A stretch of DNA of 64,000 nucleotides from Thermoanaerobaculia bacterium (GTDB taxonomy: Bacteria; Acidobacteriota; Thermoanaerobaculia; Gp7-AA8): assembly GCA_036261885.1 (NCBI GenBank), contig DATAJY010000005.1, positions 152,720 through 216,719 on the forward strand, written 5' to 3'. Within the stretch, counting starts at the first letter, position 1. Each line of letters opens with the position of its first letter. The translations under genes and the position numbers were made by a program. Under the pieces are notes generated by a model. That model made no database searches, was not told the DNA's origin, and worked only from the letters and a program-made list of their open reading frames with translations. This document shows positions 1 through 64,000 of this stretch, piece after piece.

Positions 1-2
1 GC

Positions 3-107
3 GCGTTTCACGAAGTCCATCTGCCGCAGCGCATCGCCAACCTGCGCGCGCGGCTCGAGGACTCGACCCCCGCCGGAATGGAGACCGGAATCATCTTCGC
101 CGATTAG
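3..107 (+). CDS. 3' end of an upstream gene (partial CDS, C-terminus '...LEDSTPAGMETGIIFAD*')
   Basis: Open frame runs from the window edge to TAG at 105-107. Codon usage looks GC3-rich like neighbouring genes. No recognisable domain. Confidence 0.25.
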   Translation, partial: AFHEVHLPQRIANLRARLEDSTPAGMETGIIFAD

Positions 108-133
108 CGAATCACGATTGCAGGAGACCGATC

Positions 134-1480
134 ATGCATGGCGATTTTTCACGCAACCCTCTCTTCGCCCGCGGCGCGATGTCGCGCGTTCTGATGCAGC
201 AGGGACGCGTTCAGCTCGACTCCGACTGGAACGAGCAGACCGAACTGACGCTGCGCGCGCTGCGCACGGCCGTCCGCGATCTCATCGGCCCGCACGGCGG
301 CGCCGGAACCGCGTTCGAGATCAGCGTCGATCCGGGGCAGCAGTTCCGCTTCCGCATCGGACATGGGCATTACTACGTCGATGGTCTGCTCGCCGATAAC
401 GGCCAGGCCGTGCCCGTGCGCACGCGCGGCGGCGGTCCGGCCACCGGCGGAGGCGCGGGTACACCGCCTCCCCCCGCCACCGCGAATGGCATTCTCTATT
501 CGGAGCAGCCCTTCTTCCCCGGCGTCGCGCCGAATGCGCCGCACTTCGATACGACCGTCGATCAACTCGTCTATCTCGATGTGTGGGAGCGTCACGTCTC
601 CGCGGCCGAAGAGGACTCGCTGCGCGAAGTGGCGCTGCTCGGTCCGGATACCGCCAGCCGCGCGGAAATCGTCTGGCAGGTGCGCGTGCTCGACCTGACC
701 AATCGCGACGCGGTCTTTCAACAGAACGATCCGTACGATGCACTGCACGAGATTCTCGATGCGCGTGTGACGCTGCGCGCGCAGGCGGTGAAGAACACCG
801 ACACCGATCCCTGCATCATCTCGCCCGAGTCGCGCTATCGCGGCGACAACCGTCTCTATCGCGTCGAGATTCACGACGCGCAGAAGGGGACGTTCAAATG
901 GTCGTCCGACAACGCGTCGATCTCGTATCCCGTCCGCAACATCGAGGGCACCACCATCGAGCTCGACTCCCTCGGACGCGACAATCGCACCGCGATCTCG
1001 ATCGGCGACTGGGTCGAAGTGGTCGATGAAGAATCGTCGCTGCTCTCCCGCGCGTACGAGCTCGCGCAGGTCGTCGCCGTCGATCGCTCGCGTCTCGAGA
1101 TCACCGTCGACGCGCCGCTGCAGAATCCGGTCGAGCCGGCCACGTCGCGGCGGACCATTCTCCGCCGCTGGGCCACGAAGCCGATCGAGATCGATCTGGC
1201 CACCGATCCGACGCAGGAGTGGTTCGATCTCTCCGACGGCGTGAGCGTGCAGTTCTCGGCGCCGAAAGATACGCCGCGCTATCGCACCGGCGACTACTGG
1301 CTCATCCCGGCGCGCTCGGCCACGGGCGACGTGGTCTGGCCGAAGGAAGGCAACGTCCCGGCCCAACTACCGCCGCACGGCATCGAACATCACTACGCAC
1401 CGCTGGCATTGTGGAAGGCGGCGTCGCAGTCCTTCGATGGAACGCTCCGCAAGACGTACAAGTATTTGACGGAAGGGTGA
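134..1480 (+). CDS. conserved hypothetical protein (448 aa), N-terminus 'MHGDFSRNPLF...VLMQQGRVQLDSDWNEQ'
   Basis: ATG at 134 with AGGAG 8 nt upstream. Long GC3-biased ORF. The N-terminal motif looks like a recurring conserved-hypothetical family, but I cannot name it with certainty. Confidence 0.6.
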   Translation: MHGDFSRNPLFARGAMSRVLMQQGRVQLDSDWNEQTELTLRALRTAVRDLIGPHGGAGTAFEISVDPGQQFRFRIGHGHYYVDGLLADNGQAVPVRTRGGGPATGGGAGTPPPPATANGILYSEQPFFPGVAPNAPHFDTTVDQLVYLDVWERHVSAAEEDSLREVALLGPDTASRAEIVWQVRVLDLTNRDAVFQQNDPYDALHEILDARVTLRAQAVKNTDTDPCIISPESRYRGDNRLYRVEIHDAQKGTFKWSSDNASISYPVRNIEGTTIELDSLGRDNRTAISIGDWVEVVDEESSLLSRAYELAQVVAVDRSRLEITVDAPLQNPVEPATSRRTILRRWATKPIEIDLATDPTQEWFDLSDGVSVQFSAPKDTPRYRTGDYWLIPARSATGDVVWPKEGNVPAQLPPHGIEHHYAPLALWKAASQSFDGTLRKTYKYLTEG

Positions 1481-1580
1481 GAGGAGGGAGAGGCGTTCCG
1501 ACGGCGAGGCACCTTTCGGCTTGGGTGGTTGGACGGACGGGTGGACCTGGTCCGTAAAATGAACCCAAGGAGAAACTCGC

Positions 1581-1841
1581 ATGAAGAAGGTTCGACTTGG
1601 TTTCCTCGGAGCCTTGGTTCTCGGTGCTCTTCCCCTGCTTGCTGATCCCGAATGCCGTACGTGCCGCTATGAGAATCAAGGCGGAGATGGCATCGAGCTT
1701 TACTGCAAAGTGGCGGAGAACGGCGAATTCGGCGGTCTGCAATGTGAAGTCATTACGCGCCAGACGCCGCGAGGTGGAACGATCGTCGACTGCAACACCA
1801 GCGACTTCTGCACGGTTCTGGTGGTGGAAGTCAATCCGTGA
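1581..1841 (+). CDS. small secreted cysteine-rich protein (86 aa)
   Basis: AAGGAG RBS, then signal peptide 'MKKVRLGFLGALVLGALPLLA', then 6 Cys ('PECRTCRYEN...CKV...CEV...DCNTSDFC'). The stop overlaps the GTG start of the next gene (GTGA). Confidence 0.55.
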   Translation: MKKVRLGFLGALVLGALPLLADPECRTCRYENQGGDGIELYCKVAENGEFGGLQCEVITRQTPRGGTIVDCNTSDFCTVLVVEVNP

Positions 1842-3940
1842 TTTCCCGGTCGCTCCTGGCGCTCCTGCTCCTCACCGGCGCGGCTCACGCCGCGCCGGTT
1901 CGTTTGGTCGACGCAGAAGGAACGCGCGTCGTCATCGATGGCCAGCTCGTGACGACTTCCGGCGTCATCGAAGTTCGCGCGGGCGAGGCGGACGTGCCGG
2001 TTGATGGACCGCCGGTGGACGTGCGGCTCGTGGCGAAAGGATGGTGGGCCCTCCCCGCGTCCGTGAGCGTGGCCGGCACGGAGTTGCGGGTCTGGAAAAG
2101 CGGCACGCTGACCGGACGGGCCGTCGTGGCGACGGGTGCGCAGCGACCGGCGACGTTTCAGGCAGTCGTCGAAGTGCCGCCGCATGCCGGGACGACGTCT
2201 TCGTTGCCGCGGGGGACGAAGTTCGATTGCGCGATGACGGCGGACGATCACTTCTCGTGCGAACTGCCGGCGACGACGCTCGATCTCGTCTTTCGTTCGA
2301 AGGGCCTGACGCCGCAGTATCGGTGGAAGGTCGAGATTCCTTCCGGCGCCACGCGCGACGTCGGAACCGTGCGCTGGCAGCCGGGCGCTTCGATCGTCGT
2401 CTGGCTCGAACGCGATTCGGCGAAGGCCGCGGCGGAAAAAGGAGCCAGGGCGATTCTCACGCGCATGACGAGCGGCGATCCTTCGGCGACGAGTGCGAAT
2501 CTGGCCGTGCCGGTCGCGGAAGCGGCTTTCGATGTGCGTGGCCACGCGCAACTCGCACCGCTCAGCGCCGGACTCTATCGCCTCGAAGTGGCGGCGCCCG
2601 GGTTCGCGCGCGCGAGCATTTCGCCGATCGAAGTGTTCGAGGGAAGCGAGAGCGTGCTGCGCAAGCCGATCGTGCTCGAACCGCCGGTTCGCATCACGCT
2701 CGCGCTGCATCCCGCGTTGGATTTTCAGGGCGAACGCTGGCGCGTCTCGTTCCGGAGATTGCCCGATGCGGCGTCTCCGATGTCCGGCAACAGGCGCGAA
2801 TTGCGCGCCGACGAAAGCGGCGAGGTCGCGATCGAAGGGGAGTCACCGGGACGATTTCGGGCCACGGTTTCGGACGCTGACGGGAACCGGCTGGTGTCGC
2901 ATGAGTTCCAGGTCACGAGCGCGATCGATGCGCGCCAGGAGCTCACGCTCGAACGACATCCCGTCGAAGGGACGGTGATGCTCGGCGAGCGGCCACTCGC
3001 CGCGGAGGTCATTTTCGGCACCGCCGACGGTGCCGAAAGGCTCACGCTCACCTCCGACGACGAAGGCAAATTCACCGGCGCGATCAGCCGCCTCGGCAGG
3101 TGGATGGTGGAGATTCGTGCGCCCGACCGCGCGATTCGCACCATTCGTACCGTCACACTCGTCAAAGACGAGCCGGTGATGCTTCGACTCGAAGACGGAC
3201 AGATCGCCGGACACGTCGTCGACGAAGAGGGCAAGCCCGTCAGGGCGACGATCGTCGTGTCGAACGGACCAATTGCCGAGACGCACCAGACTGATGCCGG
3301 GGGTGCGTTTCGCATCGGCGGTCTCGCAGGAAGCGTGCGTTTGAAAGCGAATGCCTCACGCGATCGGGAGAGCGCGGCGCTGATCGTCGACGTCACCGGC
3401 AACAAGCACGTCGACGACCTGACGTTGCGTCTCGACGGACGTCGTGACGTGCAGGGGCGTGTCGTCGTCGACGGTCAATCGCTTCCCGGCGCCGCCGTAT
3501 CGGTTTATCCCGAGAGTGGTGGTGCGGTGATGCGCGCGACGACCGATCTCGAAGGACGCTTCCGCGTGACCGTGCGCGATCAGGAGTCGTTCGTCACGTA
3601 CGTCGTGGCCGCGGCCGGACGAACGATCGCCGCGTTCCGGCGTCCCGCGGGTGAAGAGGCGACGCTCGCGCTCGACGCCGCCGGCGGTGAAGTCCTCGTG
3701 CTCCCCGGCGAATCCGATCAGATCACGCTGTTGCACAACGGCGCCCGGATTCCGCTGCAGGAAGTGTTGCGATGGAATCGCGCGAACGGCCGCGATCTCT
3801 TTGATCGCGATGGCAATCTCACGATTGCGAACGTCGCACGCGGAACGATTCGCGCGTGTGCACCGACGAAAGCGCGCGGCGAAGTCTGCAGGGACGCATT
3901 GCTGGTGCCTCGTGGTTCCGTGACACTCGATCTGCGCTGA
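1838..3940 (+). CDS. secreted protein with multiple carboxypeptidase-regulatory-like / Ig-like beta-sandwich repeats (700 aa)
   Basis: GTG start overlapping the upstream stop. Signal peptide 'MISRSLLALLLLTGAAHA'. Reiterated 'G(H/R)VVD..GKPV..A.V' and 'VRAPGF'-like motifs typical of the CarbopepD_reg fold. Confidence 0.7.
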   Translation: MISRSLLALLLLTGAAHAAPVRLVDAEGTRVVIDGQLVTTSGVIEVRAGEADVPVDGPPVDVRLVAKGWWALPASVSVAGTELRVWKSGTLTGRAVVATGAQRPATFQAVVEVPPHAGTTSSLPRGTKFDCAMTADDHFSCELPATTLDLVFRSKGLTPQYRWKVEIPSGATRDVGTVRWQPGASIVVWLERDSAKAAAEKGARAILTRMTSGDPSATSANLAVPVAEAAFDVRGHAQLAPLSAGLYRLEVAAPGFARASISPIEVFEGSESVLRKPIVLEPPVRITLALHPALDFQGERWRVSFRRLPDAASPMSGNRRELRADESGEVAIEGESPGRFRATVSDADGNRLVSHEFQVTSAIDARQELTLERHPVEGTVMLGERPLAAEVIFGTADGAERLTLTSDDEGKFTGAISRLGRWMVEIRAPDRAIRTIRTVTLVKDEPVMLRLEDGQIAGHVVDEEGKPVRATIVVSNGPIAETHQTDAGGAFRIGGLAGSVRLKANASRDRESAALIVDVTGNKHVDDLTLRLDGRRDVQGRVVVDGQSLPGAAVSVYPESGGAVMRATTDLEGRFRVTVRDQESFVTYVVAAAGRTIAAFRRPAGEEATLALDAAGGEVLVLPGESDQITLLHNGARIPLQEVLRWNRANGRDLFDRDGNLTIANVARGTIRACAPTKARGEVCRDALLVPRGSVTLDLR

Positions 3941-3962
3941 GCGACTCCAACCGAAACAATAA

Positions 3963-3987
3963 GAGGCTGCCCGAAACGGGCAGCCTC
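3963..3987. terminator. bidirectional intrinsic terminator hairpin between convergent genes
   Basis: Perfect 10-bp stem GAGGCTGCCC / GGGCAGCCTC with loop GAAAC. T-rich stretch on the minus-strand side (ttattgtttcgg) and tctctattcg on the plus side. Confidence 0.5.
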
Positions 3988-4005
3988 AGTTCGAACGATT
4001 CGTCT

Positions 4006-4332
4006 CTATTCGAACTCGATGGCCACTTCGTCTTCGCAGAAATCGAATTCCTGCGGTTCCGACTCTTCGCCGTTCGCGAAGACGGCCTTGAAGAACTGGT
4101 CGCAGCTTTCGCCGTTCGTCGACGAGTCCCACACGAGCTTGACCGTCTTGCCCGGCGCGATGCCGGCGCCGATGTCGAAGAAGCCGTACTTGTTGCCGTC
4201 TTCCGAGACGAGGATCTTCTTGATCGGGGTGTCGGTGTTGTTCGTGACGGTGAACGAATACTCCTCGGCCGAGGCGGTGGCGCTCAGCAGGAGCGTGGCG
4301 GCGGCGGCGAGAACGAGACCTTTGATTTTCAT
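4006..4332 (-). CDS. small secreted protein (108 aa)
   Basis: ATG at 4332 with GAAAGGA RBS. Signal peptide 'MKIKGLVLAAAATLLLSATASA'. Mature part is acidic with 2 Cys. Confidence 0.6.
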   Translation of the reverse strand: MKIKGLVLAAAATLLLSATASAEEYSFTVTNNTDTPIKKILVSEDGNKYGFFDIGAGIAPGKTVKLVWDSSTNGESCDQFFKAVFANGEESEPQEFDFCEDEVAIEFE

Positions 4333-4360
4333 TTGATTTTCCTTTCTCTCTGTACAGCAT

Positions 4361-4383
4361 TCGTCGCGGTCGCGCCGCGACGA
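4361..4383. terminator. GC hairpin (tcgtcgcgg-tcgcg-ccgcgacga) just downstream of the channel gene's stop
   Basis: 9-bp perfect inverted repeat immediately after the stop of the 4400..6379 minus-strand gene. It also lies in the 5' UTR of the 4006..4332 gene. Confidence 0.35.
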
Positions 4384-4399
4384 AATCTCATGGATTGCT

Positions 4400-6379
4400 T
4401 CAGTCTTCCGCGACGACGATGACGCGGTCTTCCGCTCCGAACGACACCGTGTCGCTCTTGCGCGGATTCACGCGCACGCCGTCGGTGCTGCCGTTGTTCC
4501 CGCTGGCCACGCGGTAGCCGATGGCCACTTCGCCGCGGCGGCGGGCCGCTTCCACGACGTGCCAGTACGACACCGGTTTGCCGAGGACGACGTAGTCCGA
4601 CATCGGCCGCAGGTAGATCTCCGAACCGTCGGAGTCGAAGATGTCGTCGAACACCGCGCGCAGATCACGGTTCTCGGTGACCTGGGCGACGAGAAGGCTG
4701 GTGAGGTTCTCGCTGACGATGAAGTCGTCGGCCTGCGTGACTTCGGCGAGCTCGCGATTGCGGGCATCGAGCATTTCGCTGACGATCGAATAGCGGTTCG
4801 TGCCGCTCTTCGCTTCGATGTCGCGCAGGTGCAGCAGCGTCACGAGCGTGCGCGCGTCCGCTTTCTGCACCGGCAGGTCGTCGGCGTAGCAGAGCACGAC
4901 GATGTGCTGATACTGCTCCGGATCGACGCTCTCGATCGTCTCGCGATCGCTGGAGTCGCCGCGGCGGAAGTCGAGCGACTGCCGCGACAGGCGCGGCCGC
5001 AGCGCCTCGATTCCTTCCTCGATTCCGGGCGCATCGGCCACCACGGTCATGAGCGAGCCGGGGGCGACGTAGTTGTCGAGCTCCCGAATGATGATCGGTG
5101 CGCGTGCGCTCCAGCCGAGGAGCAGAGTCTTCTCCGGCGTCTCGACGGAGTTGCGTTTCTCGACCATGAGCGATGCGTCGATCGACGGGGTGTGTCTGGT
5201 GATCTGAATCGCGGCCGCGTCGGCGGCGATGACGATCGCCTCGTCGCCCGGCGCGAAGCGACGATCCATCGGCGGATTGAGCTGCACGATGCCGTCGGCC
5301 GTCTTCACGCCGATGATCGAGCAGCTGTCGAAGGCGAACAGTGAATCGGCGAACGAGAGGTTGTCGAGCGCGGCGTCGCGCTTGAAGTAGATCTCGTCGC
5401 CGCCGTAATCGAGGAGCTCCGTGTAGACGCCCGACAAACCGGTCTGGCGGCAGGTCTGGGCCACGACGCGGGCGATGGTCTCGCCGGTCTCGATGAGCTG
5501 CGCTTCGTCGCGGCCGACCAGGCGGGCCGGCTCCATGTTGCGGCGCTCGCGGATCTCCGCGACGATGTGGAACTTCTCTTCGCGCCGTTCCGGATGATTC
5601 GTCACGGCGAGGATGGTCTTGATCACTTCGGCATCGGGGTCGTCGCCGTCCGGGGAGAGCACGACGATGGCGCGCGCGGCGTTGAAGTTGACGATCTTCA
5701 GATCGCCGAGATCGATCGGCGTGCCGCGGCGGCAGACGATGCGCGTCGTCTTCGTGTCGGCGATGCGCTCGCGCACTTCATCGTCCATCGACACCTTGTC
5801 GCGGTCGGCCATGATCACGATCACGTTCCGCTTGCGATGTTCATTGCCGAGAATCAGCTCCCCGACGATCGAGAAGATGCGGTCGTTCCAGCCGAGGATG
5901 ACCACGTGATCGGTTTCTGCGACGACGGAGCGCCCTTTGCGCAGCTCTTCGATCTGATTGCCGACGCCGTTCGAGATGAGACCGATCAGCGTGCCGACGA
6001 TGAACACACCGCCGAGCGTGACGAGCAGCATCATCACCAGATACGCCGCCGAACCGGTGTCACCGCCCATCGTCCCCGCGTCGAGCGTGCGCATCAGGTT
6101 GTGCCACATCAGATCGGGGAACGAGAGAGCCGCGCCGTTTTCGCCGGCCGGCACCGCGCCGATCAGCGTCAGGAGAATCGACGCGAGCGCGAGAAAGGCG
6201 ATGGTGAGAATGGCCAGCCAGGCGATGAGCGCCGGCGTGCCTTTGGACAACGTGTTGTCGAATGCGTAGCGCAAACGCTGACGCAGCGTGAAGGTTTTCA
6301 CCGGGCACCTCTCGAATTGTGTTTTCGGACCGCGCCGGCACGGTAACAGAAAAGGTTCAGCCGCGTAACAGGAGAACAC
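4400..6379 (-). CDS. CASTOR/POLLUX (DMI1)-like cation channel with tandem RCK/TrkA-N domains (659 aa)
   Basis: N-terminal TM helices and a pore-like segment 'LDAGTMGGDTG', followed by 'VVILGWNDRIFSIVGELI' and a second 'LLLGWSARAPIIIREL' Rossmann/RCK unit. The start here is GTG; the true start is uncertain. Confidence 0.65.
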   Translation of the reverse strand: MFSCYAAEPFLLPCRRGPKTQFERCPVKTFTLRQRLRYAFDNTLSKGTPALIAWLAILTIAFLALASILLTLIGAVPAGENGAALSFPDLMWHNLMRTLDAGTMGGDTGSAAYLVMMLLVTLGGVFIVGTLIGLISNGVGNQIEELRKGRSVVAETDHVVILGWNDRIFSIVGELILGNEHRKRNVIVIMADRDKVSMDDEVRERIADTKTTRIVCRRGTPIDLGDLKIVNFNAARAIVVLSPDGDDPDAEVIKTILAVTNHPERREEKFHIVAEIRERRNMEPARLVGRDEAQLIETGETIARVVAQTCRQTGLSGVYTELLDYGGDEIYFKRDAALDNLSFADSLFAFDSCSIIGVKTADGIVQLNPPMDRRFAPGDEAIVIAADAAAIQITRHTPSIDASLMVEKRNSVETPEKTLLLGWSARAPIIIRELDNYVAPGSLMTVVADAPGIEEGIEALRPRLSRQSLDFRRGDSSDRETIESVDPEQYQHIVVLCYADDLPVQKADARTLVTLLHLRDIEAKSGTNRYSIVSEMLDARNRELAEVTQADDFIVSENLTSLLVAQVTENRDLRAVFDDIFDSDGSEIYLRPMSDYVVLGKPVSYWHVVEAARRRGEVAIGYRVASGNNGSTDGVRVNPRKSDTVSFGAEDRVIVVAED

Positions 6380-6688
6380 CTACGCCCGCGCGCGCGTGAG
6401 CGCACCTGTTCTTCCAGACCACGAATCGCGCGCTCATCGATCGTTACTTCGAGGGATGCCGTCGCGGCTGACGCGGTGGTGGGCATCGCAGTAACGCGCG
6501 CGTCGACGCGAAGCGGTGCTCCGGCGAAAGGGGTGTGTTACCGTTTCGCCGGTTCGCACCGATCCCCACAATTCGAGTTTTGCCCGCGACGAAAGGAGAT
6601 CGTCCATGTCCGTTCGCATCTGCGCGCGCCCGCTCGAGAGATGGAACGACGTGACTGATTACGTGAAGCCGGAATGGAGGAGTACAGG

Positions 6689-7234
6689 ATGTCTGCAATT
6701 CGTCTGGTGAATGAAGTTCCCGCGTCGGCCGCGGCCTCCGCGGAGTTTCGCGTGTCGCAGGGGAGCAATCAGATCGCGCGCATCGGTGTGCACAGCGGAG
6801 GGATGGCCTCGCTCCCGACGACGAGCTCGTGGCAGGTGCAAGCCTCGACCACGATGGGAGATTTCGCGCTGACCTCGAACGTGCTGGTGTTCACCGGCCC
6901 GTCGGCGGGCATCCTCGCGCAGGTGTTGAGCCAGGAAGGGTATTACGACTTTCAGATCGTCCAGTCGCCCGGCACGCACCCGTCGGCCATCGTGCTCGAG
7001 AACACGTGGCGGAATCCGGTGCAGTTCCAGCTCACGCAGCCGGGCACGCCGACGCAGATCGTGCAGGTCGTCGACGAACACAACAACACGATCGTCATCA
7101 CGGCGCAGGAGTGGTCGGTCTATGCGATCGTCAACGGCATCACCACGCCGAACGTCACGATCACCGATCCGAATGCGACCGTGACCGTGCGTCAGGACGA
7201 CAACGACGCCGGCTTCACGCTGGTCGTTTCGTAG
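6689..7234 (+). CDS. hypothetical protein (181 aa)
   Basis: ATG at 6689 preceded by GGAGG. GC3-rich frame. No recognisable motif. Confidence 0.5.
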   Translation: MSAIRLVNEVPASAAASAEFRVSQGSNQIARIGVHSGGMASLPTTSSWQVQASTTMGDFALTSNVLVFTGPSAGILAQVLSQEGYYDFQIVQSPGTHPSAIVLENTWRNPVQFQLTQPGTPTQIVQVVDEHNNTIVITAQEWSVYAIVNGITTPNVTITDPNATVTVRQDDNDAGFTLVVS

Positions 7235-7243
7235 CGGACTGCG

Positions 7244-8614
7244 TCACGGCGCCTGCCACCGCCCGTTCACCAGCGCCCTGGCGTGCAGATCGACTTCGGC
7301 CAGCCACGCGCCGCGCGTACCGACGCGGCTCAGCGGGCCGAATGAGATCGGCGGCGTCAGGGCCGTCGGGACGTTGTAGAAACCCTCCAGCGTCTCGACG
7401 AGTTTCTCGCGCGAGAGATCGCGGCCGGCGCGGCGCAATGCCTCGGCCAGAACTTTCGCGGCCGTCAGCGCCGCCGCGGCGGTCTGCGGATTCGCATCGG
7501 CGCGCGGCGTGAGCGTCTGCAACTCGCGAATGCCGGCGGCGGTGAGATGCGACGGCGCGGAAGGAAGCGCGACGACGAGCCGTCGATCGAGCGCGGCGGG
7601 AGCGGAGAAGAGCGCCTCGCCGGCGAATGACGACGGCACGAGGATGCGCGGCGGATCCGGAAACGTGGCCGCGGCGCGCAGCACTTCGTCGAGACGATTG
7701 GACGCGAGCAGCACGTTCTTCGCGTTGCGCATCGCATCGAGCGGCGTGGTGCTCTGCACTTCGAGCACGTCGTTTTCCGCGAACGCGCGCAAGGCCGCGA
7801 GCTCCTGCGCGGAACTGCCGAGGAGACGAAAGAGATATCGCTGCTCTGCCGCGTCGCCGGAGAAGGCGGCGATCGTCGGAAGCTCGCGCGATTCGAGCCA
7901 CGGCGCGAGCGACTCTTCCGCGCCGAGGAGCGAGCTGGCCGTGAGTGCGAACGGCTGCTCGGTGTCGAGAAACGTCTGCGCGGCGTCGCGGCGCTGAGTC
8001 GTCGCTGCGGGAAGCTCCGTGAAGCAGAGGTCGATGCGGCGGCCGTACAGGCCGCCCGCGCGATTGATGCTTTCGAAGAAACCGGAGACGACGTCGCGCA
8101 CGACGGCGGCGCGCGTGCGGTCGGGGGAGAGCAGCACGCCGATGCGGATCGCGTCGTCGGACAAACCGGGATCGCTGACGATGCCGAGCGTCTGCAGGTA
8201 GGCGACGAGATCGTCGGCATCGCGCGCCGACATCCGATAGCGCGGCATGACGCGATCGAGCTCGTTGCCGGCCGGATCGATGCCCATGGTGATGGCGCGC
8301 TTCAGGGTCGACGGCGTGTACGGCGGGTGCGTGCGCGACCCGATCGCATACGTTTTCGTCAGCTCGCTCCACTGCAGATTCGAAGGCTTCACGCCTCCTT
8401 CCGCGTTTCCGCGTCCGTCGTAGTCGTGGCAGTTCACGCAGCGCAGGACCGTCGCCGGAATGACCATCGTTCCTTCCGCGTCGGTGACCGCGTCGATGGC
8501 CGAGGAGCCTTCGCCGCGCACGTAGATCTTCTTGCCGTTCCGCGCATCGGCAGCGGTGGCCGTCAGCGCCAGCGCCAGCGTCGACGTCAGCAGCACGGCC
8601 GCAAGGCGCTTCAT
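7244..8614 (-). CDS. secreted cytochrome c domain fused to a periplasmic solute-binding (Peripla_BP_6/LivJ-like) domain (456 aa)
   Basis: Internal ATG at 8614 gives signal peptide 'MKRLAAVLLTSTLALALTATAADA' then haem motif 'CVNCH'. The remainder resembles type-I periplasmic binding proteins. The ATG overlaps the upstream SCO1 stop (ATGA). The 717-aa upstream extension in the ORF track is Arg-rich junk. Confidence 0.65.
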   Translation of the reverse strand: MKRLAAVLLTSTLALALTATAADARNGKKIYVRGEGSSAIDAVTDAEGTMVIPATVLRCVNCHDYDGRGNAEGGVKPSNLQWSELTKTYAIGSRTHPPYTPSTLKRAITMGIDPAGNELDRVMPRYRMSARDADDLVAYLQTLGIVSDPGLSDDAIRIGVLLSPDRTRAAVVRDVVSGFFESINRAGGLYGRRIDLCFTELPAATTQRRDAAQTFLDTEQPFALTASSLLGAEESLAPWLESRELPTIAAFSGDAAEQRYLFRLLGSSAQELAALRAFAENDVLEVQSTTPLDAMRNAKNVLLASNRLDEVLRAAATFPDPPRILVPSSFAGEALFSAPAALDRRLVVALPSAPSHLTAAGIRELQTLTPRADANPQTAAAALTAAKVLAEALRRAGRDLSREKLVETLEGFYNVPTALTPPISFGPLSRVGTRGAWLAEVDLHARALVNGRWQAP

Positions 8615-9723
8615 GGCGAGGCCGGAACGGCCGGTGCAGGCGCGGGATCGTCGACCACCGATTTCACGACGTCGATCACGGCATCGATGCCGGCCACGCC
8701 GAGGGCTTTTTTCCAGAGACCGGTGCGATCGTTGCCGATGAGGAAGAGATTCGAGTGGCCGTCGCGATTTTCGGCGAAGAGGCCGACGCGGCGGAGTGCG
8801 GCGTTCACCTGGTCGGGCGTTCCGCTGAGGAAATACCAGCCGTTCTTCGCTTCGAGCTGCGTGGCCAGCGCTTTGAGTTTCGGCGGGGTGTCGTTCTCGG
8901 GATCGACGGTGATGGAGATCAGCACGAGGTCGCGGCCGAGGCGATCGGCGAAGCGGTTCTGCATCGCGCGATAGGCGCTGGCCATGATCGGGCAGGTGGC
9001 TTTGCATTCGGCGAAGAACGCGTTCATCACCACCGTGCGTCCGTGCAGGAGATCGCGATAGAGATCGACCGTCTTGCCGTTTTGATCGACGAGCGGCAAC
9101 GTGCCGAAGTACTGCGCGGCGGGACTCTGCGCGTTGCTCGACGCGGCGGTCGCCGCAACACTCGAGGCGGTGCGTTCCTTTTCGAGCGACTGCAGCGCCT
9201 CCGCGATTTTCGCCGGCGCGGTGAAGCCGTCCATCCGCTGCCAGCGGCCGGTGCGATCGTCGCCGATGACGATGAGCGGCCCGTGATCGGTCTTGTCGGG
9301 AGTGAACGCGCCGACCGATTTGAGCAGCGTGTCGATCTCGTTCGGCTCGCCGGTGACGAGCGTCCAGCCGGGTTGGCCGCCGAGACGCGTGCGCCACGCT
9401 TCGAGCCGCGCCGGCGTGTCGTTCGGTGCGTCGAGCGTGATCGAGAGCAGCGTGATGTCTTTCGCGGAGTCGCCGAGGAGAGACTGCACCTTCGCGAACG
9501 TCGCACCGAGGGTCGGGCAGATCGTCGTGCAGCTGGTGAAGATGAAGTTGATGGCGACGATGCGATCCTTCACCAGCTCGGTGTAGAAACGCTTCGAGGC
9601 TCCGCCCTGATCGACGACGGAGACGTCGGCGATGCGCATCGGCGAATCGACGGAATCGCCGAAGGCGAGCGGTGCGCAGGCGAGCAGCGTGGCAGCGAGC
9701 AGCGATCGTTTGAAGTGGCGCAT
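8611..9723 (-). CDS. tandem SCO1/SenC-family copper chaperone / thiol-disulfide oxidoreductase (two thioredoxin-like domains, 370 aa)
   Basis: Signal peptide 'MRHFKRSLLAATLLACAPLAFG'. Two CxxxC copper-binding motifs ('FTSCTTICP' and 'FAECKATCP'), each with downstream His. Characteristic 'DH..L.LIG.DG' segments appear twice. Confidence 0.75.
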   Translation of the reverse strand: MRHFKRSLLAATLLACAPLAFGDSVDSPMRIADVSVVDQGGASKRFYTELVKDRIVAINFIFTSCTTICPTLGATFAKVQSLLGDSAKDITLLSITLDAPNDTPARLEAWRTRLGGQPGWTLVTGEPNEIDTLLKSVGAFTPDKTDHGPLIVIGDDRTGRWQRMDGFTAPAKIAEALQSLEKERTASSVAATAASSNAQSPAAQYFGTLPLVDQNGKTVDLYRDLLHGRTVVMNAFFAECKATCPIMASAYRAMQNRFADRLGRDLVLISITVDPENDTPPKLKALATQLEAKNGWYFLSGTPDQVNAALRRVGLFAENRDGHSNLFLIGNDRTGLWKKALGVAGIDAVIDVVKSVVDDPAPAPAVPASP

Positions 9724-9801
9724 GATCCCTTACCGGAAAGACGATCGAAGATGGAGAGTCGTGAAATTCACGAGGCGCGGTTTCTGCTTCCCGTGTCCAT
9801 C

Positions 9802-10128
9802 ATGCAGAAAAAATCGTTGTACGCGATGGTGGTGATTCTCGCCCTGACGTTTGCCGCGACTCTTTCGGCACAGCAGCCGCCCGTGGCCGAGCCGACGATG
9901 GCCGATGTCTGGAAGCACGCCGTCGGCAAACGCGGCACGATCCAGCACACCGACGGTTCGTGCGAGTACGTCTACACGGTCGAAGACAAAGGCGAGATGG
10001 TGATCGTGTTCGTCGGCCAGGACTACGTCGACTTCGCGCGCTTCACCACCGAGAAAGGCGAGCGCCTCACGCATCGTCTGATTCCGATGTCGAAACTGGT
10101 GATGCGGCGCTCGCGGCTGACGCAGTAG
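9802..10128 (+). CDS. small secreted hypothetical protein (108 aa)
   Basis: ATG at 9802 and signal peptide 'MQKKSLYAMVVILALTFAATLSA'. It is the only coding-like part of a longer antisense ORF. Confidence 0.45.
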   Translation: MQKKSLYAMVVILALTFAATLSAQQPPVAEPTMADVWKHAVGKRGTIQHTDGSCEYVYTVEDKGEMVIVFVGQDYVDFARFTTEKGERLTHRLIPMSKLVMRRSRLTQ

Positions 10129-10179
10129 GCATCGCCCTTCACGCGGTGCGTCCGCCGTTCGTCTTCCCTGCAGATCGAC

Positions 10180-11310
10180 ATGCGCAGGATGTTCGTCATC
10201 TCGTCGATGACGGGCGGGGGAGCGGCACGCACCACGGCGAACCTCGCCAATCACCAGGCTGCCTGCGGCGAATCGGTGCAGATCCTCACTCTGCATCAGC
10301 CGCAGCGGCCCGACGTCTATCCGCTCCATCCTTCCATCGAACGCCGTGACCTCGGCGAAGAAGCACCGAGCGCCGCGTCGATGTCGGCGGTGCTCGCGCG
10401 ATTCATGCAGCACTACCCTTCGCCGGCGGTGATCGCGCATGCGCCGGTGATCGCGCGGTTGCGCGATGCATTGCTCGAACGCACCTGCGACGTCGCCATC
10501 GGCATCGGTGATGTCACGAACATCCGCCTGCTCGTCGCCGCGCGCCACCTGCCGGTTCGCGTGATCGTCGCCGAGATGGCCGATCCCGGCGGGTATTCGA
10601 TTCTCGATTGGGAACTGCTGCGGAGACGCACCTATCCTCACGCCGAGGCGGTGGTCTGTCTGGCCGCGGAGTTCACGGAGTACTTCCGCCGGCGAGGCAT
10701 CGAGCGCGTGCATGCGATCGCCAGCCCGGTGCTGCCCGCGCCGCCGCGCCACGAAAAACGGCGCGAGCAGCTGATCGTTTCGATCGGACGGCTCGCGTGG
10801 GAGAAGAACCTCCCTCTTCTGCTGCAGGCGTTCTCCGACGTCGCGCCGCGGCATCCGGAGTGGCGGCTCGAACTGTGGGGCAACGGTCCGATGCGACGCG
10901 AGCTCGAAGGACTCGTGGCGTCGTTGCAGTTGCAGGACCGCGTTCGTCTGCCCGGCGTGACGCACGACGTTTATGAGCTGCTCGAACGCGCGGCGTTGTT
11001 CGCGATGACCTCGCGCACCGAGGGGCTGCCGAACGCGTTGTGTGAAGCGATGGCCGCGGGAGTTCCGGCGGTGGTCGCCGATTGTGGCGCGGGCGTGCGC
11101 ACCATCGTTCGCGATGGCATCGACGGCGTGCTGGTGGCACCTCGTCGCGTGGCCGTCGCCGGCGCCCTCGACGCGCTGATGCGGGACGACGAACGACGCG
11201 CGCGTCTGGCGAGCCGCGCGCCGGAAGTAGTCGAACGCTTCGCGATCGATCGCATTGCAGCAGAGTGGGACGAGCTTCTCATCTCCGGAAAGGTGGCCTA
11301 CGCATGTTGA
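10180..11310 (+). CDS. glycosyltransferase family 4 (376 aa)
   Basis: N-terminus 'MFVISSMTGGGAARTTANLAN' is GT4-like. C-terminal 'EGLPNALCEAMAAGVPAVVAD...GIDGVLV' matches the GT-B E-x7-E region. Confidence 0.8.
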   Translation: MRRMFVISSMTGGGAARTTANLANHQAACGESVQILTLHQPQRPDVYPLHPSIERRDLGEEAPSAASMSAVLARFMQHYPSPAVIAHAPVIARLRDALLERTCDVAIGIGDVTNIRLLVAARHLPVRVIVAEMADPGGYSILDWELLRRRTYPHAEAVVCLAAEFTEYFRRRGIERVHAIASPVLPAPPRHEKRREQLIVSIGRLAWEKNLPLLLQAFSDVAPRHPEWRLELWGNGPMRRELEGLVASLQLQDRVRLPGVTHDVYELLERAALFAMTSRTEGLPNALCEAMAAGVPAVVADCGAGVRTIVRDGIDGVLVAPRRVAVAGALDALMRDDERRARLASRAPEVVERFAIDRIAAEWDELLISGKVAYAC

Positions 11311-11972
11311 CCTCAGCAGAGAAAGCGGCTTACACGCAGGACGGTGTGCTTTTCCCGATTCACGTGTTGCGCGAGGGAGAGATCGCGCGCTATCGGGCCA
11401 AGGTCGAGCAGTCGCTCGCCAGCGATCCCGAGAACGCGAAGCTGCCGCACCTCAAATACGACTGGGCGCTCGAGCTGGCCACGCATCCCTTCGTCGTCGC
11501 GGCCGCGGAATCAGTGCTCGGCAGAACCGCCATCTGGGGCGCGATGGTGTTGCGCAAGGAGCCGCACAGCCGCAGCTTCGTCTCGTGGCATCAGGACGGC
11601 GCGTATCGCGAGTTCAAGCCGGGCGACTGCGTGACCGCGTGGATCGCGCTGGCCGACAGCGTGCCGGAGAACGGCTGCATGCAGGTCATCCGCGGCTCGC
11701 ATCACGCGCGCCTGCCGCACTTCGATCAGCCGGAGCCGGACAACATGATCCGCCTCGGCAAGCACATCGAATCGGAGATCGATCCGGCGATGATTACCGA
11801 CGTCGTGTTGCGCGCCGGCGAGATGTCGCTGCATCACAACGACATCGTGCACGGCTCGCAGCCGAACACCTCCGACCGCGCGCGCATCGGCTTCATCGTC
11901 CGCTTCATGAAGTACGGCCTGACGTGGACCGAGTGCCCGCTCGTGATTCCCGGAACGGTCACCGCCGCATGA
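11304..11972 (+). CDS. phytanoyl-CoA dioxygenase (PhyH) family Fe(II)/2-oxoglutarate oxygenase (222 aa)
   Basis: 'WHQDGAY...TAWIALADSVPENGCMQVIRGSH' and 'HHNDIVHGSQPN' His-Asp...His facial-triad pattern. The start overlaps the GT4 stop and the stop overlaps the next ATG (ATGA). Confidence 0.7.
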   Translation: MLTSAEKAAYTQDGVLFPIHVLREGEIARYRAKVEQSLASDPENAKLPHLKYDWALELATHPFVVAAAESVLGRTAIWGAMVLRKEPHSRSFVSWHQDGAYREFKPGDCVTAWIALADSVPENGCMQVIRGSHHARLPHFDQPEPDNMIRLGKHIESEIDPAMITDVVLRAGEMSLHHNDIVHGSQPNTSDRARIGFIVRFMKYGLTWTECPLVIPGTVTAA

Positions 11973-12967
11973 AGGTGTTGCTGACCGGCAATCACGTCTA
12001 TCCCGCCGCCGCGCAGAAGAGCGCCGGGCGCAGGGTGACGGAGCTGCCGTCCGGCTCCGCGCAGCGGCTGCAGGATCTGACCGCGCGCGGGCTGGTCGAG
12101 GCCGGACACGAAGTGGTCTACTACTTGACCAAACCGCCGGCGGGCCGTCCGCCGCGCGGCGTGACCGTCGTCGATCGCTGGATCACGAACGTCGACGTCG
12201 TGCACACGCACGTGCAGCGCGAAGAGTTCGAAGACGAAGCGCGCGCGCTGCAACTGCCGTTCATCTCCGTGCTGCATCTCCACCCGAGCTCGCGTCCGGC
12301 GGCGATGCCGGAGCCGCGCGAGGAGTGGGTGTATGTCTCCCGTTTTCTCGCCGAAGCGCTCGGCGGCACGCGTTTCGTGCACAACGGCGTCGATCCGGCC
12401 GACTACGCGTACTCCGAGGCGAAGGACGACTACGTGCTCTTCCTCTCGTCGATGGACTGGTGCGTGGAGAAAGGGCTCGACGTCGCCATCGCGCTCTCGA
12501 AGCGGATCGGCTTCCGCCTCGTCGTCGCCGGCAGCGCGCGAACCGAAGAGCGGCTCGCTGCGGCGATGGCGTTGTGTGCCGAGGGGGGAGCCGAGTACGT
12601 CGGCGACGTGCAGGGAAACGAAAAGGCGGAACTGCTCGCGGGTGCACGGGCGTTACTCCACCCTTCGCGCTATCAGGAAGCGTGTCCGCTCTCGATCATC
12701 GAGGCCCTGATGTCGGGCACGCCGGTGATCACGACGCCGTGGGGCGCATCGGCCGAGTTGATGACGCGTGACGCCGGCTTTCTCTGCCGCGACGAGAGCG
12801 ATTATGTCGATGCATTCGCGCGTCTCGGCGAGATCGCGCCGCGCGCGTGCCGCGACCACGCGCTGGCCCGATTTCACTACCGGCGCATGGTGGCCGGATA
12901 CCTGCGCGAGTACGAAACCGCCATCGGCGCGTTCACAACTGCGGGCGCTCATCCGTCAACTGAGTAA
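11969..12967 (+). CDS. glycosyltransferase, GT-B/GT4-like (332 aa)
   Basis: 'EACPLSIIEALMSGTPVITTPWGASAELM' is a GT4 C-terminal sugar-donor motif. The ORF track fuses this frame with junk upstream; the ATG at 11969 is coupled to the PhyH stop. Confidence 0.7.
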   Translation: MKVLLTGNHVYPAAAQKSAGRRVTELPSGSAQRLQDLTARGLVEAGHEVVYYLTKPPAGRPPRGVTVVDRWITNVDVVHTHVQREEFEDEARALQLPFISVLHLHPSSRPAAMPEPREEWVYVSRFLAEALGGTRFVHNGVDPADYAYSEAKDDYVLFLSSMDWCVEKGLDVAIALSKRIGFRLVVAGSARTEERLAAAMALCAEGGAEYVGDVQGNEKAELLAGARALLHPSRYQEACPLSIIEALMSGTPVITTPWGASAELMTRDAGFLCRDESDYVDAFARLGEIAPRACRDHALARFHYRRMVAGYLREYETAIGAFTTAGAHPSTE

Positions 12968-13056
12968 CAGCCTTTTTTCCTGACCAATCGTCGCGGCGCG
13001 CCTTCGTTCGTGCGTACGCGAGGACTTCGTCCCGTTCGATTTTCGAGGAGGAAACG

Positions 13057-16000
13057 ATGCTCCGTCGCCCGGCCTTGTTCCTGTTGATCCTCGGCGCGCT
13101 CGTGCCGCTGGTGGCGCAGGCAGACAATCCCTGCACGCCCCAGAACACCACGCGAGCCGACGTGGTCGCGCTCGATCAGGCGTTCTACAACAATCGCCTC
13201 GGTGCCTTCCAATCGGGAGGCACGATCTACGCGCTGCGCCGCGACGTGGTCAGCAACGCCGGTGGAGCGAGCGCGCTCACGGCCGGCAAGGTGATGCTGC
13301 GTCCGGACAAGCGTCCGCGCCCGATCGTGCTGCGCGTCAACGAAGGGAGCTGCCTCGAGATCGCGTTCCAGAACCTCCTCGCTCCCGTGCCGCAGGTCTC
13401 GGTCTTTCCCGCCGCCTCACCGTGGGAAAACCAGAGCACGATGTCGAACGCCTACACCTCGACCGGCGGCGCGTCGACCGATCTGCAGAAATGGGGAACG
13501 CAGACCACCCAGGGACCGACGCGCTACGCCGGCGTGCACGTGATGGGCTTGAACCTCGTCAGTGCGAAAGACGGCAGCGGCGCGCCGATCGAGGCGATCG
13601 CCGCCGACGGCTCCTGGACCGGTGCGAACGACATCACCGCGAACGCGCGCGGCCCGCGGGCCAGCGGTCTCGTCGCACCAGGCGAGAAGATCACGTATAC
13701 GCTGTTCGCCCGCGAGAACTCCGAAGGCTCGTATCTGCTCTACAGCACCGGCGCGACGAATGGTGCGTCGCAGGATTTCGGCGGGCAGTTGATGCAGGGC
13801 CTCTTCGGCTCCGTCACCGTGCAGCCGGGAAGATCGGAGTGGTATCGCAGCCAGGTCACGCGCGATGAACTGCTCAAGGCGACGTACACCGCGGCGGGAC
13901 AGACGCTCACGCCGAGCAGCAAAGCGCCGGTGAAGATCAACGGCAAGAGCGCGAAAGTGTGGAACTGGAAGGTGTCGGCCACCGACACGCGGGAAGCGGT
14001 CCTGCTGAATGCGGACGGCGATCCGGTTTCCGGCAGCAGCAGCGCCTACCTCCACACCACGAAAGGACAGCCATACATCAACTACGGCGCCACCGATTCG
14101 ACGCGGCAATGCGGCGGCGAGCCGCTGCCGGTGCTGAAGATGACGAACGGAAAGGGCGAGATCTGCCACAGCGATCTCACCGCGATCATCACCGGCCCGA
14201 ACGCGGGTCTGGTGATCGATCCGCCGTACGCGGGCGTGCCGTCGACGCCGAATCCACGCGAGCCGTGGCGCGAGTTCGCCATCCACTATCACGACGATTT
14301 CCTCGTCACGCAGGCGTTCCCGCAACAGCAGCCGGGCAACAGTCTGGCCGGCACGCTGAACGCCGGCCGCGATTACTTCGCGATCAACTACGGCATCGGC
14401 GGCATCGCCGCGGAGGTGCTGGCCAATCGGCTCGGCGTCGGCCCGATGTATCAGTGCGCGACGTGCAAGTTCGAAGAGTTCTTTCTCAGCTCCTGGACCG
14501 TCGGCGACCCGGCCATGGTGGTCGACGTCCCGGCCAACAACGGCACCGGCACCGGACCGAAAGCGACCAAGGCGCTCTTTCCGGATGATCCGTCGAACGT
14601 CTACCACAGCTACGTCGGCGATCACGTGATCTTCCAGATCCTGCACGCCGGCACGAACATCACCCACGTGCATCACCTGCACGCGCAGCAGTGGCTGCAT
14701 TCGCCGCGCAATGCGAACAGCGCGTATCGCGACAGCCAGATGATCAGCCCGGGCGCGTCGTACACGCTCAACCACGTGTACAACGGCAGCGGCAACGTCA
14801 ACAAAACGGTCGGCGACTCGATCTTCCACTGCCACTTCTATCCGCACTTCGCGCAGGGCATGTGGTCGATGTGGCGCGTGCACGATGCGTTCGAAGCCGG
14901 CACGATCCTCAATGCCGACGGCACGGTGCGCAAGGGATGGAACCGCGCACTTCCGGACGGCGAGATCGCCAGCGGAACGCCGACGCCGGGCCTCGTGCCG
15001 CTGCCGACGATTCCGATGGCGCTGCCGCCGGCGCGCACGCAGATCGTCGACGTCACGATTCCGGGGCAGACCAAGCCGGTCGGTTACACGGTGCAGGTCC
15101 ATCCCGACGACAAGACCGCGACTCCGGGCTATCCGTTCTTCATTCCCGGCGTGGCCGGACAGCGCGCGCCGCATCCGCCGCTCGATCTCGCCTGGGACGA
15201 AGACGGCAACGGCAAGCCGCGCAAGGATTCGAAGGGCAACACGATTTATCTCGACGGCGGATTGCCGCGGCACATCTCGCTCTTCGATACCGACATCACC
15301 GAGAAGCACACGCGCTGGGACTTCACCAAAGACAACGGCGCGATCACGGCCGTGCAGCTGCCGGAGGATGGCACCGCGAGCGAGCGGCAGGCCATGACCG
15401 TGCACGAGCAGCGCAACCATCCGTCGTTCACGCCGGAAGGGAAGCCCGCCTCGTTCGTGCTCAACGGCATGAAGCGCAAGCACGGCGCGCCGTACGCGAA
15501 CCCGAACGTCAATCTCGACGGCACGCCGCACTGCAATGACGACGTGCCGCCGGCGATGGTGCTCGATCCGAAGGACGGCGAGCAGCCATGCCTGATCCGC
15601 TACAAGGCGGCGGCCATTCAGATCGACGCGGTCTTCAACAAGAAAGGATGGCATTACCCGCAGTCGCGCATCCTCTCGCTGTGGGGCGACGTGAAGGACA
15701 CGATGGCCAACAAGCGGATTCCGCAGCCATTCTTCTTCCGCGCGAACAGCGATCAGATCATCGAGTACTGGCACGCCAATCTCGTTCCGAACTACTACGA
15801 GCTCGACGACTTCCAGGTGCGTACGCCGACCGACGTCATCGGCCAGCACATTCACCTCGTGAAGTTCGACGTGACGTCGTCCGACGGCGCGGGCAACGGC
15901 TACAACTACGAAGACGGCACGTTCAGCCCCGATGAAGTGCGGGAGACCATCGAGGCCATCAATCAGTGTCCGGACCATCAGCCGTGCGCACAGTGCCCGG

Positions 16001-19000
16001 CCGGTCTGTTCCCGATGCTCTCGATCACCGGCAGCGGCGCGAAGCCGGGCGGCACGCGCACCTGCCTGAAACCGAAGGCGATTCCGTATTTCGGCGACGG
16101 TCCGGATGGACGCTGGGTCGGGGCGCAGGCGACGATTCAGCGCTGGGCCGCCGATCCGGTGTTCGGCGAGAAGCAGGCCGACAGTCTCATCGAATATCCG
16201 AAAGGCGAGCGCCGCATCGATCGCACGCTGCGCACGGTCTTCACGCACGATCACTTCGGTCCGTCGACGCATCAGCAGGTCGGGCTCTACGCCGGCCTGG
16301 TGGTCGAGCCGAAGCACACCTACTGGCTCGACGGCGAAACCGGCGAGCATTACGGCTCGAACCAGAATCGCCCCATCGGTGCAAACGGACTGGCGCCGTT
16401 CGACGGCGGTCCGACCGGATGGCACGCGACGATCCTGCATCCCAACAAGCCGAGCGATGACTATCGCGAGTTCGTGCTCGAGTTCCAGGACCGGCAGCTC
16501 GCCTACACCTCGAGCAGCATCGGCAAGGCCGTGCCGTACGACGGAGGCACCTCGGCGTACACCGGCTGGTCCGATCCGCAGTTCGCGATCTCGCCGCCGG
16601 CCACCGGCACCGGGCCGCGTCCGCCGTGGCCGGTGCTGGTCACGAACTCCTTCGCCACCGGCTCGTACTCGGTCAACTATCGCAACGAGCCGCTGACGTT
16701 CCGCGCGTTCGGCGGCACGCCGAACCAGACGCCGAACGCCGCCGGCTCGGATCTCTCGAATGCCTTTGCCTCGATTCCGCGGCTCGATCCGCAACTGAAC
16801 ACGCAACCGGCCGCCGGCTCACCGATCACCACGACCGGCGCGAATGCGTTCACGTTCCCGCCGCCGTTCCGCGGCGCCGGTGCGAACGATCCGTACACGC
16901 CGCTGCTGCGCGCGTATGACGGAGACAACGTACAGCTGCGCACGCTCGTCGGCGCGCACATGTCGCCGCACTTCTTCAACGTGCACGGCGTGAACTGGCT
17001 CTTCGAGCCGGCCGAGGAGGACTCGGGGTGGAGATCGGCGCAGGGGATGGGCATCTCCGAGCACTACGAAATGATCTTCACCATGCCGCGCACCGGCGGC
17101 CCGACGTCGGACTATCTCTATGAAGCGAGCTCCGACACCACCGGCCGGAAGAACGGCAACTGGGGTCTGCTGCGCGCGTACAGCCAGGATCAGACCGACC
17201 TGCAGCGCCTGCCGAACAATCCGGCCACCGCACCGGCCACGGCCGGACCGCCGGCGGGATGTCCGGGGCCCGACGTCGCTCCGGCGCGCGAGTACCGCGT
17301 GCGGGCGATGACCATCCAGCAGGCCACCGGCGCGAACTGGCTCACGTACAACGCGCGTGGTGCGGCCGGCAAGAACGGCGGCGAACAGCTCGTCGATCCG
17401 AACGCGATCATCTATGTCGATGAAGCGGATCTCGTGGACGGGAAGCTGAAGAACCCGAACCGCGTCGAGCCGCTGATTCTCCGCGCGAAAGCGGGCGAGT
17501 GTGTTTCGGTGACGCTCACGAACTCACTGCCGGGCGATACCGTCGGTGCAACGGTGACGACGACGCCGCCGTGGCCGACGCAGTTCACGCTCACCGCGAC
17601 GCAGAACGCCATCGACGACATGCTGGTCTTCTTCGTCGGCGCCGGTTCGACCACGCCGCGCCAGAGCTCGTACAGCACCGAGTTCCAGCTGCTCTTCAAC
17701 ACCAACACGTTCGGCTATCAGCTTCCGCCCTCGGGTGTCGGCAGCAGCACCACGAACAACGGCAACAACACCTACACCATCGTCTCCGGCAACACGTACA
17801 TCGTTTCGCGCACGAGCAACACCACGCTCAACGTCACGGTGGCGCAGCCGGTCGCGATCAGCACGTCGAAAAACGTCGGCCTGCATGCATCGCTGCTCGC
17901 GTATGACGTGCGCAGCAACGACGGCATGAACGTTGGCGCGAATCCGACGCAGACGCTCACGCCCGGCCAGTCGCGCACCTACAAGTGGTACGCGGGGCAG
18001 TACTTCCTCGAAAACGACGTCTGGACGCCGCGGCCGGTTGAGTACGGCTCGGTCAATCTCAACCCCTCCGATCCGCTGATGCAGCATCCGAAGGGACTCA
18101 TCGGCGCGCTGATCATCGAGCCGCGGACCACGACGAAGTGGACCGTCGACGAGAACTCGAACGCCTCCGCGCGCGTCGAGTACACCGAAGACGGCGCGGC
18201 GAAGTCGTTCCGCGAATTCGTGGCCATCATCTCCGACGACATCATCGGCATGCAGAAGACCGGCGGCCAGCCGGTGCAGGCCGCGCCGGCGGTGACCGTC
18301 GACGATGGCAGTGGCGGTGTGGACAATCCGGTCGACAGCGGCAGCAGCGGCACGGCCGATGCCGGCAAGACCATCACCATCTCCGGCGTGGTCATCAACG
18401 GCACGATCGCCTGGGCGCTCGACGGCACGCAGAAGCCGAACAACACCACGTACGACGTTTCGCCCGGCGACACCGTCGTCTTCAACGTGACGAACGGGAA
18501 GCACGGCGTGGCGTTCCTGCCGGGACAGCCGGCGTTCGACGCCTTCTTCGATGTCGTCTCCGGCGGCAATCTCCTGAAGGCCAGCCCGAACGGCATCACC
18601 GGTTCATGGGGCACCGACGCGTTCAACGGACCGGCGTCTCTGGTCACGCTGCGCGTGAAATCGACCGCCACCGGCAACCTGCCGTTCGAATGCACGCAGC
18701 ACAAGACGAACATGGCCGGCACGCTGCGCGTCGTTTCGAGCAGCGGCAGCACGCTCGCCGGCGACATCGTCAACAGCCAGGTGGTGTGGGCGTTCAACGG
18801 CGTTCCGAAGGCGAACAACTCGACGTACAACGTGAAGGCGGGCGACATCATCACGGTGACGTCGCAGAACGGTCTGCACGGCATCGCCTTCCTGCAGGGG
18901 CAGACCGCATTCGAAGCATTCTTCGACGTGCTGTCGGGCGGGAGCCTGCTGATCCCGAATCCGAACGGCATCACCGGCTCGTGGGGCACGCTGCCGCAGA

Positions 19001-20826
19001 ACGGTCCGGTCACGCTGCTCACGCTGCAGGTGAAGGCGACGGCCACCGGCAAGCTGCCGTTCGAATGCTCGCAGCACAAGCAGAACATGGCCGGCACGTT
19101 CCAGATCAGCGGGGCGCCCACGCCGACGCACACCATCACCGGCGATCTCGTCAACGGCACGCCGACCTGGCTGCTCGACGGGAAGGCGATGCCGAACAAC
19201 AGCTCCTATCCGATGAAGCCGGGCGACATCATCCTGTTCGACGTGAAGAGCGGCACGCACGGCGTGACGTTCACGCAGGGACAGACGGCCTTCAACAACT
19301 TCTTCAACGTCCTCGACGGCGCGAGCAAGTTGATCGCGAATCCGAACGGCATCACCGGCGGCTGGGGCACGCCCGCGGTCGCGGGACCGGCCACGCTGAT
19401 CACCATTCAGGTGAAAGCGAGCGCCAAGGGGACGCTCATCTTCTGGTGCACGCAGCACAAGCAGAACATGGCCGGCACGTTCTCGGCCGGTCCGCAGACG
19501 TGGAACGTCACCGGCGACAACGCGCCCGGTCCGGTGTGGAAGCTCAATGATGCAGTGCAGTCCAACAACGCCTCGTATCCGATCAGCTCCGGCGACACGG
19601 TGGTCTTCTCCGTCGCCACCGGCCGTCACGGCGTGGCGTTCATCACCGGCCGTGCGGCGTTCGACAACGTCTTCGACGTCGTCTCGAGCACCGCGCCGCT
19701 GAAAGACAACCCGAACGGCATCGCCGGCTCTTACGGCACCGATGCCTTCAACGGACCGCAGGCGCTGATCACGGTGAAAGTGAAGCCGAATGTCGCGCCG
19801 ACGAACCTGCCGTTCTGGTGCACGCAGCACAAGGCGAACATGGCCGGTACGTTCAAGGTGAACGGCGGCGTGCCGACGCTCACCGCGGTGCCGACGCAGT
19901 TCACGCGCGCGTTCAACTACAAGACCGAGCCGCTGCAGTATCGCTACGTCGATCAGAACGCGTTCCTCAACCCCGCCTCGTATCCGCTCGGCATCATGCG
20001 CGCGGTCTCGAACCAGCTCGTGCTGGCCGATCCGCAGACTCCGGTGTTCGCGGCCGCGGCAGGGGAGCCGGTGCGCATTCGCATGCTCCATCCGGCCGGC
20101 CTCGACGAACAGGTGCTGACGCTGCACGGTCACGCGTGGCAGGAAGAGCCGTACGAGAACGGTACGCAGTCTTCCGTCATCGGGCACAACAAGTTCTCGC
20201 AATACCTCGGCTCGCGCGATGCGTTCGGTCCGAACGTCTCGTGGGACCTCGTGATCGACGAGGCGGGCGGGCGCGCGCAGACGAAGGGCGATTACATCTT
20301 CCGCACCTTCATCGGCACCGACTTCCTCTTCGGCCTCTGGGGCATCCTGCGGGTCGGCCATGCGAATCGCGACGTCGTCACCGTGAACTACTTCCCGCCG
20401 CCGAGCGCCGGCTCGAATTTCCCGGCCGGCCTGCGCGGCACGACCACCGTCAACACGTCGACCGGCCGCATGGCCGATCGCATCGAGATCTACGCCGGCT
20501 CTTCGGCCAGCGGCACGCCGTTCGACACGGTGCGCATCGACAAGTCGACCGGCTTCTGGTCGTCGACGAAGACGATGCCGAATCCGCCGCTCTTCGTGCA
20601 GTCGGTGTCGTGCTCCGATGCGAACTGCACGTCGAAGACGCCGTGGGGCTCGCGCGTGATGGAGACGTACATCCCGACCACGACCATTCCGGCCGGCAGC
20701 ATTGCGCAGCCGATGATCCAGCTGCCGCCGTCACCGATCGATCTGTTCAAGCCGGCGCGTCCTGACACGATCGTGCAGCCGCAGCCGACGACCACTCCGA
20801 CGCACGAGCATCCGCCCGAACACTGA
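13057..20826 (+). CDS. giant secreted multicopper-oxidase-like protein carrying four tandem cupredoxin (type-1 copper) domains (2589 aa)
   Basis: GAGGAGG RBS and signal peptide 'MLRRPALFLLILGALVPLVAQA'. MCO copper motifs: 'IHYHDD' (HxH), 'HVHHLH' (HxxHxH) and 'HCHFYPHFAQGM' (HCHxxxHxxxxM), with a second set 'GQHIHLVKFD', 'THDHF' and 'LTLHGHAW'. Residues ~1770-2270 hold four ~125-aa repeats, each with 'G.HGV.F', 'NPNGI.G.WGT' and 'F(E/W)C(T/S)QHK.NMAGT', the His/Cys/His/Met ligand set of a blue-copper site. Confidence 0.8.
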   Translation: MLRRPALFLLILGALVPLVAQADNPCTPQNTTRADVVALDQAFYNNRLGAFQSGGTIYALRRDVVSNAGGASALTAGKVMLRPDKRPRPIVLRVNEGSCLEIAFQNLLAPVPQVSVFPAASPWENQSTMSNAYTSTGGASTDLQKWGTQTTQGPTRYAGVHVMGLNLVSAKDGSGAPIEAIAADGSWTGANDITANARGPRASGLVAPGEKITYTLFARENSEGSYLLYSTGATNGASQDFGGQLMQGLFGSVTVQPGRSEWYRSQVTRDELLKATYTAAGQTLTPSSKAPVKINGKSAKVWNWKVSATDTREAVLLNADGDPVSGSSSAYLHTTKGQPYINYGATDSTRQCGGEPLPVLKMTNGKGEICHSDLTAIITGPNAGLVIDPPYAGVPSTPNPREPWREFAIHYHDDFLVTQAFPQQQPGNSLAGTLNAGRDYFAINYGIGGIAAEVLANRLGVGPMYQCATCKFEEFFLSSWTVGDPAMVVDVPANNGTGTGPKATKALFPDDPSNVYHSYVGDHVIFQILHAGTNITHVHHLHAQQWLHSPRNANSAYRDSQMISPGASYTLNHVYNGSGNVNKTVGDSIFHCHFYPHFAQGMWSMWRVHDAFEAGTILNADGTVRKGWNRALPDGEIASGTPTPGLVPLPTIPMALPPARTQIVDVTIPGQTKPVGYTVQVHPDDKTATPGYPFFIPGVAGQRAPHPPLDLAWDEDGNGKPRKDSKGNTIYLDGGLPRHISLFDTDITEKHTRWDFTKDNGAITAVQLPEDGTASERQAMTVHEQRNHPSFTPEGKPASFVLNGMKRKHGAPYANPNVNLDGTPHCNDDVPPAMVLDPKDGEQPCLIRYKAAAIQIDAVFNKKGWHYPQSRILSLWGDVKDTMANKRIPQPFFFRANSDQIIEYWHANLVPNYYELDDFQVRTPTDVIGQHIHLVKFDVTSSDGAGNGYNYEDGTFSPDEVRETIEAINQCPDHQPCAQCPAGLFPMLSITGSGAKPGGTRTCLKPKAIPYFGDGPDGRWVGAQATIQRWAADPVFGEKQADSLIEYPKGERRIDRTLRTVFTHDHFGPSTHQQVGLYAGLVVEPKHTYWLDGETGEHYGSNQNRPIGANGLAPFDGGPTGWHATILHPNKPSDDYREFVLEFQDRQLAYTSSSIGKAVPYDGGTSAYTGWSDPQFAISPPATGTGPRPPWPVLVTNSFATGSYSVNYRNEPLTFRAFGGTPNQTPNAAGSDLSNAFASIPRLDPQLNTQPAAGSPITTTGANAFTFPPPFRGAGANDPYTPLLRAYDGDNVQLRTLVGAHMSPHFFNVHGVNWLFEPAEEDSGWRSAQGMGISEHYEMIFTMPRTGGPTSDYLYEASSDTTGRKNGNWGLLRAYSQDQTDLQRLPNNPATAPATAGPPAGCPGPDVAPAREYRVRAMTIQQATGANWLTYNARGAAGKNGGEQLVDPNAIIYVDEADLVDGKLKNPNRVEPLILRAKAGECVSVTLTNSLPGDTVGATVTTTPPWPTQFTLTATQNAIDDMLVFFVGAGSTTPRQSSYSTEFQLLFNTNTFGYQLPPSGVGSSTTNNGNNTYTIVSGNTYIVSRTSNTTLNVTVAQPVAISTSKNVGLHASLLAYDVRSNDGMNVGANPTQTLTPGQSRTYKWYAGQYFLENDVWTPRPVEYGSVNLNPSDPLMQHPKGLIGALIIEPRTTTKWTVDENSNASARVEYTEDGAAKSFREFVAIISDDIIGMQKTGGQPVQAAPAVTVDDGSGGVDNPVDSGSSGTADAGKTITISGVVINGTIAWALDGTQKPNNTTYDVSPGDTVVFNVTNGKHGVAFLPGQPAFDAFFDVVSGGNLLKASPNGITGSWGTDAFNGPASLVTLRVKSTATGNLPFECTQHKTNMAGTLRVVSSSGSTLAGDIVNSQVVWAFNGVPKANNSTYNVKAGDIITVTSQNGLHGIAFLQGQTAFEAFFDVLSGGSLLIPNPNGITGSWGTLPQNGPVTLLTLQVKATATGKLPFECSQHKQNMAGTFQISGAPTPTHTITGDLVNGTPTWLLDGKAMPNNSSYPMKPGDIILFDVKSGTHGVTFTQGQTAFNNFFNVLDGASKLIANPNGITGGWGTPAVAGPATLITIQVKASAKGTLIFWCTQHKQNMAGTFSAGPQTWNVTGDNAPGPVWKLNDAVQSNNASYPISSGDTVVFSVATGRHGVAFITGRAAFDNVFDVVSSTAPLKDNPNGIAGSYGTDAFNGPQALITVKVKPNVAPTNLPFWCTQHKANMAGTFKVNGGVPTLTAVPTQFTRAFNYKTEPLQYRYVDQNAFLNPASYPLGIMRAVSNQLVLADPQTPVFAAAAGEPVRIRMLHPAGLDEQVLTLHGHAWQEEPYENGTQSSVIGHNKFSQYLGSRDAFGPNVSWDLVIDEAGGRAQTKGDYIFRTFIGTDFLFGLWGILRVGHANRDVVTVNYFPPPSAGSNFPAGLRGTTTVNTSTGRMADRIEIYAGSSASGTPFDTVRIDKSTGFWSSTKTMPNPPLFVQSVSCSDANCTSKTPWGSRVMETYIPTTTIPAGSIAQPMIQLPPSPIDLFKPARPDTIVQPQPTTTPTHEHPPEH
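18370..19870 (+). repeat. four in-frame tandem repeats (~375 bp each) encoding cupredoxin-like domains inside the giant MCO gene
   Basis: Peptide repeats starting 'TITISGVVINGT', 'SGSTLAGDIVNS', 'APTPTHTITGDL' and 'PQTWNVTGDNAP', each ending in '...LPFxCTQHKxNMAGTF'. The DNA-level similarity is visible, e.g. recurring 'aatccgaacggcatcaccgg' and 'cagcacaag..gaacatggccggcacg'. Confidence 0.7.
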
Positions 20827-20832
20827 ACCCGC

Positions 20833-22671
20833 ATGAGGCACAAAGCACTCGCTGCCACGTTTCTGCTCCTCGCCGCCGCGACCTTCGCGCGCGGCGAGGA
20901 GTCCGTCGAGACCGCGCCGGTCGTGCGCAAAGCCGTGCACGACGGCGTCGCGGTGAAGATGACCATCGATCACGCCGCGGCCGCCGAGGCGCAACCGTTG
21001 CGCGGGGGGGATGACGTGGTGGTGCGTTTCGAGATCACCGACGCCGCCACCGGCGCGCCGTTGCGCGGCGCGAAACCGGCGGCGTGGATGGACGGCGGTC
21101 ACGATCGCCCGTCCGGCTGCCGCGACCGCATCAACATCTACGCGGGCGGCGGTTTTCTCGGGCGCGCCGATGTGAATCTCAATACGTTTCACGTGCTGGC
21201 GATGAATGACGACGCGACGTTGACGGTCGTCGATCCGCTGTTCGGATTCGGCGGCACGAAACTGCTCGCACTGGTGGAGCTGCCGAGTCCCGCCAACGAC
21301 TGGGTGCTCACCGATGACAGCAACCAGTTGTTCGTGTCGATGGCGAAAGCGAAGCAGGTCGCGCTCGTCGATACCGCGGCCTGGCGGGTGGCGAAGAGCG
21401 TTTCGTTCCGCACTTCTCCGGGCCGCATCGTGCTGCAACGCGATGAAGGGTATCTCTGGGTCGCAACCGAAGACGCGCTCGTGGCGTTGCGCACGAAAGA
21501 CCTCGGCATCGCCGCATCGCTGCCGCTGCCGAGCGGCGCGCACGACGTCGTCGTCTCGCACGACAATCGTTTCGTCTTCGCCACCAGCGCCGAGGGCGAT
21601 CGCGTGACGGTGGTCGACGTCGCGAAGCTCGCGGTCGTACGGGAGGTGAAGGTTGCGCGGCCGGTCTCGATCGCCTGGTCCTCGCTCGCGAACACCGCGT
21701 ACGTCGCGAGCGAGAAAGGGGCGATCGTCGCGGTGGGGACGCGCGGTGTGCTCGCGACCATCGACGTCGGCGCGGGCGTCTCGATGGTTCGCGTCACTCC
21801 CGACGCGCGGCTGGCGCTGGCCATCAATCCGCTCGAGAGCTCGATCGATGTGATCGACGTCTCCACGAATCGTTTGATGCAGAGCGGCGAGCTGCCTGGC
21901 GTTCCGGATCAGATCGCGTTCTCGCGCACGATCGCGTACGTCCTGCTGCGCGATTCCGAACAGGTACAGATGATCGTGCTCTCCGAGCTCGGTCACAAAG
22001 ACGCGCCGATCGCGATCGCCGACGTCGGCGGCGGACGGCGCGCGTTCGAGACCGATGCCACCTCTTTCGCACCGTCGGTCGTGCAGGCCGTCGGCGGAGA
22101 CTCGGTGCTCTTCGCGAACGGTCCCGACCGGGTCATCTACTACTACCAGGAAGGGATGGCCGCGCCGATGGGAAACTTCAACAACTACGGCCGGCGGCCG
22201 CGTGCGGTGATGGTCGTCGATCGCAGCCTGCGCGAGCGGCGTCCCGGCGTGTATGAAACGTCGGCGCGTCTGGCCGATGCCGGCCGCTATGACGTCGCGT
22301 TCCTCCTGGACGTGCCGCGCGCCGTCGATTGTTTCAATGTCGCCGTGGCCGAAGCACCGCGTACGAAATCGACGCGGCCGGTCGTGCATGCGGCGCTCGT
22401 CGATGATGGTGCCCGCAGGAGCGGCGCGAAATCGTCTCTGCGATTCCGTCTGACCAACGAAGCAGGCGCGCCGATCGAAACGCTCGGCGATTCGCTCGTG
22501 CTCATCTTCGCGCCCGGCATCTGGCAGGGGAGAGAACAACCGCGCCCCTTGGGCGACGGTACGTTCGCCGTCGACTTCACGCCCCCCGCACCCGGCAACT
22601 ACGCGATGTATCTCAACGCCGCCTCGCAGGGACTCTCCTACACGTTCGTCGGCTCGGTCTCCGTGCAGTGA
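20833..22671 (+). CDS. secreted YVTN-type beta-propeller repeat protein (612 aa)
   Basis: Starts 6 bp after the MCO stop. Signal peptide 'MRHKALAATFLLLAAATFARG'. Reiterated ~40-aa units such as 'QLFVSMAKAKQVALVD', 'YLWVATEDALVALR', 'FVFATSAEGDRVTVVD', 'AYVASEKGAIVAVG' and 'LALAINPLESSIDVIDV', typical of YVTN/NHL-like propellers. Confidence 0.65.
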   Translation: MRHKALAATFLLLAAATFARGEESVETAPVVRKAVHDGVAVKMTIDHAAAAEAQPLRGGDDVVVRFEITDAATGAPLRGAKPAAWMDGGHDRPSGCRDRINIYAGGGFLGRADVNLNTFHVLAMNDDATLTVVDPLFGFGGTKLLALVELPSPANDWVLTDDSNQLFVSMAKAKQVALVDTAAWRVAKSVSFRTSPGRIVLQRDEGYLWVATEDALVALRTKDLGIAASLPLPSGAHDVVVSHDNRFVFATSAEGDRVTVVDVAKLAVVREVKVARPVSIAWSSLANTAYVASEKGAIVAVGTRGVLATIDVGAGVSMVRVTPDARLALAINPLESSIDVIDVSTNRLMQSGELPGVPDQIAFSRTIAYVLLRDSEQVQMIVLSELGHKDAPIAIADVGGGRRAFETDATSFAPSVVQAVGGDSVLFANGPDRVIYYYQEGMAAPMGNFNNYGRRPRAVMVVDRSLRERRPGVYETSARLADAGRYDVAFLLDVPRAVDCFNVAVAEAPRTKSTRPVVHAALVDDGARRSGAKSSLRFRLTNEAGAPIETLGDSLVLIFAPGIWQGREQPRPLGDGTFAVDFTPPAPGNYAMYLNAASQGLSYTFVGSVSVQ

Positions 22672-22690
22672 CGCTCGTTCGCGTGGCGTG

Positions 22691-23437
22691 ATGAACGACA
22701 CGATTCAATCGCTCTGGATCGGCGGCGCGCTCTCGCCGATGGAGCAGCTCGCGCTCGCGTCGTTTCTTCATCACGGCCATCGCGTCGATCTCTACGTGTA
22801 CGACGAAGTGCGGCACGTCCCGGCCGGGACGACGCTGCGCGATGCGAACGAGATCCTTCCGCGCGAGCGGATCTTTCGCTATCGCGAGCACGACACCGTC
22901 TCCGGCTTTTCGAACTTCTTCCGCTATCGCCTGCTGCTCGAGCGCGGCGGGTGGTGGGTCGATACGGATGTCGTCTGTCTGCGCGCGTTCGATTTCGCGG
23001 ATGACCATGTGTTCGCGAGCGAGCCGACGCGCGACGGCAGCACGCCGGCATCGTGTGTGATCCGCGCGCCGGCCGGCGGCGCCGCCATGCAACTCGCCTG
23101 GGAACGCTGCGATGCGCGCGATGCCTCATCGTTGCGCTGGGGCGAAACCGGACCGCGGCTGGTGAAGGAGATCGTCGCGGAATGCGGGCTCGAATCGTTC
23201 GTGCAGCCGCCGGAGGTTTTCTGTCCGCTGCCGTTCTTCGCCTGGCGCACGATCGTCGAAGGTCCGCCGCCGTCATTCGACGCGCCGACGCGGGCGGTGC
23301 ATCTCTGGAACGACATGTGGCGGCGCGGCGGAGCGAGCAAGGACGACGTTCCGGAAGGAACGTTGTACGCGCAGCTCATCGAACGAGTTCTGGGCGGGAG
23401 AGCAGCGCGTAGCGCTCCACATCGTCCACGTGATTGA
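22691..23437 (+). CDS. glycosyltransferase with DXD motif (Gly_transf_sug-like, 248 aa)
   Basis: 'LLLERGGWWVDTDVVCLR' resembles the conserved DXD region of the alpha-1,4/1,6 sugar transferase family. The 3' end overlaps the convergent 712-aa gene by ~60 bp. Confidence 0.55.
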   Translation: MNDTIQSLWIGGALSPMEQLALASFLHHGHRVDLYVYDEVRHVPAGTTLRDANEILPRERIFRYREHDTVSGFSNFFRYRLLLERGGWWVDTDVVCLRAFDFADDHVFASEPTRDGSTPASCVIRAPAGGAAMQLAWERCDARDASSLRWGETGPRLVKEIVAECGLESFVQPPEVFCPLPFFAWRTIVEGPPPSFDAPTRAVHLWNDMWRRGGASKDDVPEGTLYAQLIERVLGGRAARSAPHRPRD

Positions 23438-25514
23438 GCACGCTCACGATGAGCAGCTCGATCCGTTCGTCCTTGTAGCCGCGTGCGCGCAACATCGTCG
23501 CCGCTTCCGCGCGCCACCGCGCGATCTCCGCATCTCCCTCCGGACGCTTCTCCATCCATGCGCGCACGAGCTCATCCCAGTCGCGCAGTTCGCGTACGTA
23601 GCCGCGCGTGACCATCTTGCGGAGCGCTTCGTTTTTCTCGACCGCGTCGTGGGCCTGAAAGTACGCCTCGCGATAGGACTGCCGGAACGCCCGCATTCCC
23701 TCTTCCGCCGTTTCGTCGCTGACGCGATAGATGCTGCGCAGCGCGGCGACTTCGCCGGGCACGCGGCGACGGCCGGCCGTGCCGCCGAGGACGTGCACGA
23801 GATCGTGACGCATGCCGCGGAAGCCGTGATTGGCGGTCCATTGATCGTAGTCGCGCCCTGGAATCGAGACCGAGTCGTGATCGACGAAGTGCACGCGCAC
23901 GCACCAGTCGCCGTTGCGAAAGACATTGCGCAGGCCGACGTTGCGCGTGACGAACGATTCCCCTTCGCTCCACATCCGCAGCGCGGTGTAGAACGCGAAG
24001 TAGTGGCCGATCTGGGAGAGCACATCGCAGAACGTCGCGTCGAGCTCCGGGCGATTGAGCGCATAGGCCTCATCGAGATACTGCGCGTACGTCGCGCCGG
24101 AAGAGGTGCGCGGCGGGAGATAGTGCGGGACGATCTCACCGAAAAGCGCATCCGCGAAACGGCGGCGGTCGTCATCCGTTGCTTCGAGCTGTAATCCCTT
24201 CGTGAAGTACTGCTCGTCGCCGTCGGGCGCCAGGTACGCGGCCAGCCGATCGAAGCGAAACGAGCTCGATCCGATCACGAACGCCTGCTCGGGTGAAGTG
24301 ACGGCCAGCCAGCGGCCGAGCGTTTCGTAGCCGCCGTGATCTCCGGCCGTGGCGTGCAGGCGATCGCTTTCGAGACGCGGCAGCGCCTTCTTCATCGCCT
24401 CGCGCATCGCGCCGAAGCCCGGGCCGTACGTCTGCGCGTTTCCGAAATACGAGACCAGCGACACGTCGCCGCGCGGTGTCGGGATCTCGAGAATCGCGGA
24501 GAGCCCGACGATGCGCGAGCCCGGTCCTTCCACTCCGTACGCGAGGCGATGCAGGCGCGCGAGAAAGCTCGCCGACGACAGCTCCCAGCGCACGAGGCGT
24601 CCGGTCGAGCCGCCCCAGAAGTGATGGTGCACCGGCACCGGATGCTTCTGGTTCTCATGCTGATAAACGCAGTCGATGACGCGGTCCCCGCGCGCGCCGG
24701 CGCGCTTGAGCTCGAGCTCGACGTCGCTGCCTGGCGGCTTGATCACCAGCGCCACGGTGCCGAGCGGATATTCGACGAGCGAATGAATGGTTGACGGTGT
24801 TTCGTCCGCGACCCAGTAGATCACCGGCTCGCTCATCAGCAGTTCGAGTATCTCGCGCTCGTACGGCGGCAGGCCCTGCTTCGCGCGGCGTGCCTCATCG
24901 AGATTGTAGGGATCGGTCTTCGGCATCTCCGGCATTCCGGAGCTCGTGCGCACGACTTGCATGATCCGGGCGACGACGTCTTCGGGCGAAAGCAGATAGC
25001 GCGAGAAAACGAGACGGCACTCGTGCCGCGAGTGATCCACGAAATCGGGTGCGCCGCGAAGAGTGTCGCGTTCGAGCGCCGCATGCACGTGATCGAATCG
25101 TCCGATGCGGCGGCGCAGTTCGCCGGCGAAGTGCAGCACGGCCACCGACGAGTAGCCTTCCTGCAGTACGACGCGCCGCACCTGCTCGAGCGAGTCGGTG
25201 AGGAGTTGCAGGCCGTGGAGAAAGGCGAGCAGATCGTCGGGGCGGGCGATGCGCAGGAACTCGTGTTCGAGCGCGAGACAGGCCAGGCGCCGCACGCCCC
25301 ACTCGTCGCCGCGTGTGCCGCGGGCGACCTCCATCAGCTCCGCCGCGTAGGCGCGATCGTGCGTGTTGCGCACGAGAAACGGCGCGAGCAGCTCCGCACC
25401 GCGGTCCGCGCACTCCGCGCCGAGGGATGCGCGCACGATCCGTCGCAGGCGCTCCGAGCCCGTACTAACGAGGAACGGCGCCGAACGGCGCCGCTCCTTT
25501 TTCACCGCGTTCAC
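23376..25514 (-). CDS. large conserved hypothetical protein (712 aa), function unknown
   Basis: Long GC3-biased frame. No motif I can assign with confidence. GTG start here, so the start is uncertain. It lies 3 bp downstream of the Lys-rich gene. Confidence 0.5.
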   Translation of the reverse strand: MNAVKKERRRSAPFLVSTGSERLRRIVRASLGAECADRGAELLAPFLVRNTHDRAYAAELMEVARGTRGDEWGVRRLACLALEHEFLRIARPDDLLAFLHGLQLLTDSLEQVRRVVLQEGYSSVAVLHFAGELRRRIGRFDHVHAALERDTLRGAPDFVDHSRHECRLVFSRYLLSPEDVVARIMQVVRTSSGMPEMPKTDPYNLDEARRAKQGLPPYEREILELLMSEPVIYWVADETPSTIHSLVEYPLGTVALVIKPPGSDVELELKRAGARGDRVIDCVYQHENQKHPVPVHHHFWGGSTGRLVRWELSSASFLARLHRLAYGVEGPGSRIVGLSAILEIPTPRGDVSLVSYFGNAQTYGPGFGAMREAMKKALPRLESDRLHATAGDHGGYETLGRWLAVTSPEQAFVIGSSSFRFDRLAAYLAPDGDEQYFTKGLQLEATDDDRRRFADALFGEIVPHYLPPRTSSGATYAQYLDEAYALNRPELDATFCDVLSQIGHYFAFYTALRMWSEGESFVTRNVGLRNVFRNGDWCVRVHFVDHDSVSIPGRDYDQWTANHGFRGMRHDLVHVLGGTAGRRRVPGEVAALRSIYRVSDETAEEGMRAFRQSYREAYFQAHDAVEKNEALRKMVTRGYVRELRDWDELVRAWMEKRPEGDAEIARWRAEAATMLRARGYKDERIELLIVSVLNHVDDVERYALLSRPELVR

Positions 25515-25517
25515 GGC

Positions 25518-25775
25518 TCAGCGCTTGCCGCCCTTGCGACCGCTCGTGCTCTTGCCACCCTTGCTGCTCTTCCCGCCTTTGCTGCTCTTGCCGCCGCCCG
25601 CGGTCTTGCCGGTGGTCTTCTTCGCGCCTTTTTTCTTCTTCTTCCCGCCGCCGCCGGCGAGTGCTTTCGAGAGCGCAAGAAACATCTGCTCAGCGACCGT
25701 TCGCGAGACGATGACCGTCACGTTGTCGACCGCTTTTCCTTTGGTACTGCCTGTCGTCGATTTTCCAGTAGCCAT
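25518..25775 (-). CDS. small lysine/glycine-rich basic protein, histone H1-like low-complexity tail (85 aa)
   Basis: ATG at 25775 with 'gaaaggggaag' RBS. 'MATGKSTTGSTKGKAVDNVTVIVSRTVAEQMFLALSKALAGGGGKKKKKGAKKTTGK...GGKSSKGGKSSKGGKS'. An alternative GTG start at 25817 would overlap the GT2 stop. Confidence 0.5.
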   Translation of the reverse strand: MATGKSTTGSTKGKAVDNVTVIVSRTVAEQMFLALSKALAGGGGKKKKKGAKKTTGKTAGGGKSSKGGKSSKGGKSTSGRKGGKR

Positions 25776-25813
25776 GTTTTCTTCCCCTTTCTTCGGGACG
25801 ATGGTTGGTCGGT

Positions 25814-26590
25814 TCACGCGACGGAGACGCCGCGACGGAGAGAGCGTTCATCGATGGGTGGATACGGCCGCCGCGCGCGGATGCGCAGCGTCGTGTCGCG
25901 CATCTCCTCGTGCATCAGCCGTCCCACGGAATGTGGATTGGCGCGGTTGTAGATCATCAGGACGTCGGCGATGTGCCGGGCGCGGCGCGTCGTGGCCATC
26001 TCCAGCATCGGGATCATGCAGGCCTGGTCTTCGACGATGCGGAAATAGCGGCCGTCGTCGTCGCGAAGGTCGCTGTCGTCGATCAGATCCCACAGCCACT
26101 TCCTGAACGTGCGCACGGCGGTGCCGAGCCAGAAGCCGCTGCGGAAATCGGTGGTGTCGTCGGGATACGCCGGCCACCTCCCTTGCGCGTGTGGAGGATC
26201 GTCTTCATTCAGTCCTTCGGCGATCCACGAGCCGTACGTCATCCAGCAGTCGAAGCGGCGATACGACTGGTCGATGATCTCCAGCGCGTGCGGCGTGGCG
26301 AAGCGGTCGTCCCCGTCGAGCACCACGATCACATCCTCCGGATCGGCGCTTCCGCGCTCGATCGCGTCGACGAGGTTGTGCATCGCCCACCGACGCTCGT
26401 CGTTCTGCCGCACGTGAAAGCGCGAGTCTCCGGCGATCGCCGCGAGCGCCCGCTCGTACGTCGCGTCGCCGCACGGATCGATCGTCAGCGTGCAGGTCCA
26501 GTCGCGCACCGTCTGGCGGCGCAACGAGGCGATGCATCCGTCGATGTACGCTTCCGCCGCGCCGCAATTCGTGATCACGCGGAACGTCAT
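25814..26590 (-). CDS. glycosyltransferase family 2 (258 aa)
   Basis: Internal ATG at 26590 ('MTFRVITNCGAAEAYIDGCIASLRRQT...') overlaps the LLM stop (ATGA). 'VIVVLDGDDRF' is a GT2 DxD motif. Confidence 0.65.
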   Translation of the reverse strand: MTFRVITNCGAAEAYIDGCIASLRRQTVRDWTCTLTIDPCGDATYERALAAIAGDSRFHVRQNDERRWAMHNLVDAIERGSADPEDVIVVLDGDDRFATPHALEIIDQSYRRFDCWMTYGSWIAEGLNEDDPPHAQGRWPAYPDDTTDFRSGFWLGTAVRTFRKWLWDLIDDSDLRDDDGRYFRIVEDQACMIPMLEMATTRRARHIADVLMIYNRANPHSVGRLMHEEMRDTTLRIRARRPYPPIDERSLRRGVSVA

Positions 26591-27630
26591 GCCACCGCCT
26601 CCCGCTGCAGCACGCGGCCCATCACTTCGCTGCCGAAGATGTGCATCTCTTCGCGCTTCGGCCAGCCGGAGAGAATGAACTGCGTGATGCCGGCGGCCTG
26701 ATATTCGAGGATCGCGGTCGCCACTTCGTCGTACGAGCCGACGATGGCCGTGGCCATCATTCCCTGCGTCGCCACCGCGCCGGTCCAGAGCCACGGCGTC
26801 AGCCATTCGCGCGCGCTGTTCTCCATCGCGCTCTGCACCATCTGCGAATCGCTGCGCGACGCGAACGATCCGAACGAGCCGTGCACGCGGGCCGGGCCGA
26901 AATCGCGAAACGCGTGCGCCGCCTCCACTGCTTCGTGGTGCGTGCGCCGCGCGATGACCATCACGCGCAAGCCGGCTTCGACGCCGCGCGCGACGATCGG
27001 TGCGATGCGCGGCGCGATCTTCGACGGGACGTCGGCCGGCAGGAGCAGGCAGTTCGCATGCTTGCCCGCCACCATGCGCGCTCCTTCCGACGCGCCGCCG
27101 ACGTAGATCTGCGGCGCACGACTGCCATCGCTGGCGACGTACGCGGTGCGCACGCGCGCCTGTTCGACGCGGTAGTACGCGCCGTCGAAATCGACCACGC
27201 CGTCGCGCCAGATGCCGCGCGCGATGGTGAGGAATTCATCGGTGCGCGCCCAGCGGTCGTCGTGCTCGAGGTAATCGCCGTACGCGCGCTGTTCGTCAGG
27301 CGTGCTGCCGGCGACGATGTTCAGCGAGATCCGCCCGTCGATGAGCGAGGAGAGCGTGTTCAGCTGCTGCACGAACGAGGTCGGAGCGAGCAGCCCGGAA
27401 CGATAGGCGATGAGGAAACGGATCTTCGACGTGGCCATGCCGAGGGCGGTCGAGAGGACGATCGAGTCGGCTTTGTCGATGCCGAAGTCGACGAGCAGTG
27501 AGTCGAAGCCGAGCCGCTCTGCATCGCGGCAGAACGGGATCTGTTCTTCGAGATGAGGTGCGGAACAGTCGCGCATGTCGCCCGGCCGGTCGTCGCCCTG
27601 CGGTAAACGCCAGTGAAAGCGCGGTTGCAT
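26587..27630 (-). CDS. luciferase-like (LLM class) flavin-dependent monooxygenase (347 aa)
   Basis: TIM-barrel LLM features 'FDSLLVDFG...', 'RISLNIVAGSTPDEQRAYGD' and 'DEFLTIARGIW'. Paralogous to the next gene. Confidence 0.75.
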   Translation of the reverse strand: MQPRFHWRLPQGDDRPGDMRDCSAPHLEEQIPFCRDAERLGFDSLLVDFGIDKADSIVLSTALGMATSKIRFLIAYRSGLLAPTSFVQQLNTLSSLIDGRISLNIVAGSTPDEQRAYGDYLEHDDRWARTDEFLTIARGIWRDGVVDFDGAYYRVEQARVRTAYVASDGSRAPQIYVGGASEGARMVAGKHANCLLLPADVPSKIAPRIAPIVARGVEAGLRVMVIARRTHHEAVEAAHAFRDFGPARVHGSFGSFASRSDSQMVQSAMENSAREWLTPWLWTGAVATQGMMATAIVGSYDEVATAILEYQAAGITQFILSGWPKREEMHIFGSEVMGRVLQREAVA

Positions 27631-27631
27631 G

Positions 27632-28729
27632 TCAGCTCGCTTTCACCGTCATCGCGGCGGCGGAGGCTTCGCGATCGCGCACGCGCGGTGCGACTTCACG
27701 CGCGAAGATCTGCATCTCCTCGATGTCCGGCCAGCCGAGGAGGAGGAATTGGGAGACGCCGGCCGCTTTGTAATCGAGGAAGGAGTCGGCGATCTCGTCG
27801 TACGAGCCGACGAAGGCCACCGAGGCCGGTCCCATGAACGGCACCGCGCCGGTCCAGAGCGTCGGCGTCAGCCACTCGGCCTGTCGCGCCAGTCCGTACA
27901 CATTGCGGCTGGCCACCGAATCGGTGCGCGCGAGAGCCTGTTCATGCACCTTGCGCGCGCTGTCGTCGAACGACGCCGTCAGCGCCTCCGCTTCGGCGAT
28001 CGCTTCCTCGCGCGTGGCGCGCGCGATCACGGAGGCGATCAGCCCGGTCTCTTTTCCGGCCGCCGCCAGGCGCGAGGCCGTTCCTCCGACCACCGAAAGG
28101 ACGTCGGGGAAACGCCAGAGACAATCGGCGTGACGGATCACCGTCTCTTCGGCCGTGCGTGAATTGCCGCCGACGAAAATCTCCGGCGCGACGCGTCCGT
28201 CCGGGGCGATGTACCGGCTGCCCAGCCGTCCGTTCGCGACGCGGAAGTGCTGCCCTTCGAAGTTGACCGTGTTCTCGCCGCGATGCCAGAACGCGTTGCA
28301 GACGGCGAGGAACTCGTCGGTGCGGCCGTAGCGTCCTTCGTGGTCGAGGAAGTCTCCGAAGCTGGCCAGCTCTTCGGGAGTGTGTCCGTTGACGATGTTC
28401 AGGCAGACGCGCCCGTTCGTCAGCGCGGAGACGGTGTTGATCTGCTGCACGAACTGCGCGGGCACGTTCACGCCCGAGCGGATGGCGATCATGAATTTGA
28501 TCTTCGACGTCATCACGCCGAGAGAGGCCGCCATCGCGATCGGGTCGGGACGATACGAGCCATACGCGGTGAGCAGCGAGTCGATTCCGCACTCCTCGGC
28601 CATCAGACAGAAGTTCAGCAGCACTTTGAAATCGGGTACGGCCGACATCGCCGCGCGCGCCTGCGTGCGACGCTTCGGATCGGCCGCCGACGACATGCTC
28701 CAGTGAAAGCGCAGGGGTGCGTCGTTCAT
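27632..28729 (-). CDS. luciferase-like (LLM class) flavin-dependent monooxygenase, paralog (366 aa)
   Basis: Internal ATG at 28729 ('MNDAPLRFHWSM...'). 'RVCLNIVNGHTPEELASFGDFLDHEGRYGRTDEFLAVCNAFW' parallels the upstream LLM. The 624-aa extension in the ORF track is spurious. Confidence 0.75.
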   Translation of the reverse strand: MNDAPLRFHWSMSSAADPKRRTQARAAMSAVPDFKVLLNFCLMAEECGIDSLLTAYGSYRPDPIAMAASLGVMTSKIKFMIAIRSGVNVPAQFVQQINTVSALTNGRVCLNIVNGHTPEELASFGDFLDHEGRYGRTDEFLAVCNAFWHRGENTVNFEGQHFRVANGRLGSRYIAPDGRVAPEIFVGGNSRTAEETVIRHADCLWRFPDVLSVVGGTASRLAAAGKETGLIASVIARATREEAIAEAEALTASFDDSARKVHEQALARTDSVASRNVYGLARQAEWLTPTLWTGAVPFMGPASVAFVGSYDEIADSFLDYKAAGVSQFLLLGWPDIEEMQIFAREVAPRVRDREASAAAMTVKAS

Positions 28730-29678
28730 GGCAAGAGCTCCTTGTTCCTCGCCGCGCGCGCGATCCGCGCGAAGAAGGTCTCGGGAAGGTGATGGACGGG
28801 AGAGAGGAACAGCAGCGCGCCGATCACCAGCGAGGCGCCGGCGAGATCGGATGCTCGCAAGGTGCCCCCGATGGCGATCGTCGCCACGATGCCGGCGAGC
28901 AGGCTCGCGCCGCGATTCAGCGGGACGCAGAACGTGTTCTCGCGACGATCGAGATAGACGCTCGTGCCGAAGAAATAGAGGAAGCCGTACATCACGCCGA
29001 CGAGCAGCCCGGCCGGCCGCAGCGAGACGATGCCGCCGCGGATCGCTGCACCCGCCGGAGTGAGCGCCGCCAGCAGCGGCAGCAGCAACTGCACCGCCAG
29101 CGCGATGATCATCTCGCCGAGGAACCAGCGGCGGGTGAGCTCGGGATCCGAAACCTTCGCCGATTTCGTCATGCGCGGCAGACGCACCGCGTACGCCGCG
29201 AGATACGCGGATGTGTTCAACACGGCCACGAACGTCATGCGCGTGTCGCCCGCATTGGCGAGTGCGATGAAGAGACCGCTCATGCTCGCCAGCAGCGCGG
29301 CCCAGCAGAACCAGCGCACGCCGCGGCCGGTCAGCGTGTCGACGACCGGCGCGAGGATCAATACGCCGCCGCGCAACAGCAGCAGCGCGAACACGATCGA
29401 CACGCCGTCGAACGTGTAGGCGAGCGTGGTGGTCACGATGATCACGCCGGTGGCGAGGCCGGCGATGATGGTGTCGGCATCGAAGCGCGGTGCGACGCGC
29501 CACCATCCGAGCGAGGCTACGAGCAGCGGCAGCGTGATGGCGGTTCCGAGCGTGACCGCCGGCAATAACGACAGCCCCGGTACCTGCGCGCCGTCCGTGA
29601 CCTGCTTCACCAGCGCGGAGTAGAACGCGTAACAGACGAAGTAGCCGAACGCGAAAAACCAGACGATGCGATTCGTCC
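28726..29678 (-). CDS. polytopic inner-membrane protein (~10 TM; possibly DMT/EamA-like, 317 aa)
   Basis: ATG at 29678 ('MVPRTNRIVWFFAFGYFVCYAFY...'). Hydrophobic segments throughout. The stop overlaps the LLM start. Confidence 0.5.
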
Positions 29679-29698
29679 GCGGCACCATGGTCGTTTCC

Positions 29699-30940
29699 TC
29701 ACGGTTTGTAGAAAGACGCGTCGAAGGGCTTGCCGAGAGCGGCGCGTCCGATGGTCGCCAGAACCTGGTCGTCGTTGTCGTGACGGATGTAGAGCGCGAG
29801 ATCGCGAAGGATTCGTTCGATCGGGCTGGGACGATTGAGACAGCGCGCCCCGCACGCGCGAACGCAGTGCTGCACCGTTTCCTCGGCCGCATGCTCCGCG
29901 ACATGACGCACGCGGCTGCCGGCCACCTGCGCCTCCGCGTACCGTCCCGTCTCCCACAACGTCGCGACGTGACGCAGCCAGAGATGCGCGGTCGAGACAT
30001 TCACCGTCATCTTCGCGACGTGATGCTGCACGTACGGATCGTCGGACTTGTTCTGCACGCGGATGCAATCGAGCGCGTAGTCGAGCGCCGCCTCCGCCGC
30101 GCCGGTGAACGACGCCGCGTAATGCGGTGCGAAACAGGTCTGCCATCCTTCGCGGAGGTACTGGCCGGGATAGCCGATGAGATTCGCGTCCGGGATGAAC
30201 GTGCCGTCGAACTTCACGGCGTGGCTCACCGTGCCGCGCATGCCGATCGGATCCCACCACGAGCCGTCGACCGATACCGACGGATCGCGCAGATCGCACG
30301 CCATCAGCAACAGGTCGTCGACGTTGCCGCCCGCATGACGCGCACCGCCGGGGCCGGAGGTGTTGACGAGCAGGATGGCCCAGTCGGCGCCGCCGGCGCT
30401 GGTGGCGAATGCCTTCACGCCGGTCAGACGCCAGCCGCCTTCGATGCGTTCGGCATAGGTGCCGAAACGCGTCTTTTCTTCCGGTGCGCGCGATTGCGGC
30501 TCACCGCTCCACGCCACCCACGTTTCGCCGCGTTCGATCACGCCGCGGAACCAGCGATCTTTCTGTTCGTCGTTGCCCGCGCCGTCGATCAGCACGAGCG
30601 AGTTCATGTGCCCTTCCCAGCAGCGGGCGAGGGAGAGATCGGCTTTGGCGATCTCCTTGGTCAGCATCCAGAGCGTGAAGACGTCGCCGCGATACGGACC
30701 GAGCCCGTAGCCGCCGTGCGTGCGCGGGACGCAGGCGCCGAGGAGCCCGGCCGCGAAGAGGTCGTCGACGCTCTCGCGCGGAAACGTGGCCGTGGCGTCG
30801 TAGTGTGCGGCGCGGGGCGCGAGCTTTTCCTTCGCCAGACGCCGCGTCTGCGCGACGAGCTCCTGCTGCGCGCGATCGAGATAGACCGCCGCGATGCCGA
30901 GGTCTTCACCGGTGGCCGTGAGCGGATCGAGCGCGGTCAT
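29699..30940 (-). CDS. acyl-CoA dehydrogenase family protein (414 aa)
   Basis: Internal ATG at 30940 ('MTALDPLTATGEDLGIAAVYLDRAQQ...'), overlapping the upstream stop (ATGA). ACAD-like middle beta-domain and C-terminal helical domain ('GGYGL...', 'MRGTVSHAVKFDG'). Confidence 0.7.
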   Translation of the reverse strand: MTALDPLTATGEDLGIAAVYLDRAQQELVAQTRRLAKEKLAPRAAHYDATATFPRESVDDLFAAGLLGACVPRTHGGYGLGPYRGDVFTLWMLTKEIAKADLSLARCWEGHMNSLVLIDGAGNDEQKDRWFRGVIERGETWVAWSGEPQSRAPEEKTRFGTYAERIEGGWRLTGVKAFATSAGGADWAILLVNTSGPGGARHAGGNVDDLLLMACDLRDPSVSVDGSWWDPIGMRGTVSHAVKFDGTFIPDANLIGYPGQYLREGWQTCFAPHYAASFTGAAEAALDYALDCIRVQNKSDDPYVQHHVAKMTVNVSTAHLWLRHVATLWETGRYAEAQVAGSRVRHVAEHAAEETVQHCVRACGARCLNRPSPIERILRDLALYIRHDNDDQVLATIGRAALGKPFDASFYKP

Positions 30941-31344
30941 GGCCGCTCCCGATAGAAGAACTCGCGGACGAAGGCGCCGATGCGGCCGCTGTCGTCGGTG
31001 AACTCGCTCTGCGTGCCGAACACCATCACGCCGCGTCGCGGCATGGCCTGCACGTGCACGCGCTGGAATCCGAAATCGTAGTCGGCGGTGAAGGCGAAGA
31101 TCTCGCGTGACTCGAACGTCGTCGCGTAGGGCGTGGCCGCGGTCTCGCCCCATTCGAATTCGCCGCCGTCGCGGCGCGAGAAGACGTTCAGCAGCAGTTT
31201 GCCGTCCGCGGCGCGAAGCGTGAATCGCGGAATGCCGGTGGAATTGCGATTCGTGCAGCGCCACGTGCCGGTCAGGCCCGAGGCATCGAGCTCCGTCGCG
31301 CTGCCGTGCGTGACTACCTGTTCGTGTGTTGCCGCCGTCGTCAT
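30937..31344 (-). CDS. small beta-barrel (lipocalin/calycin-like) hypothetical protein, paralog A (135 aa)
   Basis: 'GTWRCTNRN...REFFYR'. Paralogous to the adjacent gene. The 'GxW' start is typical of lipocalin-type barrels. Confidence 0.5.
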   Translation of the reverse strand: MTTAATHEQVVTHGSATELDASGLTGTWRCTNRNSTGIPRFTLRAADGKLLLNVFSRRDGGEFEWGETAATPYATTFESREIFAFTADYDFGFQRVHVQAMPRRGVMVFGTQSEFTDDSGRIGAFVREFFYRERP

Positions 31345-31353
31345 CGCCTCACC

Positions 31354-31758
31354 TCACACCTGATGGAAAAACTCACGCACCGCGCGGTCGGCGCGACTGC
31401 TGCCGTCTTTCATCCGCACGAACGACACGACCACGAGCAAACCCTGATTGAGATTCGCCTCGAGGTCGGTCACGCAGAAGCCGAGATCGAACGACGCGCG
31501 CCAGGCACCGCCGGCGGCGGAATCGAGCGACGCGCCGTAAAGGAAGGTCGACCGCGTGATTCCCCATTCGTCGGGCGAGCCGTGCACGCCGCCGCTAACG
31601 CTGACGGCGAGCGCGCCATCGAGTTCGTCGACGCGAACGGAGGTGACCCAGAACGGCCGCTCGTTCGTGTTGCGCCACGTCCCGACGAACGGCGCGAGGT
31701 CGATCGGCGGCCGGGGCATCGGAAACGTGCGGTTCTCGTTGTCGCGCAGATACTCCAT
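31354..31758 (-). CDS. small beta-barrel (lipocalin/calycin-like) hypothetical protein, paralog B (134 aa)
   Basis: 'GTWRNTNER...REFFHQ'. Shares its motif pattern with paralog A. Confidence 0.5.
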   Translation of the reverse strand: MEYLRDNENRTFPMPRPPIDLAPFVGTWRNTNERPFWVTSVRVDELDGALAVSVSGGVHGSPDEWGITRSTFLYGASLDSAAGGAWRASFDLGFCVTDLEANLNQGLLVVVSFVRMKDGSSRADRAVREFFHQV

Positions 31759-31780
31759 CTCGTCTGCTCTCCTTCACGCA

Positions 31781-33227
31781 CTACGCACTGAGGGCCACGT
31801 CCGCGACCGGCTCGCGGCCGAGAATTCGTTTTGTCACCGCGGCCGGCATCTCCTGGCCGGTCATGAGGCGGAACTGCGTCATCGCCTGCGTCATCAGCAC
31901 GTCGCGGCCGTCGATGGTCAGCTGTCCGCGCTCGCGCATCGAGGCCACCAGAGGCGTGGCGCTCTCGCCGTACGCGAAGTCGATGACCACCGCGTTCGAG
32001 CTGAGGCTGTCGACGTTGAACGGCGTGGCCGTTCCATCGCGGCCCACCGGCGTGGCGTTGACGATCACCGAGTAGCCGCCGGCGGAGAAGCCGGCGAGCG
32101 GACGGAATGGCAGTTTCAGAAGATGCAGCGCGAACGACGCCCGATCGAAGCCGCGATTGACCATGGTCACGTCGGCGCCCGCCTGATGCAGCGCCGCCGC
32201 GACCGCCCGTCCCGAGCCGCCGCATCCGATCACGGCGATGCGCTGCTGTCCCGGATCGATGCCGCGCTCGCGCAGCGTGACCAGCACCCCTTCGGGATCG
32301 GTTGTGTCGGCGGTCCACTGATCGCCTTCCTTGATGAAGAAGTTGCTCGACCACGCGCGCTCGACGATTCGCGAGCGCACCTTCGTCGCCGCGAGCGCCA
32401 CCTCTTTGTGCGGCGAGACGATGCAGAACGCGCCGGCGTCGAAGCCGAGCTTCTCGATGGCGTTCTGCTCGACCACGTTCTGCCAGAAGAGATCGAACCG
32501 ATCGACGTGGAAGGGGAGATAGAGCGCCGGCCGGCCGATCGCTTCGAAGGCGGCGTTGTGGAGGCGCGGCGAAAGCGACTGCAGCACCGGACTGCCGACG
32601 ATGCCGAACAGCTCCCGGATCTCGCGCCGGTGCGGAAAGCCGTAGTCGGTGACGAGCTGCTCGACGGTCGGCAGGCCGGGCTCTTCGCTCCTGGTGAGCG
32701 TGGCCGTAATGAATGGTGCACCAACGAATGGCGAGACGAGGCGCGTCCAGAAGCCGATCGCGCCGGTGGCATACGCGGCCACGTCATTGCGGCCGCACTC
32801 GCGCATCAGCTGCAGCGGGAACAGCTCTTCTCCCGAATTGCGGACCTCCGCCTCGAGGCGGTACCAGCGCGCCGGAGTGAAAGTGATCTGATAAAGACGC
32901 TCGCGCAATTCGTCGAGCGAGTACGCGCGGCCGCGCCAGGTGATGATGCGGCGCTCGGCCGGAATCGCGCGCAGCACCGCGGCGGTGAGGTCGCTCTTTT
33001 CCAGCAGTACGAAATCGAAGCGCGCCGCGGCCTCGAGCAGGCAGGCGCGGCGTGCCGGCCCCCGTTCCCGCGTCGAATAGACGAGCGGACCATCGAATCG
33101 CGAGCGCACCAGCTCCGGATCGATGCCCTCCGGTACTTCCAGCAGCCCGGTTTCCGGCGGCAGAGCGGACAACTCCTCCATGAGGCGGTCGCGCGAGAGC
33201 GCCGCCATGATCAGCGAGGTGAACATG
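31781..33227 (-). CDS. bifunctional-looking 3-dehydroquinate dehydratase-like N-domain fused to shikimate/quinate dehydrogenase (AroE-like, 482 aa)
   Basis: Internal ATG at 33227. C-terminal half has the SDH signature 'GIVGSPVLQSLSPRLHNAAFEAIG' and NAD(P) Rossmann 'VIGCGGSGRAVAAALHQAGADVTMVNR'. The N-terminal ~230 aa resemble type-I DHQase; that call is weaker. Confidence 0.6.
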
Positions 33228-33270
33228 GTTGTATCTCGTAGACGACCGGCGCGTGCCGCGTGTGAAACGG

Positions 33271-33921
33271 CTACGGCGTGGAGTTGCGTTTCGTTCGCGG
33301 CGGCAGGTTGCGGCGCAGAATTTCCCGCGCCAGCTGCACGCGCTTGCGCACGTTGGCCTGCGTGATCGAGAGCTTCTGCGAAATGCTTTCGTACGGCGCC
33401 TCGGCGAGGAAATGGAGTTGCGCCACGTCCCGCAGCCGCGGCGGCAGTTCCGTGATCGCGCGCACGATGCACGCGTACCCCTCATGCGTCAGCGTCACGT
33501 CTTCCGGCGAGAGCGGCTGTTCCTGCGGATGTTCCTGCTCGATCTGCACGAGCTCCTCCGCCATCCCCACGCCGATGGCCATCCGCCGCTGCTCGCGCTG
33601 GATGTCGGTGCAGACGTTCAGCACGATCCGCGTGAGCCACGCCTGCACGTTGTTGATGCCGTTCGCGTACTGCGGCATCTTCGAGCAGGCCACCATCATC
33701 GACCGGCTCATCGCATCGGCCGCATCGCACGACAGCCCGTTCATGCGCCGCAGACAAACGTTGTAGAGATGGCGGTGATGGCGCAGCCAGAGCTGCCAGA
33801 AGGCATCGGCGTCGCCGCCGTCCAGCGCCTCCAGCAGCGTGCGTTCGGGGGTCTCGACATCGGCGACGGCCCGCGAGCCGGCGCCCCAATCCTCCTCCCT
33901 GCGGGAGATTCGAGCAGACAT
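33271..33921 (-). CDS. ECF-type RNA polymerase sigma-70 factor (216 aa)
   Basis: Region-2-like 'FWQLWLRHHRHLYNVCLRRM' and region-4 HTH 'YESISQKLSITQANVRKRVQLAREIL'. It heads the minus-strand operon. Confidence 0.75.
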   Translation of the reverse strand: MSARISRREEDWGAGSRAVADVETPERTLLEALDGGDADAFWQLWLRHHRHLYNVCLRRMNGLSCDAADAMSRSMMVACSKMPQYANGINNVQAWLTRIVLNVCTDIQREQRRMAIGVGMAEELVQIEQEHPQEQPLSPEDVTLTHEGYACIVRAITELPPRLRDVAQLHFLAEAPYESISQKLSITQANVRKRVQLAREILRRNLPPRTKRNSTP

Positions 33922-34083
33922 GTCCTCATCCTTTCTCTCGAAGGCAAGACCGAGGCGAAAACTGAAGCTATGTCTTAGGAGTGCAGTCCCGAAATAAATC
34001 CCTACCCATCCGAATAGGTAAATTTTTAGCGACTGCCGTTTTTGAGGGTTGGCAGGGGAGAAGGAAGCGCGAACGGTCCGCGT
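33922..34083 (-). promoter_or_regulatory. relatively AT-rich intergenic region upstream of the ECF sigma operon (putative promoter)
   Basis: ~50% GC stretch ('ccgaaataaatccctacccatccgaataggtaaatttttagcg') in a ~70% GC background. It lies between the stop of the upstream gene and the sigma ATG. Confidence 0.3.
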
Positions 34084-35460
34084 TCAGCGAGCCTGGAACC
34101 GGATCGTGGCGATGTTTTCGCCGGTCAGCACGCGCACCGAGATCGGCGCCGCGAACTCCGAGGCGATCTCGTAGAGCATCTGTCCCTCCGCCGCGGTGCG
34201 GTACGGCCAGAACTCGTAGGTTCCGGGCGGCACGTGCTGCAGGGAGATGTTTCCCTCGGCGTTGGTCATGAGCGAGAACCCGCGGCTGCTGAGCAGGCGC
34301 GCGATCTCCGGCGGCACGACCATGCCGTCGATGCGCATCAGCAGCCGCAGATCGGAGAACGCCTCACCGGCATCGGTCTTCAACGCCAACTGCAGCGACG
34401 ATGTCCCTTCCGGGACACGAACGGTCAGCGGGCCGGCGCCTTCCGCGCGTACCAGCGCGATCGACCCGCCCTGCGGCACGACGTAGATCGCGCAGACCGC
34501 ATCCGCCGGCAGCGCCACGTCGGCACGTCCTTCGGCATTCGAGGTCGCCGTCGATTTCACGTGGCCGTTGCACGAGGTGAGCAGTGTGGCGCCGGCGATC
34601 GCCGCTCCGCGCGCATCGACGACCCGGACGACGCGCGGCTCTCCGTGCGTGAGCGTCAGGTCGACGGAATGCTCTCCGCTCGGTCCGTTGAGCTCGAAGC
34701 GCGCCGCGTCGCTGTCGACATACGAAGGCATGCGCGCGGTCAGCGTCTGTGCGCCCTCGCGCACGCCGAAGAATTCGAAGGCGCCGTCGGGTCCGGAGCG
34801 CGCGCGCACCGTCAGCGCCGACTGGCTCGCTTCGGAGCGGAGATTCACCACCGCGCCGGCGATCGGCACTCGGTCGCGATCGACGACGTGGCCGCGCACA
34901 TGGCGGTCGGGCACATCGATCGTCACCAGTTGCGGAGCGACATACACGTCCGCGCGATGCGGCGCGGAGAGAGGATTGCGACTGACGCTCGCGGTGTAGA
35001 CGGCCGGCTCCCACAGCTCACCCGCGAACTGTCCGTCTTCGCCGGTCTCGACTCTCGTGTCCCAGCGCAGCTCGTCGTGCGTCAGGGCGATGGCCGCGTG
35101 CGGGATCGGCGCGCCTGCCAGCGTCGCGCGCAGGATGGTCTTCCCTTTCGGGATGTCGAGACGAACGCTGTTGCCGCTCGGGCCGAGGTTTGCTTTTGCG
35201 CTGAGACGTTGCAGCGGACGCGGTCCGCTCACCAGCACGACATACAACCCTTCGGACAAGCCGTCGAAGCGGACGGACGACTGTCGCGCGGCCAGCGTTT
35301 TCGCCGACGACCACTCCGGCGGCCGGCCCTCGACGCGAGAGGCGACGGCCACGTCGATCGGGCCGGTGAACCCGTGACGATTCACCTCCACGTTCAGCGT
35401 GGCGGCCGATGCGGTCTGAGCGAAGAGCAGGATGAACGCGAAAACGAACGACGCACGCAT
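34084..35460 (-). CDS. secreted protein with carboxypeptidase-regulatory-like beta-sandwich repeats (458 aa)
   Basis: Signal peptide 'MRASFVFAFILLFAQTASA'. Repeats such as 'GHVVDRDRVPIAGAVVNL', 'RVVDARGAAIAGATLL' and 'GLYVVLVSG'. Confidence 0.65.
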   Translation of the reverse strand: MRASFVFAFILLFAQTASAATLNVEVNRHGFTGPIDVAVASRVEGRPPEWSSAKTLAARQSSVRFDGLSEGLYVVLVSGPRPLQRLSAKANLGPSGNSVRLDIPKGKTILRATLAGAPIPHAAIALTHDELRWDTRVETGEDGQFAGELWEPAVYTASVSRNPLSAPHRADVYVAPQLVTIDVPDRHVRGHVVDRDRVPIAGAVVNLRSEASQSALTVRARSGPDGAFEFFGVREGAQTLTARMPSYVDSDAARFELNGPSGEHSVDLTLTHGEPRVVRVVDARGAAIAGATLLTSCNGHVKSTATSNAEGRADVALPADAVCAIYVVPQGGSIALVRAEGAGPLTVRVPEGTSSLQLALKTDAGEAFSDLRLLMRIDGMVVPPEIARLLSSRGFSLMTNAEGNISLQHVPPGTYEFWPYRTAAEGQMLYEIASEFAAPISVRVLTGENIATIRFQAR

Positions 35461-35514
35461 CTCACGACCTCCGGAAGGGGCGATCTCTCCCGCATTCGTG
35501 ATGGGCGGAGTGAG

Positions 35515-35835
35515 TTATTTCAGTTCGGCCGGCTGAGGCGTCCGGACTTCGGCCACCTGGGCCGGAGCGGTGACCGTCTTCGAGTCGAGCGACGGACGGC
35601 TGATCTCGATCGAGGAGACCTTCCATTCCGACAGCACAGGCGCCTGCGCGCGGCCGATGCAGTAGCCGTAGTATTCCTCGCATCCCGTCTCGGTGTATCG
35701 GCAACGGAATCCGCTGTACGGTTCGTTGTAGCACTCGTTCCAGTAGTAATCACACGCTTCACACTGCGGCGCGGCAAACGTCGGGGCCGCCGCGAGCAGC
35801 AACAGCGTACAGACCAGGATGATTCGGACTTTCAT
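35515..35835 (-). CDS. small secreted cysteine-rich protein (106 aa)
   Basis: ATG at 35835 preceded by AAGGAG. Signal peptide 'MKVRIILVCTLLLLAAAPTFA', then 'APQCEACDYYWNECYNEPYSGFRCRYTETGCEEYYGYC' (8 Cys, Tyr-rich). Confidence 0.5.
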   Translation of the reverse strand: MKVRIILVCTLLLLAAAPTFAAPQCEACDYYWNECYNEPYSGFRCRYTETGCEEYYGYCIGRAQAPVLSEWKVSSIEISRPSLDSKTVTAPAQVAEVRTPQPAELK

Positions 35836-35911
35836 CGTCTTCTCCTTCATTCGAGAAAGATCGCCTGAAAGCATTCTGCAACAATGGAGGGGCGTAAAAG
35901 AGTGAGGTAGC

Positions 35912-38431
35912 TCACGCCGTCCCTCCGCAGTTCCGGAGCGCATCGCGCATCGCGGCCGCGCTGGCGAAGCGGTCGCGCGGCGCGCGCCGCAGCGAGGTGA
36001 GGAGCACGTCCGCGAGTGCGGCGGGAACGAGTGGCTGCAGCGTCCGCGGATCGGCGACGTCTTCGCCGAGGATGCGATTCATGGTCAGGACGGCAGTGCC
36101 GGCCGCGAACGGATTCGCGCCGGTCAGCGCTTCGTAGAGCGTCACGCCGATGCTCCAGACGTCCGCCGCCGGGCTCGCCACCTCTCCGATCGCCACCTCC
36201 GGCGCGAGATAACGCGGCGTGCCGGCGATGTTCGTCGTGCCTGTCTCGCGTGCGAACGCGGCCAGCCCGAAGTCGAGCAGCTTCGGGGTGTCGTTTCGAT
36301 CGAAGCCGATGTTCGACGGCTTCACGTCGCGATGCAGCACGCCCGCCGCGTGCGCATGCGCCAGCGCATCGCAGAGCGCGATGCCGATGCGCAGCACTTC
36401 GCCGGCCGCGAGCGGGCCGCGCTCCAGGCGTTCCGCCAGCGTGCCTCCGTCGAGCAGTTCGAAGAGCAGCAGCGGTTGTCCGCGCCAGCTGTCGGCCGCG
36501 TGGATCGTGGCGATCGATGGATGCGACAGCGCCGCTGCCGCGTGAGCCTCCCGTTCGAAGCGCGCGATCGCATCGGCTCCGACGGCCGGCAGCATCTTGA
36601 CGGCGATGTCGCGGCCGAGGGCGAGATCGCGCACCTGATAGACGACGCCCATCGCACCGCTGCCGATACGGCGCTCGAAGCGGAACTTCGCATGCAGCAC
36701 GTGCGGGACGTTCGCCGCAACGAGCGGCATGTCGTCCTGCGCGCAGCGTGTGGCGGCGAGCGGGTCGGTCACCCGCGCGCACGCGGGACAGATCCGCGCG
36801 AGCTCGGGATCGTCGAGGACGACGGGCGCCGGTCTCGCCTCGCGCAATCGAATGGTCTCGAGCGCGAGGGCGGTCGCGCTGCCGATCGTGCCCGCCAGCA
36901 GGCGATCGTTCTCATCGAACGGCAGGCCGCTCATCTTCTCTCCCGCCGCGAGCACCGCGGAGCCGGCCGGCACGAGCAGCCGGATCTGACGCTGTTCGAG
37001 CCACTGGCGTTCGATCGTCGAGAGTGTGGCCAGGAACCGCGCATCGACGTCGGCGATCGCGTCGATCGTGCTCATGCGCCACGAGGGTTCAGGCGTGACC
37101 AGCGTCGCCGATTCGAGTCGCAGCGCCGCGGTCAGCGTTTCGGCGACGTCGCGGGCGAGTGCCTCCGTGGTGGTCACGGAGTGCACGCGCTGTGTGAAGT
37201 CGTGCAGTACGCGCCGCGCGTCGGCCGTGTCGCGGAGAAACGTGCGCTCCAGCGATCTGCGCGCGAGGCGTGCGAGCGCGATCAGCGCGATCGCGAGCAG
37301 CGCGAGGAAGCTGCGCGTCACGAGCAGCACTGCCACGACGACCAGCATCACCGCCAGCAGCGTGCGATCGGCGACGGCGAAGACGACCGCGCGGCGGGTG
37401 AGAACGCCGGCACGTTCGACGCGGCGTGCCAGCAGCGCGTAGGCGAGGGAGAGCGGAACGAGCAGCAGCGGCAACAGCAGCAACGCCATGAGCTCGCGCG
37501 GCATCGCCAGCCGTGACGTGACGGCGAGCGAGAGGAACTGCACGAGCATGCCGGCCAGCGGAATGCCGATGCCGAGGAGCAGGCCGAGGGCGACGAGGCG
37601 CGCGCGGTCGCGCATCTCGGCGGCCCCCCGCGTGCGCAGTTGCCGTACGACGAGCAGCAGCGCGGCCACGACGGTCGCGAGATACGGCACGCTCTGCAGC
37701 AGCGCACCTTCGACGAGCGAGGCGATCGCGGTGGCGCCGGGAACGCGATCGAACAGCACACCGATCTGCGACCACGCGAAAAGAATCGACCGCGCGATGG
37801 CGAGGAACGATACGGCGCCGAGAATCGCGCGCATCACGCGGCCGATCGGCAGCGCGTGCGGCAGATCGGCCGCGAGGAGCAGCAGGTAGCGGCACCAGAG
37901 CGCGGCCGGCACGAGCGCGTAGAGCACGATGATCGCGTCGCGCAGTGCGCGCGAGTCGATGAGCACGAGGTTCGGCTCGAGAAACCCGAAGCCGAGCGTC
38001 GCGCCGGCGCCGGCGAGAAAGCCTCCCGCGTGCAGCGCCGCGCGATTCTGTCCCGCGAGGCCGAGGGCCAGGCCGGCCACGAGCGAGACGAGCGCGAGCA
38101 ACGCGAGCACCGCGCGACGCACGAGCGTGGCGCGGTCGGCGGCGACGTTGCGCACCGGGCCGCGCACGATGCGTCCGTCGCGCAGCCGATAGGCGATCTC
38201 GCTTCCTACCGGCGCATTGCGAAATCGCCGTCGGGCCTCCGGCGACGCCGCCGCGACGAACGGCGCATTGCCGAAACGAATGGCCACGACGCCCGCGTCG
38301 CGCGCGGGAAACGGCAGCGGATGCACGCGCATCGTGGCGATCGTGCCGATGGCCATCGGTGCGAGCGGCAGCACCACGAGCGCACAGCAGATGCAGAACA
38401 GCCGAATGACTGCAGGCCGCAGGGAAGTCAT
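35912..38431 (-). CDS. membrane-anchored Ser/Thr protein kinase with large N-terminal multi-TM sensor region (840 aa)
   Basis: Internal ATG at 38431 ('MTSLRPAVIRLFCICCALVVLPLA...'), then ~8 TM helices. C-terminal Hanks kinase 'GSGAMGVVYQV', 'AVKML', 'HRDVKPSNIGF', 'DFGLA' and 'GTPRYLAPE'. The upstream 218 codons in the ORF track are Ser/Arg-rich junk. Confidence 0.7.
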   Translation of the reverse strand: MTSLRPAVIRLFCICCALVVLPLAPMAIGTIATMRVHPLPFPARDAGVVAIRFGNAPFVAAASPEARRRFRNAPVGSEIAYRLRDGRIVRGPVRNVAADRATLVRRAVLALLALVSLVAGLALGLAGQNRAALHAGGFLAGAGATLGFGFLEPNLVLIDSRALRDAIIVLYALVPAALWCRYLLLLAADLPHALPIGRVMRAILGAVSFLAIARSILFAWSQIGVLFDRVPGATAIASLVEGALLQSVPYLATVVAALLLVVRQLRTRGAAEMRDRARLVALGLLLGIGIPLAGMLVQFLSLAVTSRLAMPRELMALLLLPLLLVPLSLAYALLARRVERAGVLTRRAVVFAVADRTLLAVMLVVVAVLLVTRSFLALLAIALIALARLARRSLERTFLRDTADARRVLHDFTQRVHSVTTTEALARDVAETLTAALRLESATLVTPEPSWRMSTIDAIADVDARFLATLSTIERQWLEQRQIRLLVPAGSAVLAAGEKMSGLPFDENDRLLAGTIGSATALALETIRLREARPAPVVLDDPELARICPACARVTDPLAATRCAQDDMPLVAANVPHVLHAKFRFERRIGSGAMGVVYQVRDLALGRDIAVKMLPAVGADAIARFEREAHAAAALSHPSIATIHAADSWRGQPLLLFELLDGGTLAERLERGPLAAGEVLRIGIALCDALAHAHAAGVLHRDVKPSNIGFDRNDTPKLLDFGLAAFARETGTTNIAGTPRYLAPEVAIGEVASPAADVWSIGVTLYEALTGANPFAAGTAVLTMNRILGEDVADPRTLQPLVPAALADVLLTSLRRAPRDRFASAAAMRDALRNCGGTA

Positions 38432-38475
38432 TTGTGCTGGAATTGAAATGCTGCTTTCTATACTAGCTGCCTTCA
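38432..38475. promoter_or_regulatory. AT-rich divergent promoter region between the kinase and LuxR genes
   Basis: 'tttgtgctggaattgaaatgctgctttctatactagctgcct' is ~40% GC, sharply below background, and is flanked by two divergent start codons. Confidence 0.35.
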
Positions 38476-39194
38476 TGAGATTGGACGCGCTCCGTCGTTT
38501 GTGGGAACGGCTTCGTGCGAGCGGCGGCAGCGCGCACGTGCTCGACAGTGACTCATTCACCGAAAGCGAGCGCGCCGTCGGGCGGATGGTGCTGCCGCTC
38601 ATCGCCGATCTCGAGAGCGCGCGGCAGACCATCGCCGATCTCACGGAGAAGGCGCTGGCCATCGATGCGCTGCTGCGTCTCGTCCCTTCCGCCGCGCTCG
38701 TCGTCGACGAACAGGGACGGCTGTTCTCCTCCAACGATGCGGCCAAGGCGCTCTTCGGCGGTCCGGCCATTCCGCTGTCGATCGTCGAGGTCGCGTCGCG
38801 CGCGTTGCGTTCCGGAGAAGAACGCGAATGCGATGCTGTCGCGCACCCGCGCCGCTCCGGCAGTTCGCTGCGCGTCGTGCCGGCGGACGTGGAACGGCGC
38901 GAGTCCGGACCCGGCGTCGTGTTTCTGGTCGCACCGGAAGGAGACGGCGGCGTCGATGAAGACGAAGTGGCGCAGCGTCTGCGGCTGACTCCGATGCAGG
39001 CCCGCGTGGTCTCGCTCGTCGCGCGCGGACTCTCGAATCGCGAAGTGGGCGAGCGCCTCGGTCTGTCGATCGAGACCGTGCGCAAACATCTCGCCGCCGC
39101 GTATCAGAAGACCGGCGTTCCCAATCGCGCCGGTGTCGTTGCGCTCGCCTATGGCGCGCGCTTCGGCGCGCGTCCGCCGCTCGATCTGATGTAA
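38476..39194 (+). CDS. LuxR-family transcriptional regulator (239 aa)
   Basis: C-terminal HTH 'LTPMQARVVSLVARGLSNREVGERLGLSIETVRKHLAAAYQKTGV'. ATG at 38476 ('MRLDALRRLWERL...'). Confidence 0.7.
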
Positions 39195-39262
39195 CCCGCT
39201 CGGGTGATGTCGCACGCTCGCGCGAACGCGACACTCCTCGCATCAACAAAACGGAGGCAGAG
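39189..39262 (+). promoter_or_regulatory. conserved intergenic element, copy 1 (palindrome ACCCGCTCGGGT plus conserved RBS-proximal block)
   Basis: 'taacccgctcgggtgatgt...gcatcaacaaaacggagg' sits immediately after the LuxR stop. A near-identical element follows the next gene. Confidence 0.5.
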
Positions 39263-39877
39263 ATGAGAAGACCGAATACGACCAGTCTGGAGTTTTTACG
39301 AAGCGAAGCCGGAGCACGGCTCACCCGTGCACTCGTCGGGCAATACATCGATTCCGCGAGCCTGTCCGCCGACACCTGGTGCAAGGAGGCGTCGGCGCAG
39401 CAGCGATTCGACTGGCTGCTCAACGATTTTCTGGCCGTGCTCGAGACGAGAGGCGTTCCGTATCCGCTCACGTTCCGCGGCGATCTGGAAGGCGTCTACT
39501 CCGAGCGCTACTTCGATCTCTATCCGCCGGACGAGAAGGATGCGTGTCCGTACTACCTGATCCTCATCGCCGTCAGCCGCATCCTCGCGGAGCTGACCAT
39601 CAACGTCTGGAAGCTCGAGCGGGGAGAGCTGGGGGAGTACCCGAAGCCGAAGCCCGATCGCGTCTTCTCGTTTCTGCATCTGCAGTGGGCGCGCGAAGCC
39701 TTCGGCTGGTGGGCCGCGAACCTCGCGCATCTCGTGTACGACCTGAAGTATCCGCCTCCCTGCGCGGAACAGAATCCGATCCGGCTGGCCATGCTCGAAA
39801 ACCTCGACGACGCCACGAAACGCGAGCTGGTGGTGCTCAAGCCGGTGGAACTGGAGAGCGGTTGCCCGGTCTGCTAA
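39263..39877 (+). CDS. hypothetical protein (204 aa)
   Basis: ATG at 39263 with GGAGG RBS. No recognisable motif. Ends '...ESGCPVC'. Confidence 0.5.
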   Translation: MRRPNTTSLEFLRSEAGARLTRALVGQYIDSASLSADTWCKEASAQQRFDWLLNDFLAVLETRGVPYPLTFRGDLEGVYSERYFDLYPPDEKDACPYYLILIAVSRILAELTINVWKLERGELGEYPKPKPDRVFSFLHLQWAREAFGWWAANLAHLVYDLKYPPPCAEQNPIRLAMLENLDDATKRELVVLKPVELESGCPVC

Positions 39878-39950
39878 CCCGATCGGGTGATGTGGCCCGC
39901 CTCCCTGCGGCGCACATTGCGCGCATCACCAACGACGAAGGAGATGCGTA
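39873..39950 (+). promoter_or_regulatory. conserved intergenic element, copy 2 (perfect palindrome ACCCGATCGGGT)
   Basis: 'taacccgatcgggtgatgt...gcatcaccaacgacgaaggag' matches copy 1 at both ends, with the same placement relative to the flanking stop and start codons. Confidence 0.5.
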
Positions 39951-40751
39951 ATGACGACACTGAGTGAGTTCCAGGAACAGATTCTCATGCACCCCGACGT
40001 GACGCTGTACGGCCCGAGCCACGAGAAGTACGCGCACTTCGCGCTCAAGCACAACTGGGCGACGTTCGGCATCTCGAACGAAGTCTTTCCCGGCGTGCGC
40101 GCCGGCGAACCGCTGCCGGCGCGCAGCGACAACGACGTGCAGTGGGTCTGGCCGCACGAGATCGTTTCGTTCCTCTGGAACGTGCCGGGAGGATTTCTCC
40201 CGGTGCTGGCCAGCGCGCCGAAAGCGGTCTACGAGTTCTTCCGCGCCGTGATCGACAACGGCGGGCTGTCGCAGGAGACGGCGCGGCAGTTCGTCCGCAA
40301 CGACATCGGTTCGTGGCGGCAGTTCTTCGCCACCCTCGGCAGCGACCACCGCTTCATCGACCTGCGGCCGGACTGGGCGAAATGGTGCCGCTACTTCGGC
40401 GGCGTCGGTCCGATGCCGTCCACCGCGCAGCGGATGGATGTCGCCGAGCTCGACGATCCGCGCATTCGCGAGCTCGTCGCGCTCATCGCCCTCGGCCTCG
40501 GCATCGTCGTCGCCGCGACCGTCAGTGCCATCGGAATGATCATCACCGTCATCGGCACGGCCGTGACCATCGCGGTCGCGTTCCCGCCCGCCGCACCGGC
40601 GATGATCGTGATCAGCGTCTGCCTGATCGTGCTGGCCGGCATCGGCTGGGCGCTGTCGGTGGCACTGGCCATCATCTACATGGCCGTGCAGGGATCGCTG
40701 ATCTTCAATCCGGGAACGGAGCTCGCCGAGGTGCAGGCCCTGGCGTCGTGA
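39951..40751 (+). CDS. hypothetical protein with C-terminal small-residue-rich TM helices (266 aa)
   Basis: ATG at 39951. Soluble N-domain, then 'LVALIALGLGIVVAATVSAIGMIITVIGTAVTIAVAF...VISVCLIVLAGIGWALSVALAIIYMAV'. Confidence 0.5.
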   Translation: MTTLSEFQEQILMHPDVTLYGPSHEKYAHFALKHNWATFGISNEVFPGVRAGEPLPARSDNDVQWVWPHEIVSFLWNVPGGFLPVLASAPKAVYEFFRAVIDNGGLSQETARQFVRNDIGSWRQFFATLGSDHRFIDLRPDWAKWCRYFGGVGPMPSTAQRMDVAELDDPRIRELVALIALGLGIVVAATVSAIGMIITVIGTAVTIAVAFPPAAPAMIVISVCLIVLAGIGWALSVALAIIYMAVQGSLIFNPGTELAEVQALAS

Positions 40752-40806
40752 TGATCCGGAACGCGTGGAGTGGTGGGCCGCTCCACGCGTTTCCTTTCGC
40801 TCGCGG

Positions 40807-41460
40807 TCACCGCGCCGAGATCTCCTCCATCACCCGCGCCACGACGCGATCGCAGCGCGACGCACCGAAACTGAAGATGCTGTGCAGTCCTGCGCCGGCG
40901 CGCCGATCGACCGCGTCGCGCAGCATCGTGCGTGCGCGATGCAGGCGCGTCTTCACGACGTCGGCGCTCACCTCGAGACACGCCGCCGTCTCCTCGGTGC
41001 TCAACCCTTCCACCTCGCGAAGCAGCAGCACGGAACGGTAAGCCTCCGGAAGCGCCGCCACTTCTGCTTCGACGTGATGCATCAGATCGGCGGCAACCGC
41101 GCGCGTTTCCGGATCGGGACCGGGCTCTGGAAAGTTGGTCATCTCTTCCTCGATGGGGGAATGCGCGGATTTCCTGTTTCTCGCGGAAGCTTCGCGCAAC
41201 GCGATCTTCGTCAGCCACGTGGCGAAGCTCGCGCGTCCTTCGAATTGATGGAGGTGGCGATACGCATTCACGTACGCCTGCTGCATGACATCCTCCGCAT
41301 CGGCGTCATTGCGGAGCACGGCCCGCACCGCGCGGTAGATGCGCTGGTTGTAGCGCCGCAGCAGCAGCTCGAACAACTCGCGCTCGCCCGCCACCACCCG
41401 CCGGACCACTTCGTCATCGGTGAGCTCCATCGGGCGCGCGGCAACCTCGGCAATGGTCAT
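40807..41460 (-). CDS. ECF-type sigma-70 factor with short C-terminal extension (217 aa)
   Basis: 'ELFELLLRRYNQRIYRAVRAVL', 'FATWLTKIALREA' (region 2) and 'GLSTEETAACLEVSADVVKTRLHRARTML' (region 4). ATG at 41460 with AAGGA upstream. Confidence 0.7.
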   Translation of the reverse strand: MTIAEVAARPMELTDDEVVRRVVAGERELFELLLRRYNQRIYRAVRAVLRNDADAEDVMQQAYVNAYRHLHQFEGRASFATWLTKIALREASARNRKSAHSPIEEEMTNFPEPGPDPETRAVAADLMHHVEAEVAALPEAYRSVLLLREVEGLSTEETAACLEVSADVVKTRLHRARTMLRDAVDRRAGAGLHSIFSFGASRCDRVVARVMEEISAR

Positions 41461-41576
41461 GAGTGATTCTCGTCCTTTCTGCATTAGAGGGCCCGGACCG
41501 CGCCGGGGTGACAACGAAATTGCGGTGTCACCGATTGCCGGTGCGCTCGCTCTAATCGGGAAAGGAGACAGCACAC

Positions 41577-41978
41577 ATGAATCCACAACTCGAACTTCCG
41601 TTCCGTGCCCTGCGCATCGGCCTCGGCGCGGGCGCCTTTCTCGCCGGCCTCGACAAATTCTTCAACCTTCTGACGCAGTGGGAGTCGTACCTCAGTCCGC
41701 TGGTCACGAACCTGATTCCACTCACGCCCGCCACGTTCATGCGCATCGTCGGCGTGATCGAAATGATCGCCGGCCTCGTCGTGCTGGCCGGTCTCACGCG
41801 CCTCGGCGGCTACGTCATCGCCGCCTGGCTCGTCCTCATCGCTCTCAGCCTCGTGACCACCGGCAGGTTCTTCGACGTTGCCGTCCGCGACGTCGAGATG
41901 GCCATCGCCGCCTTCACTCTGGCCCGCCTCAGCGAGGCGCGCGAACGCGTTCCGCAGAGAGTCGCGGCTCCGGCGTAA
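41577..41978 (+). CDS. DoxX-family membrane protein (133 aa)
   Basis: AAAGGAG RBS. Four hydrophobic helices ('RIGLGAGAFLAGLDKFFN', 'MRIVGVIEMIAGLVVLAG') typical of DoxX. Confidence 0.65.
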   Translation: MNPQLELPFRALRIGLGAGAFLAGLDKFFNLLTQWESYLSPLVTNLIPLTPATFMRIVGVIEMIAGLVVLAGLTRLGGYVIAAWLVLIALSLVTTGRFFDVAVRDVEMAIAAFTLARLSEARERVPQRVAAPA

Positions 41979-42026
41979 TCGGGACGGCTGCATCGACTTT
42001 CGCTTGACCGAGGTACACCATTTCGC

Positions 42027-43574
42027 ATGACAGAGCCGAACAGCACTCGCGATCTGCAGGAAGGCGTGCCCGTGAATGAGCTCGCCGATGGCGGCATGCT
42101 CGCCGGCCGCGTTGGTGAGGACGACGTTCTCCTTGCACGGCGCGGCGACGAGTTCTTCGCGCTCGATGCATTCTGCACGCACTATCACGGGCCACTCGCG
42201 GAGGGAGCGCTGGTCGGCGAGGCGGTTCATTGCCCATGGCATCACGCCTGTTTCGATCTTCGCTCCGGAAGTGCGATTGGTGCGCCGGCGATGCGTCCCC
42301 TGCGCACCTGGCGCACCGAGAGAACGGATGGTGTGGTGCGCGTGCTTCCGAACCCGGTGGTCGTGCATGCGCCCGCGGCGGCATCCGATCCGACGCATGT
42401 CGTGATCGTCGGCGCGGGCGCCGCAGGATCGTTTGCCGCATCGGAGTTGCGCCGGATCGGTTTCGGCGGGCGAGTGACGCTTCTCACGCGTGAGGATCGT
42501 CTGCCGTACGACAAGCCGAATCTTTCGAAGGACTATCTCGCCGGGCGTGCGCCGCAGGAGTGGATTCCTCTCCGGTCGGAGGGGGAGTACGCGGAAGATC
42601 GCGTCGAACTGCGGCTGCGCGCGAATGTCGAACGGATCGATCGTGCTCGGCACGTCGTCGCGTTGTCGGGCGGCGAGACGATCCGATACGACCGGCTCAT
42701 TCTCGCCACCGGTGCGCAGCCACGACGGCTCGAACTCCCGACGGCGCCGGAGGCGCGCGTCTCTTATCTGCGGACGTGGGGTGATGCGGATGCGGTGCTC
42801 GCGATCGCCGGATCGGTTCGACGCGTCGTCGTCATCGGCACGAGCTTCATCGGTCTCGAGGTTGCGGCCTCTCTGCGCGAACGTGGGCTGGAGGTGACGG
42901 TGGTCGGTCCCGCCGAACGGCCGCTCGCGGCGATGGGACAGGAGGTGGGTGACTTCGTGCGCAGCGTTCACGAATCGCGCGGCGTCCGATTCCGTCTCGG
43001 CCGCCGTCCCACCGCGGTGCGCGGCGATGGCGTCGTTCTCGACGACGGCAGCGTCGAACCTTGCGATTTCGTCGTCGCAGGGATCGGCGTCACCCCCGAC
43101 CTCGCACTGGCCGAGCGCGCAGGCCTGACGATCGATCGCGGCATCGTCGTCGATGCACACCTGCAAACCGACGATGCCGACATCTTCGCCTGCGGCGACG
43201 CCGCCCGATTTCCACTCGCGCGTACCGGCCAGTCGATTCGCGTGGAGCACTGGGCCGCCGCCGCGAAGCAGGGACAACTCGCCGCGCGCAACGCCGCCGG
43301 CCGTCGCGACCGCTTCACGACGGTGCCGTTCTTCTGGAGTCAGCATTACGACCTCGTGCTCTCCTACGTCGGCTACACGGAGCACGTCGACGACGTCGAA
43401 ATTTTCGGCTCACTCGCCAAGCACGACGCCGCGATCCTCTACCGCGATGCAAACCGCATCGCCGCCGTCGCCACACTCTTCCGCGACGACATCAGCCTCG
43501 CCGTCGAAACGGCAATGGAGCAAAACGCCGCCGACACCACGATTCTCGACATCGTGCGTCGCGGTTTTCGGTAA
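42027..43574 (+). CDS. Rieske [2Fe-2S] domain fused to FAD/NAD(P)H-dependent ferredoxin-reductase-type oxidoreductase (515 aa)
   Basis: Rieske ligands 'CTHYHGPL' and 'CPWHHACF'. FAD Rossmann 'VVIVGAGAAGSFAAS' and NAD 'VVVIGTSFIGLEVAAS'. Confidence 0.75.
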   Translation: MTEPNSTRDLQEGVPVNELADGGMLAGRVGEDDVLLARRGDEFFALDAFCTHYHGPLAEGALVGEAVHCPWHHACFDLRSGSAIGAPAMRPLRTWRTERTDGVVRVLPNPVVVHAPAAASDPTHVVIVGAGAAGSFAASELRRIGFGGRVTLLTREDRLPYDKPNLSKDYLAGRAPQEWIPLRSEGEYAEDRVELRLRANVERIDRARHVVALSGGETIRYDRLILATGAQPRRLELPTAPEARVSYLRTWGDADAVLAIAGSVRRVVVIGTSFIGLEVAASLRERGLEVTVVGPAERPLAAMGQEVGDFVRSVHESRGVRFRLGRRPTAVRGDGVVLDDGSVEPCDFVVAGIGVTPDLALAERAGLTIDRGIVVDAHLQTDDADIFACGDAARFPLARTGQSIRVEHWAAAAKQGQLAARNAAGRRDRFTTVPFFWSQHYDLVLSYVGYTEHVDDVEIFGSLAKHDAAILYRDANRIAAVATLFRDDISLAVETAMEQNAADTTILDIVRRGFR

Positions 43575-43644
43575 AGGGCGCAGGTGAAGCGCGGTCATTG
43601 AGCGGCTGCGTGGACCGAACCCCCTTCGGCCGTGATCGTGGAGC

Positions 43645-43666
43645 GCCGAAGCGGGCTTCGGTTTTT
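43645..43666 (+). terminator. rho-independent terminator downstream of the Rieske-reductase gene
   Basis: Hairpin 'gccgaagcgggcttcgg' directly followed by TTTTT. Confidence 0.6.
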
Positions 43667-43783
43667 CCCGATGTGCTGCTTTGATTCCCTCCCGCCCGGT
43701 GCTCGTTGCTTTCTTCCTTCCATCCGTGCTTTAGTGCGTTCCGGTCCCGCTCACAATTCAAGAATCGAAAAAGGGAGGCATCC

Positions 43784-45373
43784 ATGAGACCTCGGTTGAG
43801 GACGATCGTCCTGGCGATCCTCGTCACGGCCATTTCCGTTCCGTTGTTCGCGCAGCAGCAGGGTGTGCGCATGAACTGGCAGACGTTCATCCAGGATCCG
43901 GCGCGCGTGCAGAGTCTGCGCAACGCCGTTGCGGTGATGAAATCGCGCAACAGCGCCGATCCGAAGAGCGCCGTGTATCGGACCAGCTGGGAGTACTGGG
44001 GGGCCATGCACGGCTACTTCGGTCCCGGCTCGGTCTTCGGCACCGTCGAGCAGGCCATCGCGCAGTACAACTCCAGCGGCGGCGATCCGCTGCTCCTTCC
44101 GCTGTACAACGGCATCAAGGACACGGCGCCGCCCGACGCGATCGCGCAGCAGGTATGGGGCCAGTGCCAGCACGGCACGCCTTGGTTCTTCGCGTGGCAT
44201 CGCCTCTACCTCTACTACTTCGAACAGGTGCTGCAGAAGGCGGCCAACGATCCGAATCTCCGCCTGCCGTACTGGGACTACACCGATCCGGCCAATCTGG
44301 CGATGCCGGCGCCGTACAGCACGCCGACGTATTTCGACGGCCAGGGCCACATCGAGGCCAATGCGCTCAACGAGCCGCGGCGCACGCCCGGCTGGAACCC
44401 GCCCGGCGGCAACCTGCTCGACGCGACGTCGACGAACATCAATGACGCGCTGAAGGACAAGACCTTCTTCGACACTCCGACCGGCACCGGCTACCAGAGC
44501 GACATCGAAGGGAATGTACACGGATATGTGCACTGCACCGTGGTGCCGTGTCCCGGGCCGGACATGGGCGCGGTCGGCTACTCCGCGAACGATCCGATCT
44601 TCTGGGCGCATCACGCGAACATCGATCGCATGTGGGACTGCTGGACGAGTCTCGGCAACAAGAACCCGACCGATGCGTCGTATCTGAACAAGACCTTCTC
44701 GTTCGTCGACGCCGACGGCAACCTGGTCACGAATGCGGTGGCCGATCTGTTCAACGGCAAGATCAAGTTCACCTACGTCTACCAGCAGGCCAGCAACTGC
44801 GCGCGTCCGGTCACGACGCTCGAAGCGGTGCCGGCGCCGTCGGCGAATCTCTCGCCGAGCGCGCTGGAAGCGGCGCGCACGAAACTCGCCGAGCCGGCCG
44901 TGCTCGCGGCGGTGAAGAATCACGTGATCAACGCGGAAGTGACGCGCAGGAAGCTGACGCTCGCGGGCGGGCAGCTGGAATCGGTCCGCTCGGTGGCGGT
45001 GCGCGGCAACGACGCCCTGCCGGTCGAGACCGAGCTCGTGCTGCGCAACATCCAGTTCGACTCGCATCCCGGCTCGCAGTTCAACGTCATTCTCGAACGG
45101 CGCGACGATGCGACGAAACGCGTTCGCGTCGGCACGCTGAGCTTCTTCGTTTCGACGAACCCGCACGAAGGGCACAGCGGCGCGATCAACCGCACGTTCG
45201 ACGTCACGGATGAGCTGCGCCAGATCGGCGCGTCGTCCGCCGATCTCAAGGACCTCAACGTCGTCTTCGAGGCGACGACCGGACGCGCGGGCGCGACCGA
45301 GTCGTCCTTCGACGCGAACGACGCGAAGGTCACGATCGGCGAGATCGAGCTGCGCGTGAAGGCAACGGAGTAA
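43784..45373 (+). CDS. secreted tyrosinase / type-3 copper polyphenol oxidase with C-terminal lid-like domain (529 aa)
   Basis: AAGGGAGG RBS and signal peptide 'MRPRLRTIVLAILVTAISVPLFAQQ'. CuA 'HGTPWFFAWHRLYLYYFEQV'. CuB 'HGYVH' with 'FWAHHANIDRMW'. Confidence 0.8.
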   Translation: MRPRLRTIVLAILVTAISVPLFAQQQGVRMNWQTFIQDPARVQSLRNAVAVMKSRNSADPKSAVYRTSWEYWGAMHGYFGPGSVFGTVEQAIAQYNSSGGDPLLLPLYNGIKDTAPPDAIAQQVWGQCQHGTPWFFAWHRLYLYYFEQVLQKAANDPNLRLPYWDYTDPANLAMPAPYSTPTYFDGQGHIEANALNEPRRTPGWNPPGGNLLDATSTNINDALKDKTFFDTPTGTGYQSDIEGNVHGYVHCTVVPCPGPDMGAVGYSANDPIFWAHHANIDRMWDCWTSLGNKNPTDASYLNKTFSFVDADGNLVTNAVADLFNGKIKFTYVYQQASNCARPVTTLEAVPAPSANLSPSALEAARTKLAEPAVLAAVKNHVINAEVTRRKLTLAGGQLESVRSVAVRGNDALPVETELVLRNIQFDSHPGSQFNVILERRDDATKRVRVGTLSFFVSTNPHEGHSGAINRTFDVTDELRQIGASSADLKDLNVVFEATTGRAGATESSFDANDAKVTIGEIELRVKATE

Positions 45374-45380
45374 CGGCTGA

Positions 45381-45436
45381 GTGTGGCGCGCCCCTTGGGC
45401 GCGCCACACTTGCGGAACGCGCCACACTTGCGGAAG
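45381..45436 (+). terminator. 13-bp perfect GC hairpin followed by an 18-bp tandem direct repeat after the tyrosinase stop
   Basis: GTGTGGCGCGCCC-ctt-GGGCGCGCCACAC, then 'gcgccacacttgcggaa' twice. Confidence 0.45.
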
Positions 45437-45468
45437 AACGGGTGCAAGCCTTCCGTTGCATCGTTCGG

Positions 45469-45969
45469 ATGAACAAGCGCACCACGGTTCTCTCGATCGT
45501 CGCGGCCATCACCTGGTGTGCGTTCTCCGCCAGCGCCTGCGAGCCGCCGACCATTTCCGCCAGCGCGAAAGCGATCGTCATCGAGTCGGACGTCACACGC
45601 GCGCACCTGCCGATCGCGAAGAGCGCGCTCGACGCGAACACGGAGCTCGTCCTGCGCGACATTCATTTCGAGAACCATCCGGGAACGCAGTTTCACGTTC
45701 TTCTCGCGCGGCGCGATCAGCCCGCCCGACGCGTGCGCGTCGGAACGCTCAGCTTCTACCTGCAGTCGAATACGAAACAGACGACGACGCGCACGTTCGA
45801 TGTCACCGATGAGCTGCGCCAACTCGCACGCACGCCGGCCGATCTCGAACAGATCGACGTCGTCTTCGAGGCGACCTCCGGACGCGGCGGCGCGAACGCG
45901 CGCGCGCACTTCGACGCCGATGCGAAGCTGACGATCGGCGAGGTGCTGCTGCGGGTGAAGGCGAAGTAG
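45469..45969 (+). CDS. free-standing paralog of the tyrosinase C-terminal domain, secreted (166 aa)
   Basis: Signal peptide 'MNKRTTVLSIVAAITWCAFSASA'. 'ELVLRDIHFENHPGTQFHVLLARRDQPARRVRVGTLSFY...RTFDVTDELRQLARTPADLEQIDVVFEATSGRGGA...AKLTIGEVLLRVKAK' is ~60-65% identical to tyrosinase residues ~400-529. Confidence 0.6.
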   Translation: MNKRTTVLSIVAAITWCAFSASACEPPTISASAKAIVIESDVTRAHLPIAKSALDANTELVLRDIHFENHPGTQFHVLLARRDQPARRVRVGTLSFYLQSNTKQTTTRTFDVTDELRQLARTPADLEQIDVVFEATSGRGGANARAHFDADAKLTIGEVLLRVKAK

Positions 45970-46027
45970 GCAGGGGACGACACGCACGACGCGGCGAATC
46001 GCGCAGCGATCCGCCGCGTCGGAAGCC

Positions 46028-47350
46028 TCACTGCTTTTCGAGACGCTCCATTCGTGCGCGCAGATCGGTGATCGTCTTCTGCTGCTCCTGCACGATCTTC
46101 GTCAGCACGGCCACCACGTCCATCGGCGCGAGTCCGGTGCGATCGGGAGTCGCCACGAGCTCCGGCACATCCTCGGCGATGAAGCCGACGTGCGTGTCGC
46201 TCGGATTCGCCTTGTACGCGAACGTGACCGGCTGCAGCGACTGCAGCGCATCGAACGCGGCGCCGGATTCGAGCTGGTGAATGTCCTGTTTGACCTTGCG
46301 GCTCGATGCATCGACCCACACACCGGCGTCGAGCCGGGCGCCGCTGCTGTGATGGATCTGGTACGACGGTGCGGCAACGCCGAGGCCGATGCGGCCGGTG
46401 CTGTCGATGACGAGCGAGTAGTAGGGAGCCGAGGGAAGGATGATGAACGGGTTCTGCTCGTGATTCACGTCGCGCACGTAGAAGTTGTTGTTGTTGGCGA
46501 CGATGTCCCACGTCTGGAACGGCGAGGCGCTCTGCTCCATGCGGATGGTCGGGGAGAGCGGCACGCTGATGGTCAGGTCTTTCGCGGGAGTGGAGGTGCG
46601 CAGCCCGATGCGGCCGGTGCTGTCGACGTAGAGCGCGTTGTTCGGTGTGCCTCCTTCGATCAGGAACGGCACCGTCGCGGCGGTGAGATCTTCGACGAAC
46701 AACTTGTTCGCGCCGCCGCTGAACGTGTCGTTCGCGCTGAGCTGCCAGTCGGTGGTCGCGAAGCCGGCGCTCGCCGACGTGTCCTCGAACTTGAGACGGG
46801 TGTTGTTCTCCTTCATCTTGATCGACGCGAAGCCGTAGGACTCGGCGTTCGTGCAATCGGAGCCGGCGCAGACGCCGCCCGCGGCGGCGACATCATCGGC
46901 GAAGAACGTATCGGTCGATGCTTTGAGTGAAGGGCGTGCGGTCTCACGAGCCGTCATCGGAACAACGGCGCCGTTCAGCACGGTGAACGATCCGGTCTGC
47001 ACGAGCAACGCATCGGCGGTGACGTCTTCCGAGACGCGTGAGATTTCGCGCGTCGCGCGCGCCGCGGTACGCAACTCGTACGAGTAGAGACCGTCGCTGA
47101 GATTCTCCACGCGCAGCAGCGGAGTGCGGCCGGGAGCGAACGTCTCGGTGGTCACCTGTCCATCGGGACGCTGCAGGGAGAGCACCGTGGCCGCGTGGTC
47201 GCCGGTGGGCTGCCACTCGACGGTCGTGGCCGTCGTGACGAGATGACCGACCGGCTCGTGCATCGCTGGAGCGGCGAGAACGGAGAGGGGCAGGAGTGAC
47301 GCGATGAACAGGGTGAAAAGCGAGATCGAGAACCGGGAGCGAATGCGCAT
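46028..47350 (-). CDS. secreted tail-fibre-like protein with C-terminal peptidase S74 / intramolecular chaperone autoprocessing domain (440 aa)
   Basis: Signal peptide 'MRIRSRFSISLFTLFIASLLPLSVLAAPA'. Repeated 'YVDSTGRIGLRTSTP' and 'VIDSTGRIGLGVAAP'. C-terminus 'DASSRKVKQDIHQLESGAAFDALQSLQPVTFAYKANPSDTHVGFIAEDV...TDLRARMERLEKQ' resembles the endosialidase/tail-spike chaperone domain with its Ser-Lys dyad. Confidence 0.65.
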   Translation of the reverse strand: MRIRSRFSISLFTLFIASLLPLSVLAAPAMHEPVGHLVTTATTVEWQPTGDHAATVLSLQRPDGQVTTETFAPGRTPLLRVENLSDGLYSYELRTAARATREISRVSEDVTADALLVQTGSFTVLNGAVVPMTARETARPSLKASTDTFFADDVAAAGGVCAGSDCTNAESYGFASIKMKENNTRLKFEDTSASAGFATTDWQLSANDTFSGGANKLFVEDLTAATVPFLIEGGTPNNALYVDSTGRIGLRTSTPAKDLTISVPLSPTIRMEQSASPFQTWDIVANNNNFYVRDVNHEQNPFIILPSAPYYSLVIDSTGRIGLGVAAPSYQIHHSSGARLDAGVWVDASSRKVKQDIHQLESGAAFDALQSLQPVTFAYKANPSDTHVGFIAEDVPELVATPDRTGLAPMDVVAVLTKIVQEQQKTITDLRARMERLEKQ

Positions 47351-47479
47351 GTTGCCTCCATTGGTCGAAGGAAGAGAGAGGTGATGCTTGCAGGCACCGT
47401 CGGATGCCCGCCCAGGGAGGTTTGATATTCGCGAGGAGGCAATTGTAGGAGGTGCGTGAACGCGCGAGCGTGACGATGC

Positions 47480-50400
47480 TCACTCGGAGGCGTCGGCGGT
47501 TGCGCGTTGCCGCGTGCCGCCCGTGCTGCGGTTCGCGCGCTCGGCCATCTTGCGGAGATAGAGCTCGCAGCCGATGGAGTGGAAGATCGTGCGCGCGCGC
47601 TCGCGGCAGTCGGCGCGCTCGCGCGGATCGACTGCGTGGCGCGTCAGCTCATACAACGCGATTCCTTCTTCCATCAGCAGCCCGAGCCGTGCCGCGGTGG
47701 CGGCGGCTTTGCGCAGCAGACTCGTGCCGCGGCGTTCGCTGCCGTCGAGGCATTGCGCGACGCCGGCCAGCCGCAGCGTGCTCGGCGCGAGGATCGGCGC
47801 GCGCGCCGCGTAATGGCGAAGCTTTCGCAGCAGCGCGCTCACCGTGCGGCGCATCCGCGCGGCCTCCAGCGGATCGCGATAGCGCGCGCGCACCCACACT
47901 TCGAGATACACCTCCGCGGGACTCGAGAAGCCGCGCAGCATTTCGAAAAATGTGGGACGGTTCTTCGATGCGCTGGCGTACGCCGTGTCTGCCGCTTCGA
48001 CCGCGGCGTCGAGTTGATTGAGATGCAGCAGCGTCAGCGCGCGCAACGCGTCCATCACCACCATCGAGAGCGCGTCGTTGATCCCGACGAGACGGCGCGA
48101 GGCGTCGAGGAGATCGAGCGCCGTTTCGAGATCGCCCATGAAGATGAGCGCCCGCGCGCGGTCGATGTGTCCCCACGCCTCGTGCTGCTGATTGTTGCGC
48201 TTGCGCGCGAACTCGGCGAGGCGGGCGAACCGGTCGGCGGATGCAGAGAGTTTTCCGGTGTAGAACTCCCAATGACCGAGATGCGTTTCGAGTAATTCGA
48301 GCGCCTGCGGATCGCCGCAACGATGTGAAAGCAGCGTCGCCTCCTCCGCGGCGGCAGGCGCTTCTTTCCAGTCGCAGCGCGCGGTGTGGAAGTGGAGGCG
48401 GGCCTGCGCGACATTGGCCAGCACGAAGAGATCGTTCTCCGTTGCGGCGGTGTCGCGGGCGATCGTCAGGTAGCGGTTCGAGAGCCGGTGCAGCCCCATC
48501 ATTCCGCAGGCAAAGCCGAGAATGAAGTAGCCGAAGGCGTTGGCCGGCGTGCCGGTCAGACGCTCGCCGATGTTCACGCCGATCAGTGCGCTCGCCACCA
48601 TCGCCGTTTCGTTGGTGAGGTAATACGACAGCTCCGCGACGACCACCGCCGAATCGGAGAGCTCTTTCAGCACCAGCGTCTTCGTGCTGCGCGCGCGATA
48701 GAACGCGCGCGGCAGGAGGAGATGCATGGCCTGTCTCGTGATCTCGAGCAGCATGAGCGCCTGCCAGGCCCGAGTGCCGCGCGGTAGTTTCACGCCGAGC
48801 AATTCGAGGCTGGTGTTCAGGTGTTCGGCGGTGCTGTCGAGATCGCCGAGGCCGATTCCGGCCCGGCCGAGCAGACGATGCCAGCGCGCGTGGCGGATGC
48901 GCCGTGCGAGCACCGGCTCCGCATCGGCGTTCCGTTTGTCGAGCGAGATGGCGCGCCGCAGAAGATCTCTCGCGTCGCGGCATGCACCTCTCGTGATGGC
49001 GAGCTCTCCGGCCGTCGAGTAGTAGTGAATCGCTTTGCCGTGCTGGCCGGCCACATCCCAGTGATGCGCGAGCGCGGCCGCATTCGCGCGAAGCGAATCG
49101 TCGTCCGTGCAGGCGCTCTCGATCGCCTGCGCGGCGCGCGCGTGCAACGTGGCCAGCCGTTCCGGCGCGATGCGGTCGTAGGCCGCTTCGCGAAGCTTGT
49201 CGTGGGCGAAGCGAATCCCGCGATCGGCCGGATCCATCACGTACAGCTCGAGCAGCTCGGCGATGGCGCTCTGCGCATCGCAGGCGTTTTCCCCGCAGGT
49301 GGCGATCAGCAGCGCTTCGTCGACCTCGCGGCCGAGCACCGCCGCCGCTTCGACGACGCGGCCCGCGCTCGCGGAGATGGAGCCGAGTCGCCGGGCGACG
49401 AGATTGCGCAGGGTGCGCGGCAGTCCGAGATCGCTGAAGGAATGCGACCGCGCGCTCTGCACGTGCCAGTGACCCCCTTCGCGGTAGAGCAGTCGCTCGG
49501 CGACGGCGGCGCGCAGATATTCGGCGACGAAGAACGGATTGCCTTCGCACTGATTCGCGACGAAGCGAAGAAAACTCTCCGGTGCACCGGGCGCCGCGAG
49601 CATCGAGCGGACGATGTCGTGCACGCAGGTCTCGGCCAGTCGTTTGAGAGGCATCTTCACGACGTGCGGCCGCGCCAGCAGCGCGCGCAGATCGGGACCT
49701 GCTTCGTCGGCGCGATACGTGCCGAGCAGCATCAGCGGCGTGTTTGCGAAGAAGTCGGCGTCGAGCGTGGAGAGGAAACGCAGCGTCACCTCGTCGGCCC
49801 ACTGCAGGTCGTCGATGACCAGCACGTGCGGTCGTTCGCGCGCGAACGCATGCAGCGTTTCGGCGACGTCGGAGAAGAGCCGGCGGCAGGCGATCTCGGG
49901 AGGGATGCGCGGCGTTTCTTCGCTGCGCAATTCGACGAGCGCTTCGAAGGCGGGGTCGTGATCGCGAAGGACTGCCAGGCGCGGACCGAGAATCGACTCG
50001 ACGGCGCGAGGCGCATCGCCGCGGCAATGATCGGCGATGGCGCGGAACAGCGGCCGCAGGGGATGCAGTGCCTGTCCGCCGATCACATCGCCGCTCGTCG
50101 CGAGAGCCATGCATTCTCCGGCGATGACGCCGAAGCCGGCGAGTGTGGCCTCGCGTCCGAACACCGAGGCGACGGAGGTCTTTCCGATCCCGCTCTCTCC
50201 GCCGATGACGACGAACGCACCGCTGCGTTTGCGTCGATCGGGGAGACATGCGCGAAGCGCTTCGACGGTCTCCCGTCTGCCGACGATTTCAGGCCGATAC
50301 AGATACGTGGCCGGCTCGCTGCCGAAGTCGGCGTCGTACTGCGCGCCTGCATCGACGAGCAGCGCCGCGACGTCGTCGGCGTATCCGAGCCGGTCGGCGC

Positions 50401-51268
50401 GCCGCTTCTCGAGCAGATGCATGATGAGGTTGTCGAGCGCCGGCGGCACGTTTCGCACGACCTCGGACGGGCGCTGCGCGTTGCGCGTCAGATGCTGGAA
50501 CAGCACGTCGCCCGCGGAGGTGCCGTCGAACGGCGGCACGCCGGTGACGATCTCGTAGAGCATCACACCGAAGGAATAGAGATCGGAGCGCGCGTCGACG
50601 AGCTCGCCGCTGGCCTGTTCGGGCGATGCGTACAACGCGGTGCCGAGCATCTGTCCGGCGATCTCGAGCACCTCGCGGCCGCTGTGATCGTGATGGCGGC
50701 CGACCAGACCGAAGTCGACGAGCACCGGTCGATCGCCCGCGCGCACGAGCACGTTCTCCGGCTTGATGTCGCGATGAATGATGCCGTGCGCGTGAATGTG
50801 CGCGAGCACGCGCGCGAGCCGGTACATGAGCGTCAGCACACGCGGCAGATCGCTGCGCACTTCCGTGCGCGCATGCACGGAGGACGGCAGCACGCCCGAC
50901 ACCGGAATGAACGGATGCACCTGCTCGGTGACCGCGCGGTCGTACTCGGCGAGGCCGAGCAGCTCGCCGAGGGAGTGCGCCTCGAGCAGTTCCATGACGT
51001 ACCACGGCACACCCTTTTCGGTGCCCTCGTCGAGAATCCGCACGACGCCGGGATGCTGCAGCCGGCGCAGCGTCTGAATCTCGCGGCGGATGAATCCGAA
51101 CAGATCGGCCATCTCCGCCGACGCGATCTTGAGCGCCACCGCCGCGCCGTCGTAAAGACGCAGCGCGCGATACACGACTCCCATTCCGCCGCGCCCGATC
51201 TCGTACTCGATCTCGTACGGACCGATTGCACGCGGCGGGACCGGATCGCTGTGCGCAGCGACGCTCAT
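47480..51268 (-). CDS. STAND-type multidomain Ser/Thr protein kinase: Hanks kinase, then AAA+/P-loop NTPase, then TPR-like C-terminal region (1262 aa)
   Basis: 'GRGGMGVVYRA', 'AVALK' and 'HRDIKPENVLV' for the kinase. P-loop 'VVIGGESGIGKTSVAS'. Long helical repeat C-terminus. Confidence 0.75.
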   Translation of the reverse strand: MSVAAHSDPVPPRAIGPYEIEYEIGRGGMGVVYRALRLYDGAAVALKIASAEMADLFGFIRREIQTLRRLQHPGVVRILDEGTEKGVPWYVMELLEAHSLGELLGLAEYDRAVTEQVHPFIPVSGVLPSSVHARTEVRSDLPRVLTLMYRLARVLAHIHAHGIIHRDIKPENVLVRAGDRPVLVDFGLVGRHHDHSGREVLEIAGQMLGTALYASPEQASGELVDARSDLYSFGVMLYEIVTGVPPFDGTSAGDVLFQHLTRNAQRPSEVVRNVPPALDNLIMHLLEKRRADRLGYADDVAALLVDAGAQYDADFGSEPATYLYRPEIVGRRETVEALRACLPDRRKRSGAFVVIGGESGIGKTSVASVFGREATLAGFGVIAGECMALATSGDVIGGQALHPLRPLFRAIADHCRGDAPRAVESILGPRLAVLRDHDPAFEALVELRSEETPRIPPEIACRRLFSDVAETLHAFARERPHVLVIDDLQWADEVTLRFLSTLDADFFANTPLMLLGTYRADEAGPDLRALLARPHVVKMPLKRLAETCVHDIVRSMLAAPGAPESFLRFVANQCEGNPFFVAEYLRAAVAERLLYREGGHWHVQSARSHSFSDLGLPRTLRNLVARRLGSISASAGRVVEAAAVLGREVDEALLIATCGENACDAQSAIAELLELYVMDPADRGIRFAHDKLREAAYDRIAPERLATLHARAAQAIESACTDDDSLRANAAALAHHWDVAGQHGKAIHYYSTAGELAITRGACRDARDLLRRAISLDKRNADAEPVLARRIRHARWHRLLGRAGIGLGDLDSTAEHLNTSLELLGVKLPRGTRAWQALMLLEITRQAMHLLLPRAFYRARSTKTLVLKELSDSAVVVAELSYYLTNETAMVASALIGVNIGERLTGTPANAFGYFILGFACGMMGLHRLSNRYLTIARDTAATENDLFVLANVAQARLHFHTARCDWKEAPAAAEEATLLSHRCGDPQALELLETHLGHWEFYTGKLSASADRFARLAEFARKRNNQQHEAWGHIDRARALIFMGDLETALDLLDASRRLVGINDALSMVVMDALRALTLLHLNQLDAAVEAADTAYASASKNRPTFFEMLRGFSSPAEVYLEVWVRARYRDPLEAARMRRTVSALLRKLRHYAARAPILAPSTLRLAGVAQCLDGSERRGTSLLRKAAATAARLGLLMEEGIALYELTRHAVDPRERADCRERARTIFHSIGCELYLRKMAERANRSTGGTRQRATADASE

Positions 51269-51373
51269 GACGCCCGACCGGACCGGCGCTCTCTCACATG
51301 AGGGTGTGACGCGAACCGCGGTTTTGAGACCGCCGGTCGATTTCGTGCGAGCTCATCCATCGGCGCCGCATCC

Positions 51374-52120
51374 TCACGGATAGTTCGAATCGGAGCAGCC
51401 GGAACCGAACGTCTCGTCCAGCACAACGGAAGCCTTCGGAATCTGAGGAGCGGGAGGGAAGACCGCGGCGAGGATGTAGTGAAGCAGAAAGTGACTGCCC
51501 GTGTGCTCGGTCTCGATGGTCTCGTTCGGATCGCGATTGCTGATCGTGATCGTCGCCGGCACGAGCACGCGCAGCGGCGAGGAAACCGGCGGCACCACCG
51601 GATTCGTGGCCCCGGGCAACGGCTCGATGTGCAGTCGGATGTGCGTCGGCGTCGGCGGGCCGATCACTTCGACGGCATCCATCTCCAGTTGCGACGCCAC
51701 CGCGCCATCTTCATCGATGAACGACGAGAGCACTCCCTGATCGGTGTCGAAGAACGCACCGATGGCCGGCCACGATCCGTCGAACACATTCGTCGATGGA
51801 ACTCCCAGCGTGAGGATCGGATTCATCAGCTGCGTGAGGTTCGGAGTGAGATTGATGAAGTCCTGCGTCAGATCCAGTCCCGTTCCCGGCGTCTCGACGC
51901 GAATCCGAACGCCCTGCAGCGTGAAGGTCTGCGGGCCGTCGTGATCGACCGTCGAGGAGACGCTCATCGTGGCGATGTGAGGCGGGATCAGAATGTCGTT
52001 GATGATGTTGAGACCACTCGCGTTCACCAGCACGACGCGATGGTTCACGTCGAGTCGCGAGTTGGCCTCCCTGGAGAAATGCGTGCAGATGCCCTGGAAT
52101 TGAACGGTCACGTTTCCCAT
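51374..52120 (-). CDS. hypothetical protein (248 aa), co-transcribed downstream of the anti-sigma/CHAT gene
   Basis: ATG at 52120, 16 bp after the upstream stop. 'MGNVTVQFQGICTHFSREANSRLDVNHRVVLVNASGL...' carries no assignable motif. Confidence 0.5.
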   Translation of the reverse strand: MGNVTVQFQGICTHFSREANSRLDVNHRVVLVNASGLNIINDILIPPHIATMSVSSTVDHDGPQTFTLQGVRIRVETPGTGLDLTQDFINLTPNLTQLMNPILTLGVPSTNVFDGSWPAIGAFFDTDQGVLSSFIDEDGAVASQLEMDAVEVIGPPTPTHIRLHIEPLPGATNPVVPPVSSPLRVLVPATITISNRDPNETIETEHTGSHFLLHYILAAVFPPAPQIPKASVVLDETFGSGCSDSNYP

Positions 52121-52136
52121 CGGTGTTGCTCCTTTC

Positions 52137-55100
52137 TCACAGCCGGCGAATGCGCGTGGTGAGTACAGCGACGGACCTCCACGCCGTGCGATGCGGATCG
52201 CGCATCGATTCGAGTTGCGCGCGGCGCACCGCCTCGGCCGCGCCCGCTCCCGCGGCGAGATGGCGATGAACGGTCAGAAAGAACAGCCGGGCATCGCTGT
52301 CCGCCACCGGCGTGAGCGTCCCGATCACGTCTCCCGCTCCGGCGGCGAGAAATGCGCCGCCGAGGCTGAGTGCGCGCGTCGGGCCCGCATGCGGCGCGCG
52401 CAACGTGTCGCACGCCGCGAGCACGACTACCGGCGCGTGCCGGAGTGAGGCACCGGAAAGCCGCCGCCACGAAACGCGATCGCGTCGTTCGGCCGGCCCG
52501 AGCAACAGCACCGTCTCCGCGATCGCATCGTTCGCGCTGTGACCGGACAGATGAATGACGTCCGCATTCCGCGCGCGCTCGAGGAAAACCGGCAGCGTGC
52601 TTCGCTCGCCGGCGAGGTCCGCTCCGCTCGCGTACAGACGGCGGATCTCCGCCAGCTCTTCGACACTGCCCGGAAGACCGACGTCCTCCGACGCCAGCTC
52701 GACGCCGAGCATCGAGCGCGGTGTGCGGCGCTGCGTCTCCGCGCGCAACGCGCTCGCCGACGGAGCGACGGAGAGCGGCATCTGTTCGACGAACATCCGC
52801 CGCGTCACCGAGTCGGTGAGCGCCGCGAACGGAACGCGCGCCAGTCGCGGATCGGCGATGACGATGACTTCGTTTGCGCGCGCCAGCAGCGGCGCCGCGG
52901 GGCGAATGAGAAGGTCGTAGAGCGACGTCGATGCGTTTCGATCGCCCTGAACCGCGGCGTCGGCAAGCGCGGGCAACGTCTCTTCCGCGACCGGCTGCCT
53001 GTGCACCTCCATCCGATCGGACGTGATGCAGAACGCGATCACCTCGTGCGGCAACACCACCAGTTCGAGCAGCGCGTTTCCGCTGTCCGCGAGGCGTTCT
53101 TGAAGGGCGAGCCGCGTGGCGGGCGGCGTCGCAGGACCGATCTGCGCGAGCGAACGATCGGCATACGCGAATGCAGCATCGTGATCGCCGCGCGCGAGCG
53201 CGAGCTCGATGGCCTCGCGATACAGCGCCGAGCCGGCGTCGAGCACGCCGGTGCCGCTGACCGCGTCGCTGAAACGGACCGGCTGTCGTTCGTACGCGGC
53301 AATGCCGTCGTCGAGATCCCGTCGCGCGCCGATTCGATCTTCGACACGCAATCGCGCGCGCGCTCGCAGAAGATGACATTCGGCGATGAACGGCGCGGCT
53401 TCGAGCGTGCGATAGCCGTCGATCGCTTTGCCGAGGAACTCGGCGGCACGCCGCGGATCGTCCGCGAGCAGCGCTGCACCGGTGGCGAAGTCGACATCGG
53501 TGAGCGCTCTGGCGCGCAGCCCGGCATCGGAGATCTTCGCCGCCCTTTGTGCCGCCTCGCGTGCGGCAACGGCCGCGGCGCGAGGGTCACCGAGTTGCGC
53601 GTCGAGCACGGCCGCGCGCACGAGCGTGTTGGTGCTCATCACGTCGTTCGCGGTGCGGCTCTGTGCCGCGCGTTCGAGTTGCGCGAGCGAGCGCGCCACC
53701 GCGAGCTGGCCGTTGCGCAATTCCACCTGCACCGCTCCGCCGAGGCTCACCGGCAGGCGGTCGCCGCGTCCGCTCGTGCTCAACATCGTGAACGAGCGGA
53801 TGCGCGCGGCCCACGCGTCATCGGGGCGGCCGAGCGCGTTGAGCACGTCGGCCTGCAGCGTTTCGAGGAAGCCGCAGTTGCTCGATTCGCCGAGATCGCA
53901 GAACGCGCGCGCCGCATCGCGCACCAGCGGCAGCGCGCCGCTCCAGTCGTCGTCGTTCATCAGACAGAGCGCGAGCTCCCAGCGTACGTGCGCGGCGAGA
54001 GCGGGGAAGCGGCGTTCGTGCAGCAGCGCTTCGAGCTCCGTGCGCGCGCCGCGGATGTCGCCGCGATCGAAGCGCGTGTTCGCGGCGTAGTAACGCGCCA
54101 CGAGCGCCATCGGATCGTTTGCGAAGAGCTGGGCCGCGCGGCGCAACTCGCTCTCCGCTTCCGCGGGAGCTTGCCGGCTGTAGGCGATGCGTCCGCGTCG
54201 ATAGGCGACGTGCGCCTCGGCGATCTCGCGTCGTCGTTCGGGCGCGGCGTCATCGATCGCGCGTACGGCGTCGCGCAACAGCGACTCGCCGGAGATGCGC
54301 AGGAGCGCGTCGCCGATGGCGCGTGCAATCGTCAACTGCCGCGAAGCCTCGGCCGCATCGGCGTGCAACGCGGCCTCGCCCCAGAAGCCGAGGTACTCGC
54401 CTTCGCCGAACGCGCGACTCTGCTGGCGGAACTGCTGCACGATCGAGGAGATCGTGGCGACGTCGCCTGCCGCGACCGCGCGTTCGAGCCGCGGCCGTTC
54501 CGAGCGGAACTGCGATTCTCCGGTCGTCGCCGGAAGCCGCGCGAGATGCTGACGCGCTTCTTCCGCCCACTTCGACGACGCGTCGAGCTCGAGGTACTGC
54601 TGCCACGCCTCCCGAGCGGCCTGCAGGAGGCCGAGGCGCTCGAGGATCAGCGCGCGATTGAAGCGCGCCTCGGGGAGACGCGGATCGATGCGCAAGGCGG
54701 CGTCGACGTCCGCCAGTGCCATCGGAATGAGCGAGGGCGCGCGCCCGCGTTCCGCCGCCGCCAGTCGTGCCGCGGCAAGATCGCTGCGCACCTTCGCATC
54801 GTTCGGCGACGCTTCCGCCGCGGCGCGAAGTTTTTCCACCGCATCCTTTGGCCGCCCCGTCAACAGGAGCGCGAGACCGGCGCCCTGTTGTGCGGATGCG
54901 GATGGATCGTGCGCGGCCTGATCGAGAATCTCGCCCGCCGCGCCGACGAGCTTCATCTGTTCCGGATCGATGGCGCCCTCGGTCGCGCGCATCGGACCGC
55001 GGAACGGCGTCCAGGGAAAACCGCCGGTTACGCGCGGCTCGATGAGCCGCTCGGATCGCGGCGACAGCGACACGAGTCGTCGAATCGGATCGCGCTGCGA

Positions 55101-55346
55101 CAGGCGATCGCGAAACAGCAGCAGACCGGCGATCGCAATCGCCAGCACCGCCGCCGCGGCGAGCAATTGCAGCGGCAAACGGCGCGACGCCGGCGAACGA
55201 ATGGCCTCGACGTCTGCCGTGCAGTCATTGCAGTGCCTCAGGTGCGCGAGCACCGGTGCGATCTCCTGCCGCGTCAACTTGCCCTCCGCGAACGCCGCCA
55301 GCGTTTCCGCATCGAGGCACGACCGCTGATTCCTGTCGCGACTCAT
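52137..55346 (-). CDS. membrane anti-sigma factor (zf-HC2) with periplasmic TPR repeats and C-terminal CHAT protease domain (1070 aa)
   Basis: Internal ATG at 55346 overlapping the sigma stop. Zinc-finger 'HLRHCNDC'. TM 'LPLQLLAAAAVLAIAIAGLLLF'. Long TPR-like helical region. CHAT dyad 'VIHLSGHSAND' and 'VVVLAACDT'. Confidence 0.7.
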   Translation of the reverse strand: MSRDRNQRSCLDAETLAAFAEGKLTRQEIAPVLAHLRHCNDCTADVEAIRSPASRRLPLQLLAAAAVLAIAIAGLLLFRDRLSQRDPIRRLVSLSPRSERLIEPRVTGGFPWTPFRGPMRATEGAIDPEQMKLVGAAGEILDQAAHDPSASAQQGAGLALLLTGRPKDAVEKLRAAAEASPNDAKVRSDLAAARLAAAERGRAPSLIPMALADVDAALRIDPRLPEARFNRALILERLGLLQAAREAWQQYLELDASSKWAEEARQHLARLPATTGESQFRSERPRLERAVAAGDVATISSIVQQFRQQSRAFGEGEYLGFWGEAALHADAAEASRQLTIARAIGDALLRISGESLLRDAVRAIDDAAPERRREIAEAHVAYRRGRIAYSRQAPAEAESELRRAAQLFANDPMALVARYYAANTRFDRGDIRGARTELEALLHERRFPALAAHVRWELALCLMNDDDWSGALPLVRDAARAFCDLGESSNCGFLETLQADVLNALGRPDDAWAARIRSFTMLSTSGRGDRLPVSLGGAVQVELRNGQLAVARSLAQLERAAQSRTANDVMSTNTLVRAAVLDAQLGDPRAAAVAAREAAQRAAKISDAGLRARALTDVDFATGAALLADDPRRAAEFLGKAIDGYRTLEAAPFIAECHLLRARARLRVEDRIGARRDLDDGIAAYERQPVRFSDAVSGTGVLDAGSALYREAIELALARGDHDAAFAYADRSLAQIGPATPPATRLALQERLADSGNALLELVVLPHEVIAFCITSDRMEVHRQPVAEETLPALADAAVQGDRNASTSLYDLLIRPAAPLLARANEVIVIADPRLARVPFAALTDSVTRRMFVEQMPLSVAPSASALRAETQRRTPRSMLGVELASEDVGLPGSVEELAEIRRLYASGADLAGERSTLPVFLERARNADVIHLSGHSANDAIAETVLLLGPAERRDRVSWRRLSGASLRHAPVVVLAACDTLRAPHAGPTRALSLGGAFLAAGAGDVIGTLTPVADSDARLFFLTVHRHLAAGAGAAEAVRRAQLESMRDPHRTAWRSVAVLTTRIRRL

Positions 55347-56197
55347 TGCCGATCCTCGGCCGGAGCGGTCCGGTCTTCTTCTACCGACTGCCGGAACGGC
55401 TCCGCTTTCCCGCTCTCGAGTCCGAAGTCCATCTCCTGCGATGCCTCGCCGATGACGCTCGAGAGTGCATTCGCGTCGAGCTCCGCGGCGATGAGCGCGG
55501 CGCGCAGTTTCGCGAGCAGCGTCTGAATGCGGCGATAGAGCGGACGCTGGGGGAGGCGCAGCATGCGCGAGATGTCGGCGATGCTCATGGACGAGCCGTA
55601 ATGGAAGCGAAGGATCATCGCGTCTTCGTCCGCCCACGTGTCGATGGTGCGCCGCACGATCTCGCTCGCACGCGCCGACAGCCGGCGCGCCTCGGCGGAT
55701 AGCGCGCGTCCATCGGCTCGCTCGCGGCTCGGCAGCGCTTGTTCATCGGTGTCCTCCAGTGCGACGGCGCGCAACCGGCCGGGCCGCTGCGGCAGTTGTC
55801 GCGCCATGGCCGCGATTTCCTCATGCGTCAGCGCGTAGCGGGCCTGAACGATCGGGATCACTCCCTCGAGCGGGCGGCCGTCGCGCACGAGCAGTTTCTC
55901 GAGCAGGACACCGCCGGGTCCGAATCGCGTCGCCTCCGCGGAGGGACGCCAACGCCCGAATTCCTCATTGCGTTGATCGGAGAGCAGCCGCCGGATGACG
56001 ACGCTCAGATAGCCGGCCAGTGAGGAGCGCCCTTCCCAGCGGCGAAGAACGACGTAGTCGTTCTCCATCAACGCCAGTCGCGCCGAAGAGGAGAAATCCT
56101 CCGCCTCGGCATCGCGCAGGCGAGCCGATCGACAGACCTCGCGGATGACGCGGTCGATGACCGTCAGGTTGTCCCTGAACAGGCGTTCCGGATCCAT
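55343..56197 (-). CDS. ECF-type sigma-70 factor with C-terminal extension (284 aa)
   Basis: Internal ATG at 56197 ('MDPERLFRDNLTVIDRVIREV...'). Region-4 HTH 'MSIADISRMLRLPQRPLYRRIQTLLAKLR'. Translationally coupled to the anti-sigma gene. Confidence 0.65.
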   Translation of the reverse strand: MDPERLFRDNLTVIDRVIREVCRSARLRDAEAEDFSSSARLALMENDYVVLRRWEGRSSLAGYLSVVIRRLLSDQRNEEFGRWRPSAEATRFGPGGVLLEKLLVRDGRPLEGVIPIVQARYALTHEEIAAMARQLPQRPGRLRAVALEDTDEQALPSRERADGRALSAEARRLSARASEIVRRTIDTWADEDAMILRFHYGSSMSIADISRMLRLPQRPLYRRIQTLLAKLRAALIAAELDANALSSVIGEASQEMDFGLESGKAEPFRQSVEEDRTAPAEDRQ

Positions 56198-56334
56198 TGC
56201 TGAAGGGAAGTACCGAGAAAATGATACGCCGCCTTCCACAAAAACGGCGTGGCGGAATCGTCTTGTACGGGAGCCGATGGAAAAACGCGGGCCTTCGTCA
56301 GTCGTGGTGATGGAGGAGAGAACAATGCCCGCTA

Positions 56335-57344
56335 AAACGTCCAATACGCCCATCACCCCCGCACCGATGATTTATGCGTCGTTGTTCGGCACCTGCAATC
56401 CCAACGATTCCACAATTGCGTCTTACATCGCCGCCGCGACCGATCTCGCGGAGTCGGGATTCGCAACCGTGAACGTGTGGCAGTTTCACGTCGACGGCTC
56501 CGGCAACCTGCTCGTCAATGCCGCCGCACCCGGCCCGGCGCTGATTTCCGGCGGCTCGCTGCAGAGCGGGTTTTCGTACGTTCCGGAAGTCATCGCCGCC
56601 CTCACTGCAGCCGGCGGCAAGGTGACGACCATCCGGGCCACGATCGGCGGCTGGGGACTCGACAACACGTTCAACAACATGGTGCAGCTGATCAATCAAT
56701 TCGGCACCGGACCCGCGAATCCGCTCTATCAGAACTTCGTGGCATTGAAGGCGCTCGGCATCAGCGGCATCGATCTCGATCTCGAGCCGGCCGGCGGAGA
56801 GGTGATTCACGACTATCCGTATTACATCGGCCCGCTCGCGCAATTGATCACCATGATTGCGGAGCTCGGCCTGAGCACGACGTTCTGTCCGTACCAGAAC
56901 GAGAATTTCTGGCTGGTGCTCCTCGCCGCCGTCTGTGCACAGAACGACGGCGCGCAGCCGGTGCAGTCGATGAACGTGCAGTGCTATTCCGGAGGCGCCG
57001 GCAATACACAGAGCGGATGGATCGAGGCGCTGAAACGCTTTCCCTCGCTCGGAATCGGAATGGCCGGAACGGTGGAAGAGACGTTCGGCATCAGCGATCC
57101 GGCCTCGTTCGTCGTTCCCGGATTCGGTGTGCTGTCGTCGGGGCAGCCACAATGCCCGAACGTCATTCAACAGGCATTGACGGCGCAAGGGTTCGCCCGG
57201 AAGGGCATCAGCGCCGCCTATCTGTTCAATTACGCCAACATCCAGACCATTCAGCAGGACGGGAGCTGCCCTGACGACAATGCGACCGCCGATTACGCGA
57301 ATGCACTCATCGCCGGCATCAACGCGGTGAACGGTGTGAGCTGA
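56335..57344 (+). CDS. glycoside hydrolase family 18-like (chitinase-like TIM barrel) protein, no signal peptide (336 aa)
   Basis: GGAGGAG RBS. GH18-like 'TIRATIGGWG' and DxDxE-like 'GISGIDLDLEP'. Ends 20 bp before the S8 protease gene. Confidence 0.5.
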
Positions 57345-57363
57345 GGCTCGCAGGCGATCGCTC

Positions 57364-59235
57364 ATGAATCCCTCAGAAACAACGGTCACGCATTCGGCGT
57401 GGCGTGCGGAGCTCGAACGAATCTCGGCCGGTGCGAGGGGCGACGCGCGCGTGCGTGTGGCGATGATCGACGGGCCGGTCGATCGGACCCATCCGGCATT
57501 ACAGGGCGCCACGCTCGAATTTCTCGAGTCTCCTGCACCGAACGCCTCCGCGTCGCACGGAACGTCGGTCGCCAGCGTGCTGTTCGGCCAGCCGGGAAGC
57601 GCGATTCACGGCATCGTTCCGCACTGTCACGGTCTGATCGTTCCGGTTCTTCGCGAGAGCAATGGAATGCTCGCCGCCTCCCAACTCGATCTGGCGCGCG
57701 GCATCGTGCTGGCGCTGGCTCATCGCGCGTCGATCATCAACATCAGCGCCGGACAATTCGACCCCGGCGGCGAAGCGCATCCTTATCTCGCCGACGCGCT
57801 TCGTCACGCGCGGGAACAGGGCGCGCTCGTGATCGCGGCGGCCGGAAACGACGGCTGCCATTGTCTGCACGTGCCGGCCGCGGATCCGTCGGTGCTGGCG
57901 GTCGGAGCGATCGACGACAGTGGACGTCCGCTGCCGATGAGCAACTGGGGCGCGGCCTATCGCGACCACGGCATCGTCGCACCGGGAAGCGTTCTCAGTG
58001 CCCAGACCGGCGGTGGAGCGGCTGTACACACCGGCACGAGCTGGGCCACCGCCGTCGTCTCCGGCTTCGCTGCGCTGCTCTTGTGCGAGCAACTGCAGTG
58101 CGGCGATGAGCCGGACGTGCGTCGCGTGCGCGAGGCCATTCTCGAGACCGCGGACCGCTGTCATGAAGAGACGGACCACGACTGTCAACGCTTGCTCGAG
58201 GGACGGCTCAATGCAGCCGCCGCCTGGAGACGAATCAGGGAGAGAAGGAGGACACCGATGATCGAGGAGATGCAGTCTGTCGTACCGGCCGCAATGGCCG
58301 TACCGATTTCCACTTTTGAGGTGGCCGCGGGCCCGGCGCCGCCGCCACGCGTCACGCCGAGCTGCGGATGCGGCGGAGGAAGTGCCGACTCCTGCAGTTG
58401 CCGCGACAAGGAAAAACCGGCGCCGGAGAGCAGCTGTGCGTCGAAGAAAGCTCCCCCTCCGCTCGTCTATGCGCTCGGCCAGCTCGGCTACGATTTCGCG
58501 AGCGAAGCGCGGCGCGACTCACTGATCCAGCAGGGGCTCCACAATCCCTACGATCCGGTGCAACTGCTCAATCATCTGGAGTCCAATCCCGCCGCGGCCG
58601 CCGCCGTCACCTGGACGCTCGTGCAGGATTCGACGCCGATTTACGCGATTCAACCGGTGGGACCGTTTGCGGCGGAGACGTATGCACTGCTGCGCAAATT
58701 TCTCGGACAGCAGCTGCACGAAGGCGTCGAACGGATTTCGGTGCCGGGGTGGGTCGGCGGAAAAGGCGCGCTGTCCAATGGGCAGATCCTGCCGGTAATC
58801 GTGCCGGACCCGCGCGGTATGTTCAGCTGGACGACGCGCGCGCTGCTCGAAGCGGTGCTCGGTTCGCGCGAAGACGAGGAGAGCTCGCGCGAGCGCGCCA
58901 GCGAACTGGCGAACTTTCTCGATCGCATCTACTTCGAAGTGCGCAACCTCGGCCTGCTGCCGCAGGAGCGGGCCATCAATTACGCCGCCACGAACGCGTT
59001 CCAGCTCGGCGAGGTCTACACCCGCAATGCGAAAGCGGGCCTCAAGCTCGACGTCATCGGCGCCGAGCGCAGCCCGATCTGCAGACCGGAGTCCGACTGC
59101 TGGGACGTGAAGCTGACGTTCTTCCATCCCGCGCGGCGGCTGGAACAGGCGAGAGAAGTGTTCCGCGTGACCGTCGATGTGAGCGACGTCGTTCCCGTGA
59201 CGGTCGGCCCCGTGCGGAGCTGGCACGTCTACTGA
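57364..59235 (+). CDS. cytoplasmic S8 (subtilisin-family) serine peptidase with Cys-rich linker and PatA/PatG-like C-terminal domain (623 aa)
   Basis: Catalytic triad contexts 'VAMIDGPVD' (Asp), 'SHGTSVASV' (His) and 'GTSWATAVVSG' (Ser). No signal peptide. Linker 'SCGCGGGSADSCSCRDKEK'. C-domain motif 'LVYALGQLGYDFASEARRDSL', which I recall as characteristic of the cyanobactin-protease PatA/PatG C-terminal domain (from memory, unverified). Confidence 0.75.
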   Translation: MNPSETTVTHSAWRAELERISAGARGDARVRVAMIDGPVDRTHPALQGATLEFLESPAPNASASHGTSVASVLFGQPGSAIHGIVPHCHGLIVPVLRESNGMLAASQLDLARGIVLALAHRASIINISAGQFDPGGEAHPYLADALRHAREQGALVIAAAGNDGCHCLHVPAADPSVLAVGAIDDSGRPLPMSNWGAAYRDHGIVAPGSVLSAQTGGGAAVHTGTSWATAVVSGFAALLLCEQLQCGDEPDVRRVREAILETADRCHEETDHDCQRLLEGRLNAAAAWRRIRERRRTPMIEEMQSVVPAAMAVPISTFEVAAGPAPPPRVTPSCGCGGGSADSCSCRDKEKPAPESSCASKKAPPPLVYALGQLGYDFASEARRDSLIQQGLHNPYDPVQLLNHLESNPAAAAAVTWTLVQDSTPIYAIQPVGPFAAETYALLRKFLGQQLHEGVERISVPGWVGGKGALSNGQILPVIVPDPRGMFSWTTRALLEAVLGSREDEESSRERASELANFLDRIYFEVRNLGLLPQERAINYAATNAFQLGEVYTRNAKAGLKLDVIGAERSPICRPESDCWDVKLTFFHPARRLEQAREVFRVTVDVSDVVPVTVGPVRSWHVY

Positions 59236-59265
59236 GAATTTTCCCGACAAACGAAAGGAGCGATC

Positions 59266-59589
59266 ATGGACATCCCGATTCAAGCGTCACCCGCGCGGCG
59301 CGGCACGATGCAGCGCATTCCTCTCCACGACGACGCGGCCGTTCTGGCCGCATGCAGTCTGTCCGAGCAGATCAGCTGTTGTGCGCTGGCGGCGGGTCTC
59401 GTCGCCGCGTGCGCCTCCGTCGGAACCGGCATCGGCATCATCGCCTGCGCGGCCGCCATCGGTGGCTACGTCGGCTCCGATTGCGAAGACTGCGCGTGTG
59501 GCGAGCCGCTGCGCGCGAGCGTCTGTGGCTGGGTCGACATCATCAACAGCATCGCGCCCAACACCATCCCGGTGCCGTCGTTCTGCTGA
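59266..59589 (+). CDS. small Cys-rich hydrophobic peptide, putative RiPP/bacteriocin precursor A (107 aa, 10 Cys)
   Basis: Strong RBS 'aaaggagcgatcATG'. Leader-like 'MDIPIQASPARRGTMQRIPLHDD', then Cys/Gly/Ala-rich core 'ISCCALAAGLVAACASVGTGIGIIACAAAIGGYVGSDCEDCACGE...SVCGW...SFC'. Confidence 0.55.
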   Translation: MDIPIQASPARRGTMQRIPLHDDAAVLAACSLSEQISCCALAAGLVAACASVGTGIGIIACAAAIGGYVGSDCEDCACGEPLRASVCGWVDIINSIAPNTIPVPSFC

Positions 59590-59600
59590 AGGAGGCAACG

Positions 59601-59822
59601 ATGAATCTTCCCAATCAAGTCCCCTCTGTCGCCAGGTCCGGCGCCGCAACGAGCATCCCGCCGGCCGTGCTCGCACAAGGCTGCTCCGTCGGCCAGGGCT
59701 TCCTCTGCGCCGGCACCATCCTCGCGTGCCTCGGCGCCTGCTGCTCCGGCCTCTGCCTCCTGTCTCCGCTCTGCATCGCCTGCATGGGCGGCGCATACAC
59801 GGAATGCAAAGACTGCTTCTAG
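59601..59822 (+). CDS. small Cys-rich hydrophobic peptide, putative RiPP/bacteriocin precursor B (73 aa, 10 Cys)
   Basis: RBS 'gaaggaggcaacgATG'. Leader 'MNLPNQVPSVARSG' is paralogous to peptide A's 'MDIPIQASPARRG'. Core 'GCSVGQGFLCAGTILACLGACCSGLCLLSPLCIACMGGAYTECKDCF'. Confidence 0.55.
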   Translation: MNLPNQVPSVARSGAATSIPPAVLAQGCSVGQGFLCAGTILACLGACCSGLCLLSPLCIACMGGAYTECKDCF

Positions 59823-59833
59823 AGACCGCATGC

Positions 59834-59866
59834 GTGACGACGGACGCGAATGACGGCCGTCGTCAC
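59834..59866. terminator. bidirectional terminator-like hairpin between convergent genes
   Basis: GTGACGACGG ... CCGTCGTCAC 10-bp stem, between the peptide B stop and the hydroxylase stop. Confidence 0.45.
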
Positions 59867-60708
59867 GCTGCATTCCGTCGCGTGCGACTCCTCCCGGTCA
59901 CGATCGCCGATGGCGCGGAGCGAAACGGCAGCGTGAGGAGCCAGCGCAGCGTTTGCCGCGTCTGATTTTGCAGATCCGGCAACCCGATTCCGGGATGCTC
60001 GCTGCTCGCTTCGACGCGATACGTGCCGAACAGCCGGTCCCACCACGGAATGCTGAAGCCGAAATTCGTATCGCGATCGCGGCGCTCCGCCGAATGGTGG
60101 ATCGAGTGCATGGCCGGCGTCACGATCAACCAGCGCAGCGCGCGATCGATGCGGCGGGGAAGGTGGACGTTCGCGTGATTGAACAGCGACGTCACCGCCA
60201 GCAGCGTTTCGAACACGATCACGGCCGGCACGCTGGCGCCGATCACCGAGACCGCGGCGAGCTTGATGCCCATCGATAACAGCAGTTCGAGCGGATGAAA
60301 ACGCGAGCCGAGGGTCACGTCGAAATCGATGTCGGTGTGGTGCACCTTGTGGATGGCGAAGAGGAGCGGAACGGAATGAAAGAGCACGTGCTGCGCGTAA
60401 ATCACGAGATCGAGCAACACGATCGCCAGTACGAATTCCATCGCCGCGGGCCAGTTCGCCACCTGCAGCAAACCGGCGCCGTTCGTCGCCGACCAGAGCG
60501 CCGCACTGACGGCGCCGATCGGGAAGAGCAAGCGCAGGACGGCCGTATTCAGCAGCGTCAGGCCAAGGTTGGAAACCCAGCGGCTGCGGCGTGCGACGCG
60601 GCGCGGCCGCTCCTCGAACACCGTTTCCGCGACGGCCATGACGACGAATACGGCGACGCACGATCCGGCGCGCAACATCGCGGCGTCGCCTTCGAGCCAG
60701 CCGTTCAT
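59863..60708 (-). CDS. fatty-acid hydroxylase / sterol desaturase superfamily membrane enzyme (281 aa)
   Basis: Internal ATG at 60708 overlapping the ArsR-rhodanese stop. His boxes 'HSVPLLFAIHKVHHTD' and 'HSIHHSAERRD'. Hydrophobic N-half. Confidence 0.7.
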   Translation of the reverse strand: MNGWLEGDAAMLRAGSCVAVFVVMAVAETVFEERPRRVARRSRWVSNLGLTLLNTAVLRLLFPIGAVSAALWSATNGAGLLQVANWPAAMEFVLAIVLLDLVIYAQHVLFHSVPLLFAIHKVHHTDIDFDVTLGSRFHPLELLLSMGIKLAAVSVIGASVPAVIVFETLLAVTSLFNHANVHLPRRIDRALRWLIVTPAMHSIHHSAERRDRDTNFGFSIPWWDRLFGTYRVEASSEHPGIGLPDLQNQTRQTLRWLLTLPFRSAPSAIVTGRSRTRRNAA

Positions 60709-61385
60709 CCGCGCCTCGCCGCCGGCTTGTCGCCGGCCACGACCTTCAATCCCGCCGCTCGCCATTCGAGCACGCCTTCTTCGAGCCGCTTTGCGCGGAA
60801 GCCGCGCCGCGACAGCAGCCGCACGGCGTCGGCCGAGAGCATGCAATACGGACCGCGGCAATACGCCACGACCTCCTGATCCTTCGGCAGCTCTTTGAGG
60901 CGCGCCGCAAGTTCCTCGAGCGGAATCGAAACCGCGCCGGAGAGGTGGCCGGCGATGTATTCCTCGCGCGGACGGACGTCGATGAGCATCGCTTCGCTCG
61001 AGCGCAGCCGGGAGACGAGCGCCTGCCGGTCGACGCTTTCGATCCCTTTCGTTTTCGCGAGCAGCGCCGCGCGCGCCTCCTGCAGTTCTTCGAGCTGGGA
61101 TTCGCCGAGCTCGCGCAATCGCACGAGCAGATCGCCAACGCCGTCATTGGCCAGGCGATACGTCACGAACAGTCCCTGCTTTTCGGAGACGACGAGTTGG
61201 GCCTGCCGGAGCAGCTGCAGATGTTGCGAGGCGTTGGCGACGGTCTGTCCCGTAGCCACGGCCAGCCGTTCCACCGTTCGCGGCCCCTGCGACAGCGCAT
61301 CGAGCATCTCCACCCGCTTCGGTGCGGCAAACGCTTTTCCGAGCCGGGCCAGCTGCGCGAAGAGTGTTTCCTTCGGTTCGGTCAC
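60705..61385 (-). CDS. ArsR/SmtB-family HTH regulator fused to a rhodanese (sulfurtransferase) domain (226 aa)
   Basis: Winged-helix 'VEMLDALSQGPRTVERLAVATGQTVANASQHLQLLRQAQLV'. Rhodanese 'LIDVRPREEYIAGHLSGAVSIP' with active-site loop 'VVAYCRGPYC'. GTG start. Confidence 0.7.
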   Translation of the reverse strand: MTEPKETLFAQLARLGKAFAAPKRVEMLDALSQGPRTVERLAVATGQTVANASQHLQLLRQAQLVVSEKQGLFVTYRLANDGVGDLLVRLRELGESQLEELQEARAALLAKTKGIESVDRQALVSRLRSSEAMLIDVRPREEYIAGHLSGAVSIPLEELAARLKELPKDQEVVAYCRGPYCMLSADAVRLLSRRGFRAKRLEEGVLEWRAAGLKVVAGDKPAARRG

Positions 61386-61440
61386 GGCGGTAATCTAGTC
61401 GTTGGTTGAATATTAATCAAGTAATGACTTGAGTAATGAC
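61386..61440. promoter_or_regulatory. AT-rich promoter/operator with inverted repeats upstream of the ArsR-rhodanese gene
   Basis: 'taatctagtcgttggttgaatattaatcaagtaatgacttgagtaatgac' holds a perfect palindrome TCAAGT-aatg-ACTTGA and an imperfect TTGAATATTAATCAA, at ~30% GC against a 70% GC background. Confidence 0.45.
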
Positions 61441-61475
61441 GAGGGCGCGACGAGCAACGTCCGGATGACCACGGT

Positions 61476-62318
61476 CTACGTGGTGCGGTCGAGGAACCGG
61501 CTGCGCGCGCGCTTGCTGATGGCGTTGATCCCCGTGACCAGTACGAAGAGCAGGAGGATGAGCGCCAGGGCCTCGCGGTATTCGAAGAGCTGGAACGCGC
61601 TCATGATCTCGAGGCCGATTCCGCCGGCGCCGATCACGCCCATGACCGTGGCCGCGCGCACGTTGTGTTCCCAGCGGTAGAGCGTGACGTCGACGGCGCG
61701 CGGAAGGATCTGCGGCAGCACGGCGAATCGCATCACGCCGAGACTCGAAACGCCCTGGCTCTTCAACGCATCGCCGGGCACGGGATCGACGTGTTCGAGA
61801 ATCTCGGCGTAGAACTCGCCGAGCATTCCGGTCGAATGAATGGCCAGCGCCAGCGCGCCGGGGAGCGCGCCGAATCCGACTGCCGCGACGCAGGCGATGC
61901 CCCAGACCACGAGCGGAATGGAGCGGAAGATGTTGAGGATCGTGCGGACGACGCCGGCGAGCGACGGCAGACCGGCACGGCCGGAGGCGAGCGCGCCGAG
62001 GGGAATCGCGGCGAGGGAGGCGATGACGGTTCCGGCCACGCTCATGGCCAGCGTATCGAGAAGCGGCTGGCCCCAGTTCCGCCAGCGGCTGAAATCGGGA
62101 GGGAGTGCATCGCGCAGCAGCGTGAAGATCGTGCGCGAGGCATCGCTGTAGCGCGCGAGATGAAAGAGATCGGCCACGTAGAGCGCCAGCGCGATTACGG
62201 CGAGGATGCTGATGGTCAGCGCGCGTTTTCCGAAACGGCCGCGACGACGCGAGACGAGGATCTCTCCAAGACCGATGGCGTCGGCCGAGCCGGGTCGTCG
62301 CAGCGGCACGGTGGTCAT
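61476..62318 (-). CDS. phnE: phosphonate/phosphite-type ABC transporter permease (PhnE-like, 280 aa)
   Basis: Internal ATG at 62318 overlapping the phnD stop. Six TM segments. Permease 'EAA-like' loop region 'LKSQGVSSLGVMRFAVLPQILP'. Confidence 0.7.
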   Translation of the reverse strand: MTTVPLRRPGSADAIGLGEILVSRRRGRFGKRALTISILAVIALALYVADLFHLARYSDASRTIFTLLRDALPPDFSRWRNWGQPLLDTLAMSVAGTVIASLAAIPLGALASGRAGLPSLAGVVRTILNIFRSIPLVVWGIACVAAVGFGALPGALALAIHSTGMLGEFYAEILEHVDPVPGDALKSQGVSSLGVMRFAVLPQILPRAVDVTLYRWEHNVRAATVMGVIGAGGIGLEIMSAFQLFEYREALALILLLFVLVTGINAISKRARSRFLDRTT

Positions 62319-63169
62319 CGCGTCGCCGCCTCCACCGCGGCCACCCAGCGGCGTACGACGTCGACGTCGCTGTCCGTGGCCGGCACGAATGCGTCGGCGC
62401 GGAAGACGTTCAGCGCCGCCGGATCGCGCACGTTGAGAAACGCATTGCGCACTTCGTCGCGGAACGCGGGATCGAGACCGTCGCGGAACGTCCACATGTA
62501 TTCGGGAATCGGCGGCGATTCGGCGAGCACGCGCACCGCGCCGGCAGCGATCTTCTTTTCGCGGATCAACCGCTGATAGATCGGCAGGCTCAGTCCACCC
62601 GCGGCGACGCGGTGATTCGCCACCGCGAGCGCGACCGCATCGTGCGCGCCGAGAATGCGCGGGGTGAAGTCGCGTCGCGGCATCAATCCGGCTGCGACCA
62701 GCTGATATTGCGGAACCCATGTGCCGGAGGTGGAAGCGGGATCGCCGAACGCGATCTCTTTTCCTTTCAGATCGGCCAACGTCTTCGCGGTGCTGTCCGC
62801 CGGCACGATGAGGACCGCCTGAAACGTGGCGCCGACACCGGCGTGCGTCGGCCGTGCGAACGGAACGAGCTTCACGTTGCGGCTTTGCTTGATGTAGGTG
62901 ACGGGCCCGAGGTACGCGATGTCGATTCGTCCGAAGCGGAGTGCTTCGCCGGTCGCCGCGTAGTTCGCGCCGACCATCAGCCGCACCGGAAGGCCGAGCC
63001 GCTTTTCCAGGTACGCGCGCATCGGTTCGTTCAGACGGATCACGGTCGGCGCCGACTCACCGGGCAGGAGCCCGATCGTCAACGCGGAGGGGCGTTTCGT
63101 CTGGCCGGACGTCGTGACGATCACGGTCAGCGCGGCGAAGAGGACCAGCTTTCGCGCGATCGCGTTCAT
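62315..63169 (-). CDS. phnD: phosphonate/phosphite-type ABC transporter substrate-binding protein (PhnD-like, 284 aa)
   Basis: Signal peptide 'MNAIARKLVLFAALTVIVTTSG'. 'LTIGLLPGESA...GRIDIAYLGPVTY...FGDPASTSGTWVPQ' is typical of the PhnD/SsuA fold. ATGA overlaps at both ends. Confidence 0.65.
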   Translation of the reverse strand: MNAIARKLVLFAALTVIVTTSGQTKRPSALTIGLLPGESAPTVIRLNEPMRAYLEKRLGLPVRLMVGANYAATGEALRFGRIDIAYLGPVTYIKQSRNVKLVPFARPTHAGVGATFQAVLIVPADSTAKTLADLKGKEIAFGDPASTSGTWVPQYQLVAAGLMPRRDFTPRILGAHDAVALAVANHRVAAGGLSLPIYQRLIREKKIAAGAVRVLAESPPIPEYMWTFRDGLDPAFRDEVRNAFLNVRDPAALNVFRADAFVPATDSDVDVVRRWVAAVEAATR

Positions 63170-63951
63170 CGAGTCCCCTCGCCGAAAACAGAGGCCTGCG
63201 CATCGTCGTCGAAGTCTTCTGCGAGACCGTCGAACGCCACGCCGCCGGAACAGAGACCGATGACGCGATCGGCCATCCGCAGCGCCGTTTCGATCTGATG
63301 CAGCACGATCACGACGGTCATGCCGGTGCGTGCCACGGCGCTCCGCAGCTCGTCGCTCAGTTGTCGCACGAGGGCGCGATCGACCGACGCGAACGGCTCG
63401 TCGGCGAGCAGCAGCCGGGGGCGGCGCACGAAGGCACGCGCGATTCCGACGCGCTGGCGCTCGCCGCCGCTGAGCTTCGACACGCGCGTGTTGGCGCGAT
63501 GCAGCAAGCCGACTTCATCGAGCGCCTCTGCGGCGCGGATCACCATCTCCTCCGGCCACGCGAGCGGCGAGAGCGGATGGCGCATGTCGGCGAGGCCGAG
63601 CAACACGTTGTCGATGGCAGGCAGCCGATCGATCAGCGCGTGCTCCTGAAAAACCGTTCCGATGCGCGAGCGATGCGCCCGCAGCGCGGCACTGTTGTCG
63701 AGCGCTCCGATGCCCTCGACGGAGATCGCGCCCGAGGCGGGACGGAGCAGGCCGTTGAGCAGACAGAGAAGCGTGGTCTTGCCGACGCCGGATCGTCCGA
63801 CCACGGCGGTGATTTGTCCGTCGTGGATGTCGAACGAAATGCCGCGCAGCACGTCGGCCGCGCCGCGGCGCGCGGTCACGTCGTGCAACGCGATCGCCGC
63901 GCGGGATGCCGGCGACGCGTGATTCTTCACCGCTGAGATGGAGGCAGACAT
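63166..63951 (-). CDS. phnC: phosphonate-type ABC transporter ATP-binding protein (PhnC-like, 261 aa)
   Basis: Walker A 'GRSGVGKTT', signature 'LSGGERQRVGIARA' and Walker B 'LLLADEP'. ATG at 63951 (the longer ORF begins at an upstream GTG). Confidence 0.75.
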   Translation of the reverse strand: MSASISAVKNHASPASRAAIALHDVTARRGAADVLRGISFDIHDGQITAVVGRSGVGKTTLLCLLNGLLRPASGAISVEGIGALDNSAALRAHRSRIGTVFQEHALIDRLPAIDNVLLGLADMRHPLSPLAWPEEMVIRAAEALDEVGLLHRANTRVSKLSGGERQRVGIARAFVRRPRLLLADEPFASVDRALVRQLSDELRSAVARTGMTVVIVLHQIETALRMADRVIGLCSGGVAFDGLAEDFDDDAQASVFGEGTR

Positions 63952-64000
63952 GTCTGTGGGACATCGCCTCACCGCCCGTTGCGTTGGCGCGAAGCGTTAC

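Follow-up and report, generated by a model that had tools for sequence, protein, structure and literature searches.

Bacterial Mn oxides control trace-metal and carbon cycling, and Pseudomonas putida GB-1 is, to our knowledge, the best genetic model; of the six genes of its mnxG operon the oxidase gene alone has, as far as we know, been studied. The operon is said to go back to Geszvain et al. in 2013, with PputGB1_2447 as mnxG. As published, this putative operon consists of mnxG, a YVTN beta-propeller gene, two consecutive SCO1/SenC genes, a gene for a substrate-binding protein with a cytochrome c domain and a SurA-N gene (PMC11409713, Table 4 and Fig 3), and it is likewise shown in PMC8218464 (Fig 2c). 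MofC-like proteins also combine a cytochrome c domain with a periplasmic binding domain and are encoded beside MofA/OmpB oxidases (PMC5566968); in the ompB cluster of Geobacter sulfurreducens, the MofC-like GSU1397 adjoins the SCO1/SenC gene GSU1398 (He et al., 2017, PMC5566968). The stretch of 64,000 nucleotides analysed here (the window), from a Thermoanaerobaculia bacterium, holds the acidobacterial version of an already described gene set, with fused copper chaperones and a haem protein. Two overlapping minus-strand genes, gene 1 (9723..8611) and gene 2 (8614..7244), very probably make up the accessory half of a gene set that serves, in this genome, a multicopper oxidase of the PpMnxG type. 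We know of no demonstration of Mn oxidation for any member of the Acidobacteriota.

Gene 1 starts at an ATG with AAGGGA upstream, has a GC3 of 0.84 and encodes a secreted tandem SCO1/SenC protein of 370 aa, 100% identical to P0121, 'SCO family protein [Thermoanaerobaculia bacterium]'. It matches Pfam SCO1-SenC (PF02630) in two stretches (E 6.2e-33, 114 bits, cut-off 22.8): SCO-A spans aa 28-185 (9169..9642, minus strand), with CTTICP at nt 9531-9514 and His147 at nt 9285-9283, and SCO-B spans aa 200-360 (8644..9126, minus strand), with CKATCP at nt 9006-8989 and His323 at nt 8757-8755. The original prediction had placed the gene pair at exactly 7244-9723 and had read two complete SCO domains with these two motifs. 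It is borne out: both halves have PDB sequence matches to Sco proteins, and when the AF2 model (pLDDT 89.8) is compared with the PDB by Foldseek, the best 27 matches are all Sco proteins (target TM-scores 0.63-0.79). The second domain, whose Cys and His had been singled out as the weak point, is as constant as the first; C65, C69, H147, C240, C244 and H323 are unchanged in 120/120 tandem homologues (the best 120 clusters listed), and the Cys and His ligands of both domains are also invariant in the split SCO-A and SCO-B genes of Pseudomonas and Oceanisphaera. It is conceivable that such SCO-like domains work without copper, as a TlpA-like or peroxiredoxin-like thiol peroxidase or thiol-disulfide oxidoreductase that protects or folds the Cys-rich oxidase, because gene 1 also weakly matches AhpC-TSA (E 5.5e-5, below cut-off) and Thioredoxin, peroxiredoxins and ResA/TlpA appear further down the Foldseek list, and a tandem AhpC/Redoxin protein is encoded near the pair in locus L034. 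We give this idea very little credence, given that neither domain varies at the distal His completing the Sco copper site, that Sco proteins take all the leading structural matches and that the split homologues have His-rich tails, typical of metal handling. As to localization, Cys16 was considered as a conserved lipobox and rejected, being conserved in only 6/120 tandem homologues (best 120 listed); for this reason the product is, as judged by eye, probably a soluble, Sec-secreted protein.

The original prediction also held the tandem to be unusual, and this part falls: tandem SCO proteins of 329-421 aa and ~50% identity occupy all of the best 120 clusters of the homologue search, and such proteins are found in Acidobacteriota, Verrucomicrobiota, Chloroflexia, Bacteroidota and Alphaproteobacteria. 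In the related locus L003, two separate SCO genes stand at the position of the tandem gene. At every split locus, Pseudomonas included, an HMM of domain 1 gives its highest score to the upstream SCO gene and an HMM of domain 2 to the downstream one. The tandem is thus an in-order fusion of two neighbouring and anciently diverged SCO paralogues, A and B, that are separate in many relatives.

The stop codon of gene 1 (TGA, 8613-8611) and the start codon of gene 2 (ATG, 8614-8612) share the predicted ATGA overlap at 8611..8614 on the minus strand, which suggests that the two genes are translationally coupled; gene calls in L001, L004 and L005 show an identical overlap of 4 nt. A longer ORF of 717 aa (7244..9397) was considered for gene 2 and rejected, as its upstream extension lies in an Arg-rich frame and homologues begin at the ATG at 8614. 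Read from there, gene 2 encodes a secreted, MofC-like fusion of 456 aa (AF2 model: pLDDT 92.6, pTM 0.88), and the cytochrome c motif and LivJ-type binding domain first read from the letters alone both match Pfam above the cut-offs. The mono-haem class-I cytochrome c domain (aa 25-145, 8180..8542, minus strand) carries CVNCH at nt 8440-8426 and the axial Met123-Pro124 at nt 8248-8243, and matches Cytochrom_C over residues 58-143 (E 3.2e-6, 28.8 bits, cut-off 21.3). Conservation of the haem motif, on which the early reading depended, is complete: C59, C62, H63 and M123-P124 are unchanged in 47/47 homologues. [quoted passage not shown]

The second half of gene 2 is a type-I (LivJ/AmiC-like) periplasmic binding domain (aa 146-456, 7247..8179, minus strand), whose fold is recognised by a split Peripla_BP_6 match (E 8.2e-14, 52.5 bits, cut-off 31.7) and by Foldseek matches in the PDB to LivJ, AmiC, UrtA and aromatic-acid SBPs (E 6e-14 and weaker, 11-18% identity). 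A true solute receptor would bind a small molecule, such as an amino acid, an amide, an organic acid or a metal chelate, and either feed an ABC transporter encoded elsewhere or sense its ligand. The database names imply as much ('ABC transporter substrate-binding protein'), and the type-I fold, the above-threshold Pfam match, the match of longer homologues (Pseudomonas, 558 aa) to Pfam model positions 3-335 of 343 and a few invariant residues (R192, F222, R402) all agree with it. Nevertheless, no ABC permease or ATPase gene was found in the window or near the annotated loci L001, L003, L004, L005 and L077. Relative to homologues of at least 500 aa, ~45-60 residues of lobe 2 are absent after aa 284, and lobe 2 is even shorter in P0010, P0051 and P0083. 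The domain is also far less conserved than its neighbour, with 6% of columns conserved at >=90% as against 25% in the cytochrome domain, and its identity to the ligand-bound structures is low. A receptor function is improbable to us; the binding domain appears to be unlike that of a transporter receptor, and the database name is probably misleading for the whole family.

The giant copper oxidase that had been noticed nearby (13057..20826, plus strand, 2589 aa) is of the MnxG type and is the presumed client of the pair. It has HxH and HCHxxxH...M motifs and finds a single match in the PDB, MnxG (9bxa_A, E 7.2e-90); in Pfam it has only a sub-threshold Cu-oxidase_2 match. The oxidase and a Pseudomonas MnxG-like protein are reciprocal single matches (E 6.5e-254), with 34% identity over aa 29-1763 plus aa 2285-2433. 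The window oxidase is ~630 aa longer than Pseudomonas MnxG because of an insertion of ~520 aa that is absent from Pseudomonas and consists of four repeats with a His/Cys/His/Met pattern; these cupredoxin-like repeats have no significant Pfam or PDB match. Seven nucleotides past the mnxG stop begins a YVTN/YNCE-type beta-propeller protein (20833..22671, plus strand, Pfam YNCE E 7.8e-10), which is the single match in the window of the Pseudomonas counterpart (E 4.4e-86). A distance of 3.3 kb and a change of strand separate the SCO-cytochrome pair from mnxG, and Pfam places between them a GT4 glycosyltransferase (10180-11310), a PhyH-like dioxygenase (inside the ORF 11082-11972) and a GT1 glycosyltransferase (11969-12967), all on the plus strand. 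These three genes also separate the SCO-cytochrome genes from the giant in L001, L007-L009 and the P0010 locus; they (10180..12967) are lineage-specific, and whether they belong to the cluster is uncertain. The split arrangement recurs in a Thermoanaerobaculia subclade, and judging by gene layout the pair appears to form a small operon of its own, divergent from a GT-PhyH-GT-mnxG-beta-propeller unit.

Searching the window proteins against the six-frame ORFs of 86 related loci recovered a co-directional set made of the giant multicopper oxidase (MCO), the beta-propeller, two SCO genes (or a fused SCO) and the cytochrome-PBP gene. It was found in Thermoanaerobaculia, other Acidobacteriota, Verrucomicrobiota, Chloroflexia, Saprospiraceae and one deltaproteobacterium, and also in Azoarcus, Oceanisphaera, Pantoea and ~30 Pseudomonas genomes; a Pfam scan of one Pseudomonas locus, L077, agrees exactly with the published six-gene mnxG operon. 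SCO lies directly upstream of the cytochrome-PBP gene in 76/80 loci. Among loci whose upstream sequence extends over 9 kb or more, one or more SCO genes precede the cytochrome-PBP gene in 56/57, an MnxG-like giant lies within 10 kb in 50/57 and the beta-propeller is present in 44/57, so the proposed link to the giant oxidase is upheld by synteny. The SCO-cytochrome link is the tightest within the set: the pair is retained with no giant within 10 kb in L005, L012, L014, L017, L018, L021, L031, L034 and L057. Such conservation bears on whether the oxidase is a neighbour by coincidence, the tandem being a cytochrome c oxidase (CuA/cbb3) assembly factor and the cytochrome a respiratory carrier. 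Cytochrome oxidase assembly is indeed the best-known task of SCO1/SenC proteins, the matches in the PDB are proteins of that kind and L006 has a tandem SCO outside the cluster, in a wholly different gene context. Still, this is highly improbable, as chance does not explain an MnxG and beta-propeller neighbourhood kept across at least six phyla, and a scan of ORFs in the window and of the annotated related loci turned up no cox/cco genes, neighbours that SCO1/SenC genes usually but not necessarily have.

As an overall explanation, we lean towards the two genes being helpers of the MnxG set that deliver copper to the oxidase in the periplasm, with the haem as redox partner of the chaperones. All four products would be exported to the periplasm. 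There the two SCO domains, each keeping the CxxxC and His of a predicted copper site, may work as non-redundant partners: they would take up copper and load it into the numerous copper sites of the MnxG-like oxidase while the latter is still in the periplasm. One of them may also keep cysteines in the reduced state, a role already suggested for SCO1/SCO2 and TlpA/ScoI. The ATGA overlap would tie synthesis of the His/Met haem c domain to that of the chaperone, and this domain could be a one-electron partner of the SCO domains, switching Cu(II)/Cu(I) on the chaperone or poising its thiols, and the fast-evolving, partly eroded binding-protein domain could be a docking scaffold rather than an ABC-transporter receptor. 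We propose these details (SCO copper handover, haem redox role, PBP docking) tentatively, giving them an even chance at best. They are in line with the requirement of Pseudomonas Mn oxidation for the ccm (cytochrome c maturation) genes and for a TlpA-like thiol-disulfide isomerase (PMC11409713), the former being credited to de Vrind (1998) in PMC11930936, and with the SCO1/SenC genes carried by mcoA (PMC11409713) and by the Geobacter ompB cluster (PMC5566968). In the literature open to searching we found no experimental work that addresses the accessory genes of this operon in Pseudomonas. In the window, the pair and the oxidase lie on opposite strands with three unrelated genes between them, so their co-expression is not to be taken for granted, and the client may not always be MnxG, since L005, L014, L034 and L057 lack an MnxG-like gene within 10 kb and the context of L006 is different. 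MCOs such as CueO can load copper without a dedicated chaperone and Mn(II) oxidation by an MCO requires no cytochrome, and both facts speak against this explanation. We also counted on the negative side that some relatives keep a single SCO gene only (L009, L019, L024 and L033) and that the acidobacterial oxidase is a putative Mn oxidase by homology.

The haem could instead serve the oxidase itself, with the SCO domains still loading copper: the cytochrome c-PBP protein would carry electrons between the MnxG type-1 copper sites and the respiratory chain, and thus couple metal oxidation to respiration or prime the oxidase. Such a catalytic relay is what was first proposed for MofC of the Leptothrix mofABC operon, according to the summary in PMC5566968. 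The haem domain of gene 2 has a general class-I electron-transfer signature and best matches, though weakly (E 0.06), a membrane dehydrogenase in its cytochrome subunit; the ccm requirement fits a relay as well, but the SCO genes are more tightly linked to gene 2 than the oxidase is, and in an MCO the trinuclear centre receives the substrate electrons and passes them straight to O2. C-type cytochromes have cupredoxins as classic partners, and the four inserted modules of the window oxidase could possibly extend the path, except that their cupredoxin-like nature is not significant in Pfam or the PDB and Pseudomonas does without them. Moreover, a typical cytochrome c has a less positive potential than the Mn(II)/Mn(III,IV) couples, so that electron transfer from Mn to haem would be uphill. 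On these grounds we consider a relay rather unlikely.

Returning to the helpers as chaperones and their redox partner, these accessory genes are conserved well past Proteobacteria, in Acidobacteriota, Verrucomicrobiota, Chloroflexia and Bacteroidota, and their metal ligands are all under strict selection. Given this wide conservation, the tight SCO-cytochrome linkage and the selection on ligands, they are good candidates for explaining both the copper stimulation and the ccm dependence of Mn oxidation, and the Thermoanaerobaculia can be flagged as possible uncultured oxidisers of Mn or another metal. A bolder idea, and a long shot, is that the four accessory proteins (beta-propeller, SCO-A, SCO-B and cytochrome c-PBP) form an obligatory, cross-phylum periplasmic module for MnxG-type giants, that their haem c is why ccm is needed, and that in Thermoanaerobaculia the cytochrome and the cupredoxin-like modules make up an electron wire into respiration. 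If true, electrons from extracellular Mn(II), another metal or a humic donor would enter respiration, meaning that energy-conserving metal oxidation could occur in widespread soil and sediment Acidobacteriota.

Compared with known systems, the window shares with classical Sco proteins (B. subtilis Sco/YpmQ, B. japonicum ScoI together with TlpA, human SCO1/SCO2 and Streptomyces Sco) the thioredoxin-like fold, the CxxxC motif and the distal His, and there are several differences: (i), two domains stand in one soluble secreted chain; (ii), the gene has no cox association and is coupled to a cytochrome c-PBP gene; (iii), the presumed client is a multicopper oxidase. Paired, non-redundant SCO paralogues have precedent, and Streptomyces Sco serves a non-respiratory cuproenzyme, GlxA. 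The catalytic subunit of the Bacillus Mnx complex (MnxG, MnxE, MnxF; PDB 9bxa) is homologous to the window giant, whose accessory module has no counterpart there: in Bacillus the accessory role falls to the small subunits MnxE and MnxF and not to SCO, beta-propeller or cytochrome proteins. Gene 2 shares its domain pair, beside a large secreted MCO, with MofC of the Leptothrix discophora mofABC operon and with GSU1397, a likeness drawn by description, and the Geobacter ompB cluster also has an adjacent SCO1/SenC gene, so that its three-part logic equals that of the window. These mofABC/ompB clusters nevertheless use oxidases of the MofA/OmpB family rather than MnxG, have the MofB peptidyl-prolyl isomerase in place of the beta-propeller and contain one SCO gene or none. 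The closest relative is the P. putida GB-1 mnxG operon, with five protein families common to both and the accessory genes in equal order; the L077 cytochrome-PBP protein has gene 2 as its sole match in the window (E 8.5e-60), and the Pseudomonas SurA-N and T2SS-E proteins have no match among the window six-frame ORFs. Where Pseudomonas has a single operon, the window has two divergent units with GT4-PhyH-GT1 inserted, a longer oxidase, fused SCO genes and a shortened PBP domain, while the copper and haem ligands are kept.

The gene pair lies on the reverse strand. Gene 1 (9723..8611, reverse) encodes a 370-residue protein with tandem SCO1/SenC domains; its ATG start has AAGGGA just 5' and its GC3 is 0.84. 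Gene 2 (8614..7244, reverse) encodes a 456-residue fusion of a cytochrome c domain to a periplasmic binding domain (cytochrome-PBP). Its ATG (8614-8612) overlaps the TGA stop of gene 1 (8613-8611); the stop/start overlap asserted by the original prediction is thus read directly from the sequence at 8614-8611, and the two genes are translationally coupled. A longer 717-aa ORF (7244..9397) was rejected as gene 2: its additional part is an Arg-rich upstream extension and homologues begin at the ATG at 8614. NCBIfam gave no meaningful match for either product. Scanning 6500-10300 for sigma-70 promoters returned none, and a terminator scan of the same interval returned one terminator-like site versus 2.6 expected, which is uninformative. 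In the window, the SCO-cytochrome pair is a separate operon. Gene 2 converges with a 186-aa ORF (6674-7234) that has no Pfam matches, and a small secreted ORF (9808-10128) diverges from gene 1. Upstream of the pair lie genes for a DUF6519 protein (134-1480, forward), a CarboxypepD_reg/Big_1 repeat protein (1838-3940, forward) and a Castor/Pollux-type RCK ion channel (4400-6379, reverse), none of which recurs in related loci.

Two SCO domains, each with a CxxxC motif, had been predicted in gene 1, and this is what Pfam finds: SCO1-SenC matches the product in two stretches (E 6.2e-33), with CTTICP in the first (nt 9531-9514, reverse) and CKATCP in the second (nt 9006-8989, reverse). Both halves match Sco proteins in a PDB sequence search (4hde to aa 43-150; for the second half, B. 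subtilis Sco, 1xzo/1on4, to aa 212-315). With 48 homologues as input, AlphaFold2 predicts two thioredoxin-like domains with a long helix between them (pLDDT 89.8), their relative orientation not being fixed (pTM 0.55). The best 27 PDB matches of this model in Foldseek are all Sco proteins; peroxiredoxins and ResA/TlpA rank below. Residues C65, C69, H147, C240, C244 and H323 are invariant among the best 120 tandem homologues, which shows that the second domain keeps its Cys and His and that, judged from these residues, the copper sites are intact in both domains. Lipoprotein anchoring through an LLAC lipobox was rejected because its cysteine (Cys16) is kept in only 6 of these 120 homologues.

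The tandem arrangement was originally considered unusual, a view that the searches do not support. The homologue search returned 1138 proteins, and the best 120 of them are all tandem proteins (329-421 aa, with one partial sequence of 275; ~89% query coverage, ~50% identity). The gene 1 product itself is 100% identical to an NCBI entry (P0121, 'SCO family protein [Thermoanaerobaculia bacterium]'). The fused form is found in part of the Thermoanaerobaculia, in Chthoniobacterales and other Verrucomicrobiota, in a Chloroflexia MAG, and also in Ca. Angelobacter, Saprospiraceae, Rhodothermaceae and an alphaproteobacterium. At the same position, a 5.7-Mb relative (locus L003) has a pair of unfused SCO genes (230 and 211 aa). 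When separate HMMs for domain 1 and domain 2 were scored on such split loci, the upstream SCO protein always scored best with the domain 1 HMM and the downstream one with the domain 2 HMM; the Pseudomonas loci all fit this assignment (e.g. 173 vs 141 and 125 vs 134 bits). By these scores, SCO-A and SCO-B are an old paralogue pair in fixed order, fused as A-B in the window protein. Where SCO-A and SCO-B are unfused, in Pseudomonas, Oceanisphaera and the 5.7-Mb relative (L077:8497-9815, L039:8615-9906 and L003:6690-8014), they carry His-rich stretches right behind the signal peptide (e.g. HAGHDHKGH and HQHHHHHKDD), which the fused window protein lacks. Tandem SCO proteins also occur in another setting: at L006:6531-11155, one (P0184, ~50% identical) follows DUF6662, FMN_bind, ApbE and a 156-aa ORF, with no cytochrome-PBP, beta-propeller or MnxG gene nearby.

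The predicted make-up of gene 2 also holds, with both Cytochrom_C (aa 58-143, 28.8 bits) and Peripla_BP_6 (52.5 bits) above their Pfam cut-offs (21.3 and 31.7) and the haem motif CVNCH at nt 8440-8426 (reverse). Its supposed rarity does not: the 120 homologues listed among 394 nearly all combine PF00034 and PF13458, chiefly in Thermoanaerobaculia and Blastocatellia, 685 clusters at E<=1e-30 (1742 at E<=1e-10) turned up when 1.84 billion cluster representatives were searched exhaustively, and the architecture is already present in the known mnxG-type operon. In a 47-sequence family alignment (35-91% identity), C59, C62, H63 and M123-P124 are invariant, so that the cytochrome motif is conserved across homologues; the haem c site is intact and the domain a bona fide His/Met mono-haem domain. 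Searched by itself against PDB sequences, it found only weak matches (best E 0.06). The AlphaFold2 model of the gene 2 product has high confidence (pLDDT 92.6, pTM 0.88), and its PBP part shares 11-18% identity with its structural matches (LivJ, LivK, AmiC, UrtA and aromatic-acid binding proteins), a level from which the ligand cannot be inferred. The PBP domain varies far more than the haem domain, as 6% versus 25% of their columns are at least 90% conserved. Its lobe 2, after aa 284 (7247-7760, reverse), is ~45-60 residues short compared with homologues of 500-560 aa; the missing piece is a strand-helix-strand unit, and P0010, P0051 and P0083, three further homologues, are short of still more. 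In the window and in all loci whose neighbouring genes were annotated with Pfam, the surroundings of the cytochrome-PBP gene contain neither an ABC permease nor an ABC ATPase gene.

Conservation of the neighbourhood was assessed by scanning one genome per species, which gave 80 related loci whose six-frame ORFs were searched with the window proteins. One or two SCO genes lie directly 5' of the cytochrome-PBP gene in 76 of the 80. Where at least 9 kb of upstream sequence was available (57 loci), an SCO gene was found within 10 kb in 56, a gene for an MnxG-like giant multicopper oxidase in 50 and a beta-propeller gene in 44, the last count being an underestimate because loci of the window-like subclade have their propeller outside the flanking sequence; the synteny that the original prediction proposed to check is conserved. 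Carriers include ~30 cultured Pseudomonas (putida group), Oceanisphaera litoralis and a Pantoea. The same partners recur around individual homologues: locus L001 is arranged as the window, L003 reads giant, DUF5659, beta-propeller, SCO, SCO, cytochrome-PBP, and in L004 the genes for the giant (1724 aa), a 603-aa protein, tandem SCO and cytochrome-PBP all overlap in one direction. Apparent beta-propeller/SCO fusions in L022, L028 and L056 were taken to be stop-to-stop ORF artefacts of high-GC sequence or frameshifted long-read assemblies, and were excluded as evidence. The SCO-cytochrome pair occurs without a giant within 10 kb in nine loci (L005, L012, L014, L017, L018, L021, L031, L034, L057). 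L005 has beta-propeller, SCO and cytochrome genes, and its upstream genes match those of L004; L034:3838-11455 and L057:8677-11474 have neither an MnxG-like nor a beta-propeller gene within 10 kb, and L034 encodes a 387-aa tandem AhpC/Redoxin protein 5 kb upstream of the pair.

In the window, the giant oxidase (13057-20826, forward; 2589 aa) is followed by a YNCE/YVTN beta-propeller gene (20833-22671, forward). The oxidase is barely detected by Pfam (Cu-oxidase_2, E 0.0087), it carries HxH and HCHxxxH...M motifs, and in the PDB it matches nothing but MnxG from the Bacillus Mnx complex (9bxa_A, E 7.2e-90). It is separated from the SCO-cytochrome pair by a trio (10180-12967, forward) of a GT4 glycosyltransferase (10180-11310), a PhyH-like dioxygenase inside ORF 11082-11972, whose frame overlaps a long ORF (11255-12967), and a GT1 glycosyltransferase (11969-12967), all three being Pfam assignments. 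The trio recurs in L001 and L007-L009, the window-like subclade of Thermoanaerobaculia, and at the P0010 locus, and its products might modify the oxidase. Elsewhere, the window encodes a second secreted-type copper enzyme, a tyrosinase-domain protein (43685-45373, forward; PF00264, E 1.4e-32), and two very large Ser/Thr protein kinases (35912-39103 and 47480-51352, both reverse; open frames of 1063 and 1290 aa), of which the latter contains an AAA_16 ATPase domain. It also has genes for an ECF-type sigma factor (33271-34083) and for a protein with a Peptidase_S74 (endosialidase-chaperone) domain (46028-47479).

The accessory proteins are secreted, their signal peptides being judged by eye, and the conserved synteny with an MnxG homologue supports the proposal that they deliver copper to the neighbouring oxidase or act as its redox relay. 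In the periplasm, the SCO pair would supply the oxidase with copper, of which the window protein presumably has to bind many ions. That SCO-A and SCO-B are conserved and seemingly non-interchangeable suggests a division of labour, for which SCO1/SCO2 and TlpA/ScoI are precedents. The cytochrome could exchange electrons with the oxidase itself, the main rival reading: an insertion of ~520 aa (aa 1764-2284; 18346-19908, forward), for which the Pseudomonas MnxG homologue has no counterpart, contains four repeats of ~125 aa (each G.HG(V/I).F ... C(T/S)QHK.NMAGT) whose His/Cys/His/Met pattern resembles type-1 copper ligands at the motif level, and which could form a cupredoxin wire towards the cytochrome. 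However, Pfam finds nothing in these repeats and their PDB plastocyanin matches reach only E 0.26-0.34; since neither is significant, we do not accept them as confirmed cupredoxins. We rather favor the cytochrome as a redox partner of the SCO chaperones, because its gene shows tighter linkage with the SCO genes than with that of the oxidase, and because the pair persists without a giant within 10 kb and forms its own operon in the window. A one-electron carrier would suit Cu(II)/Cu(I) switching on Sco, and the PBP domain, eroded, fast-evolving and rigidly packed against the haem domain in the model (pTM 0.88), may serve as a scaffold. Mn oxidation in Pseudomonas requires ccm genes and a TlpA-like thiol-disulfide isomerase (PMC11409713, PMC11930936), which is consistent with, though not specific to, this scheme.

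The Pseudomonas sp. WOUb67 locus (L077) encodes, in order, a 1959-aa multicopper oxidase, a 658-aa beta-propeller, two SCO1-SenC proteins, a 558-aa Cytochrom_C + Peripla_BP_6 protein and a SurA-N protein. Its propeller (L077:6524-8500) has Cytochrom_D1/Lactonase/YNCE matches and a weakly FixH/YtkA-like C-terminus (aa 592-624); FixH is a member of FixGHIS, which delivers copper to cbb3 oxidase. An Ig-like segment likewise forms the end of the window homologue. The mnxG-type operon is followed by a type II secretion ATPase (T2SS-E) gene (L077:12987-14792), which agrees with reports that the Mn-oxidising factor is secreted by a Gsp-type system. From the oxidase to SurA-N, the locus reproduces exactly the six genes of the putative mnxG operon of P. 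putida GB-1, as listed in PMC11409713 (Table 4 and Fig 3) and shown in PMC8218464 (Fig 2c). A single window ORF is matched by each of the Pseudomonas proteins MnxG (E 6.5e-254), beta-propeller (4.4e-86) and cytochrome-PBP (8.5e-60); the SurA-N and T2SS-E proteins match none. He et al. (PMC5566968) describe MofC-like proteins with this pairing of a cytochrome c and a periplasmic binding domain. They report that the SCO1/SenC gene GSU1398 adjoins the MofC homologue GSU1397 in Geobacter, and they relay the original proposal of a putative electron transfer by MofC during Mn oxidation; mcoA of P. putida likewise has a SCO1/SenC gene 3' (PMC11409713). A large secreted multicopper oxidase with SCO chaperone(s) and a cytochrome c-PBP is therefore a recurrent and already noticed combination. 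Our literature search yielded no work on the function of the accessory genes, and nothing specific on MnxG in Acidobacteria. The haem protein could account for the old observation that Mn oxidation depends on ccm genes. The window carries the same gene set as P. putida, a known mnxG-type operon in which the SCO pair is fused and the set rearranged.

Follow-up and report, generated by a model that had tools for sequence, protein, structure and literature searches.

A predicted MnxG-type multicopper oxidase of Thermoanaerobaculia with four probable type-1 cupredoxin modules inserted in one inter-domain linker

Among Mn(II) oxidases, MnxG of Bacillus is the best characterised biochemically, and bacterial six-domain multicopper oxidases (MCOs) have already been described with a type-1 (T1) copper in domain 2 and a trinuclear cluster at the interface of domains 2 and 3 (PMC3600357). 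A published drawing of the mnxG operon of Pseudomonas putida GB-1 (PMC8218464) shows genes for a beta-propeller 'lactonase family' protein, for an SCO family protein and for an 'ABC transporter', the last of which we take as the binding-protein gene. In P. putida, Mn oxidation depends on the genes for cytochrome c maturation, as cited in PMC13631088. Here we describe a relative whose unusual feature is a set of four predicted blue-copper domains spliced into one inter-domain linker.

The window, a stretch of 64,000 nucleotides, encodes a protein (Table 1) that was 100% identical to the NCBI MAG protein VHW00_06200 of Thermoanaerobaculia (Acidobacteriota), annotated as "hypothetical protein". 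A GGAGG Shine-Dalgarno sequence was located 6-7 nt 5' of the ATG. A Tat-type signal peptide is unlikely because the RR pair was not conserved in the homologue consensus. The protein also contains a low-complexity Ser/Thr/Asn-rich stretch (aa ~1495-1604). The 2589-aa ORF, the motifs quoted in an earlier note on this DNA and its four ~125-aa repeats were all recovered by ORF, motif and repeat analysis, while its view that MCOs very rarely reach this size did not hold for sequence databases: the homologue search gave 2748 matches at E<=1e-5, with lengths of 1900-2700 aa for many of them, relatives are encoded in at least 588 species genomes, and lengths of 2500-2700 aa are not rare in the family.

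Table 1. Position of the oxidase gene, its predicted parts and its neighbours in the window.
Feature	Position	Strand	Basis
Mono-haem cytochrome c (one CxxCH) fused to Peripla_BP_6 binding-protein domain (cytochrome c-PBP)	7244..8614	-	Pfam
Two-domain SCO1/SenC copper chaperone, CxxxC at aa 65 and 240	8611..9723	-	PF02630, 114 bits, two stretches
GT4 glycosyltransferase, upstream, co-oriented	10180..11310	+	Pfam
PhyH-family dioxygenase, upstream, co-oriented	11304..11972	+	Pfam
GT1 glycosyltransferase, upstream, co-oriented	11969..12967	+	Pfam
MnxG-type six-domain MCO gene with four inserted cupredoxin modules	13057..20826	+	ORF, 2589 aa
Sec-type signal peptide, aa 1-22 (cut AQA/D)	13057..13122	+	By-eye reading of translation, MLRRPALFLLILGALVPLVAQA followed by D
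N-terminal region: domain 1 and family-specific insert, including HYH 410-412	13123..14574	+	Weak collinear match to MnxG 8-257
Domain 2: predicted catalytic T1 Cu (H537, C592, H597, M602) and half of trinuclear cluster (H540, H542, H591, H593)	14575..14958	+	Aligned to MnxG 251-376
Domain 3: predicted other half of trinuclear cluster (H931, H933, H1064, H1066)	15541..16356	+	Aligned to MnxG 427-610
Domain 4: without complete copper site; conserved H1301/H1305 remnants	16882..17535	+	Aligned to MnxG 690-900
Domain 5	17866..18279	+	Aligned to MnxG 924-976, on to about 1059
Cupredoxin module 1, aa 1762-1892; H1816, C1879, H1882, M1886	18340..18732	+	Repeat/motif analysis, AF2, Foldseek
Cupredoxin module 2, aa 1895-2018; C2004	18739..19110	+	Repeat/motif analysis
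Cupredoxin module 3, aa 2019-2144; C2131	19111..19488	+	Repeat/motif analysis
Cupredoxin module 4, aa 2145-2269; C2255	19489..19863	+	Repeat/motif analysis
Domain 6 with vestigial HGH 2357-2359	19903..20364	+	Aligned to MnxG 1072-1206
C-terminal beta-rich region and Pro/Thr-rich tail, aa 2437-2589	20365..20826	+	Translation
Secreted 612-aa partner: N-terminal Ig-like domain, 7-bladed YVTN/YncE beta-propeller, two C-terminal beta-sandwich domains	20833..22671	+	PF21783 39 bits, TIGR02276 28.7 bits
DXD-type glycosyltransferase, downstream, co-oriented	22688..23437	+	PF04488/PF04572

The oxidase aligned collinearly with Bacillus MnxG in the PDB (9bxa) across six domains (E=7.2e-90), and NCBIfam NF041487 (copper_ox_MnxG) was its best and sole strong NCBIfam match with 1041.5 bits, confirming MnxG as a relative, as had been suggested. 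This score lies under the NF041487 equivalog cutoff of 3100, at about one third of it, and the four other non-Pseudomonas relatives tested (4/4) were likewise under the cutoff. The motifs HVHHLH (aa 537-542) and HCHFYPHFAQGM (aa 591-602) were accompanied by the pairs HYH 410, HIH 931, HDH 1064 and HGH 2357, and a motif scan of the core found a single HCH motif and one Cys in T1 context. All twelve ligands assigned to domains 2 and 3 were invariant in 120/120 homologues. By this alignment, the core is of the ordinary six-domain MnxG type, in which domain 2 holds the T1 site and the trinuclear cluster lies at the domain 2/3 interface. The protein is almost certainly a MnxG-type oxidase with one active site. 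For the C-terminal region (aa 2437-2589), PDB and Pfam searches returned no match and no recognised sorting signal was found.

The earlier note had read two MCO-type copper-motif sets on a duplicated scaffold, that is, a duplicated six-domain oxidase with two catalytic centres. The additional pairs HYH410 and HGH2357 do exist and are mostly conserved (H410 in 98/120, H412 in 118/120, H2357 in 93/120 and H2359 in 112/120 homologues), and they show a weak tendency to be retained together (odds ratio about 4, p=0.009, uncorrected for phylogeny). However, only one 12-ligand set was present, with the single HCH and single T1-context Cys of the core, which corresponds one-to-one to the six domains of the 1227-aa Bacillus MnxG, and the extra length consists of linker insertions and modules with no second scaffold. 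HGH2357 falls on the MnxG 'HLHGH', where the HxxHxH of domain 6 is degenerate and the HCH partner is absent, and by alignment is a vestige; HYH410 has no His counterpart in Bacillus MnxG and, judged from the homologues, is a family-specific pair. HIH and HDH are present as claimed, their role being the domain-3 half of the sole predicted trinuclear cluster instead of a second set, and HYH lies N-terminal of HxxHxH, not toward the C-terminus as the further HxH pairs had been said to do. Two catalytic centres are thus extremely improbable, and this reading was rejected as refuted by the single HCH and the one-to-one alignment.

The module array is situated, by alignment to MnxG, in the linker between the MnxG-equivalent domains 5 and 6. 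Its four C-x2-H-x3-M sites (aa 1879, 2004, 2131 and 2255) each lie within one ~125-aa tandem repeat, with 45-58% pairwise identity among the four repeats and short Ser/Gly/Thr/Pro linkers as joints. The AF2 model of module 1 (pLDDT 95.9) was a plastocyanin-like cupredoxin with an additional insert that contains a helix (model residues 63-69), and all Foldseek PDB matches at E<=1e-3 (26/26) were cupredoxins or MCO/NiR cupredoxin domains, including auracyanin, plastocyanin 2gim (TMt 0.68), amicyanin, pseudoazurin and the tethered N-terminal domain of HdNIR (6tfo/2dv6). Both ligand regions of the module profile aligned with plastocyanin. Of 154 module copies taken from homologues, 128 retained the H/C/H/M tetrad, which was invariant in a 30-sequence alignment with a mean column identity of 34%. 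These results agree with the earlier assignment of the inserts as type-1 cupredoxin domains with conserved ligands, and from ligands and model the four modules are very probably copper-binding. None of 30 modules was detected by the Pfam cupredoxin models even at E<=10.

The module subfamily had only 162 representatives among 1.84 billion, and the placeable strong matches carry MnxG-core sequence. The number of modules per homologue ranged from 0 to 5, and four sites were used, the C-terminus and three linkers between domains; module number did not track the presence of the cytochrome c-PBP gene. Since many family members have none, including 4/4 other paralogues recovered from the MAGs of the two closest relatives, the modules are probably dispensable for basic catalysis. 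The strict conservation of the module T1 ligands, and the occurrence of several T1 sites in ceruloplasmin-type six-domain MCOs (three in ceruloplasmin; PMC3600357), could also suit a ferroxidase/cuproxidase-type or multi-site metal oxidase using the four extra T1 sites as substrate-oxidising entry points in the manner of ceruloplasmin. Against this, the modules resemble free electron-carrier cupredoxins and not MCO substrate domains in Foldseek, their short linkers and variable copy number at four sites fit docking or relay units better, and electrons that entered at a remote T1 would still have to be conducted to the one trinuclear cluster; we regard such a multi-site enzyme as decidedly unlikely.

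The propeller ORF starts 6 bp past the oxidase stop, and its protein was modelled by AF2 with a pLDDT of 87, with Foldseek matches to 1l0q, AztD and N2OR; the best fold match was an archaeal S-layer fragment. The SCO1 and cytochrome c-PBP genes are upstream of the oxidase and divergent, the cytochrome c-PBP ATG overlapping the SCO1 stop. Among 85 MnxG-like loci, a propeller homologue was present in 69/85, usually immediately 3' of the oxidase on the same strand, SCO1 in 51/85 and cytochrome c-PBP in 47/85, with CxxCH in 47/47 orthologues. The earlier link of the oxidase to these three partners was therefore found again and recurs across phyla. A very large secreted protein with a Ser/Thr/Asn-rich stretch, a Pro/Thr-rich tail and a partner folded like an S-layer fragment might be taken for a non-catalytic surface or adhesin-like protein merely retaining cupredoxin folds. 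The invariant catalytic ligands, the conserved module tetrad and the conservation of a dedicated copper chaperone and cytochrome c in the operon make this highly improbable, and an adhesin with unconserved His/Cys, named in the earlier note as the refuting case, is excluded by the twelve ligands invariant in 120 homologues.

The upstream GT4, PhyH and GT1 genes have overlapping stops and starts. Their order is kept in loci L001, L003 and L004, the position of the DXD-glycosyltransferase is conserved in L001, L003 and L005, and the gene set of the window, including GT4, PhyH and GT1, was found again in Bradyrhizobium (L005). No terminator-like sites were found on the + strand from 9600 to 23600. 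Further clade-specific neighbours encode a GT2, one or two luciferase-like monooxygenases, an acyl-CoA dehydrogenase and a DHQase/shikimate-DH-like protein. The clade-specific neighbour genes hint at an organic product, potentially the real substrate. A laccase-like enzyme could act on an organic (phenolic/quinonoid) compound from these clade-conserved biosynthetic genes, for example by cross-linking or polymerising a shikimate-derived or glycosylated product; the whole block, from GT4 to the DHQase/shikimate-DH-like gene, flanks the oxidase and is shared by the four loci named above, and MCOs are often promiscuous. However, most family loci are without the block yet retain propeller, SCO1 and cytochrome c-PBP, and therefore the four-gene metal/electron module is the conserved functional unit. 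Within the family, a function has experimental support only for Bacillus MnxG and P. putida MnxG, and in both it is Mn(II) oxidation. An organic substrate is thus considered unlikely.

Taken as a whole, we favour, as the probable reading, a Sec-exported MnxG-type oxidase with a tethered T1 array as relay or reservoir and standard operon partners. Copper would be loaded after export by SCO1, a one-electron donor would be oxidised at the domain-2 T1, and O2 would be reduced to water by the core. By homology to MnxG, the donor would most likely be Mn(II), which has about an even chance of being the physiological substrate; transfer of the name 'Mn(II) oxidase' is an extrapolation because of the score of 1041 against the cutoff of 3100 bits. 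The four extra T1 coppers would be non-catalytic and may store electrons or relay them between the catalytic T1 and a redox partner outside the protein, for which the cytochrome c of the operon is the most plausible candidate; this role, suggested by analogy to the tethered cupredoxin domain of Hyphomicrobium nitrite reductase, is put forward tentatively. The propeller protein may be an accessory or assembly subunit.

Compared with P. putida GB-1 MnxG (PputGB1_2447; NF041487), the oxidase belongs to the same family with a large six-domain core (roughly 1900 aa there), and its operon shares the set of propeller, SCO1 and presumed PBP that occurs in 47-69 of 85 loci. Unlike Pseudomonas MnxG, it scores far under the equivalog cutoff (1041 vs 3100 bits); family members of ~1900 aa that were scanned were module-free, the Pseudomonas proteins (1941-1970 aa) lying outside the scan. 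The host is an acidobacterium and not a gammaproteobacterium, SCO1 and cytochrome c-PBP are upstream and divergent here and downstream there, and glycosyltransferase, PhyH and monooxygenase neighbours are additional here. Bacillus sp. PL-12 MnxG (Mnx complex; 9bxa) has the same six collinear cupredoxin domains and identical T1/trinuclear ligand placement in domains 2 and 3, but its 1227 aa are without linker insertions, extra T1 modules or the HYH410 pair, and its partners are the small MnxE/MnxF subunits, whereas the family here has a 610-aa propeller protein. Ceruloplasmin/hephaestin-type ferroxidases likewise combine a six-domain scaffold with multiple T1 coppers in one polypeptide (PMC3600357); in the ceruloplasmin type the scaffold itself holds the T1 sites, in domains 2, 4 and 6, and the cluster lies at the domain 1/6 interface, while here one scaffold T1 is predicted in domain 2, the cluster at domains 2/3 and the extra T1 sites on separate appended domains. 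The modules share fold and His/Cys/His/Met ligand order with plastocyanin, amicyanin, pseudoazurin and auracyanin, and differ from such small soluble cupredoxins in the helix-containing insert, the C-x2-H-x3-M loop and their escape from Pfam. The three-domain copper nitrite reductase of Hyphomicrobium denitrificans (2dv6, 6tfo) similarly fuses a plastocyanin-like T1 domain to a cupredoxin-built enzyme with its own T1, and its tethered domain matched the module model with E=2-4e-4 at only 14-18% sequence identity. In HdNIR, a reductase, the N-terminus bears a single tethered domain, in contrast to an oxidase with four in tandem in an internal linker; together with other cupredoxin-tethered copper enzymes, HdNIR offers the best analogue for how the modules could work.

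The giant 2589-aa multicopper oxidase (MCO) is encoded by an ORF with a third-position GC of 0.88 and is preceded by a ribosome-binding site (GGAGG, 6–7 nt upstream of the ATG). Its product was 100% identical to VHW00_06200, a 'hypothetical protein' of a Thermoanaerobaculia (Acidobacteriota) MAG. The N-terminus, read by eye from the translation, resembles a Sec-type signal peptide ending AQA/D. Tat export, considered on account of an RR pair at aa 3–4, was dropped, since the pair is unconserved in homologues and the co-encoded SCO1 chaperone is periplasmic.

In the NCBIfam search, the single strong match was NF041487, 'manganese-oxidizing multicopper oxidase MnxG' (Pseudomonas type), with 1041.5 bits against an equivalog cutoff of 3100 bits; relatives from Undibacterium, Duganella, Bradyrhizobium and Pyxidicoccus also scored under this cutoff (1025–1187 bits). 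The sole solved relative, Bacillus MnxG (9bxa_A, E=7.2e-90), was piecewise collinear with the protein over its six cupredoxin domains (MnxG residues 8–1206), after which the domains D1–D6 are numbered here. The extra length over the 1227-aa Bacillus enzyme consists of linker insertions and four cupredoxin modules. Among the Pfam Cu-oxidase models only PF07731 was matched, below threshold (16.3 bits, cutoff 20.4). The divergence of the family exceeds what Pfam can capture, although PF07731/PF07732 are present in some homologues.

The copper motifs quoted in an earlier note on this DNA were all located, namely HVHHLH (aa 537–542), HCHFYPHFAQGM (aa 591–602), HYH (410), HIH (931), HDH (1064) and HGH (2357), together with four C-x2-H-x3-M sites at aa 1879, 2004, 2131 and 2255. 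Conservation was evaluated by aligning the 120 best homologues with MAFFT (44–100% identity across the locally aligned region). The type-1 copper (T1) ligands H537, C592, H597 and M602 were invariant (120/120), and so were the four HxH pairs of the trinuclear cluster, H540/H542, H591/H593, H931/H933 and H1064/H1066, which align with the same motifs of the solved MnxG. Judged by these residues, the predicted copper complement of the scaffold is exactly one T1 site, in D2, and one eight-His trinuclear cluster between D2 and D3, an arrangement on record for bacterial six-domain MCOs (PMC3600357). The proposal of two copper-motif sets on a duplicated scaffold was not borne out, because the HCH motif occurs once, HGH2357 has no Cys partner, and HYH410 and HGH2357 are only partly conserved (H410 in 98, H412 in 118, H2357 in 93 and H2359 in 112 of the 120 homologues).

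HGH2357 aligns on 'HLHGH' of MnxG domain 6, a degenerate HxxHxH position, and HYH410, in the N-terminal region, is without equivalent in Bacillus MnxG. The two pairs tend to be lost or kept together (odds ratio ~4, p=0.009, ignoring phylogeny). Eleven further non-ligand His residues (H161, H517, H530, H539, H609, H706, H866, H1072, H1301, H1305 and H2345) were kept in at least 115 of the 120 homologues. One possibility is that the extra conserved His are relics of copper ligands at ancestral sites; alternatively, they may form additional Cu/Mn-binding sites.

The four modules are tandem repeats joined by short Ser/Gly/Thr/Pro linkers, and the array falls precisely between the segments matching MnxG domains 5 and 6. 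Each carries an N-terminal His and a C-terminal Cys/His/Met ligand loop. In 30 modules from diverse homologues, H55, C118, H121 and M125 were invariant against a mean column identity of 34%, and the HCHM tetrad was intact in 128 of 154 module copies from homologues. AlphaFold2, supplied with module 1 and the alignment of the 30 modules, predicted a cupredoxin beta-sandwich (pLDDT 95.9, pTM 0.88). When this model was compared with the PDB by Foldseek, significant matches were exclusively cupredoxins: auracyanin, plastocyanin (2gim, TM 0.68 to target), amicyanin and pseudoazurin, cupredoxin domains of MCOs and nitrite reductases, and the tethered N-terminal cupredoxin of Hyphomicrobium nitrite reductase (HdNIR; 6tfo, 2dv6). 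A module profile searched against the PDB lined up both ligand regions with fern plastocyanin, but with E=0.13. Pfam cupredoxin models such as PF00127 (Copper-bind) gave zero matches to the 30 modules even at E<=10, and no cupredoxin family was found when the whole protein was searched against Pfam, which explains the label 'hypothetical protein'; IMG labels some homologues 'plastocyanin'. The idea that the flanking glycosyltransferases N-glycosylate the modules was dropped, as N-x-S/T occurs at the conserved Asn in only 67 of 154 modules and the sequons of the whole protein are not enriched (26 observed, ~23 expected).

Among the 120 closest homologues, the number of modules per protein ranged from 0 to 5. 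They occupy the D5/D6 linker as in the giant protein, the D3/D4 linker (Bradyrhizobium type, 2–3 copies), the D1/D2 linker (one case) or the C-terminus, where one copy is present and, in most of the listed cases, the ligand tetrad lacks residues or has substitutions. A scan of genome contigs found only 11 module-bearing loci out of 80. When the module profile was run against a word-indexed protein database, just 3 short proteins were returned; an exhaustive comparison with 1.84 billion cluster representatives gave only 162 module proteins (E<=1e-3). Strong hits that could be placed have flanking MnxG-core sequence, that is, they are MnxG-like proteins or fragments thereof, which makes the module a narrow subfamily of cupredoxins that in essence serves MnxG-type oxidases.

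The scaffold itself is widespread. At E<=1e-5, 2748 MnxG-type relatives were found among the scored candidates, many of 1900–2700 aa, and at least 588 species-representative genomes encode a relative, among them Acidobacteriota, Bacteroidota, Alpha-, Beta- and Gammaproteobacteria, Myxococcota, Planctomycetota and other groups. A 2013 listing already included six-domain MCOs of 2493 and 2681 aa (PMC3600357), so the view that MCOs of such size are very rare had to be abandoned; size alone is not rare. One MAG, SMAG_U12094, contributed four of the 85 MnxG-like loci compared (L007, L050, L058 and L078), and two more (L006 and L076) lie on one contig of SMAG_U11898. In the MAG of the closest relative, one paralogue bears modules and three lack them, and single Thermoanaerobaculia genomes hold up to four MnxG-like paralogues with the cupredoxin array in one alone, which suggests that the module-bearing paralogue is functionally specialised. 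No second MnxG paralogue was found in the window, where the other giant ORFs encode STAND kinases and a CHAT-TPR protein. One further locus, L072 (DYGR01000032.1), binned as the archaeal 'Candidatus Methanoperedens nitroreducens', has a MnxG-like gene and a downstream propeller gene; its placement reflects either horizontal transfer or a binning error.

The coordinates of the oxidase, its segments and the neighbouring genes are collected in the table.

Features of the oxidase locus and of the encoded oxidase
Feature	Window position (nt)	Strand	Oxidase residues (aa)	Remarks
cyt c-PBP	7244-8614	-		cytochrome c/periplasmic-binding-protein fusion; divergent from oxidase group
Two-domain SCO1	8611-9723	-		divergent from oxidase group
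GT4	10180-11310			upstream of oxidase; stop/start overlaps next gene
PhyH	11304-11972			upstream of oxidase; overlapping stops/starts
GT1	11969-12967			directly upstream of oxidase
Oxidase	13057-20826	+	1-2589	MnxG-type MCO
Domain 2			507-634	MnxG 9bxa_A 251-376; bears HxxHxH and HCH
Domain 3			829-957 and 1055-1099	MnxG 9bxa_A 427-610; bears HIH, HDH
Domain 4			1276-1493	MnxG 9bxa_A 690-900
D4/D5 stretch	~17540-17868		~1495-1604	Ser/Thr/Asn-rich low complexity; poorly conserved
Domain 5			1604-1656 (weaker to ~1741)	MnxG 9bxa_A 924-976
Module 1			1762-1892	mutual identity of modules 45-58%
Module 2			1895-2018	
Module 3			2019-2144	
Module 4			2145-2269	
Domain 6			2283-2436	MnxG 9bxa_A 1072-1206
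Propeller protein	20833-22671	+		612 aa
DXD glycosyltransferase	22688-23437			after propeller gene
Accessory block	23376-33481	-		beside oxidase
712-aa protein	23376-25514	-		in accessory block
1063-aa protein	35912-39103	-		Ser/Thr kinase domain at C-terminus; signalling/STAND-type
Tyrosinase-domain protein	43685-45373	+		PF00264, E=1.4e-32; weak PPO1_DWL
1290-aa protein	47480-51352	-		kinase + AAA_16; signalling/STAND-type
1201-aa protein	52137-55742	-		TPR + CHAT; signalling/STAND-type
ORF adjoining subtilase	56058-57344			no Pfam match
PatG-like subtilase	57340-59235	+		Peptidase_S8 + PatG_D + PatG_C, E=1.9e-37

The partner genes were surveyed by tblastn in the 85 MnxG-like loci. Of these, 69 have a propeller homologue, which nearly always follows the oxidase directly on the same strand; 51 have SCO1 and 47 have cyt c-PBP, and the most frequent gene order was oxidase, propeller, SCO1, cyt c-PBP. 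In the window the propeller ORF begins 6 bp past the oxidase ORF, as the earlier note had stated. The SCO1 protein (PF02630, 114 bits) is a two-domain fusion with CxxxC at aa 65 and 240 and a signal peptide that may contain a lipobox (LLAC); a form of ~350 aa occurs in the closest relative too, and most other loci encode a single domain of ~180–210 aa. The Peripla_BP_6 partner carried one CxxCH haem-c motif in 47 of 47 orthologues, across phyla. In the operon figure for P. putida GB-1 mnxG in PMC8218464, the listed products are a beta-propeller protein labelled 'lactonase family', an SCO family protein, an 'ABC transporter' and a protein with a SurA domain. The window genes (beta-propeller, SCO-family and binding protein) match this make-up, and the partner set is therefore known in outline; no discussion of the mnxG operon partner set was found in the literature. 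As cited in PMC13631088, Mn oxidation by P. putida depends on cytochrome c maturation genes, and the haem-c predicted in the binding-protein partner may explain the loss of Mn oxidation in the maturation mutants.

The propeller protein matched PF21783 (39 bits, cutoff 27.1) and TIGR02276 (28.7, cutoff 27.85), and its family comprises more than 1700 proteins conserved over the full length. In the AlphaFold2 model (pLDDT 87), a run of short beta-strands at residues ~117–440 was read as a seven-bladed YVTN propeller, with a predicted N-terminal Ig-like domain and two C-terminal beta-sandwiches. The nearest structures by Foldseek were a YVTN+PKD fragment of an archaeal S-layer protein (1l0q, E=2.8e-19), the zinc chaperone AztD of the periplasm, and N2O reductase. 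Since no His is invariant in the family, the protein is regarded as an accessory or assembly subunit and not as a metal site.

Between 9600 and 23600, neither a terminator-like site on the + strand nor, in a sigma-70 scan, a promoter was found. The accessory block encodes a soluble 712-aa protein without Pfam match, a ~99-aa ORF, GT2, one or two luciferase-like monooxygenases, an uncharacterised protein of ~320–420 aa, an acyl-CoA dehydrogenase and a DHQase/shikimate-dehydrogenase-like fusion. L001, L003, L004 and the Bradyrhizobium locus L005 all keep this block, which is common to Thermoanaerobaculia and Bradyrhizobium diazoefficiens and missing from most other MnxG-like loci. An alternative to a metal substrate is that the oxidase acts on an organic compound supplied by neighbouring biosynthetic genes. 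The 712-aa neighbour was also considered as a membrane oligosaccharyltransferase, a candidate dropped because the protein is hydrophilic and a long hydrophobic stretch was not evident by eye. Farther downstream, the tyrosinase-domain protein is a second copper oxidase, ~23 kb from the MCO, and the PatG-like subtilase points to a possible RiPP macrocyclase locus of cyanobactin-like type. In L003, too, the oxidase has a CHAT-TPR gene nearby.

Sequence and comparison together indicate one complete, strictly conserved O2-reducing MCO centre, four additional strictly conserved T1 sites on separate cupredoxin domains, a dedicated copper chaperone, and a conserved c-type cytochrome partner. After Sec export, the oxidase would receive copper from SCO1, and the D2 T1 site would draw single electrons from the substrate and pass them to the trinuclear cluster for reduction of O2. 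Mn(II) is the foremost candidate substrate, because the Mn oxidases of Bacillus and P. putida represent the only experimentally supported functions of the family; its chances are put at about even, since this clade and the four other non-Pseudomonas relatives tested miss the NF041487 threshold.

The modules might serve as a tethered electron relay or reservoir between the catalytic T1 site and an external partner, most plausibly the cytochrome c of the operon. This reading, to which we give slightly less than an even chance, draws on the likeness of the modules to free electron carriers and to HdNIR's tethered cupredoxin, and on their optional presence, variable number and location in linkers; the P. 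putida requirement for cytochrome c maturation would fit a functional cytochrome partner. Alternatively, the modules could be extra substrate-entry sites, as in ceruloplasmin. Going beyond a relay or reservoir, the modules and the co-encoded mono-haem cyt c-PBP might form a protein 'copper wire' linking the MnxG-type oxidase to the respiratory chain, which we consider improbable. If true, it would parallel, with copper, the conduits built of multi-haem cytochromes and would allow energy to be harvested from the electrons of Mn(II) or another extracellular donor; run in reverse, it would make the MCO a terminal oxidase through which respiratory electrons are dumped onto O2. It would also account for the decades-old requirement for cytochrome c maturation in Pseudomonas Mn oxidation.

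In conclusion, the oxidase is assigned by sequence to the broad MnxG-type six-domain MCO family with its usual operon partners, and not to the NF041487 equivalogs. Three features appear undescribed, within an incomplete coverage of the literature: tandem arrays of a Pfam-invisible T1 cupredoxin subfamily in inter-domain linkers, the occurrence of the modules at four sites in 0–5 copies, and the universal CxxCH of the binding-protein partner (47/47). Among enzymes that may form manganese oxides in bacteria, the MnxG-type oxidases are the leading candidates. Their family is far bigger and wider spread than the Pseudomonas and Bacillus models imply, with many of its at least 588 species genomes from soil Acidobacteriota, and a sizeable subset has repeatedly gained plastocyanin-like arrays in its inter-domain linkers. 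If these arrays carry electrons to or from a partner, they would give direct experimental access to the question whether cellular electron transport and Mn(II) oxidation are connected, and would exemplify multi-centre copper electron relays in nature. Bradyrhizobium diazoefficiens (SZCCT0423 or the strain of GCA_018130895.1; loci L034/L005) is a cultured carrier, with a homologue that has three modules and the same gene cluster around it. The conserved functional unit of the family consists of the oxidase, the propeller protein, SCO1 and the haem-c/binding-protein fusion. Whereas Bacillus MnxG has the small subunits MnxE and MnxF, the conserved neighbour of the giant oxidase is instead the 612-aa propeller protein.

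Follow-up and report, generated by a model that had tools for sequence, protein, structure and literature searches.

Four cupredoxin units, encoded head to tail and in frame at nt 18370-19878 of the window (by window we mean the whole 64,000-nt stretch of DNA that was analysed), lie within the gene of a giant multicopper oxidase, immediately before the last conserved domain of the protein. We consider it fairly probable that the array is a set of built-in type-1 copper electron-transfer modules, which work as partners of the oxidase and originate from an old insertion of a cupredoxin cassette. The first-pass annotation of this DNA had described four in-frame repeats of ~375 bp at 18370-19870 and had equated each of them with one blue-copper domain. 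The repeats were found essentially where they had been placed, and the domain assignment agrees with the predicted cupredoxin fold and with an invariant His/Cys/His/Met set, from which copper binding would follow.

The host oxidase and its gene neighbourhood

The array is carried by a 2589-aa ORF (13057-20826, plus strand) with an intact reading frame, and its source is an uncultured soil acidobacterium (Thermoanaerobaculia, Acidobacteriota). An NCBI entry from a Thermoanaerobaculia MAG matches it with 100% identity; this public record bears the label "hypothetical protein" and lists no precomputed Pfam domains. The top match among curated families is NCBIfam NF041487 (MnxG), which scores 1041.5 bits over aa 333-1391. 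This is far under the equivalog cutoff of the model (3100 bits), thus the substrate of the oxidase is uncertain.

Reading of the translation suggests a Sec signal peptide (MLRRPALFLLILGALVPLVAQA, followed by D; 13057-13122, plus strand). A motif scan located the multicopper oxidase copper motifs HxxHxH (aa 537-542, HVHHLH) and HCHxxxHxxxxM (aa 591-602, HCHFYPHFAQGM) at 14665-14862, and Pfam Cu-oxidase_2 matches weakly at aa 507-608. The same scan found two HxH motifs, HIH (aa 931-933) and HDH (aa 1064-1066), at 15847-16254, also on the plus strand, which are presumed to be their partners in the trinuclear centre. The conserved C-terminal domain of the oxidase (aa 2274-2547; 19876-20697, plus strand), with an HGH motif at aa 2357, follows directly after the array. 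With the NF041487 match and the readable copper motifs, the earlier description of the host gene as a giant oxidase held.

The gene of a 612-aa YncE-like beta-propeller protein (Pfam PF21783; 20833-22671, plus strand) begins 7 nt past the stop codon of the oxidase. It occupies the equivalent position in the loci of relatives, where the order downstream of the oxidase, this gene and then another glycosyltransferase gene, is kept. A look-up of contigs coding for precisely this oxidase protein had no match on record, and the neighbourhoods compared are those of relatives. A gene of the SCO1/SenC copper-chaperone family (Pfam PF02630, E 6e-33; 8611-9723, minus strand) is an upstream neighbour, retained in the related loci L001 and L003. 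The upstream order kept in relatives is a minus-strand cytochrome-c/periplasmic-binding protein gene together with SCO1/SenC, then GT4, PhyH and GT1 genes, and then the oxidase. Since glycosyltransferase genes flank the oxidase, we counted N-glycosylation sequons; they were enriched neither in the whole 2589-aa protein (26 vs. 22.6 +/- 4.3) nor in the array (11 vs. 7.0 +/- 2.3).

The mnxG operon of Pseudomonas putida GB-1 has among its members genes of the beta-propeller lactonase and SCO families (PMC8218464), and this operon context is also found at the host locus. On the basis of the NF041487 match, the copper motifs and these common neighbours we call the host PpMnxG-like. It appears to be a secreted giant multicopper oxidase of this kind; by this name we claim neither equivalog status nor manganese oxidation.

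The repeated units and their putative copper ligands

In a direct-repeat search the four units had start-to-start spacings of 375, 381 and 369 nt, each a multiple of three, and in-register identities to the first copy of 77, 72 and 61%. The boundaries of the units were set by a profile made from the four translated units. Autocorrelation of the DNA gave peaks at lags of 375 (45%), 381 (43%), 756 (51%) and 1125 (56%). These are far over the in-frame background (32.3 +/- 2.7%), and the N-terminal part of the oxidase gene reached a maximum of 34%, thus the periodicity is real at the DNA level. The first-pass annotation had stated that its reading would fall if self-alignment revealed no more than a weak similarity of the proteins and no periodicity of the DNA, and this is not what we found.

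The accompanying claim, that the repeats share long identical DNA strings, was overstated, and so was the risk of collapse deduced from it. Pairwise DNA identity between the four units is 68-72% in gapped alignments (protein identity 53-56%), and the longest exact strings common to units measure 12-32 nt and belong to the copper-ligand loop and a PNGITG motif. Tandem Repeats Finder (TRF), run on the window, did not call a ~375-nt array even at a minimum score of 30, because the units are too diverged. High identity combined with long exact tracts between neighbours, as in VNTRs, is absent from the four units of the window and was seen only in the unit 1/unit 2 (u1/u2) pairs of relatives.

The insertion starts with a Gly/Ser/Asp-rich linker of 32 aa (aa 1740-1771; 18274-18369), which is absent from P0007, a homologue with zero units. 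The four units follow, all on the plus strand: unit 1 at aa 1772-1897 (18370-18747), unit 2 at aa 1899-2023 (18751-19125), unit 3 at aa 2024-2144 (19126-19488) and unit 4 at aa 2148-2274 (19498-19878). The units are supported by the profile and by AlphaFold2, unit 1 also by fold comparison. The putative copper ligands are H1816, C1879, H1882 and M1886 in unit 1, H1941, C2004, H2007 and M2011 in unit 2, H2068, C2131, H2134 and M2138 in unit 3, and H2191, C2255, H2258 and M2262 in unit 4. Each unit contains one cysteine, and it is the putative ligand (Cys1879, 2004, 2131 and 2255).

The AlphaFold2 model of unit 1, for which an alignment of 32 diverse units served as input, has a pLDDT of 96.7 and a pTM of 0.89, and shows a cupredoxin fold (Greek-key beta-sandwich). 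When it was compared with the PDB using Foldseek, the top ranks were taken by amicyanin, the N-terminal cupredoxin domain of Hyphomicrobium nitrite reductase, pseudoazurin, plastocyanin and auracyanin, all with a probability of 1.0; domains of ceruloplasmin and factor VIII were also among the structural matches. Only seven residues are invariant in the 32-unit alignment: W15, H45, G46, G81, C108, H111 and M115. In a profile-sequence alignment of marginal significance (E 0.19), H45 falls on the His of fern plastocyanin and C108-x2-H111-x3-M115 on its Cys/His/Met loop.

The searches that rely on sequence families were mostly silent about the units. None of those in the window matched Pfam PF00127 or PF13473 at E<=1, NCBIfam likewise had no match in the units, and PF00127 recognized one of the 32 family units (E 0.022). 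A search of the PDB with the unit profile found no solved structure by sequence beyond the marginal plastocyanin matches. It is the cupredoxin fold together with the conservation of the ligands that identifies the unit as one blue-copper domain. We infer that each unit binds one copper through the His...Cys-x2-His-x3-Met set.

In the AlphaFold2 model of the whole four-unit array (mean pLDDT 85, pTM 0.42) the single domains are predicted with confidence and their mutual arrangement is not. The model resembles beads on a string, with linkers of 5-8 residues. With a pTM of 0.42, a fixed wire geometry or a defined Cu-Cu geometry is unsupported.

Insertion, age and copy number of the array

Comparison with P0007 (63% identity) indicates how the array is built into the protein: aa 1-1739 of the host correspond to aa 1-1733 of this homologue, and the C-terminal domain, aa 2274-2547, corresponds to its aa 1737-2018 (63% identity). 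In this alignment the four units and the 32-aa linker stand out as one clean insert of 534 aa, directly ahead of the last conserved domain. Homologues with 60-63% identity to the host and without any array show that the array is dispensable for the core enzyme. The insertion site is not the same in the whole family. In P0067, a Bradyrhizobium-type homologue, a related array is found at another junction, after approximately aa 1251 of the host, and in further homologues units are located C-terminally or close to aa 485.

Units were counted in the 120 best of 2748 homologues (E<=1e-10). No unit was found in 59 of these proteins, one unit in 18, two in 8, three in 19, four in 13 and five in 3. 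The full H-C-H-M set is present in 132 of the 158 units of the 120 best homologues (84%), the others being degenerate (e.g. HSDM, DSKM), which implies that the fold can persist without copper. None of the four ligands varies in any unit of seven close relatives.

A filter-free search of 1.84 billion representative proteins with the unit profile produced 78 matches, mostly fragments of MnxG-like proteins, and included a few complete secreted proteins of three tandem units (e.g. P0130 and P0138). A word-indexed homologue search with the profile returned four proteins only, again mostly fragments, and a scan of the genome collection with unit alignment A2 returned two Thermoanaerobaculia loci only. 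P0196, apparently a standalone unit of 116 aa, turned out to belong to an MnxG-like gene that is fragmented. The units are a small, divergent cupredoxin subfamily, which travels as a module.

In a neighbour-joining tree of the units of the six closest proteins (70-80% identity overall) the units formed the clades u1, u2, u3 and u4, i.e. they grouped by position and not by genome. It follows that the four-unit array is older than the split of these lineages and that each unit has been retained. Orthologous units of the window and P0002 have dN/dS values of 0.18-0.59; with GC3 at 88%, synonymous sites are almost saturated between the paralogous units of the window. These comparisons show that the array arose by an old tandem domain duplication, and that the units have since diverged and been kept under purifying selection as positional orthologues; this orthology by position extends over seven close relatives.

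Copy number among the close relatives is either four (the window protein, P0002, P0004 and P0005) or five (P0003, P0006 and the protein of locus L006, which comes from a Thermoanaerobaculia MAG and is 91.5% identical to P0003). In all three five-unit proteins the fifth unit is a duplicate of unit 1. DNA identity between u1 and u2 is 96.0% in P0006 (locus L001), with an exact run of 124 nt and a TRF call of period 381 and 2.0 copies; it is 91% in P0003 (locus L002) and 94% in L006. The u1 orthologues of L002 and L006 are 96.3% identical, thus closer to each other than to their u1/u2 paralogues, and the two loci have junction differences in common, which suggests that they share one duplication. 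The duplication in P0006 is separate, because its four-unit sister P0005 does not have the fifth unit. The three five-unit relatives therefore seem to have experienced two independent recent duplications of unit 1. The recent duplicates have dN/dS values of 0.09-0.16, indicative of purifying selection. The wider unit tree contains more lineage-specific expansions, such as u2/u3 of P0049 and a two-unit block copied inside P0028. In other branches of the family, too, single units have been duplicated or lost, and units have been inserted at different sites.

It was suggested in the first-pass annotation that the copy number may vary between strains, and that the array may be mis-assembled. The former suggestion was right as far as relatives are concerned, which differ both at close range (four or five units) and across the 120 best homologues (zero to five); present-day slippage in the window did not find support. 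It is highly improbable that the DNA of the array is currently unstable and prone to recombination, or that an error of assembly makes its copy number in this genome unreliable. What speaks for instability is found in the relatives, where unit 1 was duplicated recently, its copies having 91-96% DNA identity and exact runs of up to 124 nt. The units of the window, which are 68-72% identical, share at most 32 nt of exact sequence and escape TRF, argue against it, and so do the intact frame and the orthology of the units by position in independent NCBI, ENA and JGI contigs. The same four-unit state recurs in these independent assemblies, and mis-assembly or collapse is not borne out. The array is stable in this genome and presents no assembly hazard.

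Possible roles of the array

The electron-transfer role that we favour is inferred from the closest structural relatives of the units, namely plastocyanin, amicyanin, pseudoazurin and the tethered cupredoxins of HdNiR (the nitrite reductase of Hyphomicrobium denitrificans) and archaeal MCO4, which have this function. The copper of each unit would cycle between Cu(I) and Cu(II) in one-electron transfers. The array would collect, relay or store electrons between a reducing substrate or external donor (Mn(II) or another) and the oxidase, where they would reach its own T1 (Cys592)/trinuclear site and O2 would be reduced. The number of T1 sites per polypeptide would rise from one to five, and copy number would set the reach or the capacity of the array. 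We are much more doubtful about a stronger version, which takes up the possible electron wire of the first-pass annotation: the tandem cassette would be a copper wire, a chain of T1 sites carrying electrons over several nm between a solid outside the cell or a remote donor (e.g. the Mn-oxide surface or a redox partner) and the O2-reducing centre. We think it improbable. If it were true, the array would be to copper what the conduits of multihaem cytochromes are to haem, and duplication and loss would tune its length (0-5 units).

It is possible, if unlikely, that the units are extra substrate-oxidising entry sites for Mn(II), Fe(II) or an organic reductant, and that copy number multiplies the points of entry, similarly to ceruloplasmin. 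The presence of ceruloplasmin and factor VIII domains among the structural matches would fit such a role, as would the conservation of the ligand set (complete in the 32-unit alignment and in 132 of 158 family units) and the differences in unit number between lineages. However, the standalone cupredoxins with the closest folds (plastocyanin, amicyanin and pseudoazurin) carry electrons and do not oxidise metals, we identified no conserved acidic patch for metal binding in the units, and electrons entering there would still have to travel to the trinuclear site, so that a relay would again be needed. We regard it as equally unlikely that the units serve chiefly as structure: a stalk or spacer of beta-sandwiches, which holds the C-terminal domain in place or fastens the enzyme to the cell surface or to mineral, with copper sites that are incidental or purely stabilising. 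The short linkers of the beads-on-a-string model, the ligand-less units (HSDM, DSKM) of some homologues and the existence of otherwise similar enzymes without an array are what a stalk would predict, but it would leave unexplained why the ligands are invariant in seven close relatives and complete in 84% of family units, why the sole cysteine of each unit is the ligand, and why recent duplicate copies are under purifying selection. That the array is a store, buffer or chaperone, which feeds copper to the sites of the oxidase together with the neighbouring SCO1/SenC protein, seems very unlikely to us. The SCO1/SenC gene is conserved nearby, and four extra copper sites on an enzyme that needs at least four coppers might suggest such a function, but one copper per 125 aa would make a poor store. 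Moreover, type-1 sites of the His2-Cys-Met kind hold their copper tightly and buried, and are suited to electron transfer, not to exchange.

The host combines elements that are known separately. PpMnxG-type oxidases, single pendant cupredoxins on MCO4 and nitrite reductases, and six-domain proteins with several T1 sites have all been described, and the architecture of the array is not categorically new. None of the literature that we searched describes a tandem array of carrier-type cupredoxins, internal and variable in number, in MnxG-like or other multicopper oxidases. Like MnxG of P. putida GB-1 (NF041487), the host is a giant secreted multicopper oxidase with equal copper motifs and with beta-propeller and SCO-family neighbours, but it scores 1041 bits against the cutoff of 3100 and originates from Acidobacteriota (Thermoanaerobaculia). 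It is ~49% identical over aa 34-1491 to a 1951-aa homologue, which we take as Pseudomonas-type from its length only. The 534-aa insertion with the four cupredoxins is missing from this homologue as well as from the zero-unit homologues.

Archaeal MCO4 (Nitrosopumilus maritimus Nmar_1354, PDB 9CCK) has a two-domain multicopper oxidase core with one dangling C-terminal cupredoxin, which is metallated and held by a 15-residue tether (PMC11761707), whereas the host has an MnxG-like core and four tandem internal cupredoxins before its last domain. The three-domain nitrite reductase of Hyphomicrobium denitrificans (PDB 2DV6, 6TFO), which ranks near the top when the unit is compared by Foldseek, has a T1 cupredoxin fused at its N-terminus, and this domain serves it as a built-in electron donor. 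It differs from the host in being a nitrite reductase with a T1/T2 core and in having a single fused domain and no tandem array. The host shares with these enzymes a T1 cupredoxin tethered to a copper oxidoreductase core, and departs from them in that it is not a two-domain core with a single terminal cupredoxin.

In ceruloplasmin and the six-domain blue proteins the T1 sites are in integral multicopper oxidase domains, which form a fixed triangular array, whereas the extra T1 sites of the host would be in small carrier-type cupredoxins inserted as a cassette of variable number. The ligand loop of the units, C-x2-H-x3-M, lies between those of amicyanin (x2/x2) and plastocyanin (x2/x4), and the plastocyanin spacing can also be seen in the unit-profile alignment. 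Compared with the single-domain cupredoxins of PF00127 (plastocyanin, amicyanin, pseudoazurin), the units are ~35 residues longer, and in the AlphaFold2 model this includes a helix at 53-59.

The mechanism of Pseudomonas MnxG-type Mn oxidases is poorly understood. The present analysis points to a large, mostly metagenomic branch of the MnxG family, in which 0-5 divergent T1 cupredoxin modules, invisible to Pfam, occupy several insertion points; automated annotation misses these domains, as the "hypothetical" label of the protein and its empty list of precomputed Pfam domains illustrate. Nature would thereby offer a series of enzymes with one to six type-1 coppers, including close relatives without an array, which lends itself to experiments on the influence that tethered cupredoxins have on electron delivery, electron storage or substrate range in multicopper oxidases.

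Duplication, ligand loss and wider occurrence of the cupredoxin unit

In L002 and L006, two related loci whose oxidases carry five tandem cupredoxin units each, the second unit is a recent duplicate of the first. The second unit of L006 is closer to its own neighbour, the first unit (94.2%), than to the orthologous second unit of L002 (91.8%; L006 8623-9378, L002 7739-8494). Partial gene conversion between the two young copies may account for this closeness, or the second unit of L002 may be changing faster. In the homologue P0028 a block of two units is present twice, at aa 1175-1428 and 1939-2193, with units 1 and 4 and units 2 and 5 forming sister pairs, which suggests that, within the gene, the block was duplicated or the cassette transposed.

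Among the MnxG-like homologues the copper ligands have been lost in 26 of 158 cupredoxin units, the putative T1 ligand set H-C-H-M being replaced by variants such as H-S-D-M or D-S-K-M; examples are the C-terminal units of P0036, P0038, P0040 and P0041. Thus, in some lineages the cupredoxin fold survives without a T1 site. P0130 (402 aa, with a Lys-rich tail at its end) and P0138 (364 aa, with a shorter C-x2-H-x2-M loop) are complete secreted proteins built solely from three units in tandem that belong to this cupredoxin subfamily, hence the module occurs outside oxidases too.

Genes flanking the oxidase

Upstream of the cluster and opposite to it, on the minus strand, lie a gene for a cytochrome-c / periplasmic-binding-protein fusion and a SCO1/SenC gene (window 7247-9723), which are kept in L001 and L003. 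Their products may serve the oxidase as partners in copper delivery and redox reactions. On either side of the oxidase and beta-propeller genes (10180-12964 and 22688-23437) stand three genes for glycosyltransferases (GT4, GT1, Gly_transf_sug) and one for a PhyH-family dioxygenase, and the order of these flanking genes is identical in relatives. We looked for enrichment of N-x-S/T sequons in the oxidase and found none.

At L005 1342-12351 (ENA contig_4004) an MnxG-like gene, with a SCO1/SenC gene on one side and a beta-propeller gene on the other, is fragmented into numerous short ORFs, either because it is a pseudogene or because the assembly is rich in frameshifts.

The 712-aa ORF and its adjacent repeat

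A minus-strand ORF of 712 aa (window 23376-25514) had no Pfam match. Just past its start, at 25524-25595, there is an 18-nt tandem repeat of ~3.8 copies with the consensus CTTGCTGCTCTTGCCACC. Matched by length, strand and position, a 712-aa minus-strand gene is found at the equivalent place beside the oxidase cluster in L003 and L004, and at the locus edge in L002.
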